Shown piece after piece: positions 1-64,000 of a DNA stretch of 64,000 nucleotides (the first letter of the stretch is position 1; each line of letters starts with the position of its first letter). Below the pieces are notes generated by a model. The model ran no database searches, had not been told where the DNA came from, and saw nothing but the letters and a program-made list of their open reading frames with translations. The translations under genes were made by a program, and so were the position numbers. The stretch is taken from IMG/VR virus record IMGVR_UViG_3300009181_000033, positions 124,001 to 188,000 of that record, one strand, 5' to 3'.

Positions 1-22
1 TTTTAATGGATCTATTTCTACA

Positions 23-346
23 ATGAATGGTTCTTCGAGTCCTGAAGTTCTCGGATCAACATATGTTGATCCGACAAAAATTGGAGGCACCAAGATGGTC
101 CTTGAGGGATCGATAGCTTCTGTTGGTGGAGGTAATTCCACCGCTGCAAACCTGGTGCTCTTCAACAAGACATCGAACTCTGTCGCGACCACAGTTTCGA
201 CTACACTACAAAATTCGACCTTCGTGAGCTCTGAATTGAACATGCCCGCCTCGCCGGGGTTGTACGAGGTCAGGCTCTACGTATCCAACGCAACTGGTGC
301 AACCAGCGCCGCTGTGGCGTACATGGCTCGTCTCCGTTTCTATTGA
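23..346 (+). CDS. Hypothetical virion-associated beta-strand protein (may extend past the left edge)
   Basis: Ser/Thr-rich 107-aa ORF; the frame is open from position 2 to the ATG, so the true start may lie outside the window. Confidence 0.5.
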   Translation: MNGSSSPEVLGSTYVDPTKIGGTKMVLEGSIASVGGGNSTAANLVLFNKTSNSVATTVSTTLQNSTFVSSELNMPASPGLYEVRLYVSNATGATSAAVAYMARLRFY

Positions 347-371
347 ATCTAACGAATAAAGGAAAACAAAA

Positions 372-1418
372 ATGGCACTACCTACATTAGCAAAAACATG
401 GGAAATCAACGCAAATGACGCATATAACTATCAAGGATCAGTTCTCGCAGTTGCAAGGCTTGCAACTTGGAAACTTTTCACTGCACTCAAATCCTCGGGT
501 TGGATAGTTCAGTCGTCATCAAATGGAACAACAGCATCAGCATCAGATTTGTGGACAGATAGCTCTAAACTTAATTGGAATGGGAACGGCCTGGCTAGAT
601 CATGAGTCGTCTTAAGAAACTCCGTATTCGGTAGCACTTATGACATTTGTATAGATTGCTTGTCAGGCGCCGGCGCTTTGAACGTTAACCCTCAAAATTT
701 TGCCATTGTTGCTCGTAAACTTGGTTATGTAACAACTTCGTTGGTAACGACGTCTAGACCAGGTGGATCCAACGCTGGAGATGCAGAGCAAGTCATTGGA
801 AATCATTCACTTGCAACTGGTGGACCATCTTGGAGTCAGCAGTGGTTTGGTGGAGACCAAGCTGATCAAGCCCTAGTTTTTCACTGGCAACGTGCTACAG
901 ACAATTCGGCATTTAGATTTTTTATCTACAACCAAGATATTCTAACATATTTCTTTATGTTGGAAAAAGCCGGTAATCCATCTGCTGCTTGGACAAGTGC
1001 GTCATCAGACAGTCAGGTTGTGGGCTGGGGTATTTCTAGGTACGCTAGCGCCACAACAGTAGATATTGGCACAAATTTATGGACCAACGGTGTTCTAATG
1101 ACTAGATTGGGAACCTCACCCCAGACTGTCGGACTTCGTACTACGGTTGAAAGTTACAACGGTGGTTGGGTAACTCAGGGCATCATAAATGATCAGACTC
1201 TTGAGTATCCAATGATTCCAATGGGCCTTGTCTGCACGAATGCTCCATACCGCATGCGCCTAGGAAACATTGTTGACATGTGGCATACGCAGATCACCCT
1301 GCCCCATGGATCTACTTTCCCATCCGATGGAACTCGTCAATTCCTTCAGTTGGGCACCGTAATCATTCCTTGGGGAACTTCTGCATCTCCAGGTCCCCTG
1401 CTCCGCACACGTTTCTGA
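372..1418 (+). pseudogene. Virion-type protein gene (348 codons) interrupted by one in-frame TGA at 603-605
   Basis: ORFs 372..605 and 660..1418 are in the same frame. The join reads ARS*VVLRNSVFGSTYDICIDCLSGAG with no other stop, and the second ORF has only a TTG start without a clear RBS. Confidence 0.65.
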
Positions 1419-1446
1419 TTCTTTGTAGTCAAGAAAGGAGTCTAGA

Positions 1447-1809
1447 ATGGCAGACTATAGCGGAGGTTCTATTTTCACAGGAGATTGGTCTAATATACCA
1501 ATGTCAGAACTTCGTCCTCGTGACAACCCACTCGTCGGTCCGTTCTTGGGGGCGGTAACTGACAACGATCTGATTTGTAAGATTGGTGGAGACTTAAGTC
1601 CACGTGACAACCCACTACCCGGTTGGTTGGGACTTGAGCTACCAGTGCAAAACACGGTCACCTATTACTATGCAATGCGCGGTAAGGACAACACCGGTTA
1701 CAAGACCTGGGTCGCGTCAGGTTCGCCTGACACAACAGCATCACAGTACACAGGCTCGCTCAGTGGAACGATGACAGACATCGTCGTATTGCAGAGTTGG
1801 ACCAAGTAA
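1447..1809 (+). CDS. Hypothetical virion protein with a duplicated L-x-PRDNPL-x-G motif
   Basis: AAGGAG RBS; motif repeated at 28-aa spacing. Confidence 0.65.
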   Translation: MADYSGGSIFTGDWSNIPMSELRPRDNPLVGPFLGAVTDNDLICKIGGDLSPRDNPLPGWLGLELPVQNTVTYYYAMRGKDNTGYKTWVASGSPDTTASQYTGSLSGTMTDIVVLQSWTK

Positions 1810-1832
1810 CCAAAAACAAAATCACCATTTTT

Positions 1833-1870
1833 CCACCCGGGAGCTATCGAGTTTCCGGGTGGTTTTTTAT
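1833..1870 (+). terminator. Intrinsic terminator
   Basis: ccacccgggagct-atcg-agtttccgggtgg hairpin followed by a T-run. Confidence 0.8.
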
Positions 1871-1934
1871 TTTGTGAAGTTTTTAATTCATATACGAAAA
1901 TATTCAACTGCGAATATTTATTATTTCGGAGGGT

Positions 1935-2159
1935 ATGTCCATGAGCAAGGGTCCGTTATCTCCAAAGGATATGGAGAATTACATACTAGAAATTAAGTCT
2001 GACCTTGAGAAGATATGTGCCACTCTGGCACACTGGCGTCTCTATGGGTACAACGGCACAAAGGAAGTGCCGATCAAATTGTTGCCAATAGAAACACAGG
2101 CGCTTAAAGTGAAAGCCGAGACAAAAAAATTGGTTGAGTACATCCTCAATCTTCAATGA
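1935..2159 (+). CDS. Hypothetical protein
   Basis: GGAGGG RBS; ATATTTA motif at 1914-1920. Confidence 0.6.
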   Translation: MSMSKGPLSPKDMENYILEIKSDLEKICATLAHWRLYGYNGTKEVPIKLLPIETQALKVKAETKKLVEYILNLQ

Positions 2160-2193
2160 TGAATTTAAAACTCACAAATGAAAGGAAAGTATT

Positions 2194-2730
2194 ATGCCCA
2201 TAAATGGAAATGGTGAATTTTTTAGCAGAGTTTCTGGCGTAGGCCCGATCGGGCCCACAGGTCCCACCGGGCCCACAGGTCCCACAGGTGCCCGAGGAAT
2301 TGACGGTTATCAAGGCGTTGACGGTCCCCGAGGTGCAAACGGAGCAACTGGGCCGACCGGACCGGGGGTATACGACATATCAGCAGTCGTTGATGCCAAG
2401 CCAGACGCAAGTGATGTCATCATGAGGTTCGTGGCATGTAGGCCATTCACACTGTCGCTAACAGGATCGGGACATTCCGCGAGATGTCTGACTGCGGGAA
2501 CGAGCACTTCGTCAGCGTTCACGATATCAAGGACCCCGGCAGCTTCGACCACGGCTGCCACATTTTCAACGGTAACATTTGCTGTCAATTCATTGACAGG
2601 TTCCTTCTCAACGCCTGTTTCTGCCCAAGCAACCTTTGCCTCAGGTGACATGTTGACAATAACTGCTCCTGCGACGCAGAACGCCACCTTGGCAGACATC
2701 ATGTTTAATCTTAAAGGAACAGCTTCCTGA
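2194..2730 (+). CDS. Short collagen-like fibre/adaptor protein
   Basis: G-X-Y run (GPTGPTGPT...) then a C-terminal domain ending GDMLTITAP...[12 protein letters not shown]; paralog of 6550..7101. Confidence 0.75.
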
Positions 2731-2746
2731 TTTATCGAGGTGAACA

Positions 2747-5700
2747 ATGATCAACCATAGAAGAAAAAGAAACGGGGTCGTTTACTACTGGACTAACGGC
2801 AGTGGAACGCTAGACACAACCACAGCAAACGTGAAATTAAACAAACCAGGAGGCACATCGACAACATACCCAAATTCAACCGCTGCGTCAGCTTCAAAAA
2901 CACTACGCATCGCGACGTCGGCTGGGACAATGACCCTTAATCAGGCCACGAACATTGGAAAACTATACAACGACCTGACGACTGGTCAAAACACAATAAT
3001 TTCCGGCAATAAGTTAAACTTCACAGGTGGGGGAGGAACCATCTCGACAGCGGCAGGCGGTACCCTAACCATCAATTCTGATATAACCAGCGATGCTGCC
3101 CTCAACGTCATCGGTGAAGACGTAGTGGTAGTCAATGGAACAAGAACAGACTCTCAAGGAACAAATTTGATCGGTGGAACTTATGTACTGAATAGCGCAA
3201 ATGCAATAGGCACCGCTGGCCCAATATCATTTGGTGGTGGCACGCTCCAATATACCGAAAACAATTCAACAGATTACTCATCAAGATTCAGCACGAATCC
3301 TGGACAACAGTATAAATTTAGCCCCACTAGTTACAACATTTCTTTTGCCAATAGATTAACAAGCCCTAATAGCACATTAACAAAATTGGGCGGAGCACAA
3401 TTGTTTCTCATTAGCGGATCTGTTTGTTCAGGCACAGTCAATGTTAATGGAGGTGCTCTTCAAATTGGGAGGGGAGAAGTAACTGCTCACATGCCGAATG
3501 TTTCTTCCTATGCAGTTTCATCGGGTGCAAGACTGGCATTGAATTACTCAGGAAGCAAAAATTTATCACCCAGCGAATTTAATGTGACCGGGGCTGGGAT
3601 ATTGGATTTTGTGGGACCTGGTCAAATCAACATGAGCGGTTCATTTTCGCACACCGGAGGAACGTGGGTGTCAAGCGGAACATTAGTGTTATCCAGCTCA
3701 AATGCATTAGGGACAACTGGCAATATTTCATGTCCAAATTCTAAGGGCTTCATAAAACACACCCAATTTAATACGGTCGATTACTCTCCGAGAATAGCCA
3801 CCAACTCAACCATTTGCGTTGATGTAGTCGACCAAAACATTGACTGGAATTCAAACATCTCCGGTCTTTATCTGACAAAAAGAGGACAGGGTGATTTGAA
3901 AATAAACGGTACAACGACTAGTTTGGGGTCCATGTCTATCCAAAATGGAAGCGTCATGTTTAAGGGCAGCTCTCTAGGCGACGTTGATCTCGGAACAATT
4001 GCGCTTCTATATGGTGAATCTACATGTAATCAAATAGCCATATCACCAAATGGAGCGAAAGCGTACTGTCCCAAAGACGGTGGTTTGAACATAGTTGATA
4101 CGAACACAGGTGAATTAATAAAATCAATATCAATATCTAATTGCTCATTTTCTTTCATAAAAATAAATTCCACGGGAACGAAAGTTTACTTGGCACAAAG
4201 ACAAGATCTTTCTGGAAACGCCGGTACTAAGATCTATGTCGTTGACACATCGACATACCAAGTCACAAGCATGACTTGTAGTTCATATCCTGCGGCTCTT
4301 GAATTGTCATCAAATGATAATTTTTTGTATGTGATGATGGACAATCCAACAAACAAGATAGAGTCATTCAACGTCGGCACAGGAGTAAAAATTTCATCAG
4401 TTTCAATAAGAAATCCATGGGGAAAGTATATTTCAATATCACCCGATGGAACGAGGTTATTTGTTCCCCTGTATAGGGTAAGCGGTCCGGCTTGGACAGG
4501 TGTGAATATCGTCACAGTCGACCCAATGACTGGGGTGGTATCTTCAACGTATGATTATCGTGAAAGCTTTGCTTCTTCTTTGGCGCTCAGTGGACAATTA
4601 CTTGCATTAAATTCAACAAGTTTTTATTACGTCGCAAATGATTGCACCATAAGGCTATTTACCATTGATGCGGGTGGTGAATATACCGATAATATAGTTG
4701 TTCAATCTCCTTTTGATACTTCTTTTTCATTAAGAACATCGTGGAAAAACAACAATGGGACATTTACGATCGTGTGTAACAGAACAAGCAGAAACTTTGT
4801 TTGCACAATTTCTCCGACATTAAATAAACTGGTGGATTCATGCAGCGTAAAGGCAGACATTTCACATGGTTATTATGATGGCCAAAAATACTTCTTGGCT
4901 GCTTCATCTGGAGATTATTTCATTCTTAAGCCACAAACCTGCTCTTTGATTATTGACAATAATTCGGCCGCGACCAATAGCTCGAATACACAGATCGGTG
5001 GTCTCGGTGGAAAAATTACTAAATTGGGAACAGGAACATTTACACAACAAGCTTCAGACAACACTATTTCTAGTCTCAATGTTTTGTCTGGAACTTACGT
5101 TCTGAATGGTTCACCATCTTCCATTGGAATGTTCAAGGACGGAATAAATGTAGCTTCTGGATCGACACTTGGATTGGCAAATTATGGGTTGAGAAATCTT
5201 TCAGGAACCCTGATTCTTTCAGGATCAGGATTTAACAACAGTGGCTCTCTAAAAAATGTGAGTGGTGATAGCAGCATAACTGGTTCAATCATTCTGGCAC
5301 AAAACTCAAGAATAAATTGTGATTTGGGCAATCTTTTTATTACAAGTTCGATCACTGGATCTGGAAACAGCTTGACAGTAGGTGGAGCAGGAAACGTAAC
5401 AATCGGTGGAGCCAATCTAGCAAATGGCGTGTTGAACAAAGACGGAACTGGCAATTTGACATTAGTGGCGAACAATGTCATAAGTGGTACCATCAATGTG
5501 CTAACAGGGACTCTTACTGCAATTTCCAGTTCGGGATTTGGTTCAACGACGTCCGGTATTATCTTGAATCCAGGCACGGTGTTTGATTTGTCAAATTTGA
5601 AAACAATGACGCCGGTAACAAAGGGCTTCTTAACAGGGAGCAATGCGACGTTGATGTTTGACGCCAGTTCTCCAATTGGGACGAATTCAAGACTGGCAAT

Positions 5701-6532
5701 AAGTGGAAACATCAATTTAACTGGTGCCACAATAAACCTTGGAGCACTCTCCAAAGTTAACGTTGGAACCTACGATTTGATATCGTATACTGGAATCTTG
5801 ACAGGTACGCCCGGGTTCATTTCTGGCAGCGGGATATCACAGGCTTCTTTGAATTTGTCAACAAATCCTAAAAAAGTACAAGCAATCGTAACAAGAGGCT
5901 ATATTGATGCCAACTGGTTCTGGAACTGTACCAGCTCGGGGGCGGGAACGTTGGTCCAAAGAACTGACGGTTCTGTTCAAATGACAAACGCAGGCACTTC
6001 CTCAACGTGGATGTATACGGGAAGTGGTGCCGGCGTTGGTGCAAAAACCTTGACGATGAAGTTTTATTTACCACAAGGTGCACAACTTGCAGGAGGGTCT
6101 GGCTCGAGCCTCATCATCGGTCTTGCAATAGGAAATTCATCAACAGCTGTCTGCAGGGTTTTCGGAATTAACGTCAATAGTATCAACTGGACATATGGAT
6201 GGTATTTAAGGGGTTATGACCTTGGGATGTCAAGAATAATAGGTTCCGATCAGGGAAATTCAACAGACTCTTGGAATAGACCGTCAAGTTCACCTGTATG
6301 GTTGAAGTGCATTGATAATGGGACGACAACGACGTTCCACATGTCATTTGATGGAGTTAATTACACTCAAAAATTCTCTTTGGCAAATTCAACCTGGTCT
6401 GCCGATACAACGAACGGCATTCCAGGAAACAACAATGCGGATTTGTTCGGAATATCACTGAATGTTTCAAACATAAGTTATGATACCAGCAGAGGTCCAA
6501 TAGTCACTCAATTCGATATAACCAGACCATAA
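2747..6532 (+). CDS. Putative receptor-binding/adhesin protein: autotransporter-associated beta-strand repeats, YVTN-like beta-propeller and a C-terminal beta-sandwich
   Basis: Repeats LTKLGGAQL, LTKRGQGDL, ITKLGTGTF, LNKDGTGNL; blades such as IAISPNGAKAY and ISISPDGTRLFV; no signal peptide or beta-barrel recognised. Confidence 0.7.
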   Translation: MINHRRKRNGVVYYWTNGSGTLDTTTANVKLNKPGGTSTTYPNSTAASASKTLRIATSAGTMTLNQATNIGKLYNDLTTGQNTIISGNKLNFTGGGGTISTAAGGTLTINSDITSDAALNVIGEDVVVVNGTRTDSQGTNLIGGTYVLNSANAIGTAGPISFGGGTLQYTENNSTDYSSRFSTNPGQQYKFSPTSYNISFANRLTSPNSTLTKLGGAQLFLISGSVCSGTVNVNGGALQIGRGEVTAHMPNVSSYAVSSGARLALNYSGSKNLSPSEFNVTGAGILDFVGPGQINMSGSFSHTGGTWVSSGTLVLSSSNALGTTGNISCPNSKGFIKHTQFNTVDYSPRIATNSTICVDVVDQNIDWNSNISGLYLTKRGQGDLKINGTTTSLGSMSIQNGSVMFKGSSLGDVDLGTIALLYGESTCNQIAISPNGAKAYCPKDGGLNIVDTNTGELIKSISISNCSFSFIKINSTGTKVYLAQRQDLSGNAGTKIYVVDTSTYQVTSMTCSSYPAALELSSNDNFLYVMMDNPTNKIESFNVGTGVKISSVSIRNPWGKYISISPDGTRLFVPLYRVSGPAWTGVNIVTVDPMTGVVSSTYDYRESFASSLALSGQLLALNSTSFYYVANDCTIRLFTIDAGGEYTDNIVVQSPFDTSFSLRTSWKNNNGTFTIVCNRTSRNFVCTISPTLNKLVDSCSVKADISHGYYDGQKYFLAASSGDYFILKPQTCSLIIDNNSAATNSSNTQIGGLGGKITKLGTGTFTQQASDNTISSLNVLSGTYVLNGSPSSIGMFKDGINVASGSTLGLANYGLRNLSGTLILSGSGFNNSGSLKNVSGDSSITGSIILAQNSRINCDLGNLFITSSITGSGNSLTVGGAGNVTIGGANLANGVLNKDGTGNLTLVANNVISGTINVLTGTLTAISSSGFGSTTSGIILNPGTVFDLSNLKTMTPVTKGFLTGSNATLMFDASSPIGTNSRLAISGNINLTGATINLGALSKVNVGTYDLISYTGILTGTPGFISGSGISQASLNLSTNPKKVQAIVTRGYIDANWFWNCTSSGAGTLVQRTDGSVQMTNAGTSSTWMYTGSGAGVGAKTLTMKFYLPQGAQLAGGSGSSLIIGLAIGNSSTAVCRVFGINVNSINWTYGWYLRGYDLGMSRIIGSDQGNSTDSWNRPSSSPVWLKCIDNGTTTTFHMSFDGVNYTQKFSLANSTWSADTTNGIPGNNNADLFGISLNVSNISYDTSRGPIVTQFDITRP

Positions 6533-6549
6533 CACTAAAGGAGAATAAA

Positions 6550-7101
6550 ATGTCAGTAAATTGGTACAAAGGAAATGAAAGTGGATACCTAAGGGTGTAT
6601 GGTGTTGGTCCCATGGGGCCTTCTGGATCGCAAGGTCCTGCAGGTCCTCAAGGGCCGGCCGGACCGGATGGTTTTCAAGGTGGGGACGGCAATCCAGGAC
6701 CCACAGGGTTCTCTGGCTCTGCAGGATCTTCAATATACGATCTTTTTTCTCAGGTCGACGGAAACCTGGGACCGGGTGAAATTTTCTTCAAATTCCCCGT
6801 GGGAAGATCTTTCACTTTGTCGACAACCGGCTCACAACACGCCGCGCGTTGCGTGACTGCGGCGACGACGTCACCGGCAGTCATAACGATATCAAAAATA
6901 CCCTCAGGGTCAACAACGTCGCAAACATTTGCGACCTGCAACTTTGGGGTGAGCTCAACGACAGGAACGTTCACGATACAGGATGTGACCAAGGCTAGCT
7001 TCGTCTGGGGAGATACGCTGACAATAACAGCGCCTAATCCTGCGAATGCAGCCTTGGCCGATGTAATGATATCGCTCAGGGGATCTACAAATCAACTTTA
7101 G
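6550..7101 (+). CDS. Short collagen-like fibre/adaptor protein (paralog of 2194..2730)
   Basis: G-X-Y run then HAARC...GDTLTITAP...ALADVMISLRG; AAGGAG RBS. Confidence 0.75.
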   Translation: MSVNWYKGNESGYLRVYGVGPMGPSGSQGPAGPQGPAGPDGFQGGDGNPGPTGFSGSAGSSIYDLFSQVDGNLGPGEIFFKFPVGRSFTLSTTGSQHAARCVTAATTSPAVITISKIPSGSTTSQTFATCNFGVSSTTGTFTIQDVTKASFVWGDTLTITAPNPANAALADVMISLRGSTNQL

Positions 7102-7126
7102 TTGATTGAATTCTGGCTCACCGTGC

Positions 7127-7804
7127 TCATTCACTTGAGCGCGGTGAGCTTTTTTCCATAAATGATTTTATTTTATCTTTATGGATGAAAAATGAGAGAA
7201 GGGGAGAGCCGGGCATCACATAGGAGCATATGCCAACCAGCTTGCCTTCGTCATCGAATGCTCCCCCACCTGAATTGCCCATCCACGCCGGTGAAGATAT
7301 TTGAATGTGTTTGGTTTCTTTTTTGAAATTGTATCTACTGGCAGAAACTACGCCCTCGATGAACGTCCACCAGAGTCCATTCGTGTGACCGACTATGTTT
7401 ACATGTTGACCGTCCCATACTTCTTCCGTCAGTAATGCGACGGGGTGTTCTGGTGGATTAAGGGCAATGAGAAGAGCAAGGTCCTGAACAGGGTCTGATT
7501 GCAAGATATGGGCAATTTTTATCTTGCCTTTCCTGTCTCCAATGTCAATGTACATCACCACATTATCTATTTTCTTGTCGTCGACGCAATGTTCGGCGGT
7601 CAAGATCTTATCGCTCCCAACCCAGACTCCTGAACAATAAGGCATCATTTTATCCTGAAGGTCATCCAGATCAGGGATCACCAAAGCGACTGTTGTCCTC
7701 TTTAGTGTGTCAACAAAGTTCTTCTTCGGATTCACAGGCTTAAAAGGTGCACAGGTTGTCAAACCAAACAATATGAAAAACATCATGGCAAACGAAACCC
7801 TCAT
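7127..7804 (-). CDS. Exported trypsin-like (S1) serine protease
   Basis: LTAEHC, DLALL and GNSGG triad motifs; hydrophobic N-terminus ending LTTC; AGGAGG RBS before ATG at 7804. Confidence 0.85.
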   Translation of the reverse strand: MRVSFAMMFFILFGLTTCAPFKPVNPKKNFVDTLKRTTVALVIPDLDDLQDKMMPYCSGVWVGSDKILTAEHCVDDKKIDNVVMYIDIGDRKGKIKIAHILQSDPVQDLALLIALNPPEHPVALLTEEVWDGQHVNIVGHTNGLWWTFIEGVVSASRYNFKKETKHIQISSPAWMGNSGGGAFDDEGKLVGICSYVMPGSPLLSFFIHKDKIKSFMEKSSPRSSE

Positions 7805-8002
7805 AAAACCTCCTGAATTCACATGCGAATTAAAAATAACTATTGTGCTAAATCAACCACCCAAAATCACAAATGATTTTTTTGGAAAAACTCGACTACA
7901 ATCCGTTTTTCAGCGCATGAAATAATTGATGTCATCAATACTTAAAATCTCCTTGGTCAACCAACCTTGTGTGGAGCAAGGGTTTCTGCAAGAAAGACAA
8001 AG

Positions 8003-8848
8003 ATGAAAATAATCACAGTTGGCAATGGCTTTGTGGCAAGTCATCTGCCATATCAGGTTTCCAGAGTTCGCTTCGACAATGGAGTTAAATCAATTTCCAA
8101 ATTTTTGGAAAAAAACAAGCCAGATGTTGTGATCAACTGTGTGGGGAAAACAGGTCGACCCAATATGGATTGGTGTGAAATAAACAAAGGAGAGACCACG
8201 ATTGCCAACGTCGCCCTGCCTGTTTTGTTGGCGCAGGAATGTGCTAAGAAATCTATTCGCATGATTCACGTTGGTTCCGGTTGCATATTTTACGGAAGCT
8301 CCCCATACGTTGAAACAGCAGCAATGACCAGGGCAATTACAAAGGATCATGGATGGAGGGAGACTGACATCGCAAATCCACAATCACACTATTCCAAAAC
8401 AAAATATGCTTGTGATTTGGCAATTGGCGGGATGGAAAACGTGACCATTTTGAGGATTAGGATGCCAATATCGAAAAAGAATCATCCAAGAAATCTCATC
8501 ACTGAATTACGCGGATACAATAAAGTAATCAACGTTCCAAATTCCATGACTTTCATGGATGACTTTGTCAGGTGCGTTGATTGGATTGTCAGCGGCAACA
8601 AAACTGGAATCTATCACGTCACAAATCCAGGGGTCATAACAGCTGCTCAAATCATGGGAGAGTACAAAAAACATAACGCCGATCATGCTTTTTCTATGAT
8701 CAATGAAGAACAATTGACTGGGCTAACGATCGCAAAGAGGTCGAATTGTGTGCTGGACTCTTCTAAATTAAAAGGAGAAGGCTTTGAAATGACGCCTGCG
8801 TCAGACGCCCTTAAGGACTGCATGATCGACTACGTCAGGAATGTTTGA
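8003..8848 (+). CDS. NDP-4-keto-6-deoxysugar epimerase/reductase (RmlD/NRS-ER-like SDR)
   Basis: GNGFVA Rossmann motif, GKTGRPNMDWCE, YSKTK (YxxxK), LRIRMPI. Confidence 0.8.
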   Translation: MKIITVGNGFVASHLPYQVSRVRFDNGVKSISKFLEKNKPDVVINCVGKTGRPNMDWCEINKGETTIANVALPVLLAQECAKKSIRMIHVGSGCIFYGSSPYVETAAMTRAITKDHGWRETDIANPQSHYSKTKYACDLAIGGMENVTILRIRMPISKKNHPRNLITELRGYNKVINVPNSMTFMDDFVRCVDWIVSGNKTGIYHVTNPGVITAAQIMGEYKKHNADHAFSMINEEQLTGLTIAKRSNCVLDSSKLKGEGFEMTPASDALKDCMIDYVRNV

Positions 8849-9064
8849 ATTTTCTTCCCGCTTCATCTTTTCTTCCTTCCAAGGACAGTGTCGGCACCTG
8901 CCATTGCAGCAATATCCTCTACGAAAATGATATGCCTCGGTGAACACCATTCGACCACCCGGCTCCCTGTAGTAATCCACACCTTCAACTATCTTCGGTC
9001 TAGGCTCTATTTTCACGTCAAACATTTTAATTAACCCCCAGAGACTTTTAAGGTCAACAGTCAT
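8801..9064 (-). CDS. Small Cys-rich protein (DUF5522-like)
   Basis: VFTEAYHFRRGYCCNGRCRHCPW motif. Confidence 0.7.
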   Translation of the reverse strand: MTVDLKSLWGLIKMFDVKIEPRPKIVEGVDYYREPGGRMVFTEAYHFRRGYCCNGRCRHCPWKEEKMKREENSNIPDVVDHAVLKGV

Positions 9065-9090
9065 AAAGATTAAACCACGAGCCGTCTAGA

Positions 9091-9621
9091 CTAGTCTTCT
9101 TTGTTGCCGGCGTACTTCACACCCATAATAGTTCCGAGTATTGAAAAGGAATTGGTGAGCAGAATTCCTGTGAGAGAAGCCCACACAGTGCCTACTCTCT
9201 CAACCTCCCTATTTTTTATGAGAGCAAAAACATAGACGGCAGTTGCAACAAAGCCGACGGCTGCAACAACTCCGATTGCGAGGTTGACTATTCTGCGCAT
9301 CATGTGAAATTGATTTTTCTTTTGAAGCAATTCAAGGTCCTGCATAACAACTTTCTTTGCATTTTCAGCATCAAAAAGTGCGGACTTCAATTTTTCCTGA
9401 ATGTCCAAAAGCACCCTGTTTTTGGACTGAAGCTCCTTCATTATTTCGAGCCTCTTTTTTCTGGAATCCTGATCTCTTTCTATCGATTCCTTTATGTAAT
9501 CGATGAACTGAATGTCACCGCATTCAACATCGATCGCTTTGAGAATTGCACCTTCTAACCTGACGCCCTTCTGCTCCGCGAGCTCGATCAGCGATGTTTG
9601 GGCATCTTGTGAAAACTTCAT
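9091..9621 (-). CDS. Coiled-coil protein with two C-terminal transmembrane helices, coupled to the response regulator
   Basis: ATGA overlap with the upstream gene; two hydrophobic segments at the C-terminus. Confidence 0.7.
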   Translation of the reverse strand: MKFSQDAQTSLIELAEQKGVRLEGAILKAIDVECGDIQFIDYIKESIERDQDSRKKRLEIMKELQSKNRVLLDIQEKLKSALFDAENAKKVVMQDLELLQKKNQFHMMRRIVNLAIGVVAAVGFVATAVYVFALIKNREVERVGTVWASLTGILLTNSFSILGTIMGVKYAGNKED

Positions 9622-10052
9622 GCATACACCTTGAAGGGGACTATTTTGTTCTTATAGCCATCATAGTCAAGTTTAAATTTTTCAAGACGAGGTTCTATGT
9701 CGTCTGATTTCACTATCCAAAACTGTGCCCCCGCAAGCATTGCTTTGTTGATCTCCCTTTTGTCTGATGAAGAAGAAATGATGCCGATTACCACTCCATT
9801 CCCATAAACGTGATTTATTCTTCTCACCAATTCTATTCCATCAACTGAAGATCCGACAAGATTAAGATCAACAAAAACGCAATCAGGTTTCTTCATCTCC
9901 CCGGCTTGCCATTTTTGGCATAGACGCTCTGCTTCCTCGGCAGAATTGACTGTCATAAGATGAAGAGTGATATCGAGCAAATTACATACATCTTCAAATA
10001 CAAGATGAAATAAATTTTCATCATCTACTAAGAGGAGCGAATCGATTAACAT
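9618..10052 (-). CDS. Stand-alone response regulator receiver domain
   Basis: LLVDDE, phospho-acceptor FVDLNL, ISSS, conserved Lys in IVKS; no output domain. Confidence 0.9.
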   Translation of the reverse strand: MLIDSLLLVDDENLFHLVFEDVCNLLDITLHLMTVNSAEEAERLCQKWQAGEMKKPDCVFVDLNLVGSSVDGIELVRRINHVYGNGVVIGIISSSSDKREINKAMLAGAQFWIVKSDDIEPRLEKFKLDYDGYKNKIVPFKVYA

Positions 10053-11635
10053 TTGAGCCTTACCTTAAGCAAAGTGCCTTGTTGTAGTGTTTCACATGAA
10101 ATATTGAAACCATGTTCATTTAGGATGGCAACACAAATGGAAAGACCAAGACCAGTGCCAGTTTCCTTCTGGCCTGCCCGACGCATATAAGGCTGAGAAT
10201 ATCTCATGAAATCCTCCTGAGACATGCCCCTGCCGTTATCTTGGATGCCGAGTGTGTTTTCATCAACCATAAATATGCGCACACATTTCGTTGGTGAATC
10301 ATTATATTTTAATCCATTGCGAATTAAATTATCTATCGCTGTGCAGAACAAAGACTCATTCACTTTTGCGTAAGAAAGCTGATCCACAGTAACTTGGTCC
10401 CTGTAAGCGATTAGACTTAAATAATCCATTAGCATCTTCCTTAAGTCACATCGTTCAATCTCTAAGGCCTTATCTTCCCTGACTAGGCTGGTGAACTCTT
10501 TGACGCCTTTGTAGACGCGCTGTGTATGTGCCAGACCTTCTTTCAGTAATTTTATTGGTGATTCTAGCTTGTATTTTTCAATGACTTCCTTGGGCAAACG
10601 TCGCTCTAAAGACGTAACGCCACGTGGCATATAGGTGTTGATCCCGCTGTGCATGTCATGTCGCAGAATTTTTGCGGCGTGTTCGAGATATGAATTCTTT
10701 TTGTTAAGTTCCTTTATTGACTCAACAATTTGTGTCACATCCTGGCGAACTGAGGAGTAACCCGTCAAATTTCCATTGGTGGGATTAAAGTGTGCCTTGA
10801 TGTATGTGTCGACATAATGAAGCCTTCCATTTTTTGACTTATTGGTCACCACTGCATGCCACACCTCACCCTCGTGTACCGTGGTGTGATACATGTCTTC
10901 CCAAAAATCTTTAGTGTGAAGGCCCGAGCTGACCACACTGTGATCCTTGCCTATCAAGTCTGACAATTTCCAGCCTGAAACATCAACAAATTTCTTGTTG
11001 GCATAGGTGATCTTTCCTTCTGCGTCTGCCTTTGAAAATAAAGTTGCCTGATCGACAAGTTCATTTTGTTCAACAAGGCCCTCTATCTCGAGTAGTTTTT
11101 TCTCGAGGCTTATTCCTTCCTTTACGGAATGTGCCATGGAATAGAGCGGGGCGAGGAGCTTTGCAAAATTAACTTCCTCCCTTGTCCAAATCCTTGGTTT
11201 GTAACTTTCTATGCAAATAACGCCCAAAACATTTCTGTGATAAATTATTGGAACATCCAACATTGACTTGACGCCTGAAGGATGAAGGTAATCTTGCACG
11301 AGGCACGACGTAGCTGGATGATGCTCGGCATCGTCAGCAACAATGACGGGGTCCACCGAGAGAAAATGAAAATAAGGCAAATATTTCCTCACTTCAATTT
11401 CATCACCTTGCCGAAAGCAATTTTCATTTTTGACGTACATTTGTTCGCATTCTATCGAACTCTTGTTTTTAGTGTACAGCCAAACGGAGGCTCTGTCGAT
11501 TTGTAGGACATGAGCAACTTCCTTGGTTAGAATCTTTGACCCTTCCGATGTTTTTCCTTCGTAAAATAGCTTATTTTGTGATTGACATACCAACAAGTCA
11601 GTCAGTTTGTTTTTGTAGCTTTTTGTAGGAGACAT
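10046..11635 (-). CDS. Cytoplasmic GAF-PAS sensor histidine kinase
   Basis: GAF (SMLDVPI...GVICIE), PAS (ITYANKKF...GEVWH), H-box LRHD, N-box DNLIRNGLKY, G1 DNGRG, G2 GTGLGL. Confidence 0.92.
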   Translation of the reverse strand: MSPTKSYKNKLTDLLVCQSQNKLFYEGKTSEGSKILTKEVAHVLQIDRASVWLYTKNKSSIECEQMYVKNENCFRQGDEIEVRKYLPYFHFLSVDPVIVADDAEHHPATSCLVQDYLHPSGVKSMLDVPIIYHRNVLGVICIESYKPRIWTREEVNFAKLLAPLYSMAHSVKEGISLEKKLLEIEGLVEQNELVDQATLFSKADAEGKITYANKKFVDVSGWKLSDLIGKDHSVVSSGLHTKDFWEDMYHTTVHEGEVWHAVVTNKSKNGRLHYVDTYIKAHFNPTNGNLTGYSSVRQDVTQIVESIKELNKKNSYLEHAAKILRHDMHSGINTYMPRGVTSLERRLPKEVIEKYKLESPIKLLKEGLAHTQRVYKGVKEFTSLVREDKALEIERCDLRKMLMDYLSLIAYRDQVTVDQLSYAKVNESLFCTAIDNLIRNGLKYNDSPTKCVRIFMVDENTLGIQDNGRGMSQEDFMRYSQPYMRRAGQKETGTGLGLSICVAILNEHGFNISCETLQQGTLLKVRLKC

Positions 11636-11678
11636 TTTGCCAACCTTTCATCGACGATAAGTCCCGCTAGTCTGCGAA

Positions 11679-11936
11679 TCACTGATCCTCAAACCAAGCT
11701 ATTGAGGCCAATGCTGCATCCACATCTGAAGAACCACCCCTCTGCGCCGCTATGGTGAGGGTATCGCCTGACGGTGACCCGGTGTTATTTGGAATGGAAC
11801 CATAGACAAATGAACCTTGTGCCGCTGGTGTCATGTTTGAAACGAGAGCGGTGCCAAATGGACCAGTTGAATTGGAATTTGTTCCGCCTCCATTTCCTGA
11901 TGCGCCTTTTTTTCCCAATGAAGTAAATCCTGACAT
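11679..11936 (-). CDS. Small Gly/Ser-rich hypothetical protein, possibly an internally deleted virion gene
   Basis: 85-aa ORF preceded by ATAGTTA. Confidence 0.5.
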   Translation of the reverse strand: MSGFTSLGKKGASGNGGGTNSNSTGPFGTALVSNMTPAAQGSFVYGSIPNNTGSPSGDTLTIAAQRGGSSDVDAALASIAWFEDQ

Positions 11937-11940
11937 GTTC

Positions 11941-11971
11941 TTAACTATTGTCTCAGGTCAACAATAGTTAA
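11941..11971. promoter_or_regulatory. Back-to-back ACAATAGTTAA motifs (candidate divergent late promoters)
   Basis: Perfect 11-bp inverted repeat, 11941-11951 and 11961-11971, each a few nt upstream of a divergent ATG. Confidence 0.6.
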
Positions 11972-11978
11972 TATCATC

Positions 11979-12377
11979 ATGTCTTTAAATTGGCCGGTAA
12001 GTGGGGAATACTCAGTGCCCGCATACCAAATGTCTTCTTTGCCTTATTTGTCCTCATCGATCATATCACAGGGTCAAATTCACAGGTACGACTTTCCCTA
12101 TGCAACAAAATTCATCAACATTGTTAACAGAGGTTCCTTGGCAAGCGATAAAATCGCTTTGGCATTCACTGAAAGAGGAATGCAAAAAACGGTGGGCAAT
12201 TACATCACCTTGGGCCAAGGCGACACTGTGCATGAAGACATAAGAACAACTGCCATGTTTGTATCATGTTCCTCAGGAACAGATGTTGATTACCAAATCT
12301 TCTGTGGTTTGACAAATATTCCCGCAAAATTCTTCACACAGATCACTGGTTCCAATGGTCATAGTGGAGTAGGTTGA
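11979..12377 (+). CDS. Hypothetical virion-type protein
   Basis: 132-aa beta-rich ORF (VPAYQMSSLPY...GLTNIP). Confidence 0.6.
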   Translation: MSLNWPVSGEYSVPAYQMSSLPYLSSSIISQGQIHRYDFPYATKFINIVNRGSLASDKIALAFTERGMQKTVGNYITLGQGDTVHEDIRTTAMFVSCSSGTDVDYQIFCGLTNIPAKFFTQITGSNGHSGVG

Positions 12378-12412
12378 TTTACACTTTTTAACGAAGGGAT
12401 ATATTTCAATTT

Positions 12413-12733
12413 ATGTCACTAGAATTAATAGATGATAGTTCGTATGAAGCTGTCATTAGGACAAGCGGTTTTGTAATAATCCAATTTGGGGCAACGTGGT
12501 GCGGTCCTTGCAAGTTAATATCTCCAATATTGCATGAATTATCGGACAAAAGAAGAGATGTGAAATTTTGTAAAGTAGACATCGATGAATCACCAATTTC
12601 TTCGTCGAAGATGAACATAAGAGCAGTGCCAACCGTAATCATTTACAAAGACGGAGCTGAAGTGAAAAGGGAAGTGGGCTCAATGTCAAAAAACAGACTA
12701 GAACAACTAATTAGCTACTGTTCGAACAACTAA
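12413..12733 (+). CDS. trxA: Thioredoxin
   Basis: WCGPC active site, KVDID, AVPT. Confidence 0.95.
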   Translation: MSLELIDDSSYEAVIRTSGFVIIQFGATWCGPCKLISPILHELSDKRRDVKFCKVDIDESPISSSKMNIRAVPTVIIYKDGAEVKREVGSMSKNRLEQLISYCSNN

Positions 12734-12738
12734 AAGAA

Positions 12739-12768
12739 GTGCAAAACTAGCATCGTGTGTGGCATAAT
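12739..12768 (+). promoter_or_regulatory. Sigma70-like promoter, leaderless class
   Basis: GTGCAA-18nt-CATAAT-6nt-ATG(12775). Confidence 0.6.
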
Positions 12769-12774
12769 CGCTTC

Positions 12775-13056
12775 ATGCTAGACGAGCCGAACCTTCTTGA
12801 AAGACATGTTGTTGTTCTAAGCGGCAAAGACACAATGCTGAAGGGCAATTTTTATGAAATCCAGTGTTCTAATGGCAGCATCATTGCTGTGGACAAGAGC
12901 CTTTGGAATTCATGGACGGGTATTAGGTACATGAATGGTGAAGAATACCATGGAACAGTTTTTGTGATGGGCACACAAAAACCATATGGTGGAACGAGAA
13001 TATGCACGTGCAACACATGCCAAAAAGACTGTGATTTTAAACGTCAGTTGAATTAG
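12775..13056 (+). CDS. Hypothetical protein with C-terminal Cys cluster
   Basis: ATG at 12775; CTCNTC near the C-terminus. Confidence 0.55.
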   Translation: MLDEPNLLERHVVVLSGKDTMLKGNFYEIQCSNGSIIAVDKSLWNSWTGIRYMNGEEYHGTVFVMGTQKPYGGTRICTCNTCQKDCDFKRQLN

Positions 13057-13373
13057 CGTTTTATGGGAGGGGTTGGAATAACGTTAAAGTCATTGGTGTA
13101 AATATCGGGTCCCACGTGGGGATTTTCGGAAGTGGGAGGAACAGGACCCCAACAATCTTCTTCGTCATAAAGAGGATCCCTGAGATGACCAGCTATTTCG
13201 TCTGGTTCATCCTTGTCTTTCACGGATATTCTTCCGATTTGTTCTCTGTCAGACATGCTGGGTCCCATAGGATTACGCCCCATGGGACGACTTGGTATTG
13301 TAGTAGCACCACCGGCTTCAATTAAGATCATTTTTCTAATAATTGATCTAAATTCTGATAGCTTCATCGACAT
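13053..13373 (-). CDS. Hypothetical protein with N-terminal amphipathic tag
   Basis: MKLSEFRSIIRKMILIEA followed by an acidic, Pro-rich region. Confidence 0.65.
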   Translation of the reverse strand: MSMKLSEFRSIIRKMILIEAGGATTIPSRPMGRNPMGPSMSDREQIGRISVKDKDEPDEIAGHLRDPLYDEEDCWGPVPPTSENPHVGPDIYTNDFNVIPTPPIKR

Positions 13374-13376
13374 GTG

Positions 13377-14429
13377 TCAAAACCTCATTCCATAATAATA
13401 TCTAAAATAATTTTCTAATCTCAACTGTTCTGTTTCATTTGCCCAATAAGGCAACATTAAAAATGACGCAAGATACATTCCATTTGCGCCGGTTCCTGCC
13501 GTTGTATTATTTGAACCAATTGTTATTTGTTGGTTAATGGGAAAAACTATTGTTGGCGATACCGAAAATGTTCCCCATGTGTTAGTAACCAATGTGTGTT
13601 GAAACTTTCCATTAACGTAAAGCTCTTGTTCACTACCCAGGCCCTTTTGTGGCGCTTGATTTGGATCTAACAAACTCATTTTCATTGTAACTAAAATCCA
13701 ATCATTCAATTCCGGCAAATTTGTTGTGTCATATGAACTTGTTCGAATAGCACCACCAACATTTCCATAAACGATTAATCTCAATGTGTCTGTTGGTGTA
13801 ACTGCTTGCGTGTTAAAAATCATTCCGCCAGGCTGAGTTGAACTATCTAAGGTGAATAATGTTTTTGATGCTATTTCTTTTGATTTCAAAACCATCATCA
13901 CAGTAACTGATGGCGTTTTTGTTCCGCTTGGATTAATTGGAGCATATTCAAGCCTTGAATATCCAGAAGTGCCTGCAACCAACCATGTGGATAACCATGG
14001 TGCAACGCTAGAACCACTTGAGCCTCCAAAGTCTAAATACTTGTGAGAGCCCAATAGGCCTGTTTTTATATATGGTCTATTTGTTGCGCTACCATTTGAA
14101 CCAAGAATGACTTTTGTGCCAGAATGTGTTATTGTTGGAAAATTTGTTGCTGAAACCAAGCCTGTTGCAACCCATTTTGTTTCCAAGTCGGCTATGTCAG
14201 GAAGATAAGTGTAAGTGCCATCTTCTAGTGCTGAATCTGCATTCGCATAAATCCACGGTGTTTTAAAGCCTGAGAGTGAGGCAGGGTCCTGAATTTTGCC
14301 CTTATTTGTCGAATCTTCCTTTAACCCTCCCTTAAGCCCAGATTGCAATATTGCATAAATTGTCCCAGATTTGACACCTTGCATCAAACCTTGAGTCAGG
14401 CCTCTTTTTAATCCGCTGGGAGAGGTCAC
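13377..14429 (-). CDS. Virion protein with a probable ConA/LamG-like domain
   Basis: Beta-rich; ELYVNG and LENYFRYYYG end; GLxxG repeats at the N-terminus. Confidence 0.55.
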   Translation of the reverse strand: MTSPSGLKRGLTQGLMQGVKSGTIYAILQSGLKGGLKEDSTNKGKIQDPASLSGFKTPWIYANADSALEDGTYTYLPDIADLETKWVATGLVSATNFPTITHSGTKVILGSNGSATNRPYIKTGLLGSHKYLDFGGSSGSSVAPWLSTWLVAGTSGYSRLEYAPINPSGTKTPSVTVMMVLKSKEIASKTLFTLDSSTQPGGMIFNTQAVTPTDTLRLIVYGNVGGAIRTSSYDTTNLPELNDWILVTMKMSLLDPNQAPQKGLGSEQELYVNGKFQHTLVTNTWGTFSVSPTIVFPINQQITIGSNNTTAGTGANGMYLASFLMLPYWANETEQLRLENYFRYYYGMRF

Positions 14430-14818
14430 GCGTAAGTCTCACCAAATATCATAAAAGAACCAGTTGAATTTACCACGCTAGATAATTGAGCTGTAATGGT
14501 ATGACCTGCAGGTACGTTATAGTAAGGCACGCCATTTGCATCTTTTAATTTTTGAAACACAGCTGCTCCCGCTGAAGCTCCAAAAACATCGTTTGCTGAA
14601 GCAGCTGTTGAGGTAAATGAAAAAAATGCCTGGGCTGTTCCACCAAATGTGCCAGAGACAGTCAGTGTTGGTGTGCCTGTGTTTATAAAACAGGAAATCC
14701 CATATAATCTACGATGGTTGGTTGGGTCGGAAGTCAATATGGTTTGTGCAACGTTGTTTGCGTTGACTAACGTCCCTGAAGCAAACGGAGCTGATGTGAA
14801 TGTTAATGAAGTAGCCAT
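14426..14818 (-). CDS. Hypothetical virion protein
   Basis: 130-aa Ala/Thr/Ser-rich ORF in an operon with the fibre gene. Confidence 0.6.
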   Translation of the reverse strand: MATSLTFTSAPFASGTLVNANNVAQTILTSDPTNHRRLYGISCFINTGTPTLTVSGTFGGTAQAFFSFTSTAASANDVFGASAGAAVFQKLKDANGVPYYNVPAGHTITAQLSSVVNSTGSFMIFGETYA

Positions 14819-14832
14819 TTTTCCTCAATGTG

Positions 14833-17800
14833 TTATGTGTTGTTTGCCAAATACAACAACACTGATTGTAATATGACATCTGTATTAGTTAATGGTGTTG
14901 TAGAGCCCGCAATTGAACTACTTATAATGAGGGAACCAGTGATCTGAACACTAGAGTTCTCAATTCTCAAAATATCACTACGAAGTGAATTGTCATCGCC
15001 AGTTCCATTGCCAATTACAAAGAGCGAGAAGTCATTTCCTCTTTGATTGTACTTGCCCAGAACAGTCTGACCACTACCAGAGGCTATCGTATAGATGCCA
15101 CCAGCAAATGAGTAGGTGCCACTGGCAACAGTGTTCTGTCCTTGAGCATGTGAGTAATTGGCACTGCCCGTTGTAAACAATCCTTCAGCATGTGATCCAA
15201 CACCCAAGGCAAGAGTATTTTGACCTTCAGCATGTGATCTGGAACCTGAAGATGTTGTCCCACTTCCCTCAGCATGGGAGTATTGACCTGACGCAGTCGT
15301 GCTGAGCCCTTCTGCATGTGCTCCTTGGTTTGACGCAGTTGTTGTCTGACCTTCAGCATGGGAGCGGTTACCTGATGCTGTTGTTTGGTATCCTTCGGCA
15401 TGGGAGTATTGACCTGATGCTGTACTGCCATTGCCTTCTGCATGGGAATAGATTCCTGATGCTGTTGTTTGGTATCCTTCGGTGTGGGATGCAACACCTG
15501 ATGCTATGCTTCCATTGCCTTCTGCATGGGAGTATTGACCTGATGCTGTACTGCCATTTCCTTCTGCATGGGAATAATCGTTACTTCCTATTGTGTAATA
15601 TCCTTCTGCATGTGATGCATACCCTGATGCAAGTGATCCTTCACCTTCTGCGTGTGCATAATCAAAAGATCCCGTTGTACGTGTACCTTGAGCGTGAGAA
15701 TATGGACCTGAAGCTAGGCTGAAGGCACCTTCTGCGTGGGCTCCGCTGTTGGTCGCACTTGTTAGATAACCTTCAGCATGAGAACCTTGCCCTGATGCTG
15801 TTGTTAAGACACCTTCAGCATGAGCTCCGGTGTTGCTTGCCGAAGAAGATGAACCTTCCGCGTGGGAATATTGACCGGTAGCAATGTTGTTTGAATTGCC
15901 CTGAGCTAGTGAACCCGTTATCTCGAGACGGTCGAAGCCAACAGAAACTCCTCGCTCGATTCTTACAACATCTCTTCTGGATGCATCTGCATCACCAGTG
16001 CCTGTTCCAATCACAAAGAGAGATGTATTATTATTTCTTTTATTATATCCACCAAAAACTGTCTGTCCACTGCCAGAGGCTATCGTATAGATGCCACCAG
16101 CAAATGAGTAGGTGCCACTGGCGACAGTGTTCTGTCCTTGAGCATGTGAGTAATCGGCACTGCCTGTTGCAAACAATCCTTCAGCATGTGATCCAACACC
16201 CAAGGCAAGAGTATTTTCACCTTCTGCATGTGAACCATTTCCTAGCACAGTTGTTGAAATACCTTCAGCATGAGAATAATTGCTCTGAACAGTGGACTCA
16301 TATCCTTGGGAAAAAGAACCCAATCCCAATGTTTTGCTCGAAGGCCTTCCTACAGACAGAGAGCCACTGATTACAACGTCACCACCAAACAAAGATTTTC
16401 TATTGCCAGCATCAGATCCAGACAATGATCCACTAACATAGAAAAACACATCTGTTCCTTTTTGAATAGGAGAATCAATGCTTTCACTCCCTCTTATGGC
16501 AACTGAGCCAGTCGCATAAATAGAACCATTGGTTGTGCTAGAAAAATACTGGGAAGCAGCTGGTGCAGCGATTGTAACAGAACCGTTAGAACCCGAAGTA
16601 ATTGTTATATTCGTCCCAGCAACAAGATATGAAGTGCCGTCAGAGAGGTGAGTTAAAGAGCCCGATAATCCCTGCGGAAATTTTGTTTGCCCAGATAAAG
16701 TGTTCGTTCCTAAGACATTTCCAACATTTAATGCTGTAGATGCCCCACCTGCAAAATTAACTGTCGTTGCATTTGCGTTAATTACGTTAAACGTTGTAGA
16801 AGTTGTGGTAATCGCATTGTTATTTACCGCCAAATCACCTGCTAACGTCAAATCCTGTATCGACTTGGTGTTCTTCCAATTGTCTGTCGCAGAACTGTAT
16901 ACTAAAAGATCACCATTCGCAAGAGTTGAAAGAGCAACATCACCCAACTGACTTAGTTTGACAGGTATTGTTCCTTGTCCAGATGAACTCACACCACCAA
17001 CCAACCTAAATAAACCTGCTTGCTTTATTGATGATTTTGCCGCGTCTGTTAAAGACGTACAATCCTGGGCCACGACAATATGTGCACAAAGAATACCATT
17101 AATTGCCGTGTTAGGTGCCTCAGTAAATGCCTCAGTACCAACACCATTTTCAGCATCAATAAGTGTTTGATAAGACTTATTTCCGTAATATACTATAAAC
17201 GCATTTGTTGGTGAGTTGGGAATCCAAAACACCCTTTGAATTGAAAATTCATTGTTAGGAACATTTACAAGCGTCCCATTTCCATTAACATATTTCGTCG
17301 GATCTAGAACCGTATAACCGGCATTTGCAACACCGGTATTAACAACCGGCGTAGAACCCGACATGTAATATCGATAAATCTTTGAAACCGTTATTGGGTT
17401 TGATTCTATGACCGTAGAGGGGTGATTTGGATTAATGGTGTAATTGGCACCCGCCTTATAAGCACTACCAGCAGTTTTGGTAATTGATAATGTTGAACCA
17501 GACGCCTCGATGGTGTGTCCTGATATCTTTAAGGGTCCAAAGGCACGTATAAAATCATCATTTTGTTGATCTAAACCATAAGAAATTTGAGGTGAATTAA
17601 AAACACCATTAGAAACATTTCCTGAAAGGTGCAAAACAACCCCTAAATTAATGGCAGTATCCCACTGGGTTATATCTAAAGATCCCCAAGGCGTAGGTTG
17701 TTGTATGATTTGACCCGTATTATCTATGCCAACATACGTAATCTTTGCAGACGCGGAATACAACAGTGATATGTTAGATGTTGTCGGCCATTGTACGTAT

Positions 17801-19923
17801 TTGATTGTTGGGTACGGTGCAGAACTAGTTGATGCATTCATTGAAACAATAATGCCTTCACCACCCAACACACCAAAAGTAGTTCCTCCCAGAGACGTAG
17901 ACAAGATTCCTCCGTGGAGAAGGCCTGTGCTTAACGTACTTTCCAACCAACGAAGTCGAGTTGTGTTAGTAAAATCAGTTCCCGGCGCATACTGGGTAAA
18001 GTACATGTCATTGGTGGAACCCGAAGTATAAATGTAAGATGCACTTTGGTTCGTTGGAATTCTAAGAGATCCTACTGGTTTCATCTGAAAATAGTCAGAT
18101 ACACCAAATGCGCCTGATATGAAAGTATCACCACCAAATAATATTGACGGTTGATCTGCCCCTAATGTTGAAAGTGCACCGGAAACATAAAAAGATGTAT
18201 TAGGATTAATATCAAAAGGTGAATCAATTCCTGTTTTGTTTCCTATGAATGCAGCAGATCCTGTAGTGAATATCGAGCCGGCTGTTGTGCTCGTGAAAAA
18301 AGAATCGCCTGTAATCCCTTGATATCCTTGGACTCCTGTTATTCCTTGAGCTCCCTGAACTCCTTGGGTACCTTGAAAACCTTGATTTCCTTGGTTTCCT
18401 TGGGTGCCCTGGCTGCCTTGATTACCTTGAAAACCTTGAAAACCTTGAGAACCTTGTATGCCTTGGTCTCCTTGGGCTCCTTGGGTGCCCTGAGAACCGA
18501 TCATCCCCTGGAAGCCTTGGGTGCCTTGGAAGCCTTGAGAACCCTGTGAGCCTTGGAAGCCTTGAGAGCCCTGTGAGCCTTGGTCACCCTGTAAACCTTG
18601 GTCGCCTTGGAAGCCTTGGTCACCCTGTAAACCTTGGTCGCCTTGGAAGCCTTGGTCACCCTGTGAACCTTGGTCGCCTTGGTTACCTTGGAAGCCTTGG
18701 TCACCCTGTGAACCTTGATCGCCTTGGAAGCCTTGTCCTTGGAAGCCTTGAGAACCCTGTGAACCTTGGTCACCTTGGAAGCCTTGGTCACCTTGGAAGC
18801 CTTGTCCTTGGAAGCCTTGGTCACCCTGTGAACCTTGATCACCTTGGAAGCCTTGGTCGCCTTGGAAGCCTTGAGAACCTTGGAAGCCTTGAGAACCTTG
18901 GTCACCTTGTGAACCTTGGAAGCCTTGAGAGCCTTGGTCACCTTGTGAACCTTGGAAGCCTTGTCCTTGGAAGCCTTGGTCACCTTGTGAACCTTGGAAG
19001 CCTTGGTCGCCTTGTGAACCTTGGAAGCCTTGTCCTTGGAAGCCTTGGTCACCTTGTGAGCCTTGATCGCCTTGGAAGCCTTGGTCACCTTGTGAGCCTT
19101 GATCGCCTTGGAAGCCTTGAGAACCCTGTGAACCTTGGTCACCTTGGAAGCCTTGGTCACCTTGGAAACCTTGGAAGCCTTGGTCGCCCTGTGAACCTTG
19201 GAAGCCTTGAGAGCCCTGTGAGCCTTGGAAGCCTTGGAAGCCTTGAGAGCCTTGGTCACCTTGGAAGCCTTGAGAACCCTGGTCGCCCTGTGAACCTTGG
19301 TCGCCTTGGTCACCCTTCAGGCCCTGGGTCCCCTGGAATCCCTGGTTTCCTTGTGATCCTACTTCACCTTGAGGCCCTTGGGCTCCTTGATGTCCCTGGA
19401 ACCCTTGGTCTCCCTTCGAGCCTTGGAAGCCTTGGTCACCCTTGAAACCCTGAAATCCTTGGTCTCCCTTTAGGCCCTGATAGCCTTGGTCACCCTTCAA
19501 TCCCTGATAACCCTGGTGACCCTGGTTACCTTGATGGCCTTGGAGACCCTGGAGACCTTGGAGACCTTGGAGACCTTGGTAACCTTGTGTTCCTTGAACA
19601 CCTTGATAGCCTTGTGCACCTTGATAGCCTGCACCTTGGGCACCTTGATACCCTTGTTCTCCTTGAAAACCTTGTGTGCCTTGTTGACCCTGTGGCCCAA
19701 AATCACCAATATCACCTTGATATCCTTGGTAGCCTTGATATCCTTGGTAGCCTTGATATCCTTGGTAACCTTGATATCCTTGGTAACCTTGGGCTCCTTG
19801 GGCTCCTTGGGCTCCTTGGGCTCCTTGGGCTCCTTGGGCCCCTTGGGCTCCTGAACCGCCGCCATGTCCGCTAGCTCTAATTACGATTGAGCCATTTCCT
19901 TGTCCCGAAAATGAAACGGTCAT
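14833..19923 (-). CDS. Long collagen-like tail fibre/adhesin with YadA-like head repeats
   Basis: About 515 aa of G-X-Q triplets, a globular middle region, then many 14-aa ASGxxSHAEG repeats; AGGAGA RBS before ATG at 19923. Confidence 0.85.
15065..15237. repeat. Direct repeat copy 1 (173 bp) within the fibre gene
   Basis: Near-identical to 16061-16233 at a 996-nt offset. Confidence 0.85.
16061..16233. repeat. Direct repeat copy 2 (173 bp) within the fibre gene
   Basis: Near-identical to 15065-15237. Confidence 0.85.
18304..19851 (-). repeat. 9-bp-period coding tandem repeat (collagen G-X-Q)
   Basis: Units such as ccttggaag, ccttggtca and ccttgggct encode GFQ, GDQ and GAQ. Confidence 0.95.
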
Positions 19924-20019
19924 GGTGTCTCCTGTAAACAAGCATCAAAAAGAAACAAAGTATTAGGCATATCATCGTTAAATATTCGCCAACAGCAGAA
20001 AAAGACAAATTATAAATGT

Positions 20020-20050
20020 GAAAGCCAGGCTTTCGGCCTGGCTTTCTTTT
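20020..20050. terminator. Intrinsic terminator hairpin downstream of infA
   Basis: gaaagccaggc-tttcg-gcctggctttc with A/T-rich flanks. Confidence 0.75.
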
Positions 20051-20154
20051 AGTCATTGTTTTCTTTTTGTTTTTCTTTTTTAACGCCTGAAGCAAAAGTG
20101 CTGTTCAACATGGCAATAAACGATAAAATCAAAAAGAAAGTTAAATATGGGTGT

Positions 20155-20433
20155 TCAATCGACCACTCTTTCATTTTGCTGTTTTCTCCACATTATTCTT
20201 CCGCGGCTCGTATCGTAAGGTGAAACTTCTATTGCGACAAAATCACCTGGCAAAATATGGATATGATTCTGTCTTAGTTTTCCTGAAAGTGTTGTCAAAA
20301 CAACATTCCCGCCATCTATTCTTACTTTGAATAATGTTCCAGGTAGTGCCTCTTCAACAACACCATGCAGTTCCATTCTATCATCTCTTTCAAGAATTTG
20401 CTTTTGAACACTATTCTTCTTCTTCTTCGACAT
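20155..20433 (-). CDS. infA: Translation initiation factor IF-1
   Basis: GVVEEALPGTLFKV...SGKLRQNHIHILPGDFVAIEVSPYDTSRGRI; Lys-rich N-terminal extension. Confidence 0.95.
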   Translation of the reverse strand: MSKKKKNSVQKQILERDDRMELHGVVEEALPGTLFKVRIDGGNVVLTTLSGKLRQNHIHILPGDFVAIEVSPYDTSRGRIMWRKQQNERVVD

Positions 20434-20605
20434 TTTCCTTCTTTTTTCCTTCTTTCTTTTTTTCGTCACCTAAGCCTGGTGGTGTTATCTCTGTTCCACT
20501 CGAAGCGGTACCGCTTAACCCGCCAGGATAAAAGCCTGCAGATAACCTGAGATTCCTCTGAATCTCTTCACGTATCATTATTTTTAATAGAGACAAGGTT
20601 GACAT
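20411..20605 (-). CDS. Small hypothetical protein with N-terminal amphipathic tag
   Basis: MSTLSLLKIMIREEI and a charged tail. Confidence 0.5.
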   Translation of the reverse strand: MSTLSLLKIMIREEIQRNLRLSAGFYPGGLSGTASSGTEITPPGLGDEKKKEGKKKENVEEEEE

Positions 20606-20987
20606 CACCAACATATTTATTATTTATCTCAATAGATACATCATCCAATGATGAAAAGCTTTTTTCAATGAGCCACTTTGAATCAACAAAAAACCCCTTG
20701 TCGGTTCCTGGCCATCGAGTTGAATTATTCGGTAAATAAACCTTTTCACCACCGGATAGAGGCAAATAAACACCTTGAGGAATGTGATACTTTTCAGGAT
20801 CAAAATATTTGACTTCTGCTCTTGAAGTCACTATGGTTAGTTTTCCATCATTATGAATTCCACATGCCAATATGGTGACATCGCTTGATGTCATCATTAT
20901 GTCATCTATTTCTTTTTGATTAAGACTGATTAAATAATCAGGCAATTCTATTTCGACAGTGCCTACTTTGATAGCTCTATTGTGCAT
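20568..20987 (-). CDS. Hypothetical protein
   Basis: 139-aa ORF tiling the operon. Confidence 0.55.
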   Translation of the reverse strand: MHNRAIKVGTVEIELPDYLISLNQKEIDDIMMTSSDVTILACGIHNDGKLTIVTSRAEVKYFDPEKYHIPQGVYLPLSGGEKVYLPNNSTRWPGTDKGFFVDSKWLIEKSFSSLDDVSIEINNKYVGDVNLVSIKNNDT

Positions 20988-21077
20988 GTCATCACTATTA
21001 CAACTTATTGCAAGTTCTTAAAAATGTTCATGATACTTATTTTTAGTTGTATTTTGTGAAGTCAGGATTGGTCTATC

Positions 21078-21314
21078 ATGTGCGATACTTTGATTGGTGT
21101 GGCCCTGTGTTGTTCTGTTTTGTTTTTTTATATCACATTTGAAATAAATGAGAATAGAAAAAATTTCTATCTCAATAAATTAAAAAACGACTTGGAAGAA
21201 GGCATATGCCAACACTGCGGACATAAAAATATTTTCTTGGCAAATAAAATGAAATTTTGGACAATTCTTAGGTGTTTTAAGTGTAATAAAATTTCAAAAG
21301 CCCATTTCTATTAG
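21078..21314 (+). CDS. Small membrane-anchored Zn-ribbon protein
   Basis: N-terminal hydrophobic helix; CQHC...CFKC. Confidence 0.55.
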   Translation: MCDTLIGVALCCSVLFFYITFEINENRKNFYLNKLKNDLEEGICQHCGHKNIFLANKMKFWTILRCFKCNKISKAHFY

Positions 21315-21526
21315 CTCAAATGTTGTGTTAATTTCAACTCATTTGAATAAAAAGGTCCTGAAAATCCTTCATTTGAAAAATAAACGTAATAAACAAACAA
21401 ACCTGATAAAATGTTTTTTGTGTGCTGGGATATTGCAGCGCTATTAACAGAAGATTTTTTAACGACAATTCCTATTTTTTCAGAATTGTTCTTAGGACTG
21501 ACCAGATCGCCTATTTCGATGTGCAT
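21311..21526 (-). CDS. Small hypothetical protein (KOW/SH3-like)
   Basis: IEIGDLV...IGIVV pattern. Confidence 0.5.
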   Translation of the reverse strand: MHIEIGDLVSPKNNSEKIGIVVKKSSVNSAAISQHTKNILSGLFVYYVYFSNEGFSGPFYSNELKLTQHLS

Positions 21527-21729
21527 GTTCTCTCCAAGAATAAATCGTCATTTACTCCATTTAGTTCGATTAAGGCGGACTCCAAATGCACCTGTAATCT
21601 ATAAGATCCTTTTTTTGTCCACATGACGACCCAAGAATCTGGTTCATCAGATTCTTGGATAATGACACCAATGTTTCTGGAATCAGGTTCCCATCTAGAA
21701 GATTTTATGACCAATGAACCAGGGTTCAT
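21511..21729 (-). CDS. Small hypothetical protein (KOW/SH3-like)
   Basis: PGSLV...IGVII...VVMW pattern; overlaps the groEL stop. Confidence 0.5.
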   Translation of the reverse strand: MNPGSLVIKSSRWEPDSRNIGVIIQESDEPDSWVVMWTKKGSYRLQVHLESALIELNGVNDDLFLERTCTSK

Positions 21730-23357
21730 CGTGAAGAATTATTTTCCTCTACAATCACAGCATCAAGAGATAAGAATGTTGAAGCAACAGAGGCTGCGTT
21801 CTTCAGGGCTGTCCTAGTTACTTTGACAGGATCTATCACGCCAGTTTCAATTAAATTTTGATATTCAAATGTAGAAGCGTTCCAGCCAGTTAGCTCACCT
21901 GAGTCTCTACGCCTATTCAATTCGTTGATTATAACGTCCTTGCTTTGTCCTGCGTTTTCAGATATTCTGCTGATCGGAGCGACACAAGCATCCAATATAA
22001 CCTTAGCCCCCAAACCGAATTGGTCAACTGAATTTATCTTTCCAGATGACAATTTTCTCCAAACCTCAAATAAAGCCATGCCTCCACCTTGAACTATTCC
22101 TTCATCGACAGCAGCTCGTGTTGCATGAAGAGCATCTTCGATGCGATACTTCCTTTCAATCATTTCTACTTCAGTTGAGCCGCCGACCTTAATCAAAGCC
22201 ACACCAGAAGAAAGTTTGGCTATTCTGGTTTTTAATTTTGTTACTTCATCAAGTGTTAAGGAAATGTCACGCAATTGTGTTTTTAGCTCCAATGTGTGTC
22301 GATCGACATTTTCCTTAGTGGAACCAGAAGAAACCAAAGTACAGTTATCTCTTGTGACGACGACCTTCTTCAATGTGCCAAGGTCAGCTAGTGTTACTTG
22401 TTGCATCTTCACACCTGTGGAGGCTGAAACTATCTTTGCATCTGTCAAGATGCTAATGTCCCTCAAAAGATCATCCTTGTGTTGGCCGTAACCTGGTGAT
22501 TTGATTGCAACAACAGGAAGCGCACCATTGACTCTGTTAACAACAAGTCCTTGAAGGGCTTCACCCTCAACGTCGTCAGCGATAATGAGAAGCGGTGTCT
22601 TTGACTGTGATATCTTTTCGAGAAGAGGAATCATTTCCCTCATGCTGCTGATTTTATGATCAGTCAGCAAAACTCTTACATCGCTATAGGCTGCGTGCAT
22701 CTTCTCTGGATTTGTCACAAAGTAAGGAGAAAGATATCCTCTCTCAAATTGCATTCCCTCGACGAGATCCAAACTGGTCGACATTCCTTTTGCGTCTTCA
22801 ACTGTGATGATTCCATCATTGCCGACTTTTGTCATTGCATCAGCAATCAATTCACCAATTTTTCTATCTCCATTTGCTGAGATAGTTGCAATTTGGGCTA
22901 TTTCTTCTGTCGACGTTAATTGCTTTGCTTCTTCTTTCAAGAGCTGCAAGGCTACATTTAAAGTTTTTTCTATGCCGTCACAAAGTTCTTCTGCATCATA
23001 GCCTGCTTCTAATAACTTCATGCCAGATTTCACCATGGCATGTGTCAAAACGGTTGACGTCGTTGTTCCATCACCTGCAATGTCATTTGTTTGTTCAGCA
23101 GCTTGTCTAATTAGCTGAGCTCCCATTCTCTCGATTGGATCTTTTAATCTAATTGACTTGCTAACTGTCACTCCGTCCTTAGTGACAATGGGTGATGAAT
23201 TTTCATCTTGTTGTATGAGAACAGTCTTGCCTTTAGGACCAAGGGTACAACCAACAGCATTAGCTACTATTTCAACACCCTTAAACAAAGATTTTCTTGC
23301 ATCAGTTGAAAAAACAACACGTGTTGTAGAAGGCAATTTAGTTTCATGTTCAATCAT
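21726..23357 (-). CDS. groEL: Chaperonin GroEL
   Basis: TLGPKG, TKDGVTV, AGDGTTT, EGMQFERGYLSPYF, GVIDPVKVTR; lacks the GGM tail. Confidence 0.97.
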   Translation of the reverse strand: MIEHETKLPSTTRVVFSTDARKSLFKGVEIVANAVGCTLGPKGKTVLIQQDENSSPIVTKDGVTVSKSIRLKDPIERMGAQLIRQAAEQTNDIAGDGTTTSTVLTHAMVKSGMKLLEAGYDAEELCDGIEKTLNVALQLLKEEAKQLTSTEEIAQIATISANGDRKIGELIADAMTKVGNDGIITVEDAKGMSTSLDLVEGMQFERGYLSPYFVTNPEKMHAAYSDVRVLLTDHKISSMREMIPLLEKISQSKTPLLIIADDVEGEALQGLVVNRVNGALPVVAIKSPGYGQHKDDLLRDISILTDAKIVSASTGVKMQQVTLADLGTLKKVVVTRDNCTLVSSGSTKENVDRHTLELKTQLRDISLTLDEVTKLKTRIAKLSSGVALIKVGGSTEVEMIERKYRIEDALHATRAAVDEGIVQGGGMALFEVWRKLSSGKINSVDQFGLGAKVILDACVAPISRISENAGQSKDVIINELNRRRDSGELTGWNASTFEYQNLIETGVIDPVKVTRTALKNAASVASTFLSLDAVIVEENNSSR

Positions 23358-23363
23358 GCCAAA

Positions 23364-23393
23364 ATTTTAATGCAAAAAATCTACAAAGTACAA
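23364..23393 (-). promoter_or_regulatory. Sigma70-like promoter, leaderless class (groEL)
   Basis: TTGTAC-18nt-TAAAAT-6nt-ATG. Confidence 0.6.
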
Positions 23394-23394
23394 A

Positions 23395-23679
23395 TCAAAT
23401 TTTTTCTCTCGTAATTTTTAACCAAACTGGTCTTCCAGACTTCCAAGCTATGGCTACCCGGCCGGCCTTATAGTCTTTAAGAACATTTTTTAATGTAAAT
23501 TTTTGTTGTTCGTCAACAACCTGTTCAATATATTTTTCTAATCTGTGCTCCGAATAATCTCGGACATGCTTTAGAGACGACAGTTGAAATTGTGAGATGT
23601 GCATGTAAAATTCGGTGCAATACTCTCCAGGTAATAATTTCGGTCCTCTAGGTATTTTTGTCGCCATAACAGACTTCAT
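23395..23679 (-). CDS. Hypothetical protein
   Basis: 94-aa ORF; ATACTTA upstream. Confidence 0.55.
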   Translation of the reverse strand: MKSVMATKIPRGPKLLPGEYCTEFYMHISQFQLSSLKHVRDYSEHRLEKYIEQVVDEQQKFTLKNVLKDYKAGRVAIAWKSGRPVWLKITREKI

Positions 23680-23769
23680 GTTTTCATTTCTTTCATAAGT
23701 ATGAATACAACATGATTGTTCATCGGAACTTTAATGCCTTAAAGTAAATTAGTCAATTAAATTACTTAA

Positions 23770-24702
23770 TCACAATGGAACATTAAAGTCTCTAGACATG
23801 TTAAAGACCGCTAGATTTTTCATTTTTGCTTCGACCTCTACGTCGATTGTGTCTTCACGAAGAGACTTCAGTTGACACTCAGGAACATAGTGAATCATGT
23901 TACTGTGTTTACGTCGATCAATAAATGAGCCATTTTCTAGACCGGGTTCTGTGTTGCTGATGTGCTGCAACGGTCTAATGCCTGTTGGCCATGTTTCCTT
24001 GGTGACACTAAAAGCCTCGTCCATCGTAAGTTCACCATCATTGAAAGTGTGATGATGAGAATCAAAAACGACTGGAACACCTGTTTCCTGGTAAACAGGA
24101 AGCAGATCGACAACATTGTATCCCATCTCATCATTCTCGAGAGTGAGACGCTTTCTGACTCGATCTGGAAGTGACTTAATGTGGTTGATGAGCCTCGATG
24201 ATCGATCTCGCTTGCCACCATGAATATTGATTGCGTATTTAGGACTGTGATCGAGACCCATCATGTCGAACATCCAGCCGTGCTGGTCGAGTTCAATAAA
24301 TGCTTTTTCGACAACAGAATCTGTGTCAGAAGACAGAACACAAAATTGACCAGGATGTGTTGAAACACGAATGTCTTTCGACTTAATGAAGTCGCCAACC
24401 ATTTTTAAATAGGAAATAACTTCGGCATTGTCCCACAATGCCCGATCAACTTGATCTGCGAGAGGAAACATTGCAGATGAAATTCTAAAGAGCCTGACAC
24501 CTTGTTTGTGAATCTTAGGCAACATGGTTGAAAGATTCCTTACATTATTTACATATGTGCCCTTAATTTGGTCGGGCGTGTACTTGCCGGATTTATACCT
24601 ACCGAGCTGCAGTACACGCTCTTCCATTTCATTAATAAAATTTACTTTGCCGCTACGTGGTTTTACTTGTTCTTTGAGGTAGTGACAGCAAATGCCTAGC
24701 AT
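23770..24702 (-). CDS. uvsE: UV damage endonuclease
   Basis: FRISS, HPGQF, INIHGG, LTLEND, VFDSHHH, EVEAKMK. Confidence 0.93.
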   Translation of the reverse strand: MLGICCHYLKEQVKPRSGKVNFINEMEERVLQLGRYKSGKYTPDQIKGTYVNNVRNLSTMLPKIHKQGVRLFRISSAMFPLADQVDRALWDNAEVISYLKMVGDFIKSKDIRVSTHPGQFCVLSSDTDSVVEKAFIELDQHGWMFDMMGLDHSPKYAINIHGGKRDRSSRLINHIKSLPDRVRKRLTLENDEMGYNVVDLLPVYQETGVPVVFDSHHHTFNDGELTMDEAFSVTKETWPTGIRPLQHISNTEPGLENGSFIDRRKHSNMIHYVPECQLKSLREDTIDVEVEAKMKNLAVFNMSRDFNVPL

Positions 24703-24739
24703 AAAAATATCTTAATGCGCTGACATGCAATTTGTCACC

Positions 24740-26071
24740 CTATGCCAGCTTAGATTCTCTCAGCTCATTAATCAACTTTTTCTTTTTTTGAGCGTAATAT
24801 TTACTATTTTTCTTGCCTCTATTCATCAAAGCACTAAGAGCGCTGATTTCCTCAGAGTTGTTTTTTGATTCAAGCTTATCAATTACCTTTGAAATATCAT
24901 CATCTTCCGAGTCAAACATTCCTTTCACTCGTTGTGCCAATTCCTTCGTGGAATTTTCAGCTTCCTCACTGGTCATGAACCTGCAACGCTTCACATACTC
25001 CTGGATGAAAGCGATTGGCCAGTCTTTTACAGTGTCGAATGAGTCCGCGTGATCGGTCCCTAAAACATTCCTAACAACATCGCCATCCATTTGCTTGATG
25101 TGAATCAGTTCATCAAACCTACCCGGCCTGAGAATTGCATTGTCCAATCGATTCTTGTTATTGACGGTTGCAATAACGAGCTTAGTGTGCCTTTGAAAGT
25201 GTTCCAGTGCTTCTAGCATTGATGCTTGATCACCAAGTCTATCAAAATCGTCGATGATGACAGCATCAGGTTCAAAAATGCCGAGAGCCTCAAAAATTGT
25301 TGATGGTGAAATGTTGGCTATATCCTCCACCCTAATTCTAAATGACCTAAGTCCCAGGCTGGAAATGATCGTCCTGGCCAAGGTGCTCTTGCCCGTGCCT
25401 GGAGGCCCATATAAAAGAACTGATCTTGATACGTCAGCATCGATGCATTTCTTTAAATAAGCTGAATATTCCTCGGCTTTTTTTGACGGCATAGGATTAA
25501 AGGCATCATCGATCTCTAAATCAACATTGCAGTTGTCGTAATCGCTATTCTTGTTATTAATTCTTCGAAGAACGATGTTCTCATCCTTGAGCATCGACCA
25601 GAGCTCTTTCTTGATCAATTCTCTTGCGATGTCATATTTGTCGACTTCAACACAAAGCCTATCAACAAAATTAGATCTAGAATTGAAGACATAACCAATT
25701 TTTACGTCTCTCTCCTTGTCCAGCTGAAGAATGCGAATGGTCACGGCGTCATCAGAAGTCTTGATAGATTTATATGGTTTTTTTTGGAGGGCGGCAAGAA
25801 TCATTTTGTTAAAATCAAGAGGATAAGGATTTTCCCACTTGTCGTCAAAATAGTCATCAGGCCAAACCTCCATATCATCAACAATAACTCTGCCGATGAG
25901 GGCTGCAGATTGTATCGCAGTCATCATGTTCTGTTTTTGAATGAAAGGCTGGGCCGCATTTATGATCTCGGTGCCCATTCGAAACAATCTTTTTACACTG
26001 GCAACATTGAAAAAATCCCTAAATTTGTCGGATGTCCCTGGTTCAACAATAAGATCATTGATTTTTTTCAT
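24740..26071 (-). CDS. AAA+ ATPase
   Basis: GPPGTGKS, IIDDFD, SRH LDNAILRPGRFD; start placed at MKKIN (alternative 26152). Confidence 0.85.
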   Translation of the reverse strand: MKKINDLIVEPGTSDKFRDFFNVASVKRLFRMGTEIINAAQPFIQKQNMMTAIQSAALIGRVIVDDMEVWPDDYFDDKWENPYPLDFNKMILAALQKKPYKSIKTSDDAVTIRILQLDKERDVKIGYVFNSRSNFVDRLCVEVDKYDIARELIKKELWSMLKDENIVLRRINNKNSDYDNCNVDLEIDDAFNPMPSKKAEEYSAYLKKCIDADVSRSVLLYGPPGTGKSTLARTIISSLGLRSFRIRVEDIANISPSTIFEALGIFEPDAVIIDDFDRLGDQASMLEALEHFQRHTKLVIATVNNKNRLDNAILRPGRFDELIHIKQMDGDVVRNVLGTDHADSFDTVKDWPIAFIQEYVKRCRFMTSEEAENSTKELAQRVKGMFDSEDDDISKVIDKLESKNNSEEISALSALMNRGKKNSKYYAQKKKKLINELRESKLA

Positions 26072-26111
26072 ACGATTGTCTTTTACCCTACTATCAAATT
26101 TTGGTTTGTTT

Positions 26112-26957
26112 TTATTTTTGGTGTGTTGGACACCAATGAATGATTCTCCCATTCGAATCCTCTTCTCTCACAACCTCGTTGCCAAGAGGATCAATCTTTT
26201 TTCCATAAACCTTGAAGCTGAACTGTGCAGAGCCAACTGAGTCATTGGCCGTCCTATATGTCTTTATGGTTGCACCTTGTGAAAGGTATGCCTGTTTAGA
26301 AATGACCACAGTCTTTTCGTGCAAATCAACATATTCCTGGGGAGTGATGTCAGTTACACACCTCCAAGGATCAACTTTACAATCATACAGAATTTCCGAA
26401 CGGAGATAATTTCCTATGCCACTGATCATCTTTTGATCCATGAGTGCCTCGCAAATTGCTTTATTGGGTTTCTTAAGGATCATTTTTGCAAATGTTTCTG
26501 CGGTCAAATTCTCATCAAAGATGCATGGTCCAATTGATAACAACTTCTTCCTGTGTTCCTCTTCAGAGGACACAAATTTAATGGTGCCAAAGTGTCTCAT
26601 GTCATTGAAGAACAGCGTTCTTGAATCTCTTGTGATAGGTACACCTGAACCATTGAAATTAATGGAGAAGCATGTGTGATTGTTCCTTGAGGTAAACCAC
26701 CCACCCGCCATGCCATATGTGCAATGCATATACCACCTGTTGCCAGATGATGATCTGAATGACCACCACATGAACTTGCCTTTGACGTCGATAGATTCGA
26801 CCAACAAAGGAAGTTCCTTGGAAATTTGATCATACCCTATGGGTGAAGAGGTTTTGTATCTCCCCGCACTTCCAATTTCAAGTTTATGAATTTTATTGCC
26901 GACCAAAATTTGAGAAATGACGTCTCTTGAGTGTCTAAGCTCCGGGCCTTCAGGGAT
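26112..26957 (-). CDS. Fpg/Nei-family DNA glycosylase (Nei/NEIL-like, zincless finger) with an ATC start codon
   Basis: The frame extends upstream of the track ORF to ATC-CCT-GAA-GGC-CCG-GAG (xPEGPE); KGK, YGMAG, H2TH motif LMDQKMISGIGNYLRSE. Confidence 0.9.
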   Translation of the reverse strand: MPEGPELRHSRDVISQILVGNKIHKLEIGSAGRYKTSSPIGYDQISKELPLLVESIDVKGKFMWWSFRSSSGNRWYMHCTYGMAGGWFTSRNNHTCFSINFNGSGVPITRDSRTLFFNDMRHFGTIKFVSSEEEHRKKLLSIGPCIFDENLTAETFAKMILKKPNKAICEALMDQKMISGIGNYLRSEILYDCKVDPWRCVTDITPQEYVDLHEKTVVISKQAYLSQGATIKTYRTANDSVGSAQFSFKVYGKKIDPLGNEVVREEDSNGRIIHWCPTHQK

Positions 26958-26994
26958 TGGAATAACCCTCCTTTCAGCGTTTCTGCGTTATTTG

Positions 26995-27690
26995 TTATTT
27001 GGTAACAAGAATATTTGAAGTCAACATCCAGCCCCAAATCGAATCTGCCCAAAATTTATAACCGGCGGGCGTGGAATGAATCCCATCCTCAGATAAAGGC
27101 ACATCGATCGCTCTAGTGTCGTAGAATAAAGGTGCTACTTCAGAAATGTATTGACGAACAATCGATGATCTAAACAAAAGTTTTTTCTTGAATTCTGGCG
27201 GTCCGACCCAAACCAACTTGGCTCCAGAGGCTTCCACCGACTCAACAAACTTTAAATAGACTTCCTTATTTCTCTCCAACCATTCCTGATTAGCGACCGA
27301 ATCGTTGGTTCCCAATGAAACAACAACGAGAGATGGTTTGTATTTTGTCAAATCGTGGGCAATCAATGAAATCCAACGCTTGGTGGTCGAACCCAAAATA
27401 GCGTGCAAATAAGCTTCGTAATTGTTACCCCTCAGAATTTTCTCCAAATGGGGACCAAAACCCATCCCCAAAGAGTCGCCTACGATTAAGACTCTTTTGC
27501 CGCTAGGAATTAGTGGAAAAACTTTTTTTGGCAACACATCTTCGCTTACAACATCAGGCGATATCGGTGATGAAGGATCGATTGATGAATCGATTACTAC
27601 AGTAGAGTCCTCCCACTCGGCTGGAAATTGTGACTGGTGATAACCAGCAGTCATTCCAAGAATCATCATAGAAAATTTCTTCACTTCCAT
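26995..27690 (-). CDS. SGNH/GDSL hydrolase, probably exported
   Basis: IVGDSL, SLGTND, DGIH. Confidence 0.85.
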   Translation of the reverse strand: MEVKKFSMMILGMTAGYHQSQFPAEWEDSTVVIDSSIDPSSPISPDVVSEDVLPKKVFPLIPSGKRVLIVGDSLGMGFGPHLEKILRGNNYEAYLHAILGSTTKRWISLIAHDLTKYKPSLVVVSLGTNDSVANQEWLERNKEVYLKFVESVEASGAKLVWVGPPEFKKKLLFRSSIVRQYISEVAPLFYDTRAIDVPLSEDGIHSTPAGYKFWADSIWGWMLTSNILVTK

Positions 27691-28232
27691 TGCCCTCTGT
27701 AAAATGCCATTGCAACAGTAGCTGCAGAACCAACGTTTAAAGATCTTACTGCTCCCCATTGCGGAATGTATACAACTTTGCTGGCTTTCTTGAGTGACTG
27801 CGGAGACACACCAATCGACTCCTGTCCGAGAATTAGAATCGTTTTCTTTGACCATGAATGTTCGTAAATGCTGGTTGCACCTGGTACATTGTCAAAGACG
27901 ACAACCTCGTGCTCAGGATGTTGTTCGATAACCTCATCAATTGATGGCGAAAAACCAAGATGTTCGTAGTTTTGCATCCCACATGCACCACGCCTATCCC
28001 ACTTCCTTCGACCAACGATGAACACCTTTTCGCAAAGGAAGGCATTTGATGATCTGATCACAGTTGAAATGTTAAAGTCGTTACCAAAATTCTCTGCAGC
28101 TACAACGAGCTCTGAACGATTCTTGTCCTGGTCAGCAATGATAGCCTCATGGTTCCAGTATTTGTAATGATCAACAACATTCCTGTGATCAAACGGCTCA
28201 GCTGGCCAATTGTGGTTGACGAGATTGCTCAT
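27681..28232 (-). CDS. TrmH/SpoU-family (SPOUT) RNA methyltransferase
   Basis: NISTVIRSS, LILGQESIG, IPQWGAVRSLNVGSAA. Confidence 0.9.
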   Translation of the reverse strand: MSNLVNHNWPAEPFDHRNVVDHYKYWNHEAIIADQDKNRSELVVAAENFGNDFNISTVIRSSNAFLCEKVFIVGRRKWDRRGACGMQNYEHLGFSPSIDEVIEQHPEHEVVVFDNVPGATSIYEHSWSKKTILILGQESIGVSPQSLKKASKVVYIPQWGAVRSLNVGSAATVAMAFYRGQWK

Positions 28233-28314
28233 GTAATAATAGTAAACAACTTAACAAGATATTTGCACTCACAAAAACAAATAACTCTTCTTGGATTATA
28301 GTTAATAATTGAGT

Positions 28315-29490
28315 ATGTCAATCTTCAAAGAGCACAAAAGCAACGCCGATCGTGTAGCGGGGGATCGTCGAAGACACAAGGAAAAAATTGAGAAAGCAAT
28401 TCGTGAAGGAATTCACAATATAGTTGCCGACGAATCAATTATCGGTCAAGACGGAAAAAAGAAATTTAGAGTGCCCGTAAAAGGAATAAAAGAACACAGA
28501 TTTGTTTATGGGAATAATGGATCAAAACAGGTTGGATCAGCTCCTGGAAAGAACATACAGAAAGGCCAAAAAATAGGTGATGGCGACCAACAAGGACAAA
28601 GTGGTCAGCCAAACAAACCAGGCAGTGACAAGGGCGAAGAGTATTATGATGTTGAAATGTCGCTCGATGAACTAGCTGAATACCTATTTGCAGATTTGGG
28701 GCTTCCTGATCTCGAAAAGAAACAGTTGGCAAATATTGCATCAAAGAGATTCAAGAGATCTGGGTATAGGCCAGATGGAATTATTCCAAGGCTGGACAAA
28801 AAGAAGTCGGCCATAGCGAGAATAAAAAGAATGAAAGCCTCTGGGTTCAAAGAAGAAGAGGCTGAAGAAAGTGAATCATTTCCGTTCCATGAAGACGACT
28901 TGGTTTACCGACACTTTAAAATGAAAACGGAGCCCAATACAAACGCCGTTATTTTCTTTGTCATGGACGTTTCAGGTTCCATGACCGATGACAAAAAGTT
29001 TTTGGCCAGATCATTTTGCTTTTTATTGTATCAATTCATCAGAACAAAATACGAGAAGGTTGACGTCGTATTCGTCACACATGACATGGAAGCAAGAGAG
29101 GTCGACGAAAATGCGTTCTTTACAATATCGACATCTGGCGGAACCGTGGCATCAACAGGTCTCGAAAAAGTCAATGAAATAATAGAAGAAAGATACCCTC
29201 CTTCAAGCTGGAATTGTTATGCATTCCACAATTCAGATGGCGACAATTTCGGAACCGACAACGAGAAATATCTTCAAGAGCATGCGAAACTTGAGGAATC
29301 TGTTCAAATGTTTGGATATGTCGAGCTCGAACCACCTAGAAATTATGGCTACTATGACGAACTAAAACTGTCAGTACTGTTGGCGCCAAAGCTTGGAAAA
29401 AAATCCAGAAGCGTAAGGATAACTCGAAAAGAAGACGTGTGGCCTGCTTTTAAAGAAATTCTCGGCGCGGTCAAGAAAGACTCTGAGTGA
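28315..29490 (+). CDS. yeaH: YeaH/YhbH (DUF444) vWA-domain protein
   Basis: DRRRHKEKI, FFVMDVSGSM (MIDAS), SGGTVAS, SDGDN. Confidence 0.92.
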   Translation: MSIFKEHKSNADRVAGDRRRHKEKIEKAIREGIHNIVADESIIGQDGKKKFRVPVKGIKEHRFVYGNNGSKQVGSAPGKNIQKGQKIGDGDQQGQSGQPNKPGSDKGEEYYDVEMSLDELAEYLFADLGLPDLEKKQLANIASKRFKRSGYRPDGIIPRLDKKKSAIARIKRMKASGFKEEEAEESESFPFHEDDLVYRHFKMKTEPNTNAVIFFVMDVSGSMTDDKKFLARSFCFLLYQFIRTKYEKVDVVFVTHDMEAREVDENAFFTISTSGGTVASTGLEKVNEIIEERYPPSSWNCYAFHNSDGDNFGTDNEKYLQEHAKLEESVQMFGYVELEPPRNYGYYDELKLSVLLAPKLGKKSRSVRITRKEDVWPAFKEILGAVKKDSE

Positions 29491-29503
29491 ACAGGAGTGC
29501 AAA

Positions 29504-30823
29504 GTGGAATATAAACCAGAAGACTTAGAAATTTGGGACGAGAAAATCTGCAAAATAGCCAAGGAAAAATATTCCCTTGACTGGTTCCCAATAGAATACG
29601 AATTAATAGACTATTTTTCAATGTTGGGCGCAATGGCGTTCCATGGCCTTCCGAGTCACTTTAATCACTGGTCATTTGGAAAATCATTTGAAAGAACCCA
29701 ACACATGTATGACTTGGGCATGGAAGGACTGCCATACGAATTAATCCTCAATTCAAATCCATCACTAGCATACTTGATGAGAGAAAATCCATTATATCTT
29801 CAGATTCTCATCATGGCGCACTGTGTTGGCCACAGTGATTTCTTCAAAAACAATCGTACATTTAGATTCACGAGACCAGAAACAATCCATGGTCGCTGCA
29901 GGGCAGCCAAGAGAAGGTTTCAAGGGTATGTTGAGAACCCGAACATCGGTATTGAAAAAGTAGAAGAAGTTATTGACGCGTGTTATTCTGTGCAATTCCA
30001 GGCGCCAAAGCCTGGGTGGAGAAGAAGAACGAAACAGCAAATTGTAGAAGATTATCTCGATCGAAAAAAAGAAATGGCGTCGAGGGGACAAAAAATTAAA
30101 GAACTAGACATTGACAAAAAAGTTCTTGAACCTGACTATGACATTCTTGGATTTATCGCAGAAAATGGCGACATGCCTGAATGGAAGCGAGATATCATCG
30201 AGGTGTGCAGAGATGAAGCACAATACTTCTGGCCACAAATGATGACAAAAATCATGAATGAAGGCTGGGCGTCTGTTCATCATTACGACATTTTGCACGA
30301 ACTTGATCTTCCTCCAGAATTTCATTTGCCGTTCATTAAGTCGCACAATCAAGTAATTCGTCCTCATGTCGGAGGAATCAACCCATATCATCTTGGTTTT
30401 CATATGTTCAAAAGAATCAAAGAAAAATATGGTGAACAGGAATGTTTGCTGGCGAGAGAAGTCCACAATGACGCATCGTTCATAAGGCAATATTTGGACG
30501 AAGAAACATGTGTTGAATTAAACTTGTTCTCTTACGCCAAGAGGGGAAATAGCGGAATTTATATAGAAGAAGTTTCCGACAAGGATGGTTGGAAAAAAGT
30601 AAGAGATGATTTAGCGAAACAAGTCGGGGGTGGAGGAGTTCCGATCATCAAGGTGGTCGACGTGAGATGGGACGGCACTCTCATGCTAGATCATGACCAC
30701 GATGGTAGAGATTTGCTTTCAGATGAAGCCGGACACACGGTTTCACATCTCAAGACACTGTGGGGTAAACCTGTCTTTTTAATGACAGTCACCGACAATA
30801 AAGAATGTGTGATATCAAAATAA
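29504..30823 (+). CDS. spoVR: SpoVR/YcgB family protein
   Basis: HWSFGK, LPYELILNSNP, AHCVGHSDFFKNN, TKIMNEGWAS, NPYHLG. Confidence 0.93.
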   Translation: MEYKPEDLEIWDEKICKIAKEKYSLDWFPIEYELIDYFSMLGAMAFHGLPSHFNHWSFGKSFERTQHMYDLGMEGLPYELILNSNPSLAYLMRENPLYLQILIMAHCVGHSDFFKNNRTFRFTRPETIHGRCRAAKRRFQGYVENPNIGIEKVEEVIDACYSVQFQAPKPGWRRRTKQQIVEDYLDRKKEMASRGQKIKELDIDKKVLEPDYDILGFIAENGDMPEWKRDIIEVCRDEAQYFWPQMMTKIMNEGWASVHHYDILHELDLPPEFHLPFIKSHNQVIRPHVGGINPYHLGFHMFKRIKEKYGEQECLLAREVHNDASFIRQYLDEETCVELNLFSYAKRGNSGIYIEEVSDKDGWKKVRDDLAKQVGGGGVPIIKVVDVRWDGTLMLDHDHDGRDLLSDEAGHTVSHLKTLWGKPVFLMTVTDNKECVISK

Positions 30824-30859
30824 AAACCAAATATATATTTTATAATATCAAGAGGAACA

Positions 30860-32794
30860 ATGAGCCTAAAAGAATCACTTCTCCAACAAATACAACAAAA
30901 CAGAACAAAGTCAGAGTCTGAAAAGAAATTTTCTGGAACGCTTATGGATTACGTCGACCAGGTCGAAAAGGATCCCAGCATAGTCAAAACAGCTCACCAA
31001 AGACTAAATGAATCCATTAATGAGCATGGCTCATACGTCATGCCAGACTCAGATTCAAGAAAATACAAGGTATTTGATGGAGAATCCGTCAAAATCTATA
31101 AATACTTTGAAAATGAATTCTTCGGAATGGAGAATGTTGTTTCAAAGGTCATGAGCTTCCTCAATTCAGCAGCTCATCGTGGTGAAGAATCACGTCAAGT
31201 TCTCCTCTTCATGGGCCCTGTTGGCGCCGGCAAGTCCGCCCTAACAGAGCACATCAAGAAAGCACTGGAAGGTAAAAAATTCTATCACCTCAAGGGAGAC
31301 CCTCACCGTGGCGAACCCCTTCAGTTGATTCCACGTTCTCTTAGGGACTCATTTGAAAAACAATTGGGTGTTAAAATCGAAGGAGATATTTCGCCGATTG
31401 CTCGTCACAAGCTCCTCAATGACTACTCCGGACACTACGAAAATTTCGAGGTTGAGGAATCATCTGTGTCACAAAGGGCTCGCAGAGGCATCGGTGTCGT
31501 TCCTCCTATGGACGCCAACAGCCAAGATGTTTCTGTTCTAATCGGTTCTGTTGACATCAGCAAGCTGGACAAATACCCTGAGGATGACCCCCGTGCACTC
31601 TCGCTAACAGGCGCCTTTAACGTTGGCAACCGTGGTATCGTTGAGCTCGTCGAGGTCTTCAAGAATGAAATTGAGTTCCTCCACACCATCATCACAGCCA
31701 CACAAGAGAAGAGAGTTCCATCACCTGGAAAGAGCGACATGCTTCACTTCGATGGGGTCATTATCGCTCACTGTAATGAGGCTGAGTGGGTGAAATTCCA
31801 AGGCGAACACACCAACGAAGCTATCCTCGATCGTATCGTTAAAATCTCAGTGCCTTACTGTCTCGAGCTCAATCAGGAGCAGAAGATCTATGAGAAGATG
31901 TTGGGCAAGTCTGATTTTAAGGCTCACATTGCACCCCACACACTCAAGATAGCTTCCATGTTCTCGGTTATGAGTCGTCTTAAGCCTTCTTCTAAATGCG
32001 ACGCCCTCACCAAAATGAAGATCTATAATGGCGAAGACATTATTGAGAAGGGTCGAGTCAAGAAGGTCGATATTAAGGATCTTCGTGAAGAGGCAAAGCA
32101 TGAAGGCATGGACGGAATTTCAACCCGTTTCATCACCAAGGCAATCGATCACGCCCTGTCGAACTCCGACAAGAACATGGTTACTCCGATATCAATGCTT
32201 GACTCTTTGACTAGAATGGTAAAGGAGCAGATTACAGACGAAGCCTTCAAGAAATCTTGTCTCGAGCTTCTTCAGAAAACTGTTCGCGATGAATATCTCA
32301 AAATTTTGGAGACAGAGGTTTCCAAGGCATTCGTCAATGCATATGAAGAGCAGGCACAGAGCCTTTTCGACAACTATCTTGATCACGCCGAGGCTTATAC
32401 CACACGATGCAAACTAAAGGATCGTGTCACCAAGGAAGAACGTCATCCTGACGAGGAATTCATGAAGTCCATCGAGGAACAGATCGGCATCACAGGCTCT
32501 TCACGTGATGGCTTCCGTTCAGATGTCACAGCATACATGTTTGCCAAGATGCGCAAGGGCGAGAAGGTTGATTACACGACCTATGAGCCATTGAAGGAAG
32601 CAATCGAAGCTTATCTCATTAGCTCTGTGAAGTCGCTTGCTCGTATCGTCACCAAGTCCAAGAGCCGTGACAAAGAGCAGCAAGAGAAGTACTCTGAGAT
32701 GGTCAATACCTTGTGCAAGAAATACAATTACAATCCTGATTCAGCCGAAGAAATATTGGTGTTCTGCGCCAACAATCTCTTTAGAGATAGCTGA
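30860..32794 (+). CDS. prkA: PrkA/YeaG AAA+ serine kinase family protein
   Basis: EFFGME, GPVGAGKS, GNRGIVELVEVFK, NEAILDRI, EGMDGISTRF. Confidence 0.93.
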   Translation: MSLKESLLQQIQQNRTKSESEKKFSGTLMDYVDQVEKDPSIVKTAHQRLNESINEHGSYVMPDSDSRKYKVFDGESVKIYKYFENEFFGMENVVSKVMSFLNSAAHRGEESRQVLLFMGPVGAGKSALTEHIKKALEGKKFYHLKGDPHRGEPLQLIPRSLRDSFEKQLGVKIEGDISPIARHKLLNDYSGHYENFEVEESSVSQRARRGIGVVPPMDANSQDVSVLIGSVDISKLDKYPEDDPRALSLTGAFNVGNRGIVELVEVFKNEIEFLHTIITATQEKRVPSPGKSDMLHFDGVIIAHCNEAEWVKFQGEHTNEAILDRIVKISVPYCLELNQEQKIYEKMLGKSDFKAHIAPHTLKIASMFSVMSRLKPSSKCDALTKMKIYNGEDIIEKGRVKKVDIKDLREEAKHEGMDGISTRFITKAIDHALSNSDKNMVTPISMLDSLTRMVKEQITDEAFKKSCLELLQKTVRDEYLKILETEVSKAFVNAYEEQAQSLFDNYLDHAEAYTTRCKLKDRVTKEERHPDEEFMKSIEEQIGITGSSRDGFRSDVTAYMFAKMRKGEKVDYTTYEPLKEAIEAYLISSVKSLARIVTKSKSRDKEQQEKYSEMVNTLCKKYNYNPDSAEEILVFCANNLFRDS

Positions 32795-32810
32795 AATAAA
32801 TAGGCAAAGT

Positions 32811-32842
32811 AAAAAGCCGGGGATTTTATCCCCGGCTTTTTT
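32811..32842. terminator. Bidirectional intrinsic terminator
   Basis: aaaaagccggggat-ttt-atccccggcttttt between convergent genes. Confidence 0.88.
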
Positions 32843-32850
32843 ATTTCCCA

Positions 32851-34155
32851 TCAGACGTATTTAGCACCTGGTTGTCGCTGACCCTTGAGGGCACAAAGAT
32901 CGGCAATGACATATGGAACTTCATATCTGTATGGGTGAGGACCCATTATTTGATTTTCCCTATAGAGTCTAACTGCCTGAAATTTTGCCTTGGCAGATGG
33001 ATATGCCGATTCTAAAAATGGCCTCAATCCGGAATGACACCAATACAAGAATCTTCTTTCATCCCACCTCGCTTTGTGTGAAGGATCACATGAGGCACCT
33101 ATTCCTAGGGCATGTGGTGTATAAGAAAGAAACCAACCACCAGGAACAAGACACCTATAGATTTCTTCCATTAACCAAAAAGCGTCTTGGTCTTCACCGT
33201 GTTCGAGAAAATCAAAAGCCCTAAAGGCACCGATCGAATTGTCACTAAATGGAAGTTTTTTTGTACCGAAGACATCATGGGTTATGTCTGGATTGCCTGA
33301 TACATCCAGTGTTGTCCAGCCTTTTGCCCCAAATATTCCGCCTCCTAGATCAATTTTTGGATGTCCTTTTACTTCACATTCCTTCTCAACTAATTGATGT
33401 AGATACTTATCTCTCAAGGGCATGGGTTGCGCTTCAGCCGGGAGCTGAGGGGTTTTTCCTTGGCCACATAAATGCTGAATCTCATTAACATTCTTCAGCC
33501 AAGTATTTCCCCCATCAGATCTATGCCTGTACCCATACAGTGGCTTCTCTATCCACTTAAATTTGGTGACTAAATATGTCCTAGCGATTAAATCAAAATC
33601 GTCTGCAACATGAAGATTAACGTCATGACCGCCGACCTTTTCATACACGTCTTTCCTCCATGCCCTCAAGTGATTAGGCGAATATAAAATCTGACACAAT
33701 GATCTTGCGGAAACCGGAAAAGATCTTGTAGCCAACAGTTTTTTATTTCTCACTTGACAAGGATAAGACTCCCAGCCATAGGCGCTACCATATTCTAAAG
33801 TTTTGTCATCGGGGTCGATCCAATGTGCACAATCAGAAAAAACAAAACCAACTTCTTCGTCTTTAAAGGCTTCTACTAATTCTTCTAGTGCACCTTCGGC
33901 CAAAATATCATCATGGTCCATTTCAAGAAGAATGTTTCCATTGGCGATCGCACAGAGTTTTTTCTTTGCGTCTCCGACTCCTGCCCATGGGCCAGTTTGC
34001 ACAATTCTAATTCTATGATCTTCTGGAAGAACAGATGCATCTGCACTTCCATTCAATCCAATTATCCACTCAAATTCTGGTTTTTGATCCTTGAGCGAAT
34101 CCCAAACTTCCTTGAGCCAAGTTGTGTCGTTTGTGGGAGTATAAATTGATATCAT
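32851..34155 (-). CDS. GT2 glycosyltransferase fused to a SAM methyltransferase-like domain
   Basis: ISIYTPT, MDHDD (DxD), ADDFDL; then IDLGGG, DFLEH, EIYRCLVPGG, DPSH. Confidence 0.85.
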   Translation of the reverse strand: MISIYTPTNDTTWLKEVWDSLKDQKPEFEWIIGLNGSADASVLPEDHRIRIVQTGPWAGVGDAKKKLCAIANGNILLEMDHDDILAEGALEELVEAFKDEEVGFVFSDCAHWIDPDDKTLEYGSAYGWESYPCQVRNKKLLATRSFPVSARSLCQILYSPNHLRAWRKDVYEKVGGHDVNLHVADDFDLIARTYLVTKFKWIEKPLYGYRHRSDGGNTWLKNVNEIQHLCGQGKTPQLPAEAQPMPLRDKYLHQLVEKECEVKGHPKIDLGGGIFGAKGWTTLDVSGNPDITHDVFGTKKLPFSDNSIGAFRAFDFLEHGEDQDAFWLMEEIYRCLVPGGWFLSYTPHALGIGASCDPSHKARWDERRFLYWCHSGLRPFLESAYPSAKAKFQAVRLYRENQIMGPHPYRYEVPYVIADLCALKGQRQPGAKYV

Positions 34156-34161
34156 TCAACC

Positions 34162-34764
34162 TCACTCAAAATCATATCCTACATCTATCTTTACTTTGAG
34201 ACTCGGAACCCTAATGTGGTTGGCTAAACCAATGTCCCTTGCTTCATCAGCATCAAGGTACCAATCGGCGTGTGATCTCTCATGAATTTGCTTAAGAAAA
34301 TATTCTGGATCCTTGCCGCAGTTCGCAGACATTTCCCTGTAGAGTGATTGATTAAGTCGATCTCCTTCCTTGGCATCAGCTTTAATTTCCTCAACCTTGC
34401 CTTTGGCACCGCTGGAAACATCGTGAATCATAATCGTTGCGTGTTTGTCAATAAAGCGATAGCCAGAGGAACCAAAACTAAAGAGCAGTGCCCCACAAGA
34501 CATTGCCTTGCCTTCAACTATTGTAGCGACAGGAAGCTTGGAAGCCTTTATGTTTGCAATCATGGACATGAGAGAATATACCTGCCCACCATAAGAATCT
34601 ATGACGACAGGAATGATGGACTGGCCAGTTGAGTGTGCCAAAGACATAGCATTTGAAAACTTGGCGGCCTCATCCTCATCAAATTTATTTACCCTAATCA
34701 CCACGGGCTCATAACGCAGCTTAACTTCGCTCAATCTCTTTGATATATCTTTAATTACGTTCAT
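34162..34764 (-). CDS. clpP: ClpP-like protease
   Basis: IDSYGG, AMSCG (Ser), IMIHD (His), DWYLDADEA. Confidence 0.85.
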   Translation of the reverse strand: MNVIKDISKRLSEVKLRYEPVVIRVNKFDEDEAAKFSNAMSLAHSTGQSIIPVVIDSYGGQVYSLMSMIANIKASKLPVATIVEGKAMSCGALLFSFGSSGYRFIDKHATIMIHDVSSGAKGKVEEIKADAKEGDRLNQSLYREMSANCGKDPEYFLKQIHERSHADWYLDADEARDIGLANHIRVPSLKVKIDVGYDFE

Positions 34765-34779
34765 TTTTTCCTTTATTTT

Positions 34780-35058
34780 CTAAGATAGAATCTTCGCTAT
34801 TAAATTTTTCTTAACCAAATCTGAAACTTCAAATGAGAACCATTGCTCTATGGTTTCGTCCCACGTGTGAATTGCACCTTTATCCGTTATTTCTTTTATC
34901 GTGCACTTGTGTTGTTGTTTCGTTCCATCAAGGTGTCGAACGATAATTAATTTCATTCCAACCTTGCCCAAAAAAGTTTGGGTCTCTTCTTCGAACAAAT
35001 CCTTCAAGGCTGAGAAAACTATTCTCTTGCCGACATGCTTCTTCTCTTCTTCACTCAT
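34780..35058 (-). CDS. Hypothetical protein
   Basis: 92-aa ORF overlapping the upstream stop. Confidence 0.55.
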   Translation of the reverse strand: MSEEEKKHVGKRIVFSALKDLFEEETQTFLGKVGMKLIIVRHLDGTKQQHKCTIKEITDKGAIHTWDETIEQWFSFEVSDLVKKNLIAKILS

Positions 35059-35464
35059 GCTTTTTTCTCCATTTGTAATAAAGCGTCAAGGCATGATCAT
35101 TTGGACACTTTTGTGGCATTGTTTGCCGACAAAATAATTCCCATGCATCAGCTGTATAATCACCAATCCCAGGTAAATCCCTTGCGCTTTTCCAATTGTT
35201 TTTAAGATAAGCCTTGGCCATCTTTATCAAATTTTCAGAACGCCTATTCTTAAACCCCAAAGAAGAAATGACTTCTCTCAATTCGCACTGATTCGCAGCC
35301 GCAAGTGATTCGGCATCAGGCCATTTTGAAAAAAGCATTGGAACAACTTTTTCAACCTGTTTTCTTGTGGTGCAATTTAAAAGCATGCAAGAAACAAGAA
35401 TCTTAAATTCATCAGGCCATAAATCTTCCTGAATTAAGCTGTAAGGTGATCGAGGAGGAATCAT
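35051..35464 (-). CDS. MBD4-like HhH-GPD DNA glycosylase (catalytic domain only)
   Basis: PPRSPYSLIQE, CMLLNCT, HhH LPGIGDYTAD (catalytic Asp), DHALTLY. Confidence 0.85.
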   Translation of the reverse strand: MIPPRSPYSLIQEDLWPDEFKILVSCMLLNCTTRKQVEKVVPMLFSKWPDAESLAAANQCELREVISSLGFKNRRSENLIKMAKAYLKNNWKSARDLPGIGDYTADAWELFCRQTMPQKCPNDHALTLYYKWRKKHE

Positions 35465-36514
35465 TCAATTTCCATTTAATAGCTTTGCAGCTTTCTTCAA
35501 ATCTTCGCTGTTTTTTATTGGTAAGAACCTAGTGTGCCTGGGGATTTCAACAAATGAAGTTTGAAATGTGTATGTTAGATCCTGCAAAAGCCTCTCATAG
35601 TGAACCACAAGGTTTCCATGCACGTTCTTTTTTACCCTGTGCCATGACCATTTTATTGTGTTAAAATCCAAATTTGCATCCACTATCATGCTATTTGTAT
35701 TCAGCCAATTAAATTGAATGGGATCATACTTCCCAAAAATCCTAAATTCTTCCACTATCTGATTAACCCCATCAACACTGCAAAGTATTCCACCGGAATC
35801 TGTTGGTATTTTTTCAACCACTTCACACGTGATGGGCTTTGCATTCTTTATGTGCCATCCAATCAAAAGAGGATCCAGCGAGGCCAGTACATTGCTTGCA
35901 TTAACAACACAGATATATTTGCCACCCTGTTTGATAAAATCATGAAGCAATCCAGATTCTTTTAAGGCAGGAACAACATCACCATGTCCACAAGAACTTA
36001 AATAAGGCTGTTGATTTCTTAGGCAAAGAAGATTATCAGGTGTTAATCCAATTGTCTGATATTGTTTAAAGGTTTTTATCTCTCCCTTAAAAGCCAAGGA
36101 AGAAAGATGGGATTTTATTTCCTCATCATTCGCAGGGTCTGTCATAATCCAAACATGGCGACTTGGCACCGATTGCATTATTTTCATTGCCAAAAGCGAA
36201 ATATTCAAATCAGGCAGCTTTTTTAGAGAATCAAAATTCCCTCCTGACAAAATACAATATGCAACCTGTCCATCCTCTATGGCCTTCAAGCCTAAATCAA
36301 AAATATCTTTTTCAATATCTTCGTATTTTGCAACATCATCTTGATGAACAACCACAGGATCATCGACCGAATAATCCTGTGGATTTGTCAACATCCTCAA
36401 TAATGATTGCAATCTCAAGCCATTGTCTCTGTCTATGGACTGAATTGTTTCAAATGAAACTTTTTCAAGTTGTAGCTGTAGGCTTTTCAAGAAACCTGGT
36501 GTGCGAGCGAACAT
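35465..36514 (-). CDS. UDPGP-family UTP--sugar-1-phosphate uridylyltransferase
   Basis: ILSGG, WIMT, CGHGDV, NVLASLDP, GGILC, NTNS, RFLPIK; the GTR loop looks shortened. Confidence 0.78.
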   Translation of the reverse strand: MFARTPGFLKSLQLQLEKVSFETIQSIDRDNGLRLQSLLRMLTNPQDYSVDDPVVVHQDDVAKYEDIEKDIFDLGLKAIEDGQVAYCILSGGNFDSLKKLPDLNISLLAMKIMQSVPSRHVWIMTDPANDEEIKSHLSSLAFKGEIKTFKQYQTIGLTPDNLLCLRNQQPYLSSCGHGDVVPALKESGLLHDFIKQGGKYICVVNASNVLASLDPLLIGWHIKNAKPITCEVVEKIPTDSGGILCSVDGVNQIVEEFRIFGKYDPIQFNWLNTNSMIVDANLDFNTIKWSWHRVKKNVHGNLVVHYERLLQDLTYTFQTSFVEIPRHTRFLPIKNSEDLKKAAKLLNGN

Positions 36515-36545
36515 GCAATAAACATAACACTATTTTAAAGAAAGT

Positions 36546-36920
36546 TCACATGTCTAAGGCATTTTCCTCATCCTTTAGAATTCTTGCCTCAAGTTCCTTT
36601 AGCGACTTAGAAAACCTCTTTGTCAAAGCCTTCTTCGCTATTCTTTTTGCACTTTCAGCATCTCCTCGGGTCATTTGCAATATTTTTTCAAATTTCAAAT
36701 TTACTATTCTTTTTGCAGAATTCAATATATCCGATGGAATTTCAAAACCATAAGAAAATTCTATTTCTTCAGCCCACTCATCAACTATTGCATCAGAAGG
36801 AGCCTCAGATCCAAAAAAGGATTTGATTTTTTCCCACCAGCTCTTTTGGCTCTTCTCCTGGGGTTATAGTTCGCTAGCCAAATATTTTGATATAAATTCT
36901 CTTAAAATTTTTTCATTCAT
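36546..36920 (-). pseudogene. 124-codon gene, absent from the ORF track, interrupted by an in-frame TAA at 36864-36866
   Basis: MNEKILREFISKYLASEL*PQEKSQKSWWEKIKSFFGSEAPSDAIVDEW...KDEENALDM*; start overlaps the upstream stop (TAATG) and the gene fills the gap exactly. Confidence 0.7.
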
Positions 36921-37378
36921 TATCTTGCCCTCAATTTCTTCACGGCTCCCTCAAGATCTATTGGCTGCCCAGCAAATCTCCTAGAATCAATTTCAAATGT
37001 GTTTGACCAAAATGCATTTGAAGCCTCACAGCCTAAATAAACTATCAAAGAAGAAAAAACATATAAAATAGGATAAAAAATGCCCAGTCTCATGCTATGC
37101 CTCACATGACACAATTCGTATTCAAGCATTCTACTTTCTTTTTGTGGTTCAAAATTTAAAACCACAACATTTCCCAATGTGTGTCCAAACCATCTGCTCC
37201 AAACATTCCTAAACCAAATTGGAGAGCTTGGGGAGACAGTCCATATTAATCCATCCCCACGCGAAGAGTTCCATTCATACAAGCCCAAGAATTGAAACAA
37301 TAGTGCATAAATTAATCCAAAGAAAGTGAGGGGCGAGGCCCAAACATACCCACAAAATTTTTTAATTGAAATAGACAT
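36920..37378 (-). CDS. Membrane protein with a degenerate zincin-like motif
   Basis: Two hydrophobic segments; GHTLGNVV...YELCH...NTFEID resembles HExxH families. Confidence 0.55.
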   Translation of the reverse strand: MSISIKKFCGYVWASPLTFFGLIYALLFQFLGLYEWNSSRGDGLIWTVSPSSPIWFRNVWSRWFGHTLGNVVVLNFEPQKESRMLEYELCHVRHSMRLGIFYPILYVFSSLIVYLGCEASNAFWSNTFEIDSRRFAGQPIDLEGAVKKLRAR

Positions 37379-37445
37379 GGCGGATACCTCATTCTTAATA
37401 AAAATAAATATTAAGATGAAATATCCGCCATTTTTTGTGATGTTT

Positions 37446-37850
37446 TTACTGTGAGTCGACGTCTATGCTACAATAACACCATTCGTTGCACTCCTGCAAA
37501 CAAATCTCACAACTACAACCACCATCTTCTGATGAAATGATGCCAAGATACAGTGTGTCACAATCTGAAAAACAATTGTCTAGTGCACCCTCAGAGATAC
37601 ACGAGTCAATGCACATACCGTGTGACTCACAACTAGTTTCCTCAGGAATATCAACGTAAGTGCACACGTCTGTCATGTCGTCCAAACAATCAAGATATGT
37701 CTGGTTATCGATAATAATTTCAGAAACTTGGGTGTCTTCTGTCGAAACAGTCTCAGATTGAGATGAGATCGTATCAGAAGTACAAGTTAAAAAAGAAGCT
37801 GCAAAAAAAAGAGAACACATTCCAACAATTGCATTTTTAGTTCTTGACAT
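37446..37850 (-). CDS. Cys-rich acidic exported/lipoprotein-like protein
   Basis: Signal peptide ending FLTC; many CxxxC pairs. Confidence 0.6.
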   Translation of the reverse strand: MSRTKNAIVGMCSLFFAASFLTCTSDTISSQSETVSTEDTQVSEIIIDNQTYLDCLDDMTDVCTYVDIPEETSCESHGMCIDSCISEGALDNCFSDCDTLYLGIISSEDGGCSCEICLQECNEWCYCSIDVDSQ

Positions 37851-37923
37851 ATTTCCTCAGATGGTTGATCAATATAAAATGAGAAGTGACATGTTTACAT
37901 TGTCTTCCCATATATAAAACAAG

Positions 37924-38340
37924 ATGAAAATTGTTAAAGAGATATTTAAGGCCATAGTTCAAGAAGGTATCGAACTCGAACTGAATGGGGAGCTTGACAA
38001 TTACGAACTGAATACTGAAGCCATAGAAAATGAATACTATAGCGAAATCCTAAGAGAAGCCGAATACAAAGGAAGAGATGTTCCGTTGGGAAAGCCTATG
38101 AGGGGAGACGTAAAAAAATACAAAGTTTATGTAAAAGACCCTAAAACTGGCAACGTCAAGAAAGTAAATTTCGGAGATCCAAACGCCGAAATAAAGAGAG
38201 ACGACCCAGAACGTCGCAAGAATTTCAGGGCCAGGCATGGATGCGGGACGAAAAGAGCTTCCAATAGAACGAAAGCTGCCTATTGGTCGTGTCGACTATG
38301 GTCGAGGAAACCTGTTTCTAAAATCATGAAGGGGGAATAA
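37924..38340 (+). CDS. Conserved phage protein (DUF6321-like basic domain) with an acidic N-terminal leader
   Basis: LREAEYKG, KKYKVYVKDPKTGNVKKVNFGD, RRKNFRARHGC, AYWSC. Confidence 0.7.
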   Translation: MKIVKEIFKAIVQEGIELELNGELDNYELNTEAIENEYYSEILREAEYKGRDVPLGKPMRGDVKKYKVYVKDPKTGNVKKVNFGDPNAEIKRDDPERRKNFRARHGCGTKRASNRTKAAYWSCRLWSRKPVSKIMKGE

Positions 38341-39169
38341 CGTCACCAAACAAATGATCAAACGTGGCAATAAACTTTTGCCATGTGCCATCCTTTGTCA
38401 TGGACTGAAAACCATAAGAGTCAAAAAGATCTTTTACTTTGGACCAGTTGCGCTCTGGAGAAGAAGATGTCATTTCGATCCTATCTTCGTCCGACCAAGT
38501 CATAAACTTAATCAAGTCATAGTTACGTTCGAACTGTACAGCATGCTCTGGATTGGCTAGGAAAGAAGCCAACTTGCCAGGATCCATGCATAGCTCCTCG
38601 GCTGTCTTGTCGCCGATGCCGGGGATGCCAGGAATATTGTCCGAAGTATCACCGCGCAAGGCCTTCCAGGTCACATAATCGTACTCCTCAGGAGCCTCTA
38701 GATATTTCTTTTTAATTGGATTCCATACTTTTACGTGTGGATATTCCTGAACTACCTGAGTGAAATCCGTGTCATTAGAAACGACAATCCAAGGAGCGGC
38801 CGTTGAACTGCAATTGATGAGATTGTAGATGGTGTCGTCGCACTCAGAAGTGGGGTGACGAACAACCGAAACAGGAAACACGGTGGAGAGAAGATCAACA
38901 ATCTGATCTTTTTGCTTGAAGAACCTTTGCAGCTCCTCGTACTTCGGATCATCCTTTTCAACCTTGCGTGTTGCCTTGTACTCTGCCAGCTTTTCGTATC
39001 GATTGACCGGTCGACCCTCGAGGACAACATAGATTCGACTAGGCTTAAATTCATCGATCGTCGACTTGAACTGACGGAAGAAGTTGAAAACAACAGGAGC
39101 AGGACCCATCTGAAAACCACTGCGAGCCCTATGACACTGATTCATGAAGTCCAAACAGAGGATTGTCAT
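38324..39169 (-). CDS. 5'-3' exonuclease/flap endonuclease (T4 RNase H-like)
   Basis: CLDFMN, YKATR, ECDD, SNDTDF, LRGDTSDNIPGIPGIGDKTA. Confidence 0.93.
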   Translation of the reverse strand: MTILCLDFMNQCHRARSGFQMGPAPVVFNFFRQFKSTIDEFKPSRIYVVLEGRPVNRYEKLAEYKATRKVEKDDPKYEELQRFFKQKDQIVDLLSTVFPVSVVRHPTSECDDTIYNLINCSSTAAPWIVVSNDTDFTQVVQEYPHVKVWNPIKKKYLEAPEEYDYVTWKALRGDTSDNIPGIPGIGDKTAEELCMDPGKLASFLANPEHAVQFERNYDLIKFMTWSDEDRIEMTSSSPERNWSKVKDLFDSYGFQSMTKDGTWQKFIATFDHLFGDVIPPS

Positions 39170-39227
39170 ATTCTTAACTTACCTCACCAATAATCAAGGT
39201 TGCACTTTTTATTGTATATTTTTTGCC

Positions 39228-40148
39228 ATGTTTTACCACGATACCGACTCCCAGGAAGTTCTCATGCATGTCGACAAAGTCGAAAAAGAAAATAATCAAT
39301 ATCGATTTTTGGGATGGATGGCTCACAAGACATCCGAGATAATCGGTCTCAATATTGAAGGCAAAAACATTGGACACACTTCATTATCTCGACCGGACGT
39401 CGTTGACGCTTATCCCATGCTTAAGAACGATAAAGTCGGAATGGAATTCGTTTTGTCGAAAGAACAATTAAGAATCCCTCTCAATATAGTAACGAAAGAA
39501 GGCCAATTTTGTACTGTTGGTAAAATGGAAAAATGGGCAGTCGTGATGTCGGGCTTCAATCCTGTGAAAAAAAATATTGTCGTCGTTGACGACTTCTACA
39601 GCGATCCTGATTTCGTGAGGAACTTTGCAATCAACAACTTGGACTACAATCCTTCAGGCTATCACAAGGGGAGAAGAAGTCAGAGGTTTTTGCTGAATGG
39701 CACGAAAGAAAAACTGGAAGAAATCATGGGCAGAAAGGTGATCAACTGGAATCACCCCGAGTACGCGAATGGTGTGTTTCAGTATTGCAGCAGTGAAGAT
39801 CCTATCGTTTATCACAGCGACAAACAAACTTACGCAGCTGCCATATATTTGACTCCAAATGCACCGCTAAGGTCAGGAACTTCGACTTACCGAAGCACAA
39901 TAACCGGTGCAACCATGTTTGATCCCGGAGAAGCAAGGGGTGAAGTGTTCTTCAAGACATTCTCCCAAGGAGGATCTGAATTGAATTTCTATGACAATTC
40001 AACTCTCGAAGTGGTTGATTCAATCGCCAATGTCTACAATAGACTGGTGATTTGGGATGGCAGGGCCATTCACGCCGGAAATGGCTACTTCGGGACAGAC
40101 ATAAACGATTCCAGGTTCTTCCAATTATTTTTCTTTGATCTTGCCTAG
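39228..40148 (+). CDS. 2OG-Fe(II) oxygenase-like protein (DUF6445-like) with an extra N-terminal domain
   Basis: VVDDFYSDPDFVR, HSD, YLTPNAP, NVYNRLV, IHA, RFFQLFFF; start uncertain (39228 or 39264). Confidence 0.7.
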   Translation: MFYHDTDSQEVLMHVDKVEKENNQYRFLGWMAHKTSEIIGLNIEGKNIGHTSLSRPDVVDAYPMLKNDKVGMEFVLSKEQLRIPLNIVTKEGQFCTVGKMEKWAVVMSGFNPVKKNIVVVDDFYSDPDFVRNFAINNLDYNPSGYHKGRRSQRFLLNGTKEKLEEIMGRKVINWNHPEYANGVFQYCSSEDPIVYHSDKQTYAAAIYLTPNAPLRSGTSTYRSTITGATMFDPGEARGEVFFKTFSQGGSELNFYDNSTLEVVDSIANVYNRLVIWDGRAIHAGNGYFGTDINDSRFFQLFFFDLA

Positions 40149-40775
40149 AGATTCGAGCTTCTCGACCCCCGCGATAACCTTCTGCTGAACATCGCTTTCA
40201 ATCGCCTTAATATCTTCAACGGTGAGGATGCTGCCTGTCTTCCTATCGTGCAAGATGATTGCGGATTTCTCAACCGCTGAAGAATAACGACCAAGGAGAC
40301 CATCGGCTGCCCTTTCCGACAAGACTCCATAATTGCTAATCTTCATGTTTGACAATAGCACGGTGTCCTGTCTGGCATCCAGGATCTCGGATGCCGGAAC
40401 AATCAAATCCTCTTTCTTTACTCCACGGAGAAGTGCTCCGGAGCAATGATCCCACAGAAGAGACTTGGTGATTTTCTTGGACCACGGATGCTCGCAGTGC
40501 GGATTTTTGGCCGGTGTCATTGTCACCTCAGAAGATCTCCAGCGACATCGATCAAATCTCTTGGAAGGACCACGATGGCCATACTCAGCCGGCCCTTGAA
40601 CGAGGGCAATGACAGCACGCTTATAAGCCTCCGTCGCCGCTGTCTCTGTAACGTTGGATGGTCTGTTGAGGTGTGACTCAATTAAGCACAACCAAATCCA
40701 GGTTGTTGACCTGAGAACATCGTAATATTCTTCAGTTCGGTAATCGACCCAGTCGCTATCGGAAAGCAATTTCAT
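40125..40775 (-). CDS. Hypothetical protein
   Basis: 216-aa ORF coupled to the PolX gene; the CEHP motif is only weakly HNH-like. Confidence 0.55.
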   Translation of the reverse strand: MKLLSDSDWVDYRTEEYYDVLRSTTWIWLCLIESHLNRPSNVTETAATEAYKRAVIALVQGPAEYGHRGPSKRFDRCRWRSSEVTMTPAKNPHCEHPWSKKITKSLLWDHCSGALLRGVKKEDLIVPASEILDARQDTVLLSNMKISNYGVLSERAADGLLGRYSSAVEKSAIILHDRKTGSILTVEDIKAIESDVQQKVIAGVEKLESLGKIKEK

Positions 40776-41356
40776 TAATTCCTCACGTACTTCTTAATAA
40801 CATTCTTGGACGTACGAATCTCGGGTGGGACGAAATCCATCTCGAGGATGTCGAAAAAATCCTGCTCCTCGGGCACCCACAGCTGTTCTCCTGTTGGCAT
40901 CGTCGGCATGCAATCAGTCATGCGGCCGCCACCTGACAATTTCTTGAATCGACCAAAAATTCCTGGCACAAAACCATTGAACGAGTTGCCTTCGGCATCA
41001 GACCCGGAGCCTGTGCGCATCATGTATAGCCCGCCCCAGTTCTCAGGGGAAGCCATGAATAGATCAAGGTTCATGCCTTCACTGAGACGAACACGAATGT
41101 ACTTGGCCGCAAGCTTGGGGATCCAAGGCACAGTACCTGGAACACCTGGCTTAATATGCTGACCGACCTCTGTTAGGAGACGGATTAGCTTTTCACGATC
41201 ATCGGAGATGCCTACCAGCTCGATGTCGCCTACGATTGGCTTTTGTCTGCGAATAGAACCTGCAATCTCCACTCTAGTCATTGCAGACGAAATATGGTTC
41301 TTCACCTTAATGGCGATGGCTTGGGCTTCGACCAGATCGATTTTTCCGATTCCCAT
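40775..41356 (-). CDS. Minimal DNA polymerase X/beta-family nucleotidyltransferase
   Basis: IAGSIRR, GDIE, LDLF, RTGS, EEQDFF...VPPEIR; no lyase or PHP domain. Confidence 0.85.
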   Translation of the reverse strand: MGIGKIDLVEAQAIAIKVKNHISSAMTRVEIAGSIRRQKPIVGDIELVGISDDREKLIRLLTEVGQHIKPGVPGTVPWIPKLAAKYIRVRLSEGMNLDLFMASPENWGGLYMMRTGSGSDAEGNSFNGFVPGIFGRFKKLSGGGRMTDCMPTMPTGEQLWVPEEQDFFDILEMDFVPPEIRTSKNVIKKYVRN

Positions 41357-41412
41357 GTATTAAACATACACAGCTCAGTGACGGGTTTGCACCGGTGGCA
41401 TATAATTAATTC

Positions 41413-42324
41413 ATGCACAAAAAAATTTCGAGTCAAAATCTAAGAAAATTGATCAGAGAAATCATTGAGGAAGAAACGGCAATTCCCGGTGATGCCCCTT
41501 CTGAAAACCAAGTTCATCTTTTTGACTTTGATGATACACTTGCTGTAACACAGGATCCCACAGCTGTAATGCTCTACAATGATGAAATCCCTGCACATAA
41601 ATCGGCAGACGAAGTCATAAATTGGCTGACACAATTTAAAATATCTGATGATGATCTAATAAACCCAGGCATTGCGCAAATACCGCAGAGGGGTGGACAC
41701 GCTGCATATATTAATTCGGCAGCTTTGGCTAAAATACAGACAGCCTATAATAGAAGCCAACAAAAGGTCAGCGGAATAAGTGAACCCAAACAAGGTGAAT
41801 CTATATTAATGGACTTTACACCATGTGCATCAACAAACCTCGATGCAGCCAAACCAATAGATTCAACTATTGAAAAAATGAAGAGAATGCAAGATGTAGG
41901 AGCAACAACAGGTGTAGTGACAGCAAGAAAAGAAAAAGGAAGTGGAATCGATCTTCATGGACACAAGGTTGATGCCACCAACAAAGAAGACATAATTAAA
42001 TTTCTTGCACAAAATGGCGTAAGCCCCAGTGCTGGCGTCATGGGTGTCTCTGGACAAAATAAAGGAAATTTCATTGCGAAATATTTTGCCGGCGACAAGA
42101 ACACAAAGGAAATACACTTTTACGATGATATGCCTAAAAACACTTCAGAAGTTGAACAAGCGCTAGCAGAGAAAACTCCTTCGGAATTATTCATATATGG
42201 ACCAGGTGAATTCGACAAAGGAGAAGCAAATCCAAATGTTCCTTCAAAGAGTCATCCTGCTAAAAAGCAAAAGTTCGAAAATTTTGATTTATCGAGATGG
42301 AATAAATTGGCCGGACTAAAATGA
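41413..42324 (+). CDS. HAD-superfamily phosphatase-like protein with N-terminal tag
   Basis: FDFDDTL, VTAR, K, FYDD; N-terminal NLRKLIREIIEE; C-terminal RWNKLAGL. Confidence 0.75.
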   Translation: MHKKISSQNLRKLIREIIEEETAIPGDAPSENQVHLFDFDDTLAVTQDPTAVMLYNDEIPAHKSADEVINWLTQFKISDDDLINPGIAQIPQRGGHAAYINSAALAKIQTAYNRSQQKVSGISEPKQGESILMDFTPCASTNLDAAKPIDSTIEKMKRMQDVGATTGVVTARKEKGSGIDLHGHKVDATNKEDIIKFLAQNGVSPSAGVMGVSGQNKGNFIAKYFAGDKNTKEIHFYDDMPKNTSEVEQALAEKTPSELFIYGPGEFDKGEANPNVPSKSHPAKKQKFENFDLSRWNKLAGLK

Positions 42325-42346
42325 GAAACCCCCTTTCGGGGGTTTC
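42325..42346. terminator. Terminator hairpin between convergent genes
   Basis: gaaaccccc-tttc-gggggtttc. Confidence 0.8.
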
Positions 42347-42348
42347 AT

Positions 42349-42783
42349 TTATATTGAAGGCAATTTTATCTTTGCAACTGTTCCATCTGACATCATCACT
42401 GTAGTGACATCTTCAGGCAATTCCTTTGTAATTGTGGTGTTAGGTTCAAAATCAGGAAGATCCTCTATTGACTGTGGTTCTGAAATTTCGGTCAAAGAAT
42501 ACCATTCTTTGGATTTTGTAACTGCAATATCCATTAGTCTATTAACATGCTTGATCGCTCTATCAATTAATGTTTTTCTAGCCTTGTCAGAAGAATCAAA
42601 TATTTCTCCGTCGACTTGATCCAGCATTACAGTCGATGTTCTATCTGATCCGCCTTGCAACAGGTATTGCACTTCTTCGCCTTTAAGCGTTTTCTTGGTA
42701 ATTATTTCTATTACCTGCATCGGATAAATTTGATTCTTTTTGTTTAGAACAATGAAAAGAACTTGTCCAATTGAGTATCTCAC
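42349..42783 (-). CDS. Hypothetical protein
   Basis: 144-aa ORF (YSIGQVLF). Confidence 0.6.
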   Translation of the reverse strand: MRYSIGQVLFIVLNKKNQIYPMQVIEIITKKTLKGEEVQYLLQGGSDRTSTVMLDQVDGEIFDSSDKARKTLIDRAIKHVNRLMDIAVTKSKEWYSLTEISEPQSIEDLPDFEPNTTITKELPEDVTTVMMSDGTVAKIKLPSI

Positions 42784-43142
42784 TTTTGTTCTCCAGCGTC
42801 ATTGCCCAAAAAACTTGAACTTTGTTCATCTTCGTCGTCTGATGGCTCAGAAGCCAATTGAAAAACACTGATAGGAGGAGGTCCAGAGGGTGCCACAATG
42901 AAATCTGGTGCATCCTCATTCATGGGAATGCTGGCCAATTCACAGGCGTCAGAAATCTTGTTCCACAAGAGCGTTTCTGTCATTGATCTATTTTCAACTT
43001 CAGCAAGAGATTGACTTAGTGTTTTCTTGCCTTCCGGAGGCAGAACCACACCGAATAAATCCCTAAGGTGAACTAGTTCAAACTTTGTTAGCCTTAGTTC
43101 GAAAGTTTTTCTTTTCTTAAGGAAAGGTTGTTTATCACTCAT
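42780..43142 (-). CDS. Hypothetical protein
   Basis: 120-aa ORF in operon. Confidence 0.6.
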   Translation of the reverse strand: MSDKQPFLKKRKTFELRLTKFELVHLRDLFGVVLPPEGKKTLSQSLAEVENRSMTETLLWNKISDACELASIPMNEDAPDFIVAPSGPPPISVFQLASEPSDDEDEQSSSFLGNDAGEQK

Positions 43143-43156
43143 GTTCTATTCTCACT

Positions 43157-43444
43157 TCAAGAAGTTGGATCAATTGCTTCCAGGAATAAATCAAATGTAT
43201 CTCGGTGTGCAACACCTTGCTGAATCTTAACAACCTTAAGAGCGGCTTGCAACGTTTTCATGTCAAGTCGATCCTGATATTCTTCAATGATTTCTTTTCT
43301 ATCTGTTTTTAGGAGCTCGATCTCATTATCAACTGTTTCAATCTTTCCAATGAACTCCTTCACAAGACCTCTAAGGGTATTGATCTCATCAGGCTGCATA
43401 TCAGCGGTATTGTATTGCTTCTTGGGTGGTGCTTTCTTTGGCAT
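43157..43444 (-). CDS. DsbA/GapR-like double-stranded DNA-binding protein
   Basis: FIGKIETVDNEIELLKTDRKEIIEE...LDMKTLQAALK helical pattern. Confidence 0.6.
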   Translation of the reverse strand: MPKKAPPKKQYNTADMQPDEINTLRGLVKEFIGKIETVDNEIELLKTDRKEIIEEYQDRLDMKTLQAALKVVKIQQGVAHRDTFDLFLEAIDPTS

Positions 43445-43476
43445 GTTGATATTCTAAACCGCCAAGTTTGAAAAGT

Positions 43477-44556
43477 TCAAAGCGCCTTTATTTTTTGTAT
43501 TGTCGACCTGTAGTCTTTAACATATTGAGCATCTTCAGGGACGCCTTGCTTCAAGACTTCCTGCACTTTGTCTTCGAGTGATTTTATGTAAAATTGCTTC
43601 ATAGAAGCACGAATAGTTTTCATAATGCTCTTTTCTGCTTCTTGTTTTTCTTTGCCTTCAAGCTCAGAAAGCTTCTTAATTTCAGGTATTTCCTTCTTGT
43701 TTTTCTTCATCAAATTCTGAAGATCCTGGGGAGATTTTGCATTCTTTAAAACGCCTTCTGCTTGATTGTAAATTTGATCCAAGCTTTTTCTATAAATTTC
43801 CGTGGCGGTCTTCTTCATTTTTTCAGCCTCGGGGCTTGAATAGACTTTCGTCAAAAATTTTGGATTCTTCATCAATTTTTGTGGCGTAAATCCACCTTTT
43901 TGATTTTTTTCATTGGAGTCATCCTCTGTGATTTGTTGAGATTCTCCCCACAAATCACTTGGGTTACGACTCTTGCCACCTGATTCCCGAGAAGTCTTTT
44001 TAGGAGCCTTGGCACCTTTGTTGCCTAACATCCACCTTCCTGTTTTTTGCAACTTTTCTTTTGTGGCGTCATATAATTGGTCAGAAAATCCACCGGTTGT
44101 TGCACTCAAAAGACTCTTTGCGACTTTGGGTGCAGCCTTTGCCGTAAAGGCACCCATGACAAGTGCTGGTGAAGCCATAAAGGCTAGCGCCACAGCGTCT
44201 CCCTTAAACGCCTCATCATTTCTTTTATAAACTTCTGAATAATCATTTCTTATCTTGTTGATCTCTTCTTTTTCTTCATCAAAAACGCCGGCATAATCGG
44301 CCCTCAACATGGGATTGAGGGTCGTCACAATTGTTCCCCAAACAACTTTTACTAGAGTTTTGGCACGCGTTGTAAGCTCCTTCGTTTTACCTATAGCAGT
44401 TTGCACTGCATCAACAAATGGAGATCCAAATACCTTAAAAAGATCCCCTTGATAAGAAGAACCCATCATTCCTGCTGTATCCATTGGGCCATAGTCATCT
44501 TCTTTTAAGATGTGTTGAACATATTCCTTCAACAATATTTCGCCAGATTTTTTCAT
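43477..44556 (-). CDS. Hypothetical helical protein with N-terminal tag
   Basis: LLKEYVQHILKED; ATATTTA 5 nt upstream. Confidence 0.7.
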   Translation of the reverse strand: MKKSGEILLKEYVQHILKEDDYGPMDTAGMMGSSYQGDLFKVFGSPFVDAVQTAIGKTKELTTRAKTLVKVVWGTIVTTLNPMLRADYAGVFDEEKEEINKIRNDYSEVYKRNDEAFKGDAVALAFMASPALVMGAFTAKAAPKVAKSLLSATTGGFSDQLYDATKEKLQKTGRWMLGNKGAKAPKKTSRESGGKSRNPSDLWGESQQITEDDSNEKNQKGGFTPQKLMKNPKFLTKVYSSPEAEKMKKTATEIYRKSLDQIYNQAEGVLKNAKSPQDLQNLMKKNKKEIPEIKKLSELEGKEKQEAEKSIMKTIRASMKQFYIKSLEDKVQEVLKQGVPEDAQYVKDYRSTIQKIKAL

Positions 44557-44593
44557 AGCTCTAAATATCTCTCTAACTACATAATTATACTTT

Positions 44594-45190
44594 ATGTCAA
44601 CAACAATAGCTCTGCTTCCAGGAAGTTTTAAACCTTATCACGCCGGACACGATGGACTAGTAAGACTCGCAGCATCAGAATGTGACGAAGTACATCTCTT
44701 TATATCAACATCCGATAGAAGTCGCAAAGGGGAAATGACCATATATGGAACAGACATGCAAAGAATATGGCTTGATTTTATAGAGCCAACGTTACCCGAA
44801 AATGTTGTTGTCGAATACGGTGGAGCTCCTGTTCAAAAAGTGTATGCAGAGCTAGAAGAGGCCGAAGCTGCCGCAAGCGAAGACACTTATGTAATCTACT
44901 CAGACGAAGAAGACATACTGAAATACACAGATGCAGCTCTCACCAAAGTCGCACCAACACTGTTCGAAAATGGACAAATAGAAAGAAGGCCTGTCTCAAG
45001 AACAGAAACAGTCCCAGTCAGCGGTACCAAAATGAGAGAATACCTGGCGACAGGCGACTCAAAAAACTTCGCCAAATTCTTGTCGCCAAGTATTCGTCAA
45101 TACTCTCAGCAAATAATAGACATTCTAACTCGGAAGCAAATAGGAGAAAGTCTATTAAAAAGATACATCAAGGAATTCATCCAACTCTAA
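44594..45190 (+). CDS. HxGH (cytidylyltransferase-like) nucleotidyltransferase with C-terminal tag
   Basis: PGSFKPYHAGH, VSGTKMRE; ends ESLLKRYIKEFI. Confidence 0.82.
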   Translation: MSTTIALLPGSFKPYHAGHDGLVRLAASECDEVHLFISTSDRSRKGEMTIYGTDMQRIWLDFIEPTLPENVVVEYGGAPVQKVYAELEEAEAAASEDTYVIYSDEEDILKYTDAALTKVAPTLFENGQIERRPVSRTETVPVSGTKMREYLATGDSKNFAKFLSPSIRQYSQQIIDILTRKQIGESLLKRYIKEFIQL

Positions 45191-46340
45191 TATTGACTTG
45201 GTTTGGAACAATTTTTCCTTGAGTGTTTCTGACTTCGACAACATATCTGCCCTTTGTGGTCAAAATTCTACAAGAAATTTGTTTCGTGGTTCCTGGATAA
45301 GATATGTCTATTCTCTTCACCACACCAACTAATTCCAGGGCATGTTCTTGATTTTCAATTTTTTCTACATGCCATTTACCGCCACCCATGTCTCTAGCGT
45401 ACCAATATCCGTAACCATAACCAGAAGCTAAATATCTCTGGACTTTTTCGTAATCCTGTGTGCCAGATGGGGCAACGTCCTTGCTCATCTCAGGGTCTTT
45501 GCTTGAGAAACGAGAAGCAGGAGTCTTAGTCACTGAGGATGGTGTACCACGCAAGTAATTAGTTAGACCTCTGGCTGCCAAAGTTTTGTTGATGCCTAGA
45601 GCTCTTAAAAAATCGTCAGTTGGATGTGAACCTGACTTAACGATAGGTTCTCCGGTTTTTTTATCTTCATCCTGAACAAATCCACCTACATAACCTGTAT
45701 TGGCAAAAGTATTACCTGAGGGATCCTTCAGGGAGATAAAAACCTTTTTACCAGATTCAGCATTTCCAGCCGAGTCTGGTCTTTTTAAAATAAGTGTTAG
45801 GTCGGAAATTATTGGACCAACATTCGGCACTTCAGGGAGCAAAGGCCTTGCATTGTTCTTGCCCCCTGTTTGTTCTGAATCCTTAATGTTATTCGGATTG
45901 ATTCCGATCGCCTTTAAAAGGCTAGCTATTCTGGGAGAGATCTTTCCTGATTTCAGATCCTGTGCTTCACTTGCAACCTCATCTTCGAAAACCTGTCCTT
46001 TGTTTCTGCCGCTGGTGAATAGAACATTGTATTGTTTTCCTCCATGGTTCACGATATATGTCGTAAATCTTCCACTCAAGGAACCTGGATCACCTTTGGG
46101 AATGGAATCCAATAGCTTAATTCTTGCCTTCTTCAAAATCTTGGCAATCTCTTCACCAGAAAAAAGGTGTGACGTAGAAGGAGCTAGTCTTATCTCTTTG
46201 TCAGAAGCGACCTTTACCTGAAGGCCTTCAACACCTGAGTCTGCTGCGGCTGAAACTATCAAATTAGCAACCAACACAGTATCAGGTGATTTCGCCTCCT
46301 TTATGAAGTTCCTGATATATTGCTTCAATAGATCATTCAT
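45177..46340 (-). CDS. Putative PD-(D/E)xK-like nuclease-fold protein with N-terminal tag
   Basis: KGQVFE...ISDLTL...FISLK; starts MNDLLKQYIRNFIKEA. Confidence 0.5.
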   Translation of the reverse strand: MNDLLKQYIRNFIKEAKSPDTVLVANLIVSAAADSGVEGLQVKVASDKEIRLAPSTSHLFSGEEIAKILKKARIKLLDSIPKGDPGSLSGRFTTYIVNHGGKQYNVLFTSGRNKGQVFEDEVASEAQDLKSGKISPRIASLLKAIGINPNNIKDSEQTGGKNNARPLLPEVPNVGPIISDLTLILKRPDSAGNAESGKKVFISLKDPSGNTFANTGYVGGFVQDEDKKTGEPIVKSGSHPTDDFLRALGINKTLAARGLTNYLRGTPSSVTKTPASRFSSKDPEMSKDVAPSGTQDYEKVQRYLASGYGYGYWYARDMGGGKWHVEKIENQEHALELVGVVKRIDISYPGTTKQISCRILTTKGRYVVEVRNTQGKIVPNQVNIRVG

Positions 46341-47599
46341 ATCTTTATCCCTTTTCTTCCATACTTGAACAACCCCAAAATTTGATTGGCGGCCGCAAAT
46401 GAACCCGTAAATTTATACGCATTTCCTTTATAGATGAACACAACTCCTTCCATGGGCGAAGTTATGTTGCTCACGTCCTTGAGCTTTTCCATTTGTTGTT
46501 TGAGGATGGACATGGCACCTTCATTACCGCTAGCTTCGATAGCGTTGATTGCTGTCTGAACCTCACTTCGCAACCTGGAGACCTCGCGATCAGAATCATC
46601 AATCAGGGTTGAGTTAAGGCCTTTCAAGAGCTCAACAGCAAAATCGTTGATAGCTATCTCTATTGGCATCACGTACTGCTTGAACAAGGCTCCAGCGCCC
46701 TTGACAAAATCCGATATGGTTTTATGCAATGATTTATCTGCAGCTTTTTTAATGTCAACCACGGTCGGTGCATCAGACTCTTCAAACACTCTTGCCATCA
46801 ACATATTGGCTACCTTAGGCGGAAGACCGAGAGCATCAACGTCAGCTCTTATCAAGAGCCTCAAATAGTCACCTATCGTATCCGAATCACCCACTCCGGC
46901 AGAAGCGGCTGCCTCGTCAATCTTGGCAGCCGTTGTTGTGAAAATGGTGCCATTAGAAAGATTATTCATTCGGATGAGCGAAGGACCTTTGACTCTCCAG
47001 CCTGTCTGAGAAATCGAGGCTTGCATTCTATCGATGTATTGTGCTAGTGTATCAACACCATCAACCTCATCTTCTGACATCTCAACACTGCCTGTATTCG
47101 TTCTTTTGAAAACGGGCCAACCATGAAAAACGATATTATTAGAATCGTAATTTATGACGTTTGGATTTTTTGTGTATATAACCTCGATTGAATACCATCG
47201 ATCAACTGATGGACCAAAGATCTTTTCTTTGACTTTTTTTGGCAATGAACCTACAGCGCCTTGTAATACCTTGAAGGCATTAGTAAAAGCTTCTTCTACT
47301 GATCCTCTTCCAGCAAATTTTGCTGCCAATGCCGTAGCATCCATGCCGCCCTTGCTGACATCTGAACCCCTTGTGACTCTAATTTCTTCAGAAGATATAT
47401 CATAAGAAAAAACAAGATTCATGCCATCCATTTTTTCTGACACTTTTTCAAGACGACCAGTCGCAGCTCTTCTTAAGATCTTTTTAATTTCACCAAATGT
47501 TAAATCCCTATTGTCATAGAGATGCATGAGGTGACCTACTAGGCCCCCGCATACCAAAAGCTGTTTATTCAACAAGGTGGTGGGAGATGATAAAATCAT
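46337..47599 (-). CDS. DUF6267-like protein with ATP-dependent ligase-type motifs
   Basis: GHLMHLYD, EKMDG (KxDG), EGVVF, YKFTGSF. Confidence 0.6.
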   Translation of the reverse strand: MILSSPTTLLNKQLLVCGGLVGHLMHLYDNRDLTFGEIKKILRRAATGRLEKVSEKMDGMNLVFSYDISSEEIRVTRGSDVSKGGMDATALAAKFAGRGSVEEAFTNAFKVLQGAVGSLPKKVKEKIFGPSVDRWYSIEVIYTKNPNVINYDSNNIVFHGWPVFKRTNTGSVEMSEDEVDGVDTLAQYIDRMQASISQTGWRVKGPSLIRMNNLSNGTIFTTTAAKIDEAAASAGVGDSDTIGDYLRLLIRADVDALGLPPKVANMLMARVFEESDAPTVVDIKKAADKSLHKTISDFVKGAGALFKQYVMPIEIAINDFAVELLKGLNSTLIDDSDREVSRLRSEVQTAINAIEASGNEGAMSILKQQMEKLKDVSNITSPMEGVVFIYKGNAYKFTGSFAAANQILGLFKYGRKGIKI

Positions 47600-47868
47600 T
47601 TTTGTTTCTCGTTAATCTGTTGTCTATTTTTTGCTGACTGCAGCTCTCTCTTTAAGTGATTTACCAAATGCTTATAATGAGATCTTTTTTCGGTCCCACG
47701 CGCACATTTATCACGCCAATACTCTGCATCACCGATTCTTGATTGTAAATCATCTATATGGTCTGTAGAACCCCAATCAGTCGTTCTGTCTTTAGACAAA
47801 GAAACCTGACGAACCTGTCTTTCAACCAACAGCTTGATGTAATTTTTAATTAGATTTATGCCTTCCAT
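47596..47868 (-). CDS. Hypothetical protein with N-terminal tag
   Basis: MEGINLIKNYIKLLVER. Confidence 0.6.
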   Translation of the reverse strand: MEGINLIKNYIKLLVERQVRQVSLSKDRTTDWGSTDHIDDLQSRIGDAEYWRDKCARGTEKRSHYKHLVNHLKRELQSAKNRQQINEKQK

Positions 47869-48064
47869 CTTCTTGCTCCAAAGCATTTTTCATAGAACCA
47901 ACAAGAAATTTCTTTATGTGACTCTCGGTGATCTCGCCAGAAGAAGACAGGGAGAAAGCATTTTTTACTTGTTCAAGAAATTCTTGTGACATGGAAAGTT
48001 CAACTTCTTCACCAGAAGGAAGATTGAATTTCATGCTATTTGCTATTTTCATATTGACACTCAT
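47846..48064 (-). CDS. Hypothetical protein
   Basis: 72-aa ORF overlapping its neighbours. Confidence 0.5.
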   Translation of the reverse strand: MSVNMKIANSMKFNLPSGEEVELSMSQEFLEQVKNAFSLSSSGEITESHIKKFLVGSMKNALEQEDGRHKSN

Positions 48065-48660
48065 TTTTTAGCCTTAATGGGAACAGGTCCTGAACTATCT
48101 TCTAGAGATGTCTTTTTTGTATCGCCTTGTTTTGGCGACGGTGTCTTTACAACAACAGGTTTAATGGTGACTTTTGTTTTCTCTTCGCCTCTTTTCATTT
48201 CAATATTGGCAGGATTTGAATCAGGTGAAACAGCTGATTTGGCAGGTATTTCGCCTGTTACAACCTGCGATATTCCTTTCAAGAAGGCTAACAAGGCAAC
48301 CCTCTCTGCTTTTGTCAAACTATTGACATATTCTTCAAGCTTTGAAGATATGTCTTCATCCTTGAAAGAACGACCAGCTCTTATGGCATTGAGTCTATCA
48401 ATGACATCAGAAGCGGTAATTTCCCCCTTCTTCATTTTCTCACTGGCGTCATCTAGGGTTTTTGAAGACGCATTTGTTTTTTCTGCAGAATTTTCAGCGT
48501 CATCATCTTCCTCAGTCAAAGACTCCTGGCGTTCTTTTTCGGCAACTGCATTTTGATACAACGCTTGCTTTACGCTTTCTTTTACAACTTTATCAATAAT
48601 AGTCGATAACTGCAAGCCTGTTTGAATATTCATTTGTCTTTCCATTAAAACACCATTCAA
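48061..48660 (-). CDS. Hypothetical protein
   Basis: 199-aa ORF (LNAIRAGRSFKD); LSTIIDKVVKES near the N-terminus. Confidence 0.6.
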   Translation of the reverse strand: MNGVLMERQMNIQTGLQLSTIIDKVVKESVKQALYQNAVAEKERQESLTEEDDDAENSAEKTNASSKTLDDASEKMKKGEITASDVIDRLNAIRAGRSFKDEDISSKLEEYVNSLTKAERVALLAFLKGISQVVTGEIPAKSAVSPDSNPANIEMKRGEEKTKVTIKPVVVKTPSPKQGDTKKTSLEDSSGPVPIKAKK

Positions 48661-48667
48661 TATATAT

Positions 48668-49069
48668 TCACTTTTTAATTAAATCCATGCCTAACATGCA
48701 CAACTTGTTGTGCATATCAATGCCAAATAATTTGGGCGATGTTAAAAAGTAAGGACCAATTATTCGATTTATTTTTTCTGATAGGTGCAACTGGATGCCG
48801 TTGCACAATAAATCTGCTCCGGATGTTATCAAAATGAATATTTCATAAGCTTCTTCAAGTTTAAGCTTAACGTCCAATTTAATTGATTGTTTTTCTACCT
48901 GTATTCCATCGAGAGTACCAATTAATGGCTCTAGGCCATTAATTTCAATTACAGTAATCACTACAGAATCCATTGAAGTCAAAGTTTGTGTAACTTCATC
49001 TTCAAGCTCTGGTATCATCCCCTTTAATGAATCGCTCATTAACAGCCTATTTGTCGTTGAATCAATCAT
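48668..49069 (-). CDS. Hypothetical protein
   Basis: 133-aa ORF with ATGA overlap. Confidence 0.55.
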   Translation of the reverse strand: MIDSTTNRLLMSDSLKGMIPELEDEVTQTLTSMDSVVITVIEINGLEPLIGTLDGIQVEKQSIKLDVKLKLEEAYEIFILITSGADLLCNGIQLHLSEKINRIIGPYFLTSPKLFGIDMHNKLCMLGMDLIKK

Positions 49070-49443
49070 GCTGATACACTGTACACTACATCCTTATACA
49101 GTGTATCAGCATGCTTCGCATATTCCTTATCTAATTCGGTTATCTGGTCTACATCCTTCGTGTAAACATCCAACACCACTTCATTCTCATTAATCGTTAT
49201 GGTGGCATTGTGCATCGTCTCATCTTCGTATTTTAAGAGAGATCTCACAAAATCATTTCTTAAATCTTGATTAAGAAATTGAAATTTCTTTCTGAGGCGG
49301 CGGGGCGACTCTATTTTTTCCCATTTGTTGACGGCCATAATGGGAACATCTTTTTCACGCGGCAAGACTGGCAGTGCCCCAAAATTCATTGGCCTCCTTG
49401 CTTTGTCGATAAACTCTTCGTGTAGACGAGAAAGCTGCTTCAT
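49066..49443 (-). CDS. Pterin-4a-carbinolamine dehydratase (PCD/DCoH)-like protein
   Basis: W...LRKKFQF...HNATITI...YTKDVDQITELDKEYA; catalytic histidines partly lost. Confidence 0.65.
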   Translation of the reverse strand: MKQLSRLHEEFIDKARRPMNFGALPVLPREKDVPIMAVNKWEKIESPRRLRKKFQFLNQDLRNDFVRSLLKYEDETMHNATITINENEVVLDVYTKDVDQITELDKEYAKHADTLYKDVVYSVSA

Positions 49444-50204
49444 AAAAGAACGTAACCTCCCACTACAGCTGCCTCAGTAAATGATGAGCCATTCGTCCAA
49501 ACGTTCCTGTTTCTATCTACGATGCAAGAGCCGCCTTTGAACTCCAGATCTCTCTCCTTGCCAACCCTATTCGAGACAACGACGTTCGCGTCTGTTTCTT
49601 CTGCTAGTTCAACCCATGATGAATCAGGATAGCCATAATCACTGCCCCAATTCGTCAATAGGGCTATTGTGTCGACAGAGCCATTTTTATAAAACCTCTG
49701 TTCATTCTTATAGAATTTATAACTATCTCTATAGTTGTTCATGACATCCCTACAAATCAACACACCTGTTCTTCCTGCTTTGGTGATTATAACAGGGTGC
49801 ATTGCCTCTGATGAAGTCGCCCATAAATTATCGGATCCCCACAGGTTGTGCTTCTGGCAATTCTCAACAAGGCCACTTGGTCCAACAATGGCAGCTGAAT
49901 TAAACAATTGATCTCCACGTTGTTCAACATAGCCAAAGACTATGTGGGTGTTAAATTTCTTTGCTATAGGGGCAAAAACTTCGGTTTGATAACCGTTTTT
50001 CTCCTGTGCACAAGAAGCTGCTTCTCTTTTGTTTTCCAAGACATAACCACTGATGCATAGTTCTGGAAGAACAACCAAACATGCGCCTTTAGCTGCAGCT
50101 TCGAAAGCCATTTGTTGTGCTGTTTTTAAATTTGCATATACGTCCAGGATCTTTGGCTGAAACTGGACTGCTGCAACGATAGGCGCATTTTGCATTTCAA
50201 TCAC
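49440..50204 (-). CDS. Carbon-nitrogen hydrolase (nitrilase superfamily)
   Basis: Triad LPEL, QKHNL, LICRD; SNRVG, FKGGS. Confidence 0.9.
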   Translation of the reverse strand: MIEMQNAPIVAAVQFQPKILDVYANLKTAQQMAFEAAAKGACLVVLPELCISGYVLENKREAASCAQEKNGYQTEVFAPIAKKFNTHIVFGYVEQRGDQLFNSAAIVGPSGLVENCQKHNLWGSDNLWATSSEAMHPVIITKAGRTGVLICRDVMNNYRDSYKFYKNEQRFYKNGSVDTIALLTNWGSDYGYPDSSWVELAEETDANVVVSNRVGKERDLEFKGGSCIVDRNRNVWTNGSSFTEAAVVGGYVLL

Positions 50205-51222
50205 CTTCTATGGGGTTAATAACCTTCTGACCTGATCTTTGAGTTTTCTTCAAGTACTTGTCAAAGAAGACACGGAAGGTGTCCAATTCCGTTACCATCT
50301 CGGGATGGTCCTTCATGAGTTGCACATCAGCAGCTGTAAGCTCACCAGAGCTGCTAAATTCCTTGATATATTCGTTCATGGCAGTCAGAAACAATATTTC
50401 TTTCTCGTCAGGGTCCATTTCTATAAGATATCGTGCCTTCGCCAGAGCATTATCGATGAACTGCTGAAGCTTACCGTGCGACTTGAGACCGAGCTCGGTT
50501 GCAATTGCAGGAATCGAGGCACCACCAACGTCAGACATCGTCACGTTCCTCTTGGGTACAAGGCTTGGATTTGCAGCAAGAGCTTCATCCAAAGCCATGG
50601 CTGCCTCGGGATCTATCTCTTCAACAACTTCGATTGCTGATCTAATTGTCGCCAATCTATCACCAGCAAATCTTGTCAATTTAGAAACGAGCAATTTGAG
50701 GAATTCTTCAGGTTGGTCTTTTATGTCGAGGACATCAAATGTCTTCATGGCTAAGGCAACTATCTTTTCAGCCATATCAACATCACCGTCACTGCCATAA
50801 GAAGCACCTGAATAGCTGAGACCAGTGTCAGTATGGGCACCTGCAGCTTCACTTAATAATTTCCTGATGGTTTTTCTTATGACTTCTTCAATCTTTTGAT
50901 CTTCCTTGTTTTTCATTTTCTTTTCCTCACTGTCGTCATTTAAATCGGCAATAGAATTTTTTATTGAATCGTAAACCTTTGAAGCATCATCATCAGAAAT
51001 ATCTTGAACAATAGAAGACAACGCAGTGTTCAATTCAATCCTATTTCTTGGCTTGAAATTTGGATTGCCTGGATTTGTGATGGCTTCAGAAGGATCAACA
51101 ACATCTGAAATAGATGTAGGCAATTGATCATGCTCGGCTTTTTTCCAGCCCATCGGGGCTGGATTGTCAAGCATTTCCTTGATAAATTGCCTCAGCGCCT
51201 TTTTAGCAACTACTATCTTCAT
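50197..51222 (-). CDS. Hypothetical protein with two copies of the amphipathic tag
   Basis: ALRQFIKEML and VIRKTIRKLLSEA. Confidence 0.7.
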   Translation of the reverse strand: MKIVVAKKALRQFIKEMLDNPAPMGWKKAEHDQLPTSISDVVDPSEAITNPGNPNFKPRNRIELNTALSSIVQDISDDDASKVYDSIKNSIADLNDDSEEKKMKNKEDQKIEEVIRKTIRKLLSEAAGAHTDTGLSYSGASYGSDGDVDMAEKIVALAMKTFDVLDIKDQPEEFLKLLVSKLTRFAGDRLATIRSAIEVVEEIDPEAAMALDEALAANPSLVPKRNVTMSDVGGASIPAIATELGLKSHGKLQQFIDNALAKARYLIEMDPDEKEILFLTAMNEYIKEFSSSGELTAADVQLMKDHPEMVTELDTFRVFFDKYLKKTQRSGQKVINPIEGD

Positions 51223-51557
51223 TGTCCAACCTTATTAGATTCATTCTTTGAGTCTGTCCAGCGCCGTCCAAAATAGAGGGTAAGAACTGGGATTAAATAA
51301 CTAGAACACGCTCCAACATCAAAAGACCTTATAGATAACGGGCCAATCGTTTCAAACATAGAAACCATGTAAGCGGTTGTTGTTGTAAAAAAAGCAATGG
51401 TTGCAAATGTCGCAGACATGGAAGGATTGCCCTTTGTGTCATTTAACAAAAACCATGGTGCTTTTTTGGAAGGAACAACTACCGCTGTCTTCGCTGCGGC
51501 TTTGGCCATTGTCGGTGTGGTTGATGTATTCTTTTCTTCTTTTTTTATGGGAGGCAT
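51219..51557 (-). CDS. Small two-TM membrane protein (holin-like candidate)
   Basis: GNPSMSATF hydrophobic helix; LYFGRR. Confidence 0.5.
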   Translation of the reverse strand: MPPIKKEEKNTSTTPTMAKAAAKTAVVVPSKKAPWFLLNDTKGNPSMSATFATIAFFTTTTAYMVSMFETIGPLSIRSFDVGACSSYLIPVLTLYFGRRWTDSKNESNKVGQ

Positions 51558-51594
51558 ATCAAACCCTTTACAACTCTAAATATTATGCACGTCA

Positions 51595-52095
51595 TCATTT
51601 GGCGATTTGACCAAGTGCAAATATTGTCAATAGAGTAACTGTAGTTCCTCCAACAAATCCCAATCCAGTCCAAAGATAAGGATTGATTTGTTGAGACTCC
51701 AGTTTTTTTATCTCAGAGCTTAAAATCGCAATTCTTGTATCCTTCTCTTGAGCATTTGCCAATAATATTTTTTTATCGGCTTCGAACTGTATTTTTAATT
51801 CCGATTTTTCATATTCACACTTCGAAACACAAGTCCTCGAGACTTTATCAACCTCTATTTTTATCTTTTCATCGACTGTTGAAAGCTCTGTTATAACTGT
51901 AGCAGCTGCACCAGGAGAAAAAAGAACGCCAGTAAATACGGCTCTTTGTCCTTTTTTCATAGGAGAAATAGCGTTGCCAACGTCAGCTTCTCCTTCGGGT
52001 GTCGCAATCGAAGGAATGACGACTGTAGATTCAGCAAAAGCAATAGAGGGTGCCAACATGCTAAAAATCAAAAACAAAGAAACCAACTTCTTCAT
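51595..52095 (-). CDS. Exported coiled-coil protein with C-terminal TM helix
   Basis: Signal peptide (AFA-E), coiled coil, LWTGLGFVGG TM segment. Confidence 0.6.
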   Translation of the reverse strand: MKKLVSLFLIFSMLAPSIAFAESTVVIPSIATPEGEADVGNAISPMKKGQRAVFTGVLFSPGAAATVITELSTVDEKIKIEVDKVSRTCVSKCEYEKSELKIQFEADKKILLANAQEKDTRIAILSSEIKKLESQQINPYLWTGLGFVGGTTVTLLTIFALGQIAK

Positions 52096-52096
52096 A

Positions 52097-52534
52097 TCAT
52101 TCCTCTGGAAAAATAATTTTAAACCCCGTAACCTCGCTAACTCTTTTTGCTAGTTCTTCGGGTGACTTTCCATATTTTTTTACAATCTGTGTTACCTGTT
52201 CTTTTTTCTTCTCTTCAAAAGCTCTTTTGTCTTCATCATATTGTTTCTGGATCAAATCCAAAGTGTCTTGTAGTCTTTTGAGATTTTCTTCGTGCTGCTT
52301 TCTTTCTTCTTCTCTTGCAGATTGAATCTTTCTCATTTCATCATCATGAGCAATCTGTAGTTGATTATATCGATCTGAAAATCGATCTTGTTCTCTTCTA
52401 AAGAAGAAATATCCTGCGGTCGCCGAAACGACAAGAAGCACAACATTCCAGTATTTTTTTATAATCGTCCAAAACATTTCAATTCGGTTTTTCTGTTTTA
52501 TTTTTATTTGTGCTGACCAATGCCGAATCAGCAC
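52097..52534 (-). CDS. N-terminally anchored coiled-coil membrane protein (i-spanin-like topology)
   Basis: TM WNVVLLVVSATAGYFFF then a long charged coiled coil; true start is probably MFWTII. Confidence 0.55.
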   Translation of the reverse strand: MLIRHWSAQIKIKQKNRIEMFWTIIKKYWNVVLLVVSATAGYFFFRREQDRFSDRYNQLQIAHDDEMRKIQSAREEERKQHEENLKRLQDTLDLIQKQYDEDKRAFEEKKKEQVTQIVKKYGKSPEELAKRVSEVTGFKIIFPEE

Positions 52535-52829
52535 TATTTTTCATCATGTTGGACAATATGATTGTTTGAGCTGCCAATATTTCTTCTATGACTTCGTGGT
52601 GCTGCATCACAAGTTTGGTAATTTTTAACACTGCTTGGGACAGCTTTGAGAGTTCTTCAGCCATTATTTCAAAACTTTTTGGCAAAGAACGTATGTCTTC
52701 TGGTATTTCAGAAGACTTCTTTAGGACAGAAGAAAGCATTGATAGCAATCCTGATTCTTCACCATTTTTCATTATTAGTCTTCTCTGCTTCCTCGAGAAG
52801 ACTATACAACGTATTGCTATCGAGTTCAC
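52479..52829 (-). CDS. Hypothetical coiled-coil protein
   Basis: ORF tiling the operon; start uncertain. Confidence 0.5.
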   Translation of the reverse strand: MNSIAIRCIVFSRKQRRLIMKNGEESGLLSMLSSVLKKSSEIPEDIRSLPKSFEIMAEELSKLSQAVLKITKLVMQHHEVIEEILAAQTIILSNMMKNSADSALVSTNKNKTEKPN

Positions 52830-53085
52830 CCATCATTAGGCCTTTTATCTGCTTCTTTCTATTGGCCTTCGCGTCTTCTAGCATGGCTTTAATTCTCTTA
52901 GAAACTAATCGTTCGAAAGTTCTTTCTGCCTTCATGCTATCCTCGGCCATTGTTTCAGCATAGTCAGAAAAAAGTTCTTGCATTGTAAGATTGTGTTTAA
53001 ACATTTTTTCCCTAAGAGTTGCGTGAACCTCTTTGGGTATTTTTATATGCACACATTTTCTACTTTGAAACAAATCACTTCTCAA
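52759..53085 (-). CDS. Putative ribbon-helix-helix DNA-binding protein
   Basis: KCVHIKIPKEVHATLREK...TMQELF pattern. Confidence 0.5.
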   Translation of the reverse strand: MRSDLFQSRKCVHIKIPKEVHATLREKMFKHNLTMQELFSDYAETMAEDSMKAERTFERLVSKRIKAMLEDAKANRKKQIKGLMMGELDSNTLYSLLEEAEKTNNEKW

Positions 53086-53627
53086 GCGCTTCCCCCCATA
53101 GGACCTGCTGCCCCTGCTTTGGGAGCAATATTCTCATCTTCCATCTCAAAATTTGACTTACCGATCTCAATGTCATAAGAATCAAGCAAGTCAGCATTAA
53201 AAGATTCAACAACATCTTCTTCGTAATTTTTGGCTATATAATTACTGGCTCTTCTCAAGATTGTATTTCTCACCTCAAGAAGGGAATCGTAATTTTCTAC
53301 AAGCCTCATGACGTCAGAAACAAAAGAACGAATATCAATATCTTCAGCAGTTAATTTCTCAGGCTCTTCGTCCAGGACTTCGTCTTCATCATCAGCAGAT
53401 TCTTCGTCATCTTCAGCTTCGAACAACCTCCTGACTAGAGAACGAAAGTCACTCCCTTCTGTCTTGACATTCTTGGCCTCAGATTCATATGTGCTAAAAT
53501 ACTTGTCTATCTGGGCATCCAGAGAGTCTTCACCAGGCTCCATTTCTTCTTCCTTCGCTTCCCTTAAAAAGGAAGCAACTACACTACGAAGATAAAATTT
53601 TTTGCTTTTTTTTGAGTGAGTCATCAC
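53082..53627 (-). CDS. Acidic hypothetical protein with two tag copies
   Basis: YLRSVVASFLREA and FRSLVRRLFEA. Confidence 0.65.
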   Translation of the reverse strand: MMTHSKKSKKFYLRSVVASFLREAKEEEMEPGEDSLDAQIDKYFSTYESEAKNVKTEGSDFRSLVRRLFEAEDDEESADDEDEVLDEEPEKLTAEDIDIRSFVSDVMRLVENYDSLLEVRNTILRRASNYIAKNYEEDVVESFNADLLDSYDIEIGKSNFEMEDENIAPKAGAAGPMGGSA

Positions 53628-54385
53628 TTCACCACCTGAGCTATTTGTTCTGCCTTCTTAAATCTTTCTTCAATGGTTTCCCAATTAAATTCTCTCATTT
53701 GGGCAATAAGATAACTCTTTTTATCGTTGAGATAATCTCTATAGTAAGAATGCTCCCACATGTCGACAACAACTAATGGATAAAAGCCAACAGGGACATC
53801 ACCGCTATGATGACTAATCATAAAGTTGACATATTTTCTAAGGAACATGTGGTATCCTAAAACTGCCCAACCACTTCCAGCAGAAAGCGCACAGGCCATA
53901 AAATCACGCTGCCAATCATCAAAAGTACCAAAATCACGTTGTAGCCTAAGGTATGCGGTTGAATCCATTACAATTTCGCTATTTGGATCAAAACAATTAG
54001 CGAAATAAAGTTCATGTAACCAAGCAGCATTTAAGTTATAAACTTCATCAAGCTTAAGAGATCTATATGACGAATGTCTGGAATTGGTGTCAGATCTCTC
54101 TGCAGTATCAAGCTCAGAAGAAACCTTATTGAGACTCTCAACATATCCTTTGTAAAGATCAACGTGCGCACTCTTAGTCTTTTGTGAAACAAACTCAGAG
54201 ACTTGCTTGAATTGCTTTGGCTCATGAACGTATGATTCATTCAAATCAATTTTAGGCAAATTGGCAGTTACCTTTGTCATGTGAACATTCAATGTTTTTT
54301 TGATTATACCTTCAACGTCAACGTTGGCAAAGAGATTTTTATTATCAGTCAAGCTCATATTCGTCCTCCAGGGTGTCTTTATCAA
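53624..54385 (-). CDS. Fe/Mn superoxide dismutase-family protein with an N-terminal extension
   Basis: AH...YKGYV, LHELYF, FGTFDDW, GSGWAVL, DMWEHSYY. Confidence 0.85.
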   Translation of the reverse strand: MIKTPWRTNMSLTDNKNLFANVDVEGIIKKTLNVHMTKVTANLPKIDLNESYVHEPKQFKQVSEFVSQKTKSAHVDLYKGYVESLNKVSSELDTAERSDTNSRHSSYRSLKLDEVYNLNAAWLHELYFANCFDPNSEIVMDSTAYLRLQRDFGTFDDWQRDFMACALSAGSGWAVLGYHMFLRKYVNFMISHHSGDVPVGFYPLVVVDMWEHSYYRDYLNDKKSYLIAQMREFNWETIEERFKKAEQIAQVVK

Positions 54386-54626
54386 CCAAAAAATCGGTGC
54401 CCTCAGGCGTCTTCAATATAGCATCGCGAGGACCAACTGAAACAATCGTATAGAGAAATTGAGTCTTCTTGTGTCTCAACTTCAAATCCTTATCCAAGAC
54501 CTGTTCTTCTTTTCCATCGACCTTGGTTTTAAAAATGGCATCAACGCTCTCAGACAATGTTTTGAGTTTTGCATCCCACTCTTCTCTCATTATCCGGATG
54601 ATTTCAGATTCAGTAAGTTTTTTCAT
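54345..54626 (-). CDS. Hypothetical protein with N-terminal tag
   Basis: MKKLTESEIIRIMREE; ATATTTA and GGGAG upstream. Confidence 0.65.
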   Translation of the reverse strand: MKKLTESEIIRIMREEWDAKLKTLSESVDAIFKTKVDGKEEQVLDKDLKLRHKKTQFLYTIVSVGPRDAILKTPEGTDFLVDKDTLEDEYELD

Positions 54627-55057
54627 GTTTCTCCCTTAAATATTATGTCGGAGAATCTAATTACTTCAATACCGCAAGATTTAATCAATTCAATGCCTTC
54701 GGTGTTTCTATATTCATTTTCGTAAACAACCCTATGAATATTTGCATTGATAATTAATTTAGAACACTGTGGACATGGAGAGTGAGTCAAATACATCGTC
54801 TTCTCTTGGTTGAAGTTATAATCACATTTTATAAGCGAATTAACTTCAGCGTGAATAAATCCGCTCTGGCCAGGATCTAAAGAGTCTGGTTCATTGGGGC
54901 CTCCCCGATAATTTCCGTTATATCCTAAAGACAAAAGTCTAGTGTTGTCTTTGGAGACTATAATCGATCCTACTTTGAGTCTTGGATCATAAGATCGATC
55001 AGCGACAGTACGAGCAATGCTCATCCATGTTTCATCCCAAGAAGGTCTTCTACTCAT
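54623..55057 (-). CDS. dCMP deaminase
   Basis: RPSWDE, LGYNG, HAEVN, SPCPQC. Confidence 0.93.
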   Translation of the reverse strand: MSRRPSWDETWMSIARTVADRSYDPRLKVGSIIVSKDNTRLLSLGYNGNYRGGPNEPDSLDPGQSGFIHAEVNSLIKCDYNFNQEKTMYLTHSPCPQCSKLIINANIHRVVYENEYRNTEGIELIKSCGIEVIRFSDIIFKGET

Positions 55058-55058
55058 A

Positions 55059-55637
55059 TTAATTTCCATATGTTTTTTGTCTATTGTCAACATAAAGATA
55101 GTGACTATAGCACCTGGGTTCATACAATTCTGAGCCACCCACCTCTATTTCATCACCACCCGTCTGTTTTTTATGAGTATAGTGTGCATCTCTTCCACAC
55201 ACAGTGCAAACAGCCGTGCACTTCTCAAGACTTGTTGCCCAAACAGACATTTTTTCTATCTCTTCAAATGGCTTACCAGTCGCAGACATCTCAAGAGATG
55301 AGACTACAATAGTAAACCCATTCTTATATAACCACACCAAAGACTCGGCTATTCCTGGAATCATGAATGCTTCATCTACTGCAATCACCTGAGGGTTGTC
55401 CGGAGAATTGGCAAGATGCTCAAGAAGATCAACTCCCGTCTTTACACGAACGGCAGGCAACTTCCATCCAGCATGTGTGACAATTTCTCCTTCGCCATAC
55501 CGGTCATCCATAGAAGGCTTAAAAGCTACAACTTTCTTGTGTTGGTACTTGTATCTCTCAAGGGCTGAGAGTAGCCTCGAGGTCTTCGAGGAAAACATGG
55601 GACCGGTATAGACTATGAATTCGGGATTGTTTGACAT
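55059..55637 (-). CDS. tdk: Thymidine kinase
   Basis: GPMFSSKTS, VDEAF, CTVC, VGGSELYEPRC. Confidence 0.9.
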   Translation of the reverse strand: MSNNPEFIVYTGPMFSSKTSRLLSALERYKYQHKKVVAFKPSMDDRYGEGEIVTHAGWKLPAVRVKTGVDLLEHLANSPDNPQVIAVDEAFMIPGIAESLVWLYKNGFTIVVSSLEMSATGKPFEEIEKMSVWATSLEKCTAVCTVCGRDAHYTHKKQTGGDEIEVGGSELYEPRCYSHYLYVDNRQKTYGN

Positions 55638-55638
55638 A

Positions 55639-56595
55639 TCACATTTCCTTTAGACGGTGCCAGTTGGATAAGTACCAATCTATCGTCTGATCAAGTCCAT
55701 TCCAAAAGTCCATCACAGGCTCATATCCTATAACGTTTTTCGACTTTCTTATACACGCATGAGTATGCATAATATCACCCGGGCGCCATGGAGCAACATG
55801 ATGTTTGGCGTCAGGAAACCTACTCAAGAGATAGTCTAGAATTTCTTTATTGGAATAACTTAAGCCACATGCAACGTTAAATGCTTCACCTTTCAGTTGA
55901 TTTTCTGCAAGGGCAGCCTTGATGCAAGCTTCAACGACATTGTCGACGTGACACATGTCTCTTGTTTGGGAGCCATCACCATCAGATCTCATCGAATTTC
56001 CTGACATAATGGCAGTTAACCACGCAGACACAGCTGTTGAATAAGGGGAGCCACCGAGCTGATTATTCCCGAAGACATTAAAGAATCTCATGCAAGCAGA
56101 GTCCAAGCCGTAGAGTTTCGAATAAAGCCCAAGGTATTGTTCTATCAATAATTTCTGTAGTCCATATGGTGACTCCGGAACTGTATTTGCTCTTTCATCT
56201 GTTGGCAATAAATCTACTTGTCCATATACGGCTGATGAAGAAGCAAAGATAAACCTCTTGATGTTTCCCTTGCAAGCGTCAATTAGCTCAAGACTCTTGG
56301 TGACATTCGTATCATTGGTTTTAATGGGTTGCTCTACGGAATAGGAAACTCGAGGATTGGCCGCGAGGTGGAACACATAATCGTATTTTCCATCTCTTAT
56401 TCTTTTTAATATACGTGGAGAAGAAAAATCAGAAACTATCAAATTTTCTGATTCGATTGCAAATGGAATGAAAGTCAAATTTCCATTTGACATATCATCC
56501 ACCATGTCAACTTCCCAATTGTCATTAATCAACTTTAAAGAGAGGTTGCTTCCAATGAAACCACAGCCACCAGTCACCAATGCTCTTTTATTCAT
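55639..56595 (-). CDS. NAD-dependent NDP-sugar epimerase/dehydratase (WbpP/GalE-like)
   Basis: TGGCGFIGS, FHLAA, SSSAVYG, YGLQK, RFFNVFG, GDGSQTRD. Confidence 0.92.
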   Translation of the reverse strand: MNKRALVTGGCGFIGSNLSLKLINDNWEVDMVDDMSNGNLTFIPFAIESENLIVSDFSSPRILKRIRDGKYDYVFHLAANPRVSYSVEQPIKTNDTNVTKSLELIDACKGNIKRFIFASSSAVYGQVDLLPTDERANTVPESPYGLQKLLIEQYLGLYSKLYGLDSACMRFFNVFGNNQLGGSPYSTAVSAWLTAIMSGNSMRSDGDGSQTRDMCHVDNVVEACIKAALAENQLKGEAFNVACGLSYSNKEILDYLLSRFPDAKHHVAPWRPGDIMHTHACIRKSKNVIGYEPVMDFWNGLDQTIDWYLSNWHRLKEM

Positions 56596-56601
56596 AAACT
56601 C

Positions 56602-57612
56602 TCATTTCTTAAAATAATGATAACCCTTAAAAAGGGTGCCTTCCAAAATAAGATTTGAAAGATTCTTGTCATTCAACTTGATGGCCCTGTGCGAAGCCAA
56701 AATTTTGCACCAATCATTCCAGTATGGGTCGTTGGCTTCAAAATGCTTTGCCGTGTTGCCCAAAGCAATCAACAGTTGTTTGTTTGTCTTTGCCTTTCGG
56801 AAATTTGTCTCCACAATTGAAAGGCCGACAGTTGGAACTTCACTTGGGAGCTCTGGCATTTCCTCGGGCAGTTCGTGCCTAAACTTCCAAGAATCATCAA
56901 TGATCTTTTCAACCATCCCGAAGTGTCTCTCGTAAATGTGAAGAGAACCACTTGTGTGAATATAGTCGCCAAGACCAATCGGTCTTCCTAGTTCCTTCGT
57001 TAATTGAATCGCCAATAGTTCCTGGAACAAGGTAAAGGCAGGGACATCATAGGCCAACCCAAGGATTAAATCAGAAGAACGCATGGTTGTGACCATGTGC
57101 ACCTTATCTTTCCTGAGGAAAAACTGGAGGGACAAGGTGCAAGGCACATCAAGGTTGGCATAAATCGAATCCTTAGGTGACCTGATATGAATTATTGCAC
57201 GCCTTGAATCAGGATCTTTCTTGAGCTCATCTACGACATACTTCCACTGAGACCAATCCTCAGAAACATCGCCTGCAATCCTGTCGTGTGGTCTGAATAT
57301 TCTTGCGCCGTATGCACTGTTCGCAGTCTTGCCGTCATCTGAAATCTTTGACCAGAATGTCGAATAGTTTGAAATCCAACTCGTTGAATCATTTGCGCTA
57401 AAATACCACAGCAGCTCAGCAATCATATAGTGAATGGAAAAATCCCTCTCCTTCACATAAGGAATTCTATTCCTCGGGTTCGTGATCTTAAACTGATAGG
57501 CGATGCTCTCCTTGATTCCTAGTCCGCGAGGAGAAGAAGAATACTCAGGATTTTCATAAACATCCTTGAGGATGTCAAGGTAAGCATCGGTGAAATTGTC
57601 GTAAGTTCTCAT
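56602..57612 (-). CDS. Thymidylate-synthase-family enzyme, probably a dCMP hydroxymethylase/methylase
   Basis: DSRRA, VPCT, MRSSD, GLAYDV (Asp at the base-specificity position), SLHIY. Confidence 0.85.
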   Translation of the reverse strand: MRTYDNFTDAYLDILKDVYENPEYSSSPRGLGIKESIAYQFKITNPRNRIPYVKERDFSIHYMIAELLWYFSANDSTSWISNYSTFWSKISDDGKTANSAYGARIFRPHDRIAGDVSEDWSQWKYVVDELKKDPDSRRAIIHIRSPKDSIYANLDVPCTLSLQFFLRKDKVHMVTTMRSSDLILGLAYDVPAFTLFQELLAIQLTKELGRPIGLGDYIHTSGSLHIYERHFGMVEKIIDDSWKFRHELPEEMPELPSEVPTVGLSIVETNFRKAKTNKQLLIALGNTAKHFEANDPYWNDWCKILASHRAIKLNDKNLSNLILEGTLFKGYHYFKK

Positions 57613-57613
57613 A

Positions 57614-58279
57614 TTATTTTCCCGTCAAGAGATGGTAGGAGTCAATGAAATTCTGCCACTTGTCGTGGTTCTGACAGGTCGAAGAATAAACAGATAAATT
57701 AACCTGTTGCTTTGAATAGATCGGTTTAATGAAAAACTCTGTGATGGTCAGGATGTCAATAAGCAGCTCATTCTCAACATCAGAAGCCCTGAACACCAAT
57801 CGAGGAGAGTCCTTGAAATAATGTATCAGATTGAGGCACGTCACATCTTGAGGTGACAACATCTCACTGTCAGAATATTCTGTGAATGGATTTGCAAACC
57901 GAACAACACATCGACGTGTGTCTGGTTTCTTCGTAAGATGTTTCTTTATCTCTTCCAACAAGAATGTGTAATTGACATTGTTGTGTTTTTCACAAGCCAC
58001 CGTATAAATGGTTGACCTGAGAGAAGGTAGTTTCGTCAAGGATCGAAGACTAGGTCTTGATTCGGAAAATTCAGCAAAAACACTCGGCTTAATGTTGTGA
58101 CTTGCGAAGGCATTTCTTTTTGTGTCATAATAGGCTGCCACATCAGGAGATAAATTCTTAAGTCTCCTGATCGCCTCATCTCCCAAGGGAAGATTAGTCA
58201 CATCAAGACGAATGAGATAATCATCATTTTCGAATTCTGGCTTCTTTACTGTAATCATTTTTTCATCCATCAAAATCAC
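57614..58279 (-). CDS. Second, divergent thymidylate-synthase-fold protein
   Basis: PDTRRC, DVTCL, FRASD, LLIDI; lacks the HxY motif. Confidence 0.6.
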   Translation of the reverse strand: MILMDEKMITVKKPEFENDDYLIRLDVTNLPLGDEAIRRLKNLSPDVAAYYDTKRNAFASHNIKPSVFAEFSESRPSLRSLTKLPSLRSTIYTVACEKHNNVNYTFLLEEIKKHLTKKPDTRRCVVRFANPFTEYSDSEMLSPQDVTCLNLIHYFKDSPRLVFRASDVENELLIDILTITEFFIKPIYSKQQVNLSVYSSTCQNHDKWQNFIDSYHLLTGK

Positions 58280-60029
58280 AGAGAAAGAGGTAAGGTAGTT
58301 CGAGGTTCATTTCCTGAGCCTTGTCAAATTCAAACTTAAAGCTATCAAGAACACTGTCAATTGCGTAAACAATCGGACGACCGTGGGCATTGAAGCTAGT
58401 GTTAATTAGCGCCTTAGATTTCGGATAGATCTTGGAGAGCACCTCGAACATAAATGTATCGTTCGATGTTACTCTCTGGGGGCGACCTGACCAAACCTCT
58501 CTGTTAGGATATTTATGTGCAATGCCTCCATAGTTCTCAAGATCAGGATTTAAATAGTTATAGGTCAGGATCATATACTTGTCTGAGCCTACCACTCTCT
58601 TTGAAATGTCTTTGTCAAAGAATTCATCAATCGCTGAATCCAACATAACAGGGGCCATAGGCATAACGGTGTCTCTCTCATTTAGATCATTGATGATCAT
58701 AACGTTAGTTGTCGTTGGAATGGAAAGAGTGGTCGTGCTGCAAAGAGCCCGAGGGCCAAATTCCATCCTGGACTTGACAACGTTGACAAGTTTGTTCCTG
58801 GAGACCAAATCGACCGTATCATCAATCGCTGTTGATCTTTGGTTGGAAGAATAATGCCTAATATGACTACCGTATTTCTTTAAATCACTTGGAGAAATAC
58901 AACTATCCCAATCAGCGAACTCTGGTCGAGGGCCCCACTTAAGGTCTCCCCATTTAAATCCGCCAACAAAAGCCTCGTACATTCCCATTCCGCAACCCTG
59001 GTCACCTGCCAGGGGGACAACTGAAAACACTCCGGAAGTAGAATTTAGAACCTTGTTGTTGAGCTTCACATTGTAGAAAATTCCACCAGAAAGAGCCACG
59101 TGTTTCATGTTGTTGGCACTGACGATCTTCGCCAGGACACCTTCAATCACCTCTTGAATGTAATGACCAATTGCGATCCTAACATCACGACCAGTGATGC
59201 TCGGGGCCACCTTGGATAGAACGTCGGCGTAATGCTCATTCCATGACTGCTTTACAGTCTTGAGATAATCGATGTTGGCGAGGCCGTCAGTCTTCCAATT
59301 CTCCGGACGACCATCTGGTTTCGCCTGCATTGTATCGAACATCTCTTGAGACTTCTTTACAGCAAGGCTCCGGAGCAAATCAATTTGTGTTGAATCCAAT
59401 AGCTGTGAAACATGTGTCTCATAGCCAAGGAACTTATACTCATCCTGGTTCTCCTTCATCCCACAGAAGGAGGTCGCAAACTGATACATCAGGCCAAGTG
59501 AATACTGATATCCGTAATATCTGTTGACCAGCTGGGGAACTGTGCCGAGAGAATCGGTGCTATAGACACTAATGACTTCCTGTGAATTGCCAAATCCATC
59601 TGCAGCGATGATGTGAAACTTATCATAACTTACAACCTGAGATGAATGTTTAGAAACATCCCACTGATCTCTCATGAAGGAAAGAGCTGACATGGCATGT
59701 GCGTCGTGATGAGTGAAGTCCTCGCCCAAGTGAACTGTCTTTAGAGAATATTTGACCACGAGAGAATCAAAGTGTTGCTTGTCAAAGTACTTGCTGGTCT
59801 CTGTGTGGAAATCAAACTTATCGAACCAATGAGAAACAAAAATATAGCTGCCTGGCTCGATCTTAACGTGCTTCTCGATCTCATCCAAAGAAAGACGAGG
59901 ATATGCGCTGGAAGATTTAATGCGATTGATTCGCTCCTCTTCATAACCGATGACAGTCTTGTCACCATCGAAATAAACAGCAGAAGAGTTGTGCCCGAGA
60001 GTAATCATTAATGCAGACTTTTTGTTCAT
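58263..60029 (-). CDS. NodU/CmcH-family O-carbamoyltransferase
   Basis: GHNSSA, EEERINRIK, HHDAHA, DGFG, SLGLMY, EYKFLG, GDQG, EFGPRAL, MPMAP, NTSFNAHG. Confidence 0.93.
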   Translation of the reverse strand: MNKKSALMITLGHNSSAVYFDGDKTVIGYEEERINRIKSSSAYPRLSLDEIEKHVKIEPGSYIFVSHWFDKFDFHTETSKYFDKQHFDSLVVKYSLKTVHLGEDFTHHDAHAMSALSFMRDQWDVSKHSSQVVSYDKFHIIAADGFGNSQEVISVYSTDSLGTVPQLVNRYYGYQYSLGLMYQFATSFCGMKENQDEYKFLGYETHVSQLLDSTQIDLLRSLAVKKSQEMFDTMQAKPDGRPENWKTDGLANIDYLKTVKQSWNEHYADVLSKVAPSITGRDVRIAIGHYIQEVIEGVLAKIVSANNMKHVALSGGIFYNVKLNNKVLNSTSGVFSVVPLAGDQGCGMGMYEAFVGGFKWGDLKWGPRPEFADWDSCISPSDLKKYGSHIRHYSSNQRSTAIDDTVDLVSRNKLVNVVKSRMEFGPRALCSTTTLSIPTTTNVMIINDLNERDTVMPMAPVMLDSAIDEFFDKDISKRVVGSDKYMILTYNYLNPDLENYGGIAHKYPNREVWSGRPQRVTSNDTFMFEVLSKIYPKSKALINTSFNAHGRPIVYAIDSVLDSFKFEFDKAQEMNLELPYLFLCDFDG

Positions 60030-60094
60030 AGATTCTCCAGAAGATTTTTATCTTACACCTGTATCAGTAACTTGTCTCTCAAAAAATGGACAAA

Positions 60095-60574
60095 TTATTT
60101 TCGCCTTTTGTATTCAGAAATAACGAATTCCAAATTCTGTTCGTTGGGCTCAATGATGAATTTGTCAATATTCAAAGTGGGATAGATCTCACGATATGCC
60201 ACCTTCACCTTTTCATTCTGTTCCTTCGTAACTGTCTCTTCCCTGCCAATCCAAGGTCGATTGAGCTCGAGCAAGATCATGAAGTACCCTAGATCAGAGA
60301 ATTTGCTCTCAATTTTGTCCTTGATTTCTGTGGTGATGTTGTTTCTCGAAAAGACCTTGCCATAGGACAGCTCGGAAATGTAAGAGCGATCGAAAACAAA
60401 CGGTCCACCTCGCTGGTCGATATCAACGAAATATCCGTTGAAATAATCATAATCCTTGGCAGCCGGTCCGTAATGAATCACCTCAATCCCTAGGCGCTCC
60501 TGCAGCTTCTTGCAGAAAGTCGTCTTGCCCTGCTGTTCAGCTCCCTCAACAATAATTCCACCTGTCTTCATCAT
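60095..60574 (-). CDS. Thymidylate-kinase-like dNMP kinase
   Basis: IVEGAEQQGKTT P-loop, FDRSYISELSYG. Confidence 0.8.
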   Translation of the reverse strand: MMKTGGIIVEGAEQQGKTTFCKKLQERLGIEVIHYGPAAKDYDYFNGYFVDIDQRGGPFVFDRSYISELSYGKVFSRNNITTEIKDKIESKFSDLGYFMILLELNRPWIGREETVTKEQNEKVKVAYREIYPTLNIDKFIIEPNEQNLEFVISEYKRRK

Positions 60575-63500
60575 TCCTCCTCTAGGATCTTAATCTTGCT
60601 CATGAAGGTTTTGCACCCGTAAGAATCAATGGTGATCTCAGAGATACAAACCGAATATTCCGGGAACTCCTTCTTCCCATCCCATCCCCAACAAAACACT
60701 CTCTTTAGCTGTCCAGATGGGCCAGAAGCATCCAGAATCAAATAAGGCTTGCCATTCTTCGTTTCTTTTTTCTTGGCATTAAGAACGACAAACCAGCAAA
60801 TGTCGCTGGCCTCGATCTCGTCAATCGGCCTGATGTTTTTCTCGTTGAATTTCCTCAAGATGTAATCGGGAACAAGGGAGATTGGGTTGAATGTGCTGAG
60901 GAACTTCGTGCAGTTACTGACGAACTCTTTTCTCGTCCAATCTTCCATGTCCTCAGTCGAGAGAAGGAGGTCCCTGAAGGCCTCCATTCCAGCAAATGGA
61001 TTCTTCTTGGTCGACTTCTTAATATCGTTGCTCTTGTTAATCAGGATCTCGTGCATCTGTTTGTAGCTACTAAAGGTCTTGCCAGGACCAACGGAGTCGA
61101 GAGAATCGAAAGCCTTGATTGAAATCAGGGCCTCGAGGCCTCGCTTATTAAACTTGGAGTGCCTCCACGTGCCATCCTCTGTCCAGAGGAGTTGTTCAAT
61201 TGACTCGTAAGGTCGATTCTCGATAATCTCCTCGATAGCCGATGAACCGACGCCTTTGCAGGAAAGGAAACTCGGCATGAATCTCTTTCCGTCGAGGATT
61301 GTCCATGAGGCTGTGGCGTGATTGATGTCAATGGGAACAATCTTATATCCAAGGGCCTTAACCTCAGAGAAAGCCTTTGTTCGTTTGTCATCGCTGTCCG
61401 ACATGGACTCGAGATAAGCACAGAGCCACTCCTCCTCGAAGTAAGTCAGGAGCCATGCACAATAGTAGGAATCGATAGCGTAAGAGAAGGCATGTGCAGA
61501 ATTAAAGCCGTAACCGGCGAAGAACAAAATCTTTTCATAAAGATCGTCTGCAACTTTTTCAGGCACTCCGTTCTTAATGGCCCCAGCGACAAAGTCCACC
61601 TTCGTTTTCTTGGCTTCCTCAACACCCTTCGCACCATCCTTGGCAGTCGTCTTCTTCATGATGTTTCGTCGGATGGTGTCCGTCTCTGTCTCAGGGAAAC
61701 CAGCCACAACAGAGCACAATTTCATTACCGATTCCTGGAAAATGATGCAACCAAAGCTTGGCTCGAGAACCTGCTTGATCAGTGGATGCTGATAATCGAT
61801 CTTGTCAGGATTTGCCTTGGCGTCCAAATACAACTTGTCGACGTTTGCGGCCAAGGGACCGGGACGATAGATTGAAGTCAATGTTGCAATGTCGAGGATG
61901 CTCCTCGGCTTTGCCTTCATGAATAGTCTCTGTGCACCGGCGTTGGCGAGCTGGAAGATGCCGGCGAATCGACCTTCGTGGTACACGTACTCATAGACCT
62001 TCTGGTCGTTTAGGTCGATGTTCTTCGGATCCATGTGCTTATCAAACCAAGCACGAACCTGTGCGAAAGTCGGATTCTCGATACCTTCACGGCGCTGGAG
62101 GATGAGCGAAATGCATCGCTCAATAATCCTCAAGGTTTCAAGGCCAAGGAGGTCGAACTTAATCCAACCGAGCTCCTCAAGGTGCTTGGCAGCCATGCCT
62201 TCGGCCCATGGAGTCTGAGGCTCGCCCCTCGCAAGAATCAGAGGCATCCTTTCTGCGATGTTTTCAGAAACAATGACTCCTCCAGCATGGCGACCCAAGG
62301 ACCTGTTCTGTCGAAAGAGAATCTTGATGGGATCGGCAACCTCGGGATGAGCCGCAATGAAGTTCTGGAGGGACTTCGAATATTGAATGGCGTCCTCGTA
62401 AGAGAGGACGAAGCTGTTCTTGTCATGTCCTGGCTTGAAGATGACCTTTTTGACATCATCCTCGATCGGTGCCATGGCAGCGTTGACCTCCTCGAATGGA
62501 ATTCCATAGAACTTAGAAATGTCCTTGATGAGGCTCTTCAGCTTGAAGGTGTTGTAATTGGAGATCGGAATGACATTCTCGTTGCCAAAGTTCTTTCGGA
62601 GCAACTCAATCAACCTGTCTCGGTCGGAGATATCACTATCGATATCAGGGAATCCTGAATTGTGTGTCAGCGTCCAATTTGTTCCTGATGTAGAAACCCA
62701 AAAAGTGTGATCTTCATCAACTTCAATGTCAATCAAATTGACATCATTCTCATGATCAATGATCTCGATCTTGTTGATCTTTGTAGGCTCTTGTTGAACA
62801 AAGAAATTATCCATTGGCAGTATGTGCTGTGCTTGAACTTCAATTTGTTTGCCTTCCCTTAGGACTAACCAAATATGATTTGGTGAACATTCGAAAATAT
62901 TAGAGCTCACATGAAGTCTGTATGTTTTCTTAGAGTTAGAATTAAATTTCTTTTTGATTTTTCGAGGAACTAAAGAACCCCCAACAACAACATCACCTTC
63001 AACTAGCTCTTCGATTTTTTTATGCCCGCTCGGTGTTTTCACCAAAGTCCCAGGCAAAAGACATCGATGGGGATTCATGAATCTCTCGAAAGGAAGATCA
63101 TATTCGATAGGATCGAGGTTGGTAATGCCAAGGACGTATGCAACGAGAGCACCAGCAGCAGAGCCACGACCAGGACCAATCAACATGTTTTCCCTGGCGA
63201 TGTCGAGAATCTTTTTCATGGTCAAGAAGTAATTGGAGAACTTCTTGTCCTTGATGATCTTCAGCTCGTACTTGAGTCGATCGATGTATTCCTGCTTGTC
63301 CTCCAAACCTCGCCAAACAAGACCCTTCTTGCAAGCCTCGACTAGAGCCTTGTCTTCAGTTAGTCCCTCAGGAATGGCATAGGAAGGCAGCTTCATGGAT
63401 CGATCAGGGTGTGCCTCCTGCAGCTCATTATGAACGATGTCGTGTGTCCTCTCGATTGCATCACAAACAATCGTATCATCATAGAAGGACATTCCTTCTG

Positions 63501-63999
63501 TTGTCTTACGATAGGTGTCCCAAAGCTGTGTGGCATTCTTGGGATAAAGCTCACACTTTAGATCTTCTACGGTTTGAGGAAGATCCTTGGGATTGAAACT
63601 CTGATAGTTCAACCACCCAAGCTTCTTATAGATCTCCCTCTCCCGCCAGTGCTCAGGTCGAGAATAGTGAGAGTCACAAGTGACAACAAGGCGGTCAGTC
63701 AAGGAATTTCGCTTGGCAAATTCGATGATCGCGCGGTTGGCAAGGTGCTGCGCTGACAGCTTGTTAAACTGAATCTCGAGACAGACGTTTTCCTTACCAA
63801 CCGCATCAGAGAGTCGATCGTAGGTGTTGCCCATGGAATTGAGCACCTTTTCCATGAGAGACTGATCGTTGAGCAAGTCATGCTTCAGATCATCGAATGG
63901 AATCTTCTGGAGCTGCTCAAAGATATCGTAACAAAGTGGGCCACCAAGGCATGCTGTGCTCACCATAAGGTGGCCACCCTTGGCAGCTTCCTTCAACAT
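60571..63999 (-). CDS. dnaE: DNA polymerase III alpha subunit (5' end outside the window) containing an intein
   Basis: TACLGG, DSHY, GPGRGSAAG, FERF, PDIDSD, GRHAGG, KFDLLGL, GYGFNSAHA. Confidence 0.96.
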   Translation of the reverse strand: MLKEAAKGGHLMVSTACLGGPLCYDIFEQLQKIPFDDLKHDLLNDQSLMEKVLNSMGNTYDRLSDAVGKENVCLEIQFNKLSAQHLANRAIIEFAKRNSLTDRLVVTCDSHYSRPEHWREREIYKKLGWLNYQSFNPKDLPQTVEDLKCELYPKNATQLWDTYRKTTEGMSFYDDTIVCDAIERTHDIVHNELQEAHPDRSMKLPSYAIPEGLTEDKALVEACKKGLVWRGLEDKQEYIDRLKYELKIIKDKKFSNYFLTMKKILDIARENMLIGPGRGSAAGALVAYVLGITNLDPIEYDLPFERFMNPHRCLLPGTLVKTPSGHKKIEELVEGDVVVGGSLVPRKIKKKFNSNSKKTYRLHVSSNIFECSPNHIWLVLREGKQIEVQAQHILPMDNFFVQQEPTKINKIEIIDHENDVNLIDIEVDEDHTFWVSTSGTNWTLTHNSGFPDIDSDISDRDRLIELLRKNFGNENVIPISNYNTFKLKSLIKDISKFYGIPFEEVNAAMAPIEDDVKKVIFKPGHDKNSFVLSYEDAIQYSKSLQNFIAAHPEVADPIKILFRQNRSLGRHAGGVIVSENIAERMPLILARGEPQTPWAEGMAAKHLEELGWIKFDLLGLETLRIIERCISLILQRREGIENPTFAQVRAWFDKHMDPKNIDLNDQKVYEYVYHEGRFAGIFQLANAGAQRLFMKAKPRSILDIATLTSIYRPGPLAANVDKLYLDAKANPDKIDYQHPLIKQVLEPSFGCIIFQESVMKLCSVVAGFPETETDTIRRNIMKKTTAKDGAKGVEEAKKTKVDFVAGAIKNGVPEKVADDLYEKILFFAGYGFNSAHAFSYAIDSYYCAWLLTYFEEEWLCAYLESMSDSDDKRTKAFSEVKALGYKIVPIDINHATASWTILDGKRFMPSFLSCKGVGSSAIEEIIENRPYESIEQLLWTEDGTWRHSKFNKRGLEALISIKAFDSLDSVGPGKTFSSYKQMHEILINKSNDIKKSTKKNPFAGMEAFRDLLLSTEDMEDWTRKEFVSNCTKFLSTFNPISLVPDYILRKFNEKNIRPIDEIEASDICWFVVLNAKKKETKNGKPYLILDASGPSGQLKRVFCWGWDGKKEFPEYSVCISEITIDSYGCKTFMSKIKILEEE
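62659..63063 (-). mobile_element. Mini-intein (135 aa, no homing endonuclease)
   Basis: Starts CLLPGTLV, block B CSPNH, ends DIEVDEDHTF...LTHN/S; removal restores FMNPHR-SGFPDID. Confidence 0.92.
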
Positions 64000-64000
64000 G

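What the first reader, a model, noticed from the sequence alone, without database searches (positions are those of the whole stretch)
57614..58279. Unrecognised truncated thymidylate-synthase paralog between the carbamoyltransferase and the TS
Seen: this 221-aa protein keeps TS core motifs in order (DTRR, catalytic-position Cys in DVTC, RASD, then Asp eight residues later) but lacks HxY and much of the usual N-terminal region. Inference: it is either a heterodimer partner of the neighbouring TS, since TS active sites are built from both subunits, or a folate-independent C5-activating enzyme with new chemistry.
Basis: partly seen in the sequence, partly recalled or inferred. Interest (0 to 1): 0.7.

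Follow-up and report, generated by a model that had tools for sequence, protein, structure and literature searches.

The report
Hidden thymidylate-synthase-fold enzyme in phage DNA-modification cluster
A small, unannotated protein in a jumbo phage has the thymidylate-synthase fold with a remodelled active site, and it always sits beside the enzymes that turn cytosine into 5-hydroxymethyl- and 5-carbamoyloxymethyl-cytosine, so it is probably an unrecognised step in phage DNA hypermodification.

Summary

Across 78 homologs it keeps the catalytic Cys, the Arg pair, R166, Y94 and the two hydroxymethylase marks (L143D, N177D). It has replaced the residues tied to folate chemistry or sugar binding (E58 to an invariant Lys, G173 to Glu, HxY to TxQ) and lacks the C-terminal tail.

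The family is almost entirely viral: no match in cultured phages and one small metagenome-assembled contig among 185,579 prokaryote genomes. Every locus with at least 3 kb of upstream sequence also carries a homolog of the 5hmC carbamoyltransferase of Yang et al. 2021 and an NMP-type kinase. Most also carry a canonical dCMP hydroxymethylase.

Of 68 non-redundant phage carbamoyltransferase loci, 20 carry this protein, 19 carry a different second TS paralog, and 24 carry only the hydroxymethylase.

My best reading, which is inferred, is a folate-independent Cys-C6 enzyme that works on the C5 side chain of 5hm- or 5cm-dCMP. The heterodimer idea remains untested. It is a new variant of a known kind.

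The parts
57614..58279 (-). The finding: a divergent TS-fold protein ('small TS'). The longest ORF is 221 aa; the likely start is ATG 58258 (214 aa).
   Evidence: ORF and translation. No Pfam or PHROG hit. AF2 pLDDT 92.9. TS fold. 55 + 93 homolog clusters. dN/dS 0.054 in the one unsaturated pair.
56602..57612 (-). Canonical dCMP hydroxymethylase (MilA-like, 336 aa with a C-terminal extension), starting 1 nt after the small TS stop.
   Evidence: PF00303 E 1.5e-31. Best PDB sequence hit is MilA, E 9e-42. Signature E58, Y94, L143D, C146, R166, S167, D169, G173, N177D, H207, Y209. It is the only PF00303 match in the genome.
58263..60029 (-). NodU/TobZ-type O-carbamoyltransferase, a homolog of the 5hmC carbamoyltransferase.
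   Evidence: Carbam_trans_C 5.5e-23 and Carbam_trans_N 2.2e-11. PHROG 1601 E 5e-58. By eye it shares the motifs of the enzyme assayed by Yang et al. (sequence against the consensus); this was not computed.
60095..60574 (-). Small P-loop NMP-kinase-like protein (159 aa). A kinase of this or the AAA_28 type is found in 20/20 small-TS loci.
   Evidence: Weak AAA_28 and thymidylate-kinase hits. PHROG 761, E 9e-9. Kinase HMM tally.
55639..56595 (-). Nucleotide-sugar 4-epimerase (extended SDR). Among carbamoyltransferase loci it occurs almost only in the small-TS class.
   Evidence: Epimerase 1e-47. Best PDB hits 6dnt, WbgU and WbpP. Cluster 14: 8/20 small-TS, 1/19 A3, 0/24 single.
55059..55637 (-). 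Thymidine kinase.
   Evidence: PF00265 E 8e-38.
54623..55138 (-). dCMP deaminase.
   Evidence: PF00383 E 3.8e-21; PHROG 174 E 1.4e-51.
60571..63999 (-). DNA polymerase III alpha-type replicase heading the co-directional gene string. It runs off the window end.
   Evidence: DNA_pol3_alpha 7e-52, finger domain, HHH_6 and a Hint match. Same position in relatives.

Best explanation
The gene encodes an active, highly diverged member of the thymidylate-synthase fold that belongs to the phage pathway converting dCMP to 5-hydroxymethyl- and 5-carbamoyloxymethyl-cytosine DNA. Shown: it has the whole TS fold. It keeps the parts that hold a pyrimidine 5'-monophosphate (R164 = R166; R122/R123 = R126'/R127', which in TS come from the partner subunit). 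It keeps the covalent nucleophile (C148 = C146), the C5 proton-handling Tyr (Y92 = Y94), the cytosine-selecting Asp (D175 at N177) and the hydroxymethylase-type Asp at L143 (D145). It has lost or replaced several residues that serve other roles in TS and the hydroxymethylases. Two are tied to methylene-tetrahydrofolate chemistry: E58 is an invariant Lys54 and G173 is Glu171. The C-terminal tail is also gone. Other active-site positions differ too: H147 is Leu, Q165 is Phe, HxY is TxQ, and the R21 loop is an acidic E-N-D-D loop. Inferred: it does not use folate. Cys148 adds to C6 of a dCMP that already carries a C5 side chain, either 5hm-dCMP from the neighbouring hydroxymethylase or 5cm-dCMP after carbamoylation. 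This re-forms the exocyclic-methylene intermediate by expelling the C7 leaving group, and carbamate is a much better leaving group than hydroxide. A new nucleophile is then installed, or the side chain is otherwise edited, with K54 and E171 acting on the substituent. The product is then phosphorylated by the adjacent NMP kinase and built into DNA by the phage polymerase. The nucleotide level, the substrate and the product are all inference.
Against: No biochemical datum exists for any member. D167 (= D169, the pterin-binding Asp) is kept in 71/78, which would also fit a retained pterin-type cofactor. The N-terminal residue mapping (K54 = E58, acidic loop = R21 loop) rests on low-confidence columns of one hhalign alignment, and I could not inspect model coordinates. 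Yang et al. showed that the carbamoyltransferase alone makes 5cmC, and 24 of 68 carbamoyltransferase loci have no second TS-fold gene, so the protein is not needed for carbamoylation itself. Loss of the R21-type arginine weakens the case for a plain 5'-monophosphate substrate. The nucleophile and the product are unknown.
Confidence: 0.4

Rival explanations
1. It is a structural or regulatory partner rather than an autonomous enzyme. It would form a TS-type heterodimer with the neighbouring dCMP hydroxymethylase (each lending its Arg pair to the other's site), or it would hold 5hm-dCMP and hand it to the kinase or carbamoyltransferase, as in a small nucleotide-channelling complex.
For: TS enzymes are obligate dimers whose sites use R126'/R127' from the partner, and the Arg pair is kept here. 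The gene abuts or overlaps the hydroxymethylase gene in the window and in many loci (L003, L008, L009, L011, L013, L030, L032, L034). It overlaps the kinase gene in L032. The Atlas lists viral kinase-TS fusions.
Against: Keeping the nucleophilic Cys, Y94, L143D and N177D at 90-100% across sequences only 21-30% identical is not expected of a mere scaffold. In L001-type loci two epimerase genes separate it from the hydroxymethylase, and L012 and L060 show no hydroxymethylase within reach. Gene overlaps are common in phages. The complex prediction gave no answer and counts neither way.
Confidence: 0.2
2. It is an independent C5-functionalising enzyme that starts from plain dCMP with a non-folate cofactor, as the flavin-dependent 5-hydroxy-dCMP synthases (AfhB, RB69 gp48) do. 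This would give the phage a second kind of modified cytosine, which the carbamoyltransferase or a glycosyltransferase then decorates.
Against: The diagnostic D169N is not present: Asp in 71/78. The AfhB match is no better than MilA or T4 dCH. Making two different pre-replicative cytosine replacements beside a canonical hydroxymethylase would be unusual. No flavin-binding evidence is obtainable here.
Confidence: 0.2
3. It is a conventional folate-dependent hydroxymethylase or methylase paralog with a different substrate, for example CMP, dUMP or a di- or triphosphate.
For: D169, Y94, L143D and N177D are kept. The R-A-x-D form of the R166 motif is also seen in the CMP-preferring MilA (alignment). 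The carbamoyltransferase also accepts ribo-5hmC.
Against: E58 is replaced by Lys in 78/78 and G173 by Glu or Asp in 77/78. The C-terminal tail is absent. There is no PF00303 signal at all. All canonical hydroxymethylases in these loci keep E58 and G173 without exception.
Confidence: 0.1
4. It is a decaying duplicate of the hydroxymethylase with no function.
For: Very low identity to any TS (about 12-15%).
Against: The length is conserved at 200-230 aa in 93 clusters (50% identity level). Twenty-seven columns are invariant among the 34 closer homologs, synteny is conserved and dN/dS is 0.054.
Confidence: 0.02

Closest known systems
dCMP/CMP hydroxymethylases of the TS superfamily (T4 gp42 dCH; MilA)
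   Different: There is no PF00303 match. E58 is Lys, G173 is Glu, H147 is Leu, Q165 is Phe, HxY is TxQ, the R21 loop is acidic and the C-terminal tail is missing. A canonical hydroxymethylase already sits next door.
Flavin-dependent 5-hydroxy-dCMP synthases (phage HY126 AfhB, RB69 gp48, DLP3 gp80)
   Different: They are defined by D169N, whereas this family keeps Asp (71/78). There is no sequence-level similarity in PDB searches. The gene context here is a carbamoyltransferase, not arabinosyl- or glycosyltransferases.
5hmC carbamoyltransferase clusters found by MetaGPA (Yang et al., eLife 2021, PMC8670742)
   Same: A NodU/TobZ-type carbamoyltransferase lies next to an Asp177 TS homolog and a dCMP deaminase in uncultured phages. 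That is the arrangement reported to give 5-carbamoyloxymethylcytosine.
   Different: That study was built on Pfam domains, and the passages I read never mention this Pfam-invisible protein. Here it is present in 20 of 68 such loci, and a different second TS paralog is present in 19 more.
Thymidine hypermodification (5-HMUDK kinase plus aGPT-Pplase; known from Lee et al. 2018 and PMC8989533, recalled from my own knowledge, not read here)
   Same: The proposed logic is the same: a C5-hydroxymethyl group is activated with a good leaving group and then displaced by a new nucleophile.
   Different: That pathway acts on 5hmU in DNA, uses phosphate or pyrophosphate as the leaving group, and uses unrelated enzyme folds. 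The parallel is an analogy for the inferred mechanism only.

Membership tests
Thymidylate synthase / dCMP hydroxymethylase superfamily (TS fold) | Overall TS alpha/beta fold | tested here: met
Thymidylate synthase / dCMP hydroxymethylase superfamily (TS fold) | Match to Pfam PF00303 above the gathering score | tested here: not met
   No Pfam family at E <= 0.1 and no PHROG. Homology is visible only by profile-profile comparison, E 3e-6.
Thymidylate synthase / dCMP hydroxymethylase superfamily (TS fold) | Catalytic Cys (C146), Arg pair (R126/R127), R166 and Tyr94 | tested here: met
   C148 76/78, R122 69/78, R123 71/78, R164 76/78, Y92 78/78. Mapping.
Thymidylate synthase / dCMP hydroxymethylase superfamily (TS fold) | Glu58 and Gly173 (folate activation and pterin packing) | tested here: not met
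   K54 in 78/78 aligns with E58, and E171 (74/78) stands at G173. The N-terminal mapping has low alignment confidence.
Thymidylate synthase / dCMP hydroxymethylase superfamily (TS fold) | His207-x-Tyr209 sugar-binding motif and the R21 phosphate loop | tested here: not met
   T201-x-Q203 stands in that place, judged from the spacing before the following helix. R24 is not conserved across the wider family, and a conserved E17-N18-D19 acidic loop stands where the SSPRG loop aligns.
Thymidylate synthase / dCMP hydroxymethylase superfamily (TS fold) | Obligate dimer with shared active sites | tested here: inconclusive
   Only a heterodimer with the neighbour was tried, and the tool returned 'no answer'. 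A homodimer was not tested.
Folate-dependent dCMP hydroxymethylase (T4 gp42 / MilA type) | Asp at N177 (cytosine) and Asp/Glu at L143 (water access) | tested here: met
   D175 76/78 and D145 70/78. Criteria as stated in PMC13326640.
Folate-dependent dCMP hydroxymethylase (T4 gp42 / MilA type) | Use of 5,10-methylene-tetrahydrofolate | not testable with these tools
   Only indirect evidence is available: E58 and G173 are lost and the C-terminal tail is missing, but D169 is retained.
5-hydroxy-dCMP synthase (AfhB / RB69 gp48 type) | Asn in place of Asp169 (D169N) | tested here: not met
   D167 is Asp in 71/78. The signature is defined. By contrast the A3 paralog family shows N at this site in 17 of the 20 sequences tabulated.
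5-hydroxy-dCMP synthase (AfhB / RB69 gp48 type) | Bound flavin cofactor | not testable with these tools
   No ligand-aware test was available.
Phage 5hmC carbamoylation gene cluster (Yang et al. 2021) | Carbamoyltransferase (N and C domains) co-located with an Asp177 TS homolog | tested here: met
   for the window. 20/20 small-TS loci carry the carbamoyltransferase, and 18/20 also carry the hydroxymethylase within reach.

The most novel reading that the evidence does not exclude
The carbamoyl group is not the final mark in these phages but an activating leaving group. This TS-fold enzyme would use Cys-C6 addition to expel carbamate from 5-carbamoyloxymethyl-dCMP and capture the exocyclic methylene with a new nucleophile, such as ammonia released from the carbamate or an amine or amino acid. 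That would give a so far unknown C5-aminomethyl-type cytosine, which the ATP-grasp ligase found only in this class could extend further. It would be the first folate-free 'methylene transferase' of the TS fold and a cytosine counterpart of thymidine hypermodification.
Probability: 0.2. Interest if true: 0.85.

Novelty: new variant of a known kind. Interest (0 to 1): 0.62.

Why it matters
Phage DNA hypermodification enzymes provide tools for epigenome sequencing and explain how phages escape restriction and CRISPR. The TS fold was recently shown to support folate-free chemistry, namely flavin-dependent hydroxylation. This family would be another remodelled branch.

It is invisible to Pfam-based surveys such as MetaGPA, yet it is present in roughly 30% of phage carbamoyltransferase clusters. 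A different second TS paralog fills the same slot in another 28%. The end product of many 'carbamoyltransferase' phages may therefore not be the 5-carbamoyloxymethylcytosine that was made in vitro.

The finding gives a concrete, clonable candidate of about 214 aa and clear residues to mutate (C148, K54, E171).

Tried and rejected
1. Sequence-only recognition failed. Pfam and PHROGs gave no hit. PDB phmmer and hmmsearch with one sequence, 34 sequences and 78 sequences gave nothing significant. The best were an irrelevant StySJI M hit and a MilA hit at E about 2.

2. hhalign of the 34-sequence alignment against the hydroxymethylases was weak (probability 38%). Only the 78-sequence profile reached 88%.

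3. A heterodimer prediction of the hydroxymethylase with the small TS (complex prediction) gave the verdict 'no answer', score 0.00. It is not evidence for or against binding.

4. I searched for cultured relatives. Megablast of the region and tblastn of the protein against 50,697 phage records found nothing. Only carbamoyltransferase homologs appear in cultured phages.

5. The scan of 185,579 prokaryote genomes gave one 3-kb MAG contig with the same phage-like gene order. The 78-sequence alignment was too diverse to serve as a pattern query.

6. I looked for informative domain fusions in longer family members and found none.

7. I considered that the protein is the phage's real thymidylate synthase. 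I rejected this because it has Asp at N177 and ThyX is present elsewhere in the genome.

8. I considered that it is a 5hodCMP synthase. This is not supported, because D169 is not Asn.

9. I did not compare the published carbamoyltransferase sequence computationally, because that would have required pasting a long sequence. The motif likeness was judged by eye only.

10. Model coordinates are not exposed, so I could not measure the positions of K54, E171 and the acidic loop relative to the nucleotide site.

Full report
**What is there**

The window is part of a complete 297,894-bp virus record with direct terminal repeats, that is, a jumbo phage. On the minus strand, a tightly packed, co-directional string of genes runs in this order:
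- a DNA polymerase III alpha-type replicase (60571..63999)
- a 159-aa P-loop NMP-kinase-like protein (60095..60574)
- a NodU/TobZ-type carbamoyltransferase (58263..60029)
- the 221-aa ORF of the finding (57614..58279)
- a 336-aa TS homolog (56602..57612)
- a nucleotide-sugar 4-epimerase (55639..56595)
- thymidine kinase (55059..55637)
- dCMP deaminase (54623..55138)

Gaps between the genes from the carbamoyltransferase through thymidine kinase are 1-6 nt.

The ORF starts at a GTG, but homologs begin where its Met8 lies. ATG 58258 (214 aa) is therefore the likelier start, 4 nt past the carbamoyltransferase stop. The hydroxymethylase ATG follows the small protein's TAA after a single base.

**Checking the observation**

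Pfam, PHROGs and PDB sequence searches see nothing. The resemblance to TS is nevertheless not chance:
- BLASTP against the neighbouring TS homolog gives E 1e-4 and aligns DTRR/DSRR, DVTC/DVPC and RASD/RSSD.
- A 78-sequence profile aligns to a profile of the hydroxymethylases with E 3e-6 (probability 88%) over 195 columns.

The model aligns from residue 1 of T4 dCH and of E. coli ThyA to about residue 230-236. The protein is therefore a complete, compact TS domain. Its N-terminal half has diverged beyond sequence recognition, and the C-terminal tail is what is missing. 'Truncated at the N-terminus' is not correct.

**A real, conserved, virus-only family**

The 90%-identity database holds 55 clusters. 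The exhaustive search of 50%-identity representatives holds 93, most of them between about 185 and 270 aa with a minority of shorter fragments. Synonymous sites are saturated in most pairs while pN stays at 0.15-0.38. The one unsaturated pair gives dN/dS 0.054. No cultured phage has the protein. Among 185,579 prokaryote species genomes, the only match is a 3-kb MAG contig with the phage gene order carbamoyltransferase-kinase-UDG-small TS.

**Active-site anatomy**

The residue mapping uses the neighbour as a bridge to TS numbering. Counts are from 78 sequences down to 21% identity.

Residues that are kept:

| This protein | TS equivalent | Conservation |
|---|---|---|
| C148 | C146 | 76/78 |
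| Y92 | Y94 | 78/78 |
| R122 / R123 | R126 / R127 | 69 and 71 of 78 |
| R164 | R166 | 76/78 |
| D167 | D169 | 71/78 |
| D145 | L143 | 70/78 |
| D175 | N177 | 76/78 |

Asp at N177 selects cytosine. An acidic residue at L143 marks products other than methyl (PMC8670742; PMC13326640).

Residues that are changed:
- E58 is Lys54 in 78/78.
- G173 is Glu171 in 74/78.
- H147 is Leu.
- Q165 is Phe.
- S167 is Ala in 76/78, as in MilA.
- H207-x-Y209 is T201-x-Q203 (placed from the spacing before the following helix).
- A conserved E17-N18-D19 acidic loop aligns where the R21 phosphate loop is. This last alignment has low confidence.

Only two short outliers lack the catalytic set. By contrast, every canonical hydroxymethylase in about 80 related loci keeps E58, G173, D169, H207 and Y209.

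This pattern keeps covalent C6 chemistry and cytosine recognition and discards what handles methylene-tetrahydrofolate. It is the basis for calling the protein an active but folate-independent enzyme. D169 retention is the main counter-indication.

**Genomic company**

In all 15 loci first recovered with the protein, at 37-96% identity, a carbamoyltransferase lies within 3 kb upstream. The same holds for the most distant members at 28-32% identity, where the order is carbamoyltransferase, UDG-like protein, AAA_28 kinase, small TS, hydroxymethylase. Only contigs too short to tell are exceptions.

Searching the other way, I classified 68 non-redundant phage carbamoyltransferase loci from IMG/VR and assemblies:
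- 20 carry the small TS.
- 19 carry a different second TS paralog ('A3', 247-297 aa).
- 24 carry only a hydroxymethylase-type TS.
- 5 carry no TS-type gene, and some of these are cut off by contig ends.

A3 is clearly TS-like (hhalign 99.8% to the hydroxymethylases), but it has lost E58 (to M/L/I) and G173 (to L/M/N) and usually has D169N.

A P-loop kinase accompanies 20/20 small-TS loci, 19/19 A3 loci and 11/24 single-TS loci. The sugar epimerase (8/20) and an ATP-grasp ligase (6/20) occur essentially only in the small-TS class.

On a maximum-likelihood tree of the carbamoyltransferases, the A3 class is one clade (100/99). The small-TS loci form at least two groups within the same well-supported 50-row clade. 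The basal clades have a single TS. The two kinds of second TS-fold gene are thus mutually exclusive occupants of one slot in related clusters. That argues for a real role tied to this pathway.

**What the neighbours do**

The 336-aa neighbour is closest to MilA (E 9e-42). It has the full dCMP-hydroxymethylase signature and is the only PF00303 match in the genome. The phage makes dTMP with ThyX.

The carbamoyltransferase shares the characteristic motifs of the enzyme that Yang et al. showed to convert 5hmC to 5-carbamoyloxymethylcytosine, with carbamoyl phosphate and ATP, on ssDNA, RNA and free 5hmdCTP (against the consensus). This comparison was by eye. That work was Pfam-based, and the passages I read do not mention this protein. 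No later paper in the library mentions 5cmdC or a second TS-fold component.

**Most likely mechanism (inferred)**

Both ordinary TS-fold jobs, dTMP and 5hm-dCMP synthesis, are already filled. The protein keeps everything needed to bind a cytosine mononucleotide and attack C6, while the folate-handling residues are replaced by an invariant Lys and Glu that should face the C5 substituent.

The most coherent reading is therefore an enzyme that works on the C5 side chain of 5hm-dCMP or 5cm-dCMP. Cys148 adds to C6. The C7 leaving group departs, and carbamate is far better than hydroxide. The exocyclic methylene common to all TS-family reactions is re-formed and captured by another nucleophile. The product goes to the adjacent kinase and polymerase.

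I put about 0.4 on this family of mechanisms. Of that, about 0.2 is for the specific 'carbamate as leaving group' version.

The rivals are:
- a non-catalytic or heterodimeric partner of the hydroxymethylase (0.2);
- an independent non-folate C5 enzyme on dCMP, in the manner of the flavin-dependent 5-hydroxy-dCMP synthases (0.2; the D169N mark is absent);
- a conventional folate-dependent paralog with another substrate (0.1);
- a decaying duplicate (0.02).

The only complex prediction I could run, hydroxymethylase with small TS, returned 'no answer' and is not used as evidence.

**Comparison with what is known, and novelty**

By fold and catalytic core it belongs to the TS superfamily. It fails the Pfam model and several family-defining residues (E58, G173, HxY). 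It also fails the D169N criterion of the 5hodCMP synthases. I therefore file it as a new, divergent family within a known fold, a new variant of a known kind, and not as a member of any characterised subfamily.

It matters because it suggests that many phages carrying the 5hmC carbamoyltransferase make something more than, or other than, 5cmC. It is also a small, tractable candidate for new nucleotide chemistry.

Noticed in passing
L023:10454-11215, L021:10373-11206, L105:8468-9274 (Bacteroides phage BF503P1) and 16 further loci: A second, unrelated-looking TS paralog family ('A3', 247-297 aa) occupies the slot after carbamoyltransferase and kinase in 19 of 68 loci. It has lost E58 and G173 and mostly carries D169N, the published mark of 5-hydroxy-dCMP synthases, yet it sits beside a canonical hydroxymethylase. 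Cultured Bacteroides fragilis phages carry it, annotated as a second 'deoxycytidylate 5-hydroxymethyltransferase'.
   Followed up: partly
L044:7213-7998, L046, L048, L049, L075, L101: A lineage of carbamoyltransferase loci nested among the small-TS loci has a single TS homolog directly upstream of the carbamoyltransferase. Its signature is unusual: E58Q, D169E, and Y209 replaced by K, E or R (kept as Y in L075).
   Followed up: no
L012:8691-10007, L022:10146-11420: Fusion proteins of an AAA_28/dNK-type kinase with a UDG-superfamily domain lie between the carbamoyltransferase and the small TS. Separate UDG-like genes are found in 10/20 small-TS loci, 0/19 A3 loci and 1/24 single-TS loci. The window's own genome has no UDG match.
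   Followed up: partly
L001:6946-8235 and equivalents in L002, L003, L005-L008: An ATP-grasp ligase (ATPgrasp_Ter, about 425 aa) is inserted between the kinase and the carbamoyltransferase. It occurs only in small-TS loci (6/20) and is absent from the window. It could extend the modification or make carbamoyl phosphate.
   Followed up: no
window 60571-63999 (-): The Pol III alpha-type replicase has a weak Hint-domain match at residues 313-350 that splits the polymerase domain, suggesting an intein. The relatives' polymerases differ in length (1152-1211 aa).
   Followed up: no
window 28309-32794 (+): A complete DUF444 (YeaH-like), SpoVR, PrkA gene trio, with very strong Pfam scores, is carried by the phage. 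This is a bacterial stress or sporulation-associated module and is unusual as phage cargo.
   Followed up: no
window 21726-27855 (-): This stretch holds a GroEL-type chaperonin, a UvdE UV endonuclease, an AAA ATPase, an Fpg/Nei-type DNA glycosylase and a GDSL-like hydrolase in a row, which is a notable DNA-repair and chaperone load for a phage.
   Followed up: no
window 32851-36514 (-) and 7967-8848 (+): The window holds a GT2 glycosyltransferase fused to a methyltransferase domain, a ClpP protease, a UTP-glucose-1-phosphate uridylyltransferase and an RmlD-like reductase. Together with the epimerase in the cluster, these hint at phage-made nucleotide sugars, possibly for DNA glycosylation.
   Followed up: no
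window 53624-54385 (-) and 49440-50204 (-): A SOD-like protein (Sod_Fe_C) and a carbon-nitrogen hydrolase (nitrilase/N-carbamoyl amidase superfamily) are conserved in synteny downstream of the cluster in the closer relatives (L001, L004-L006). Given the carbamoyl chemistry nearby, the hydrolase may be worth a look.
   Followed up: no
window 10046-11635 (-): A phage-encoded protein carries GAF and PAS sensor domains with a histidine-kinase-type HATPase_c ATPase domain.
   Followed up: no
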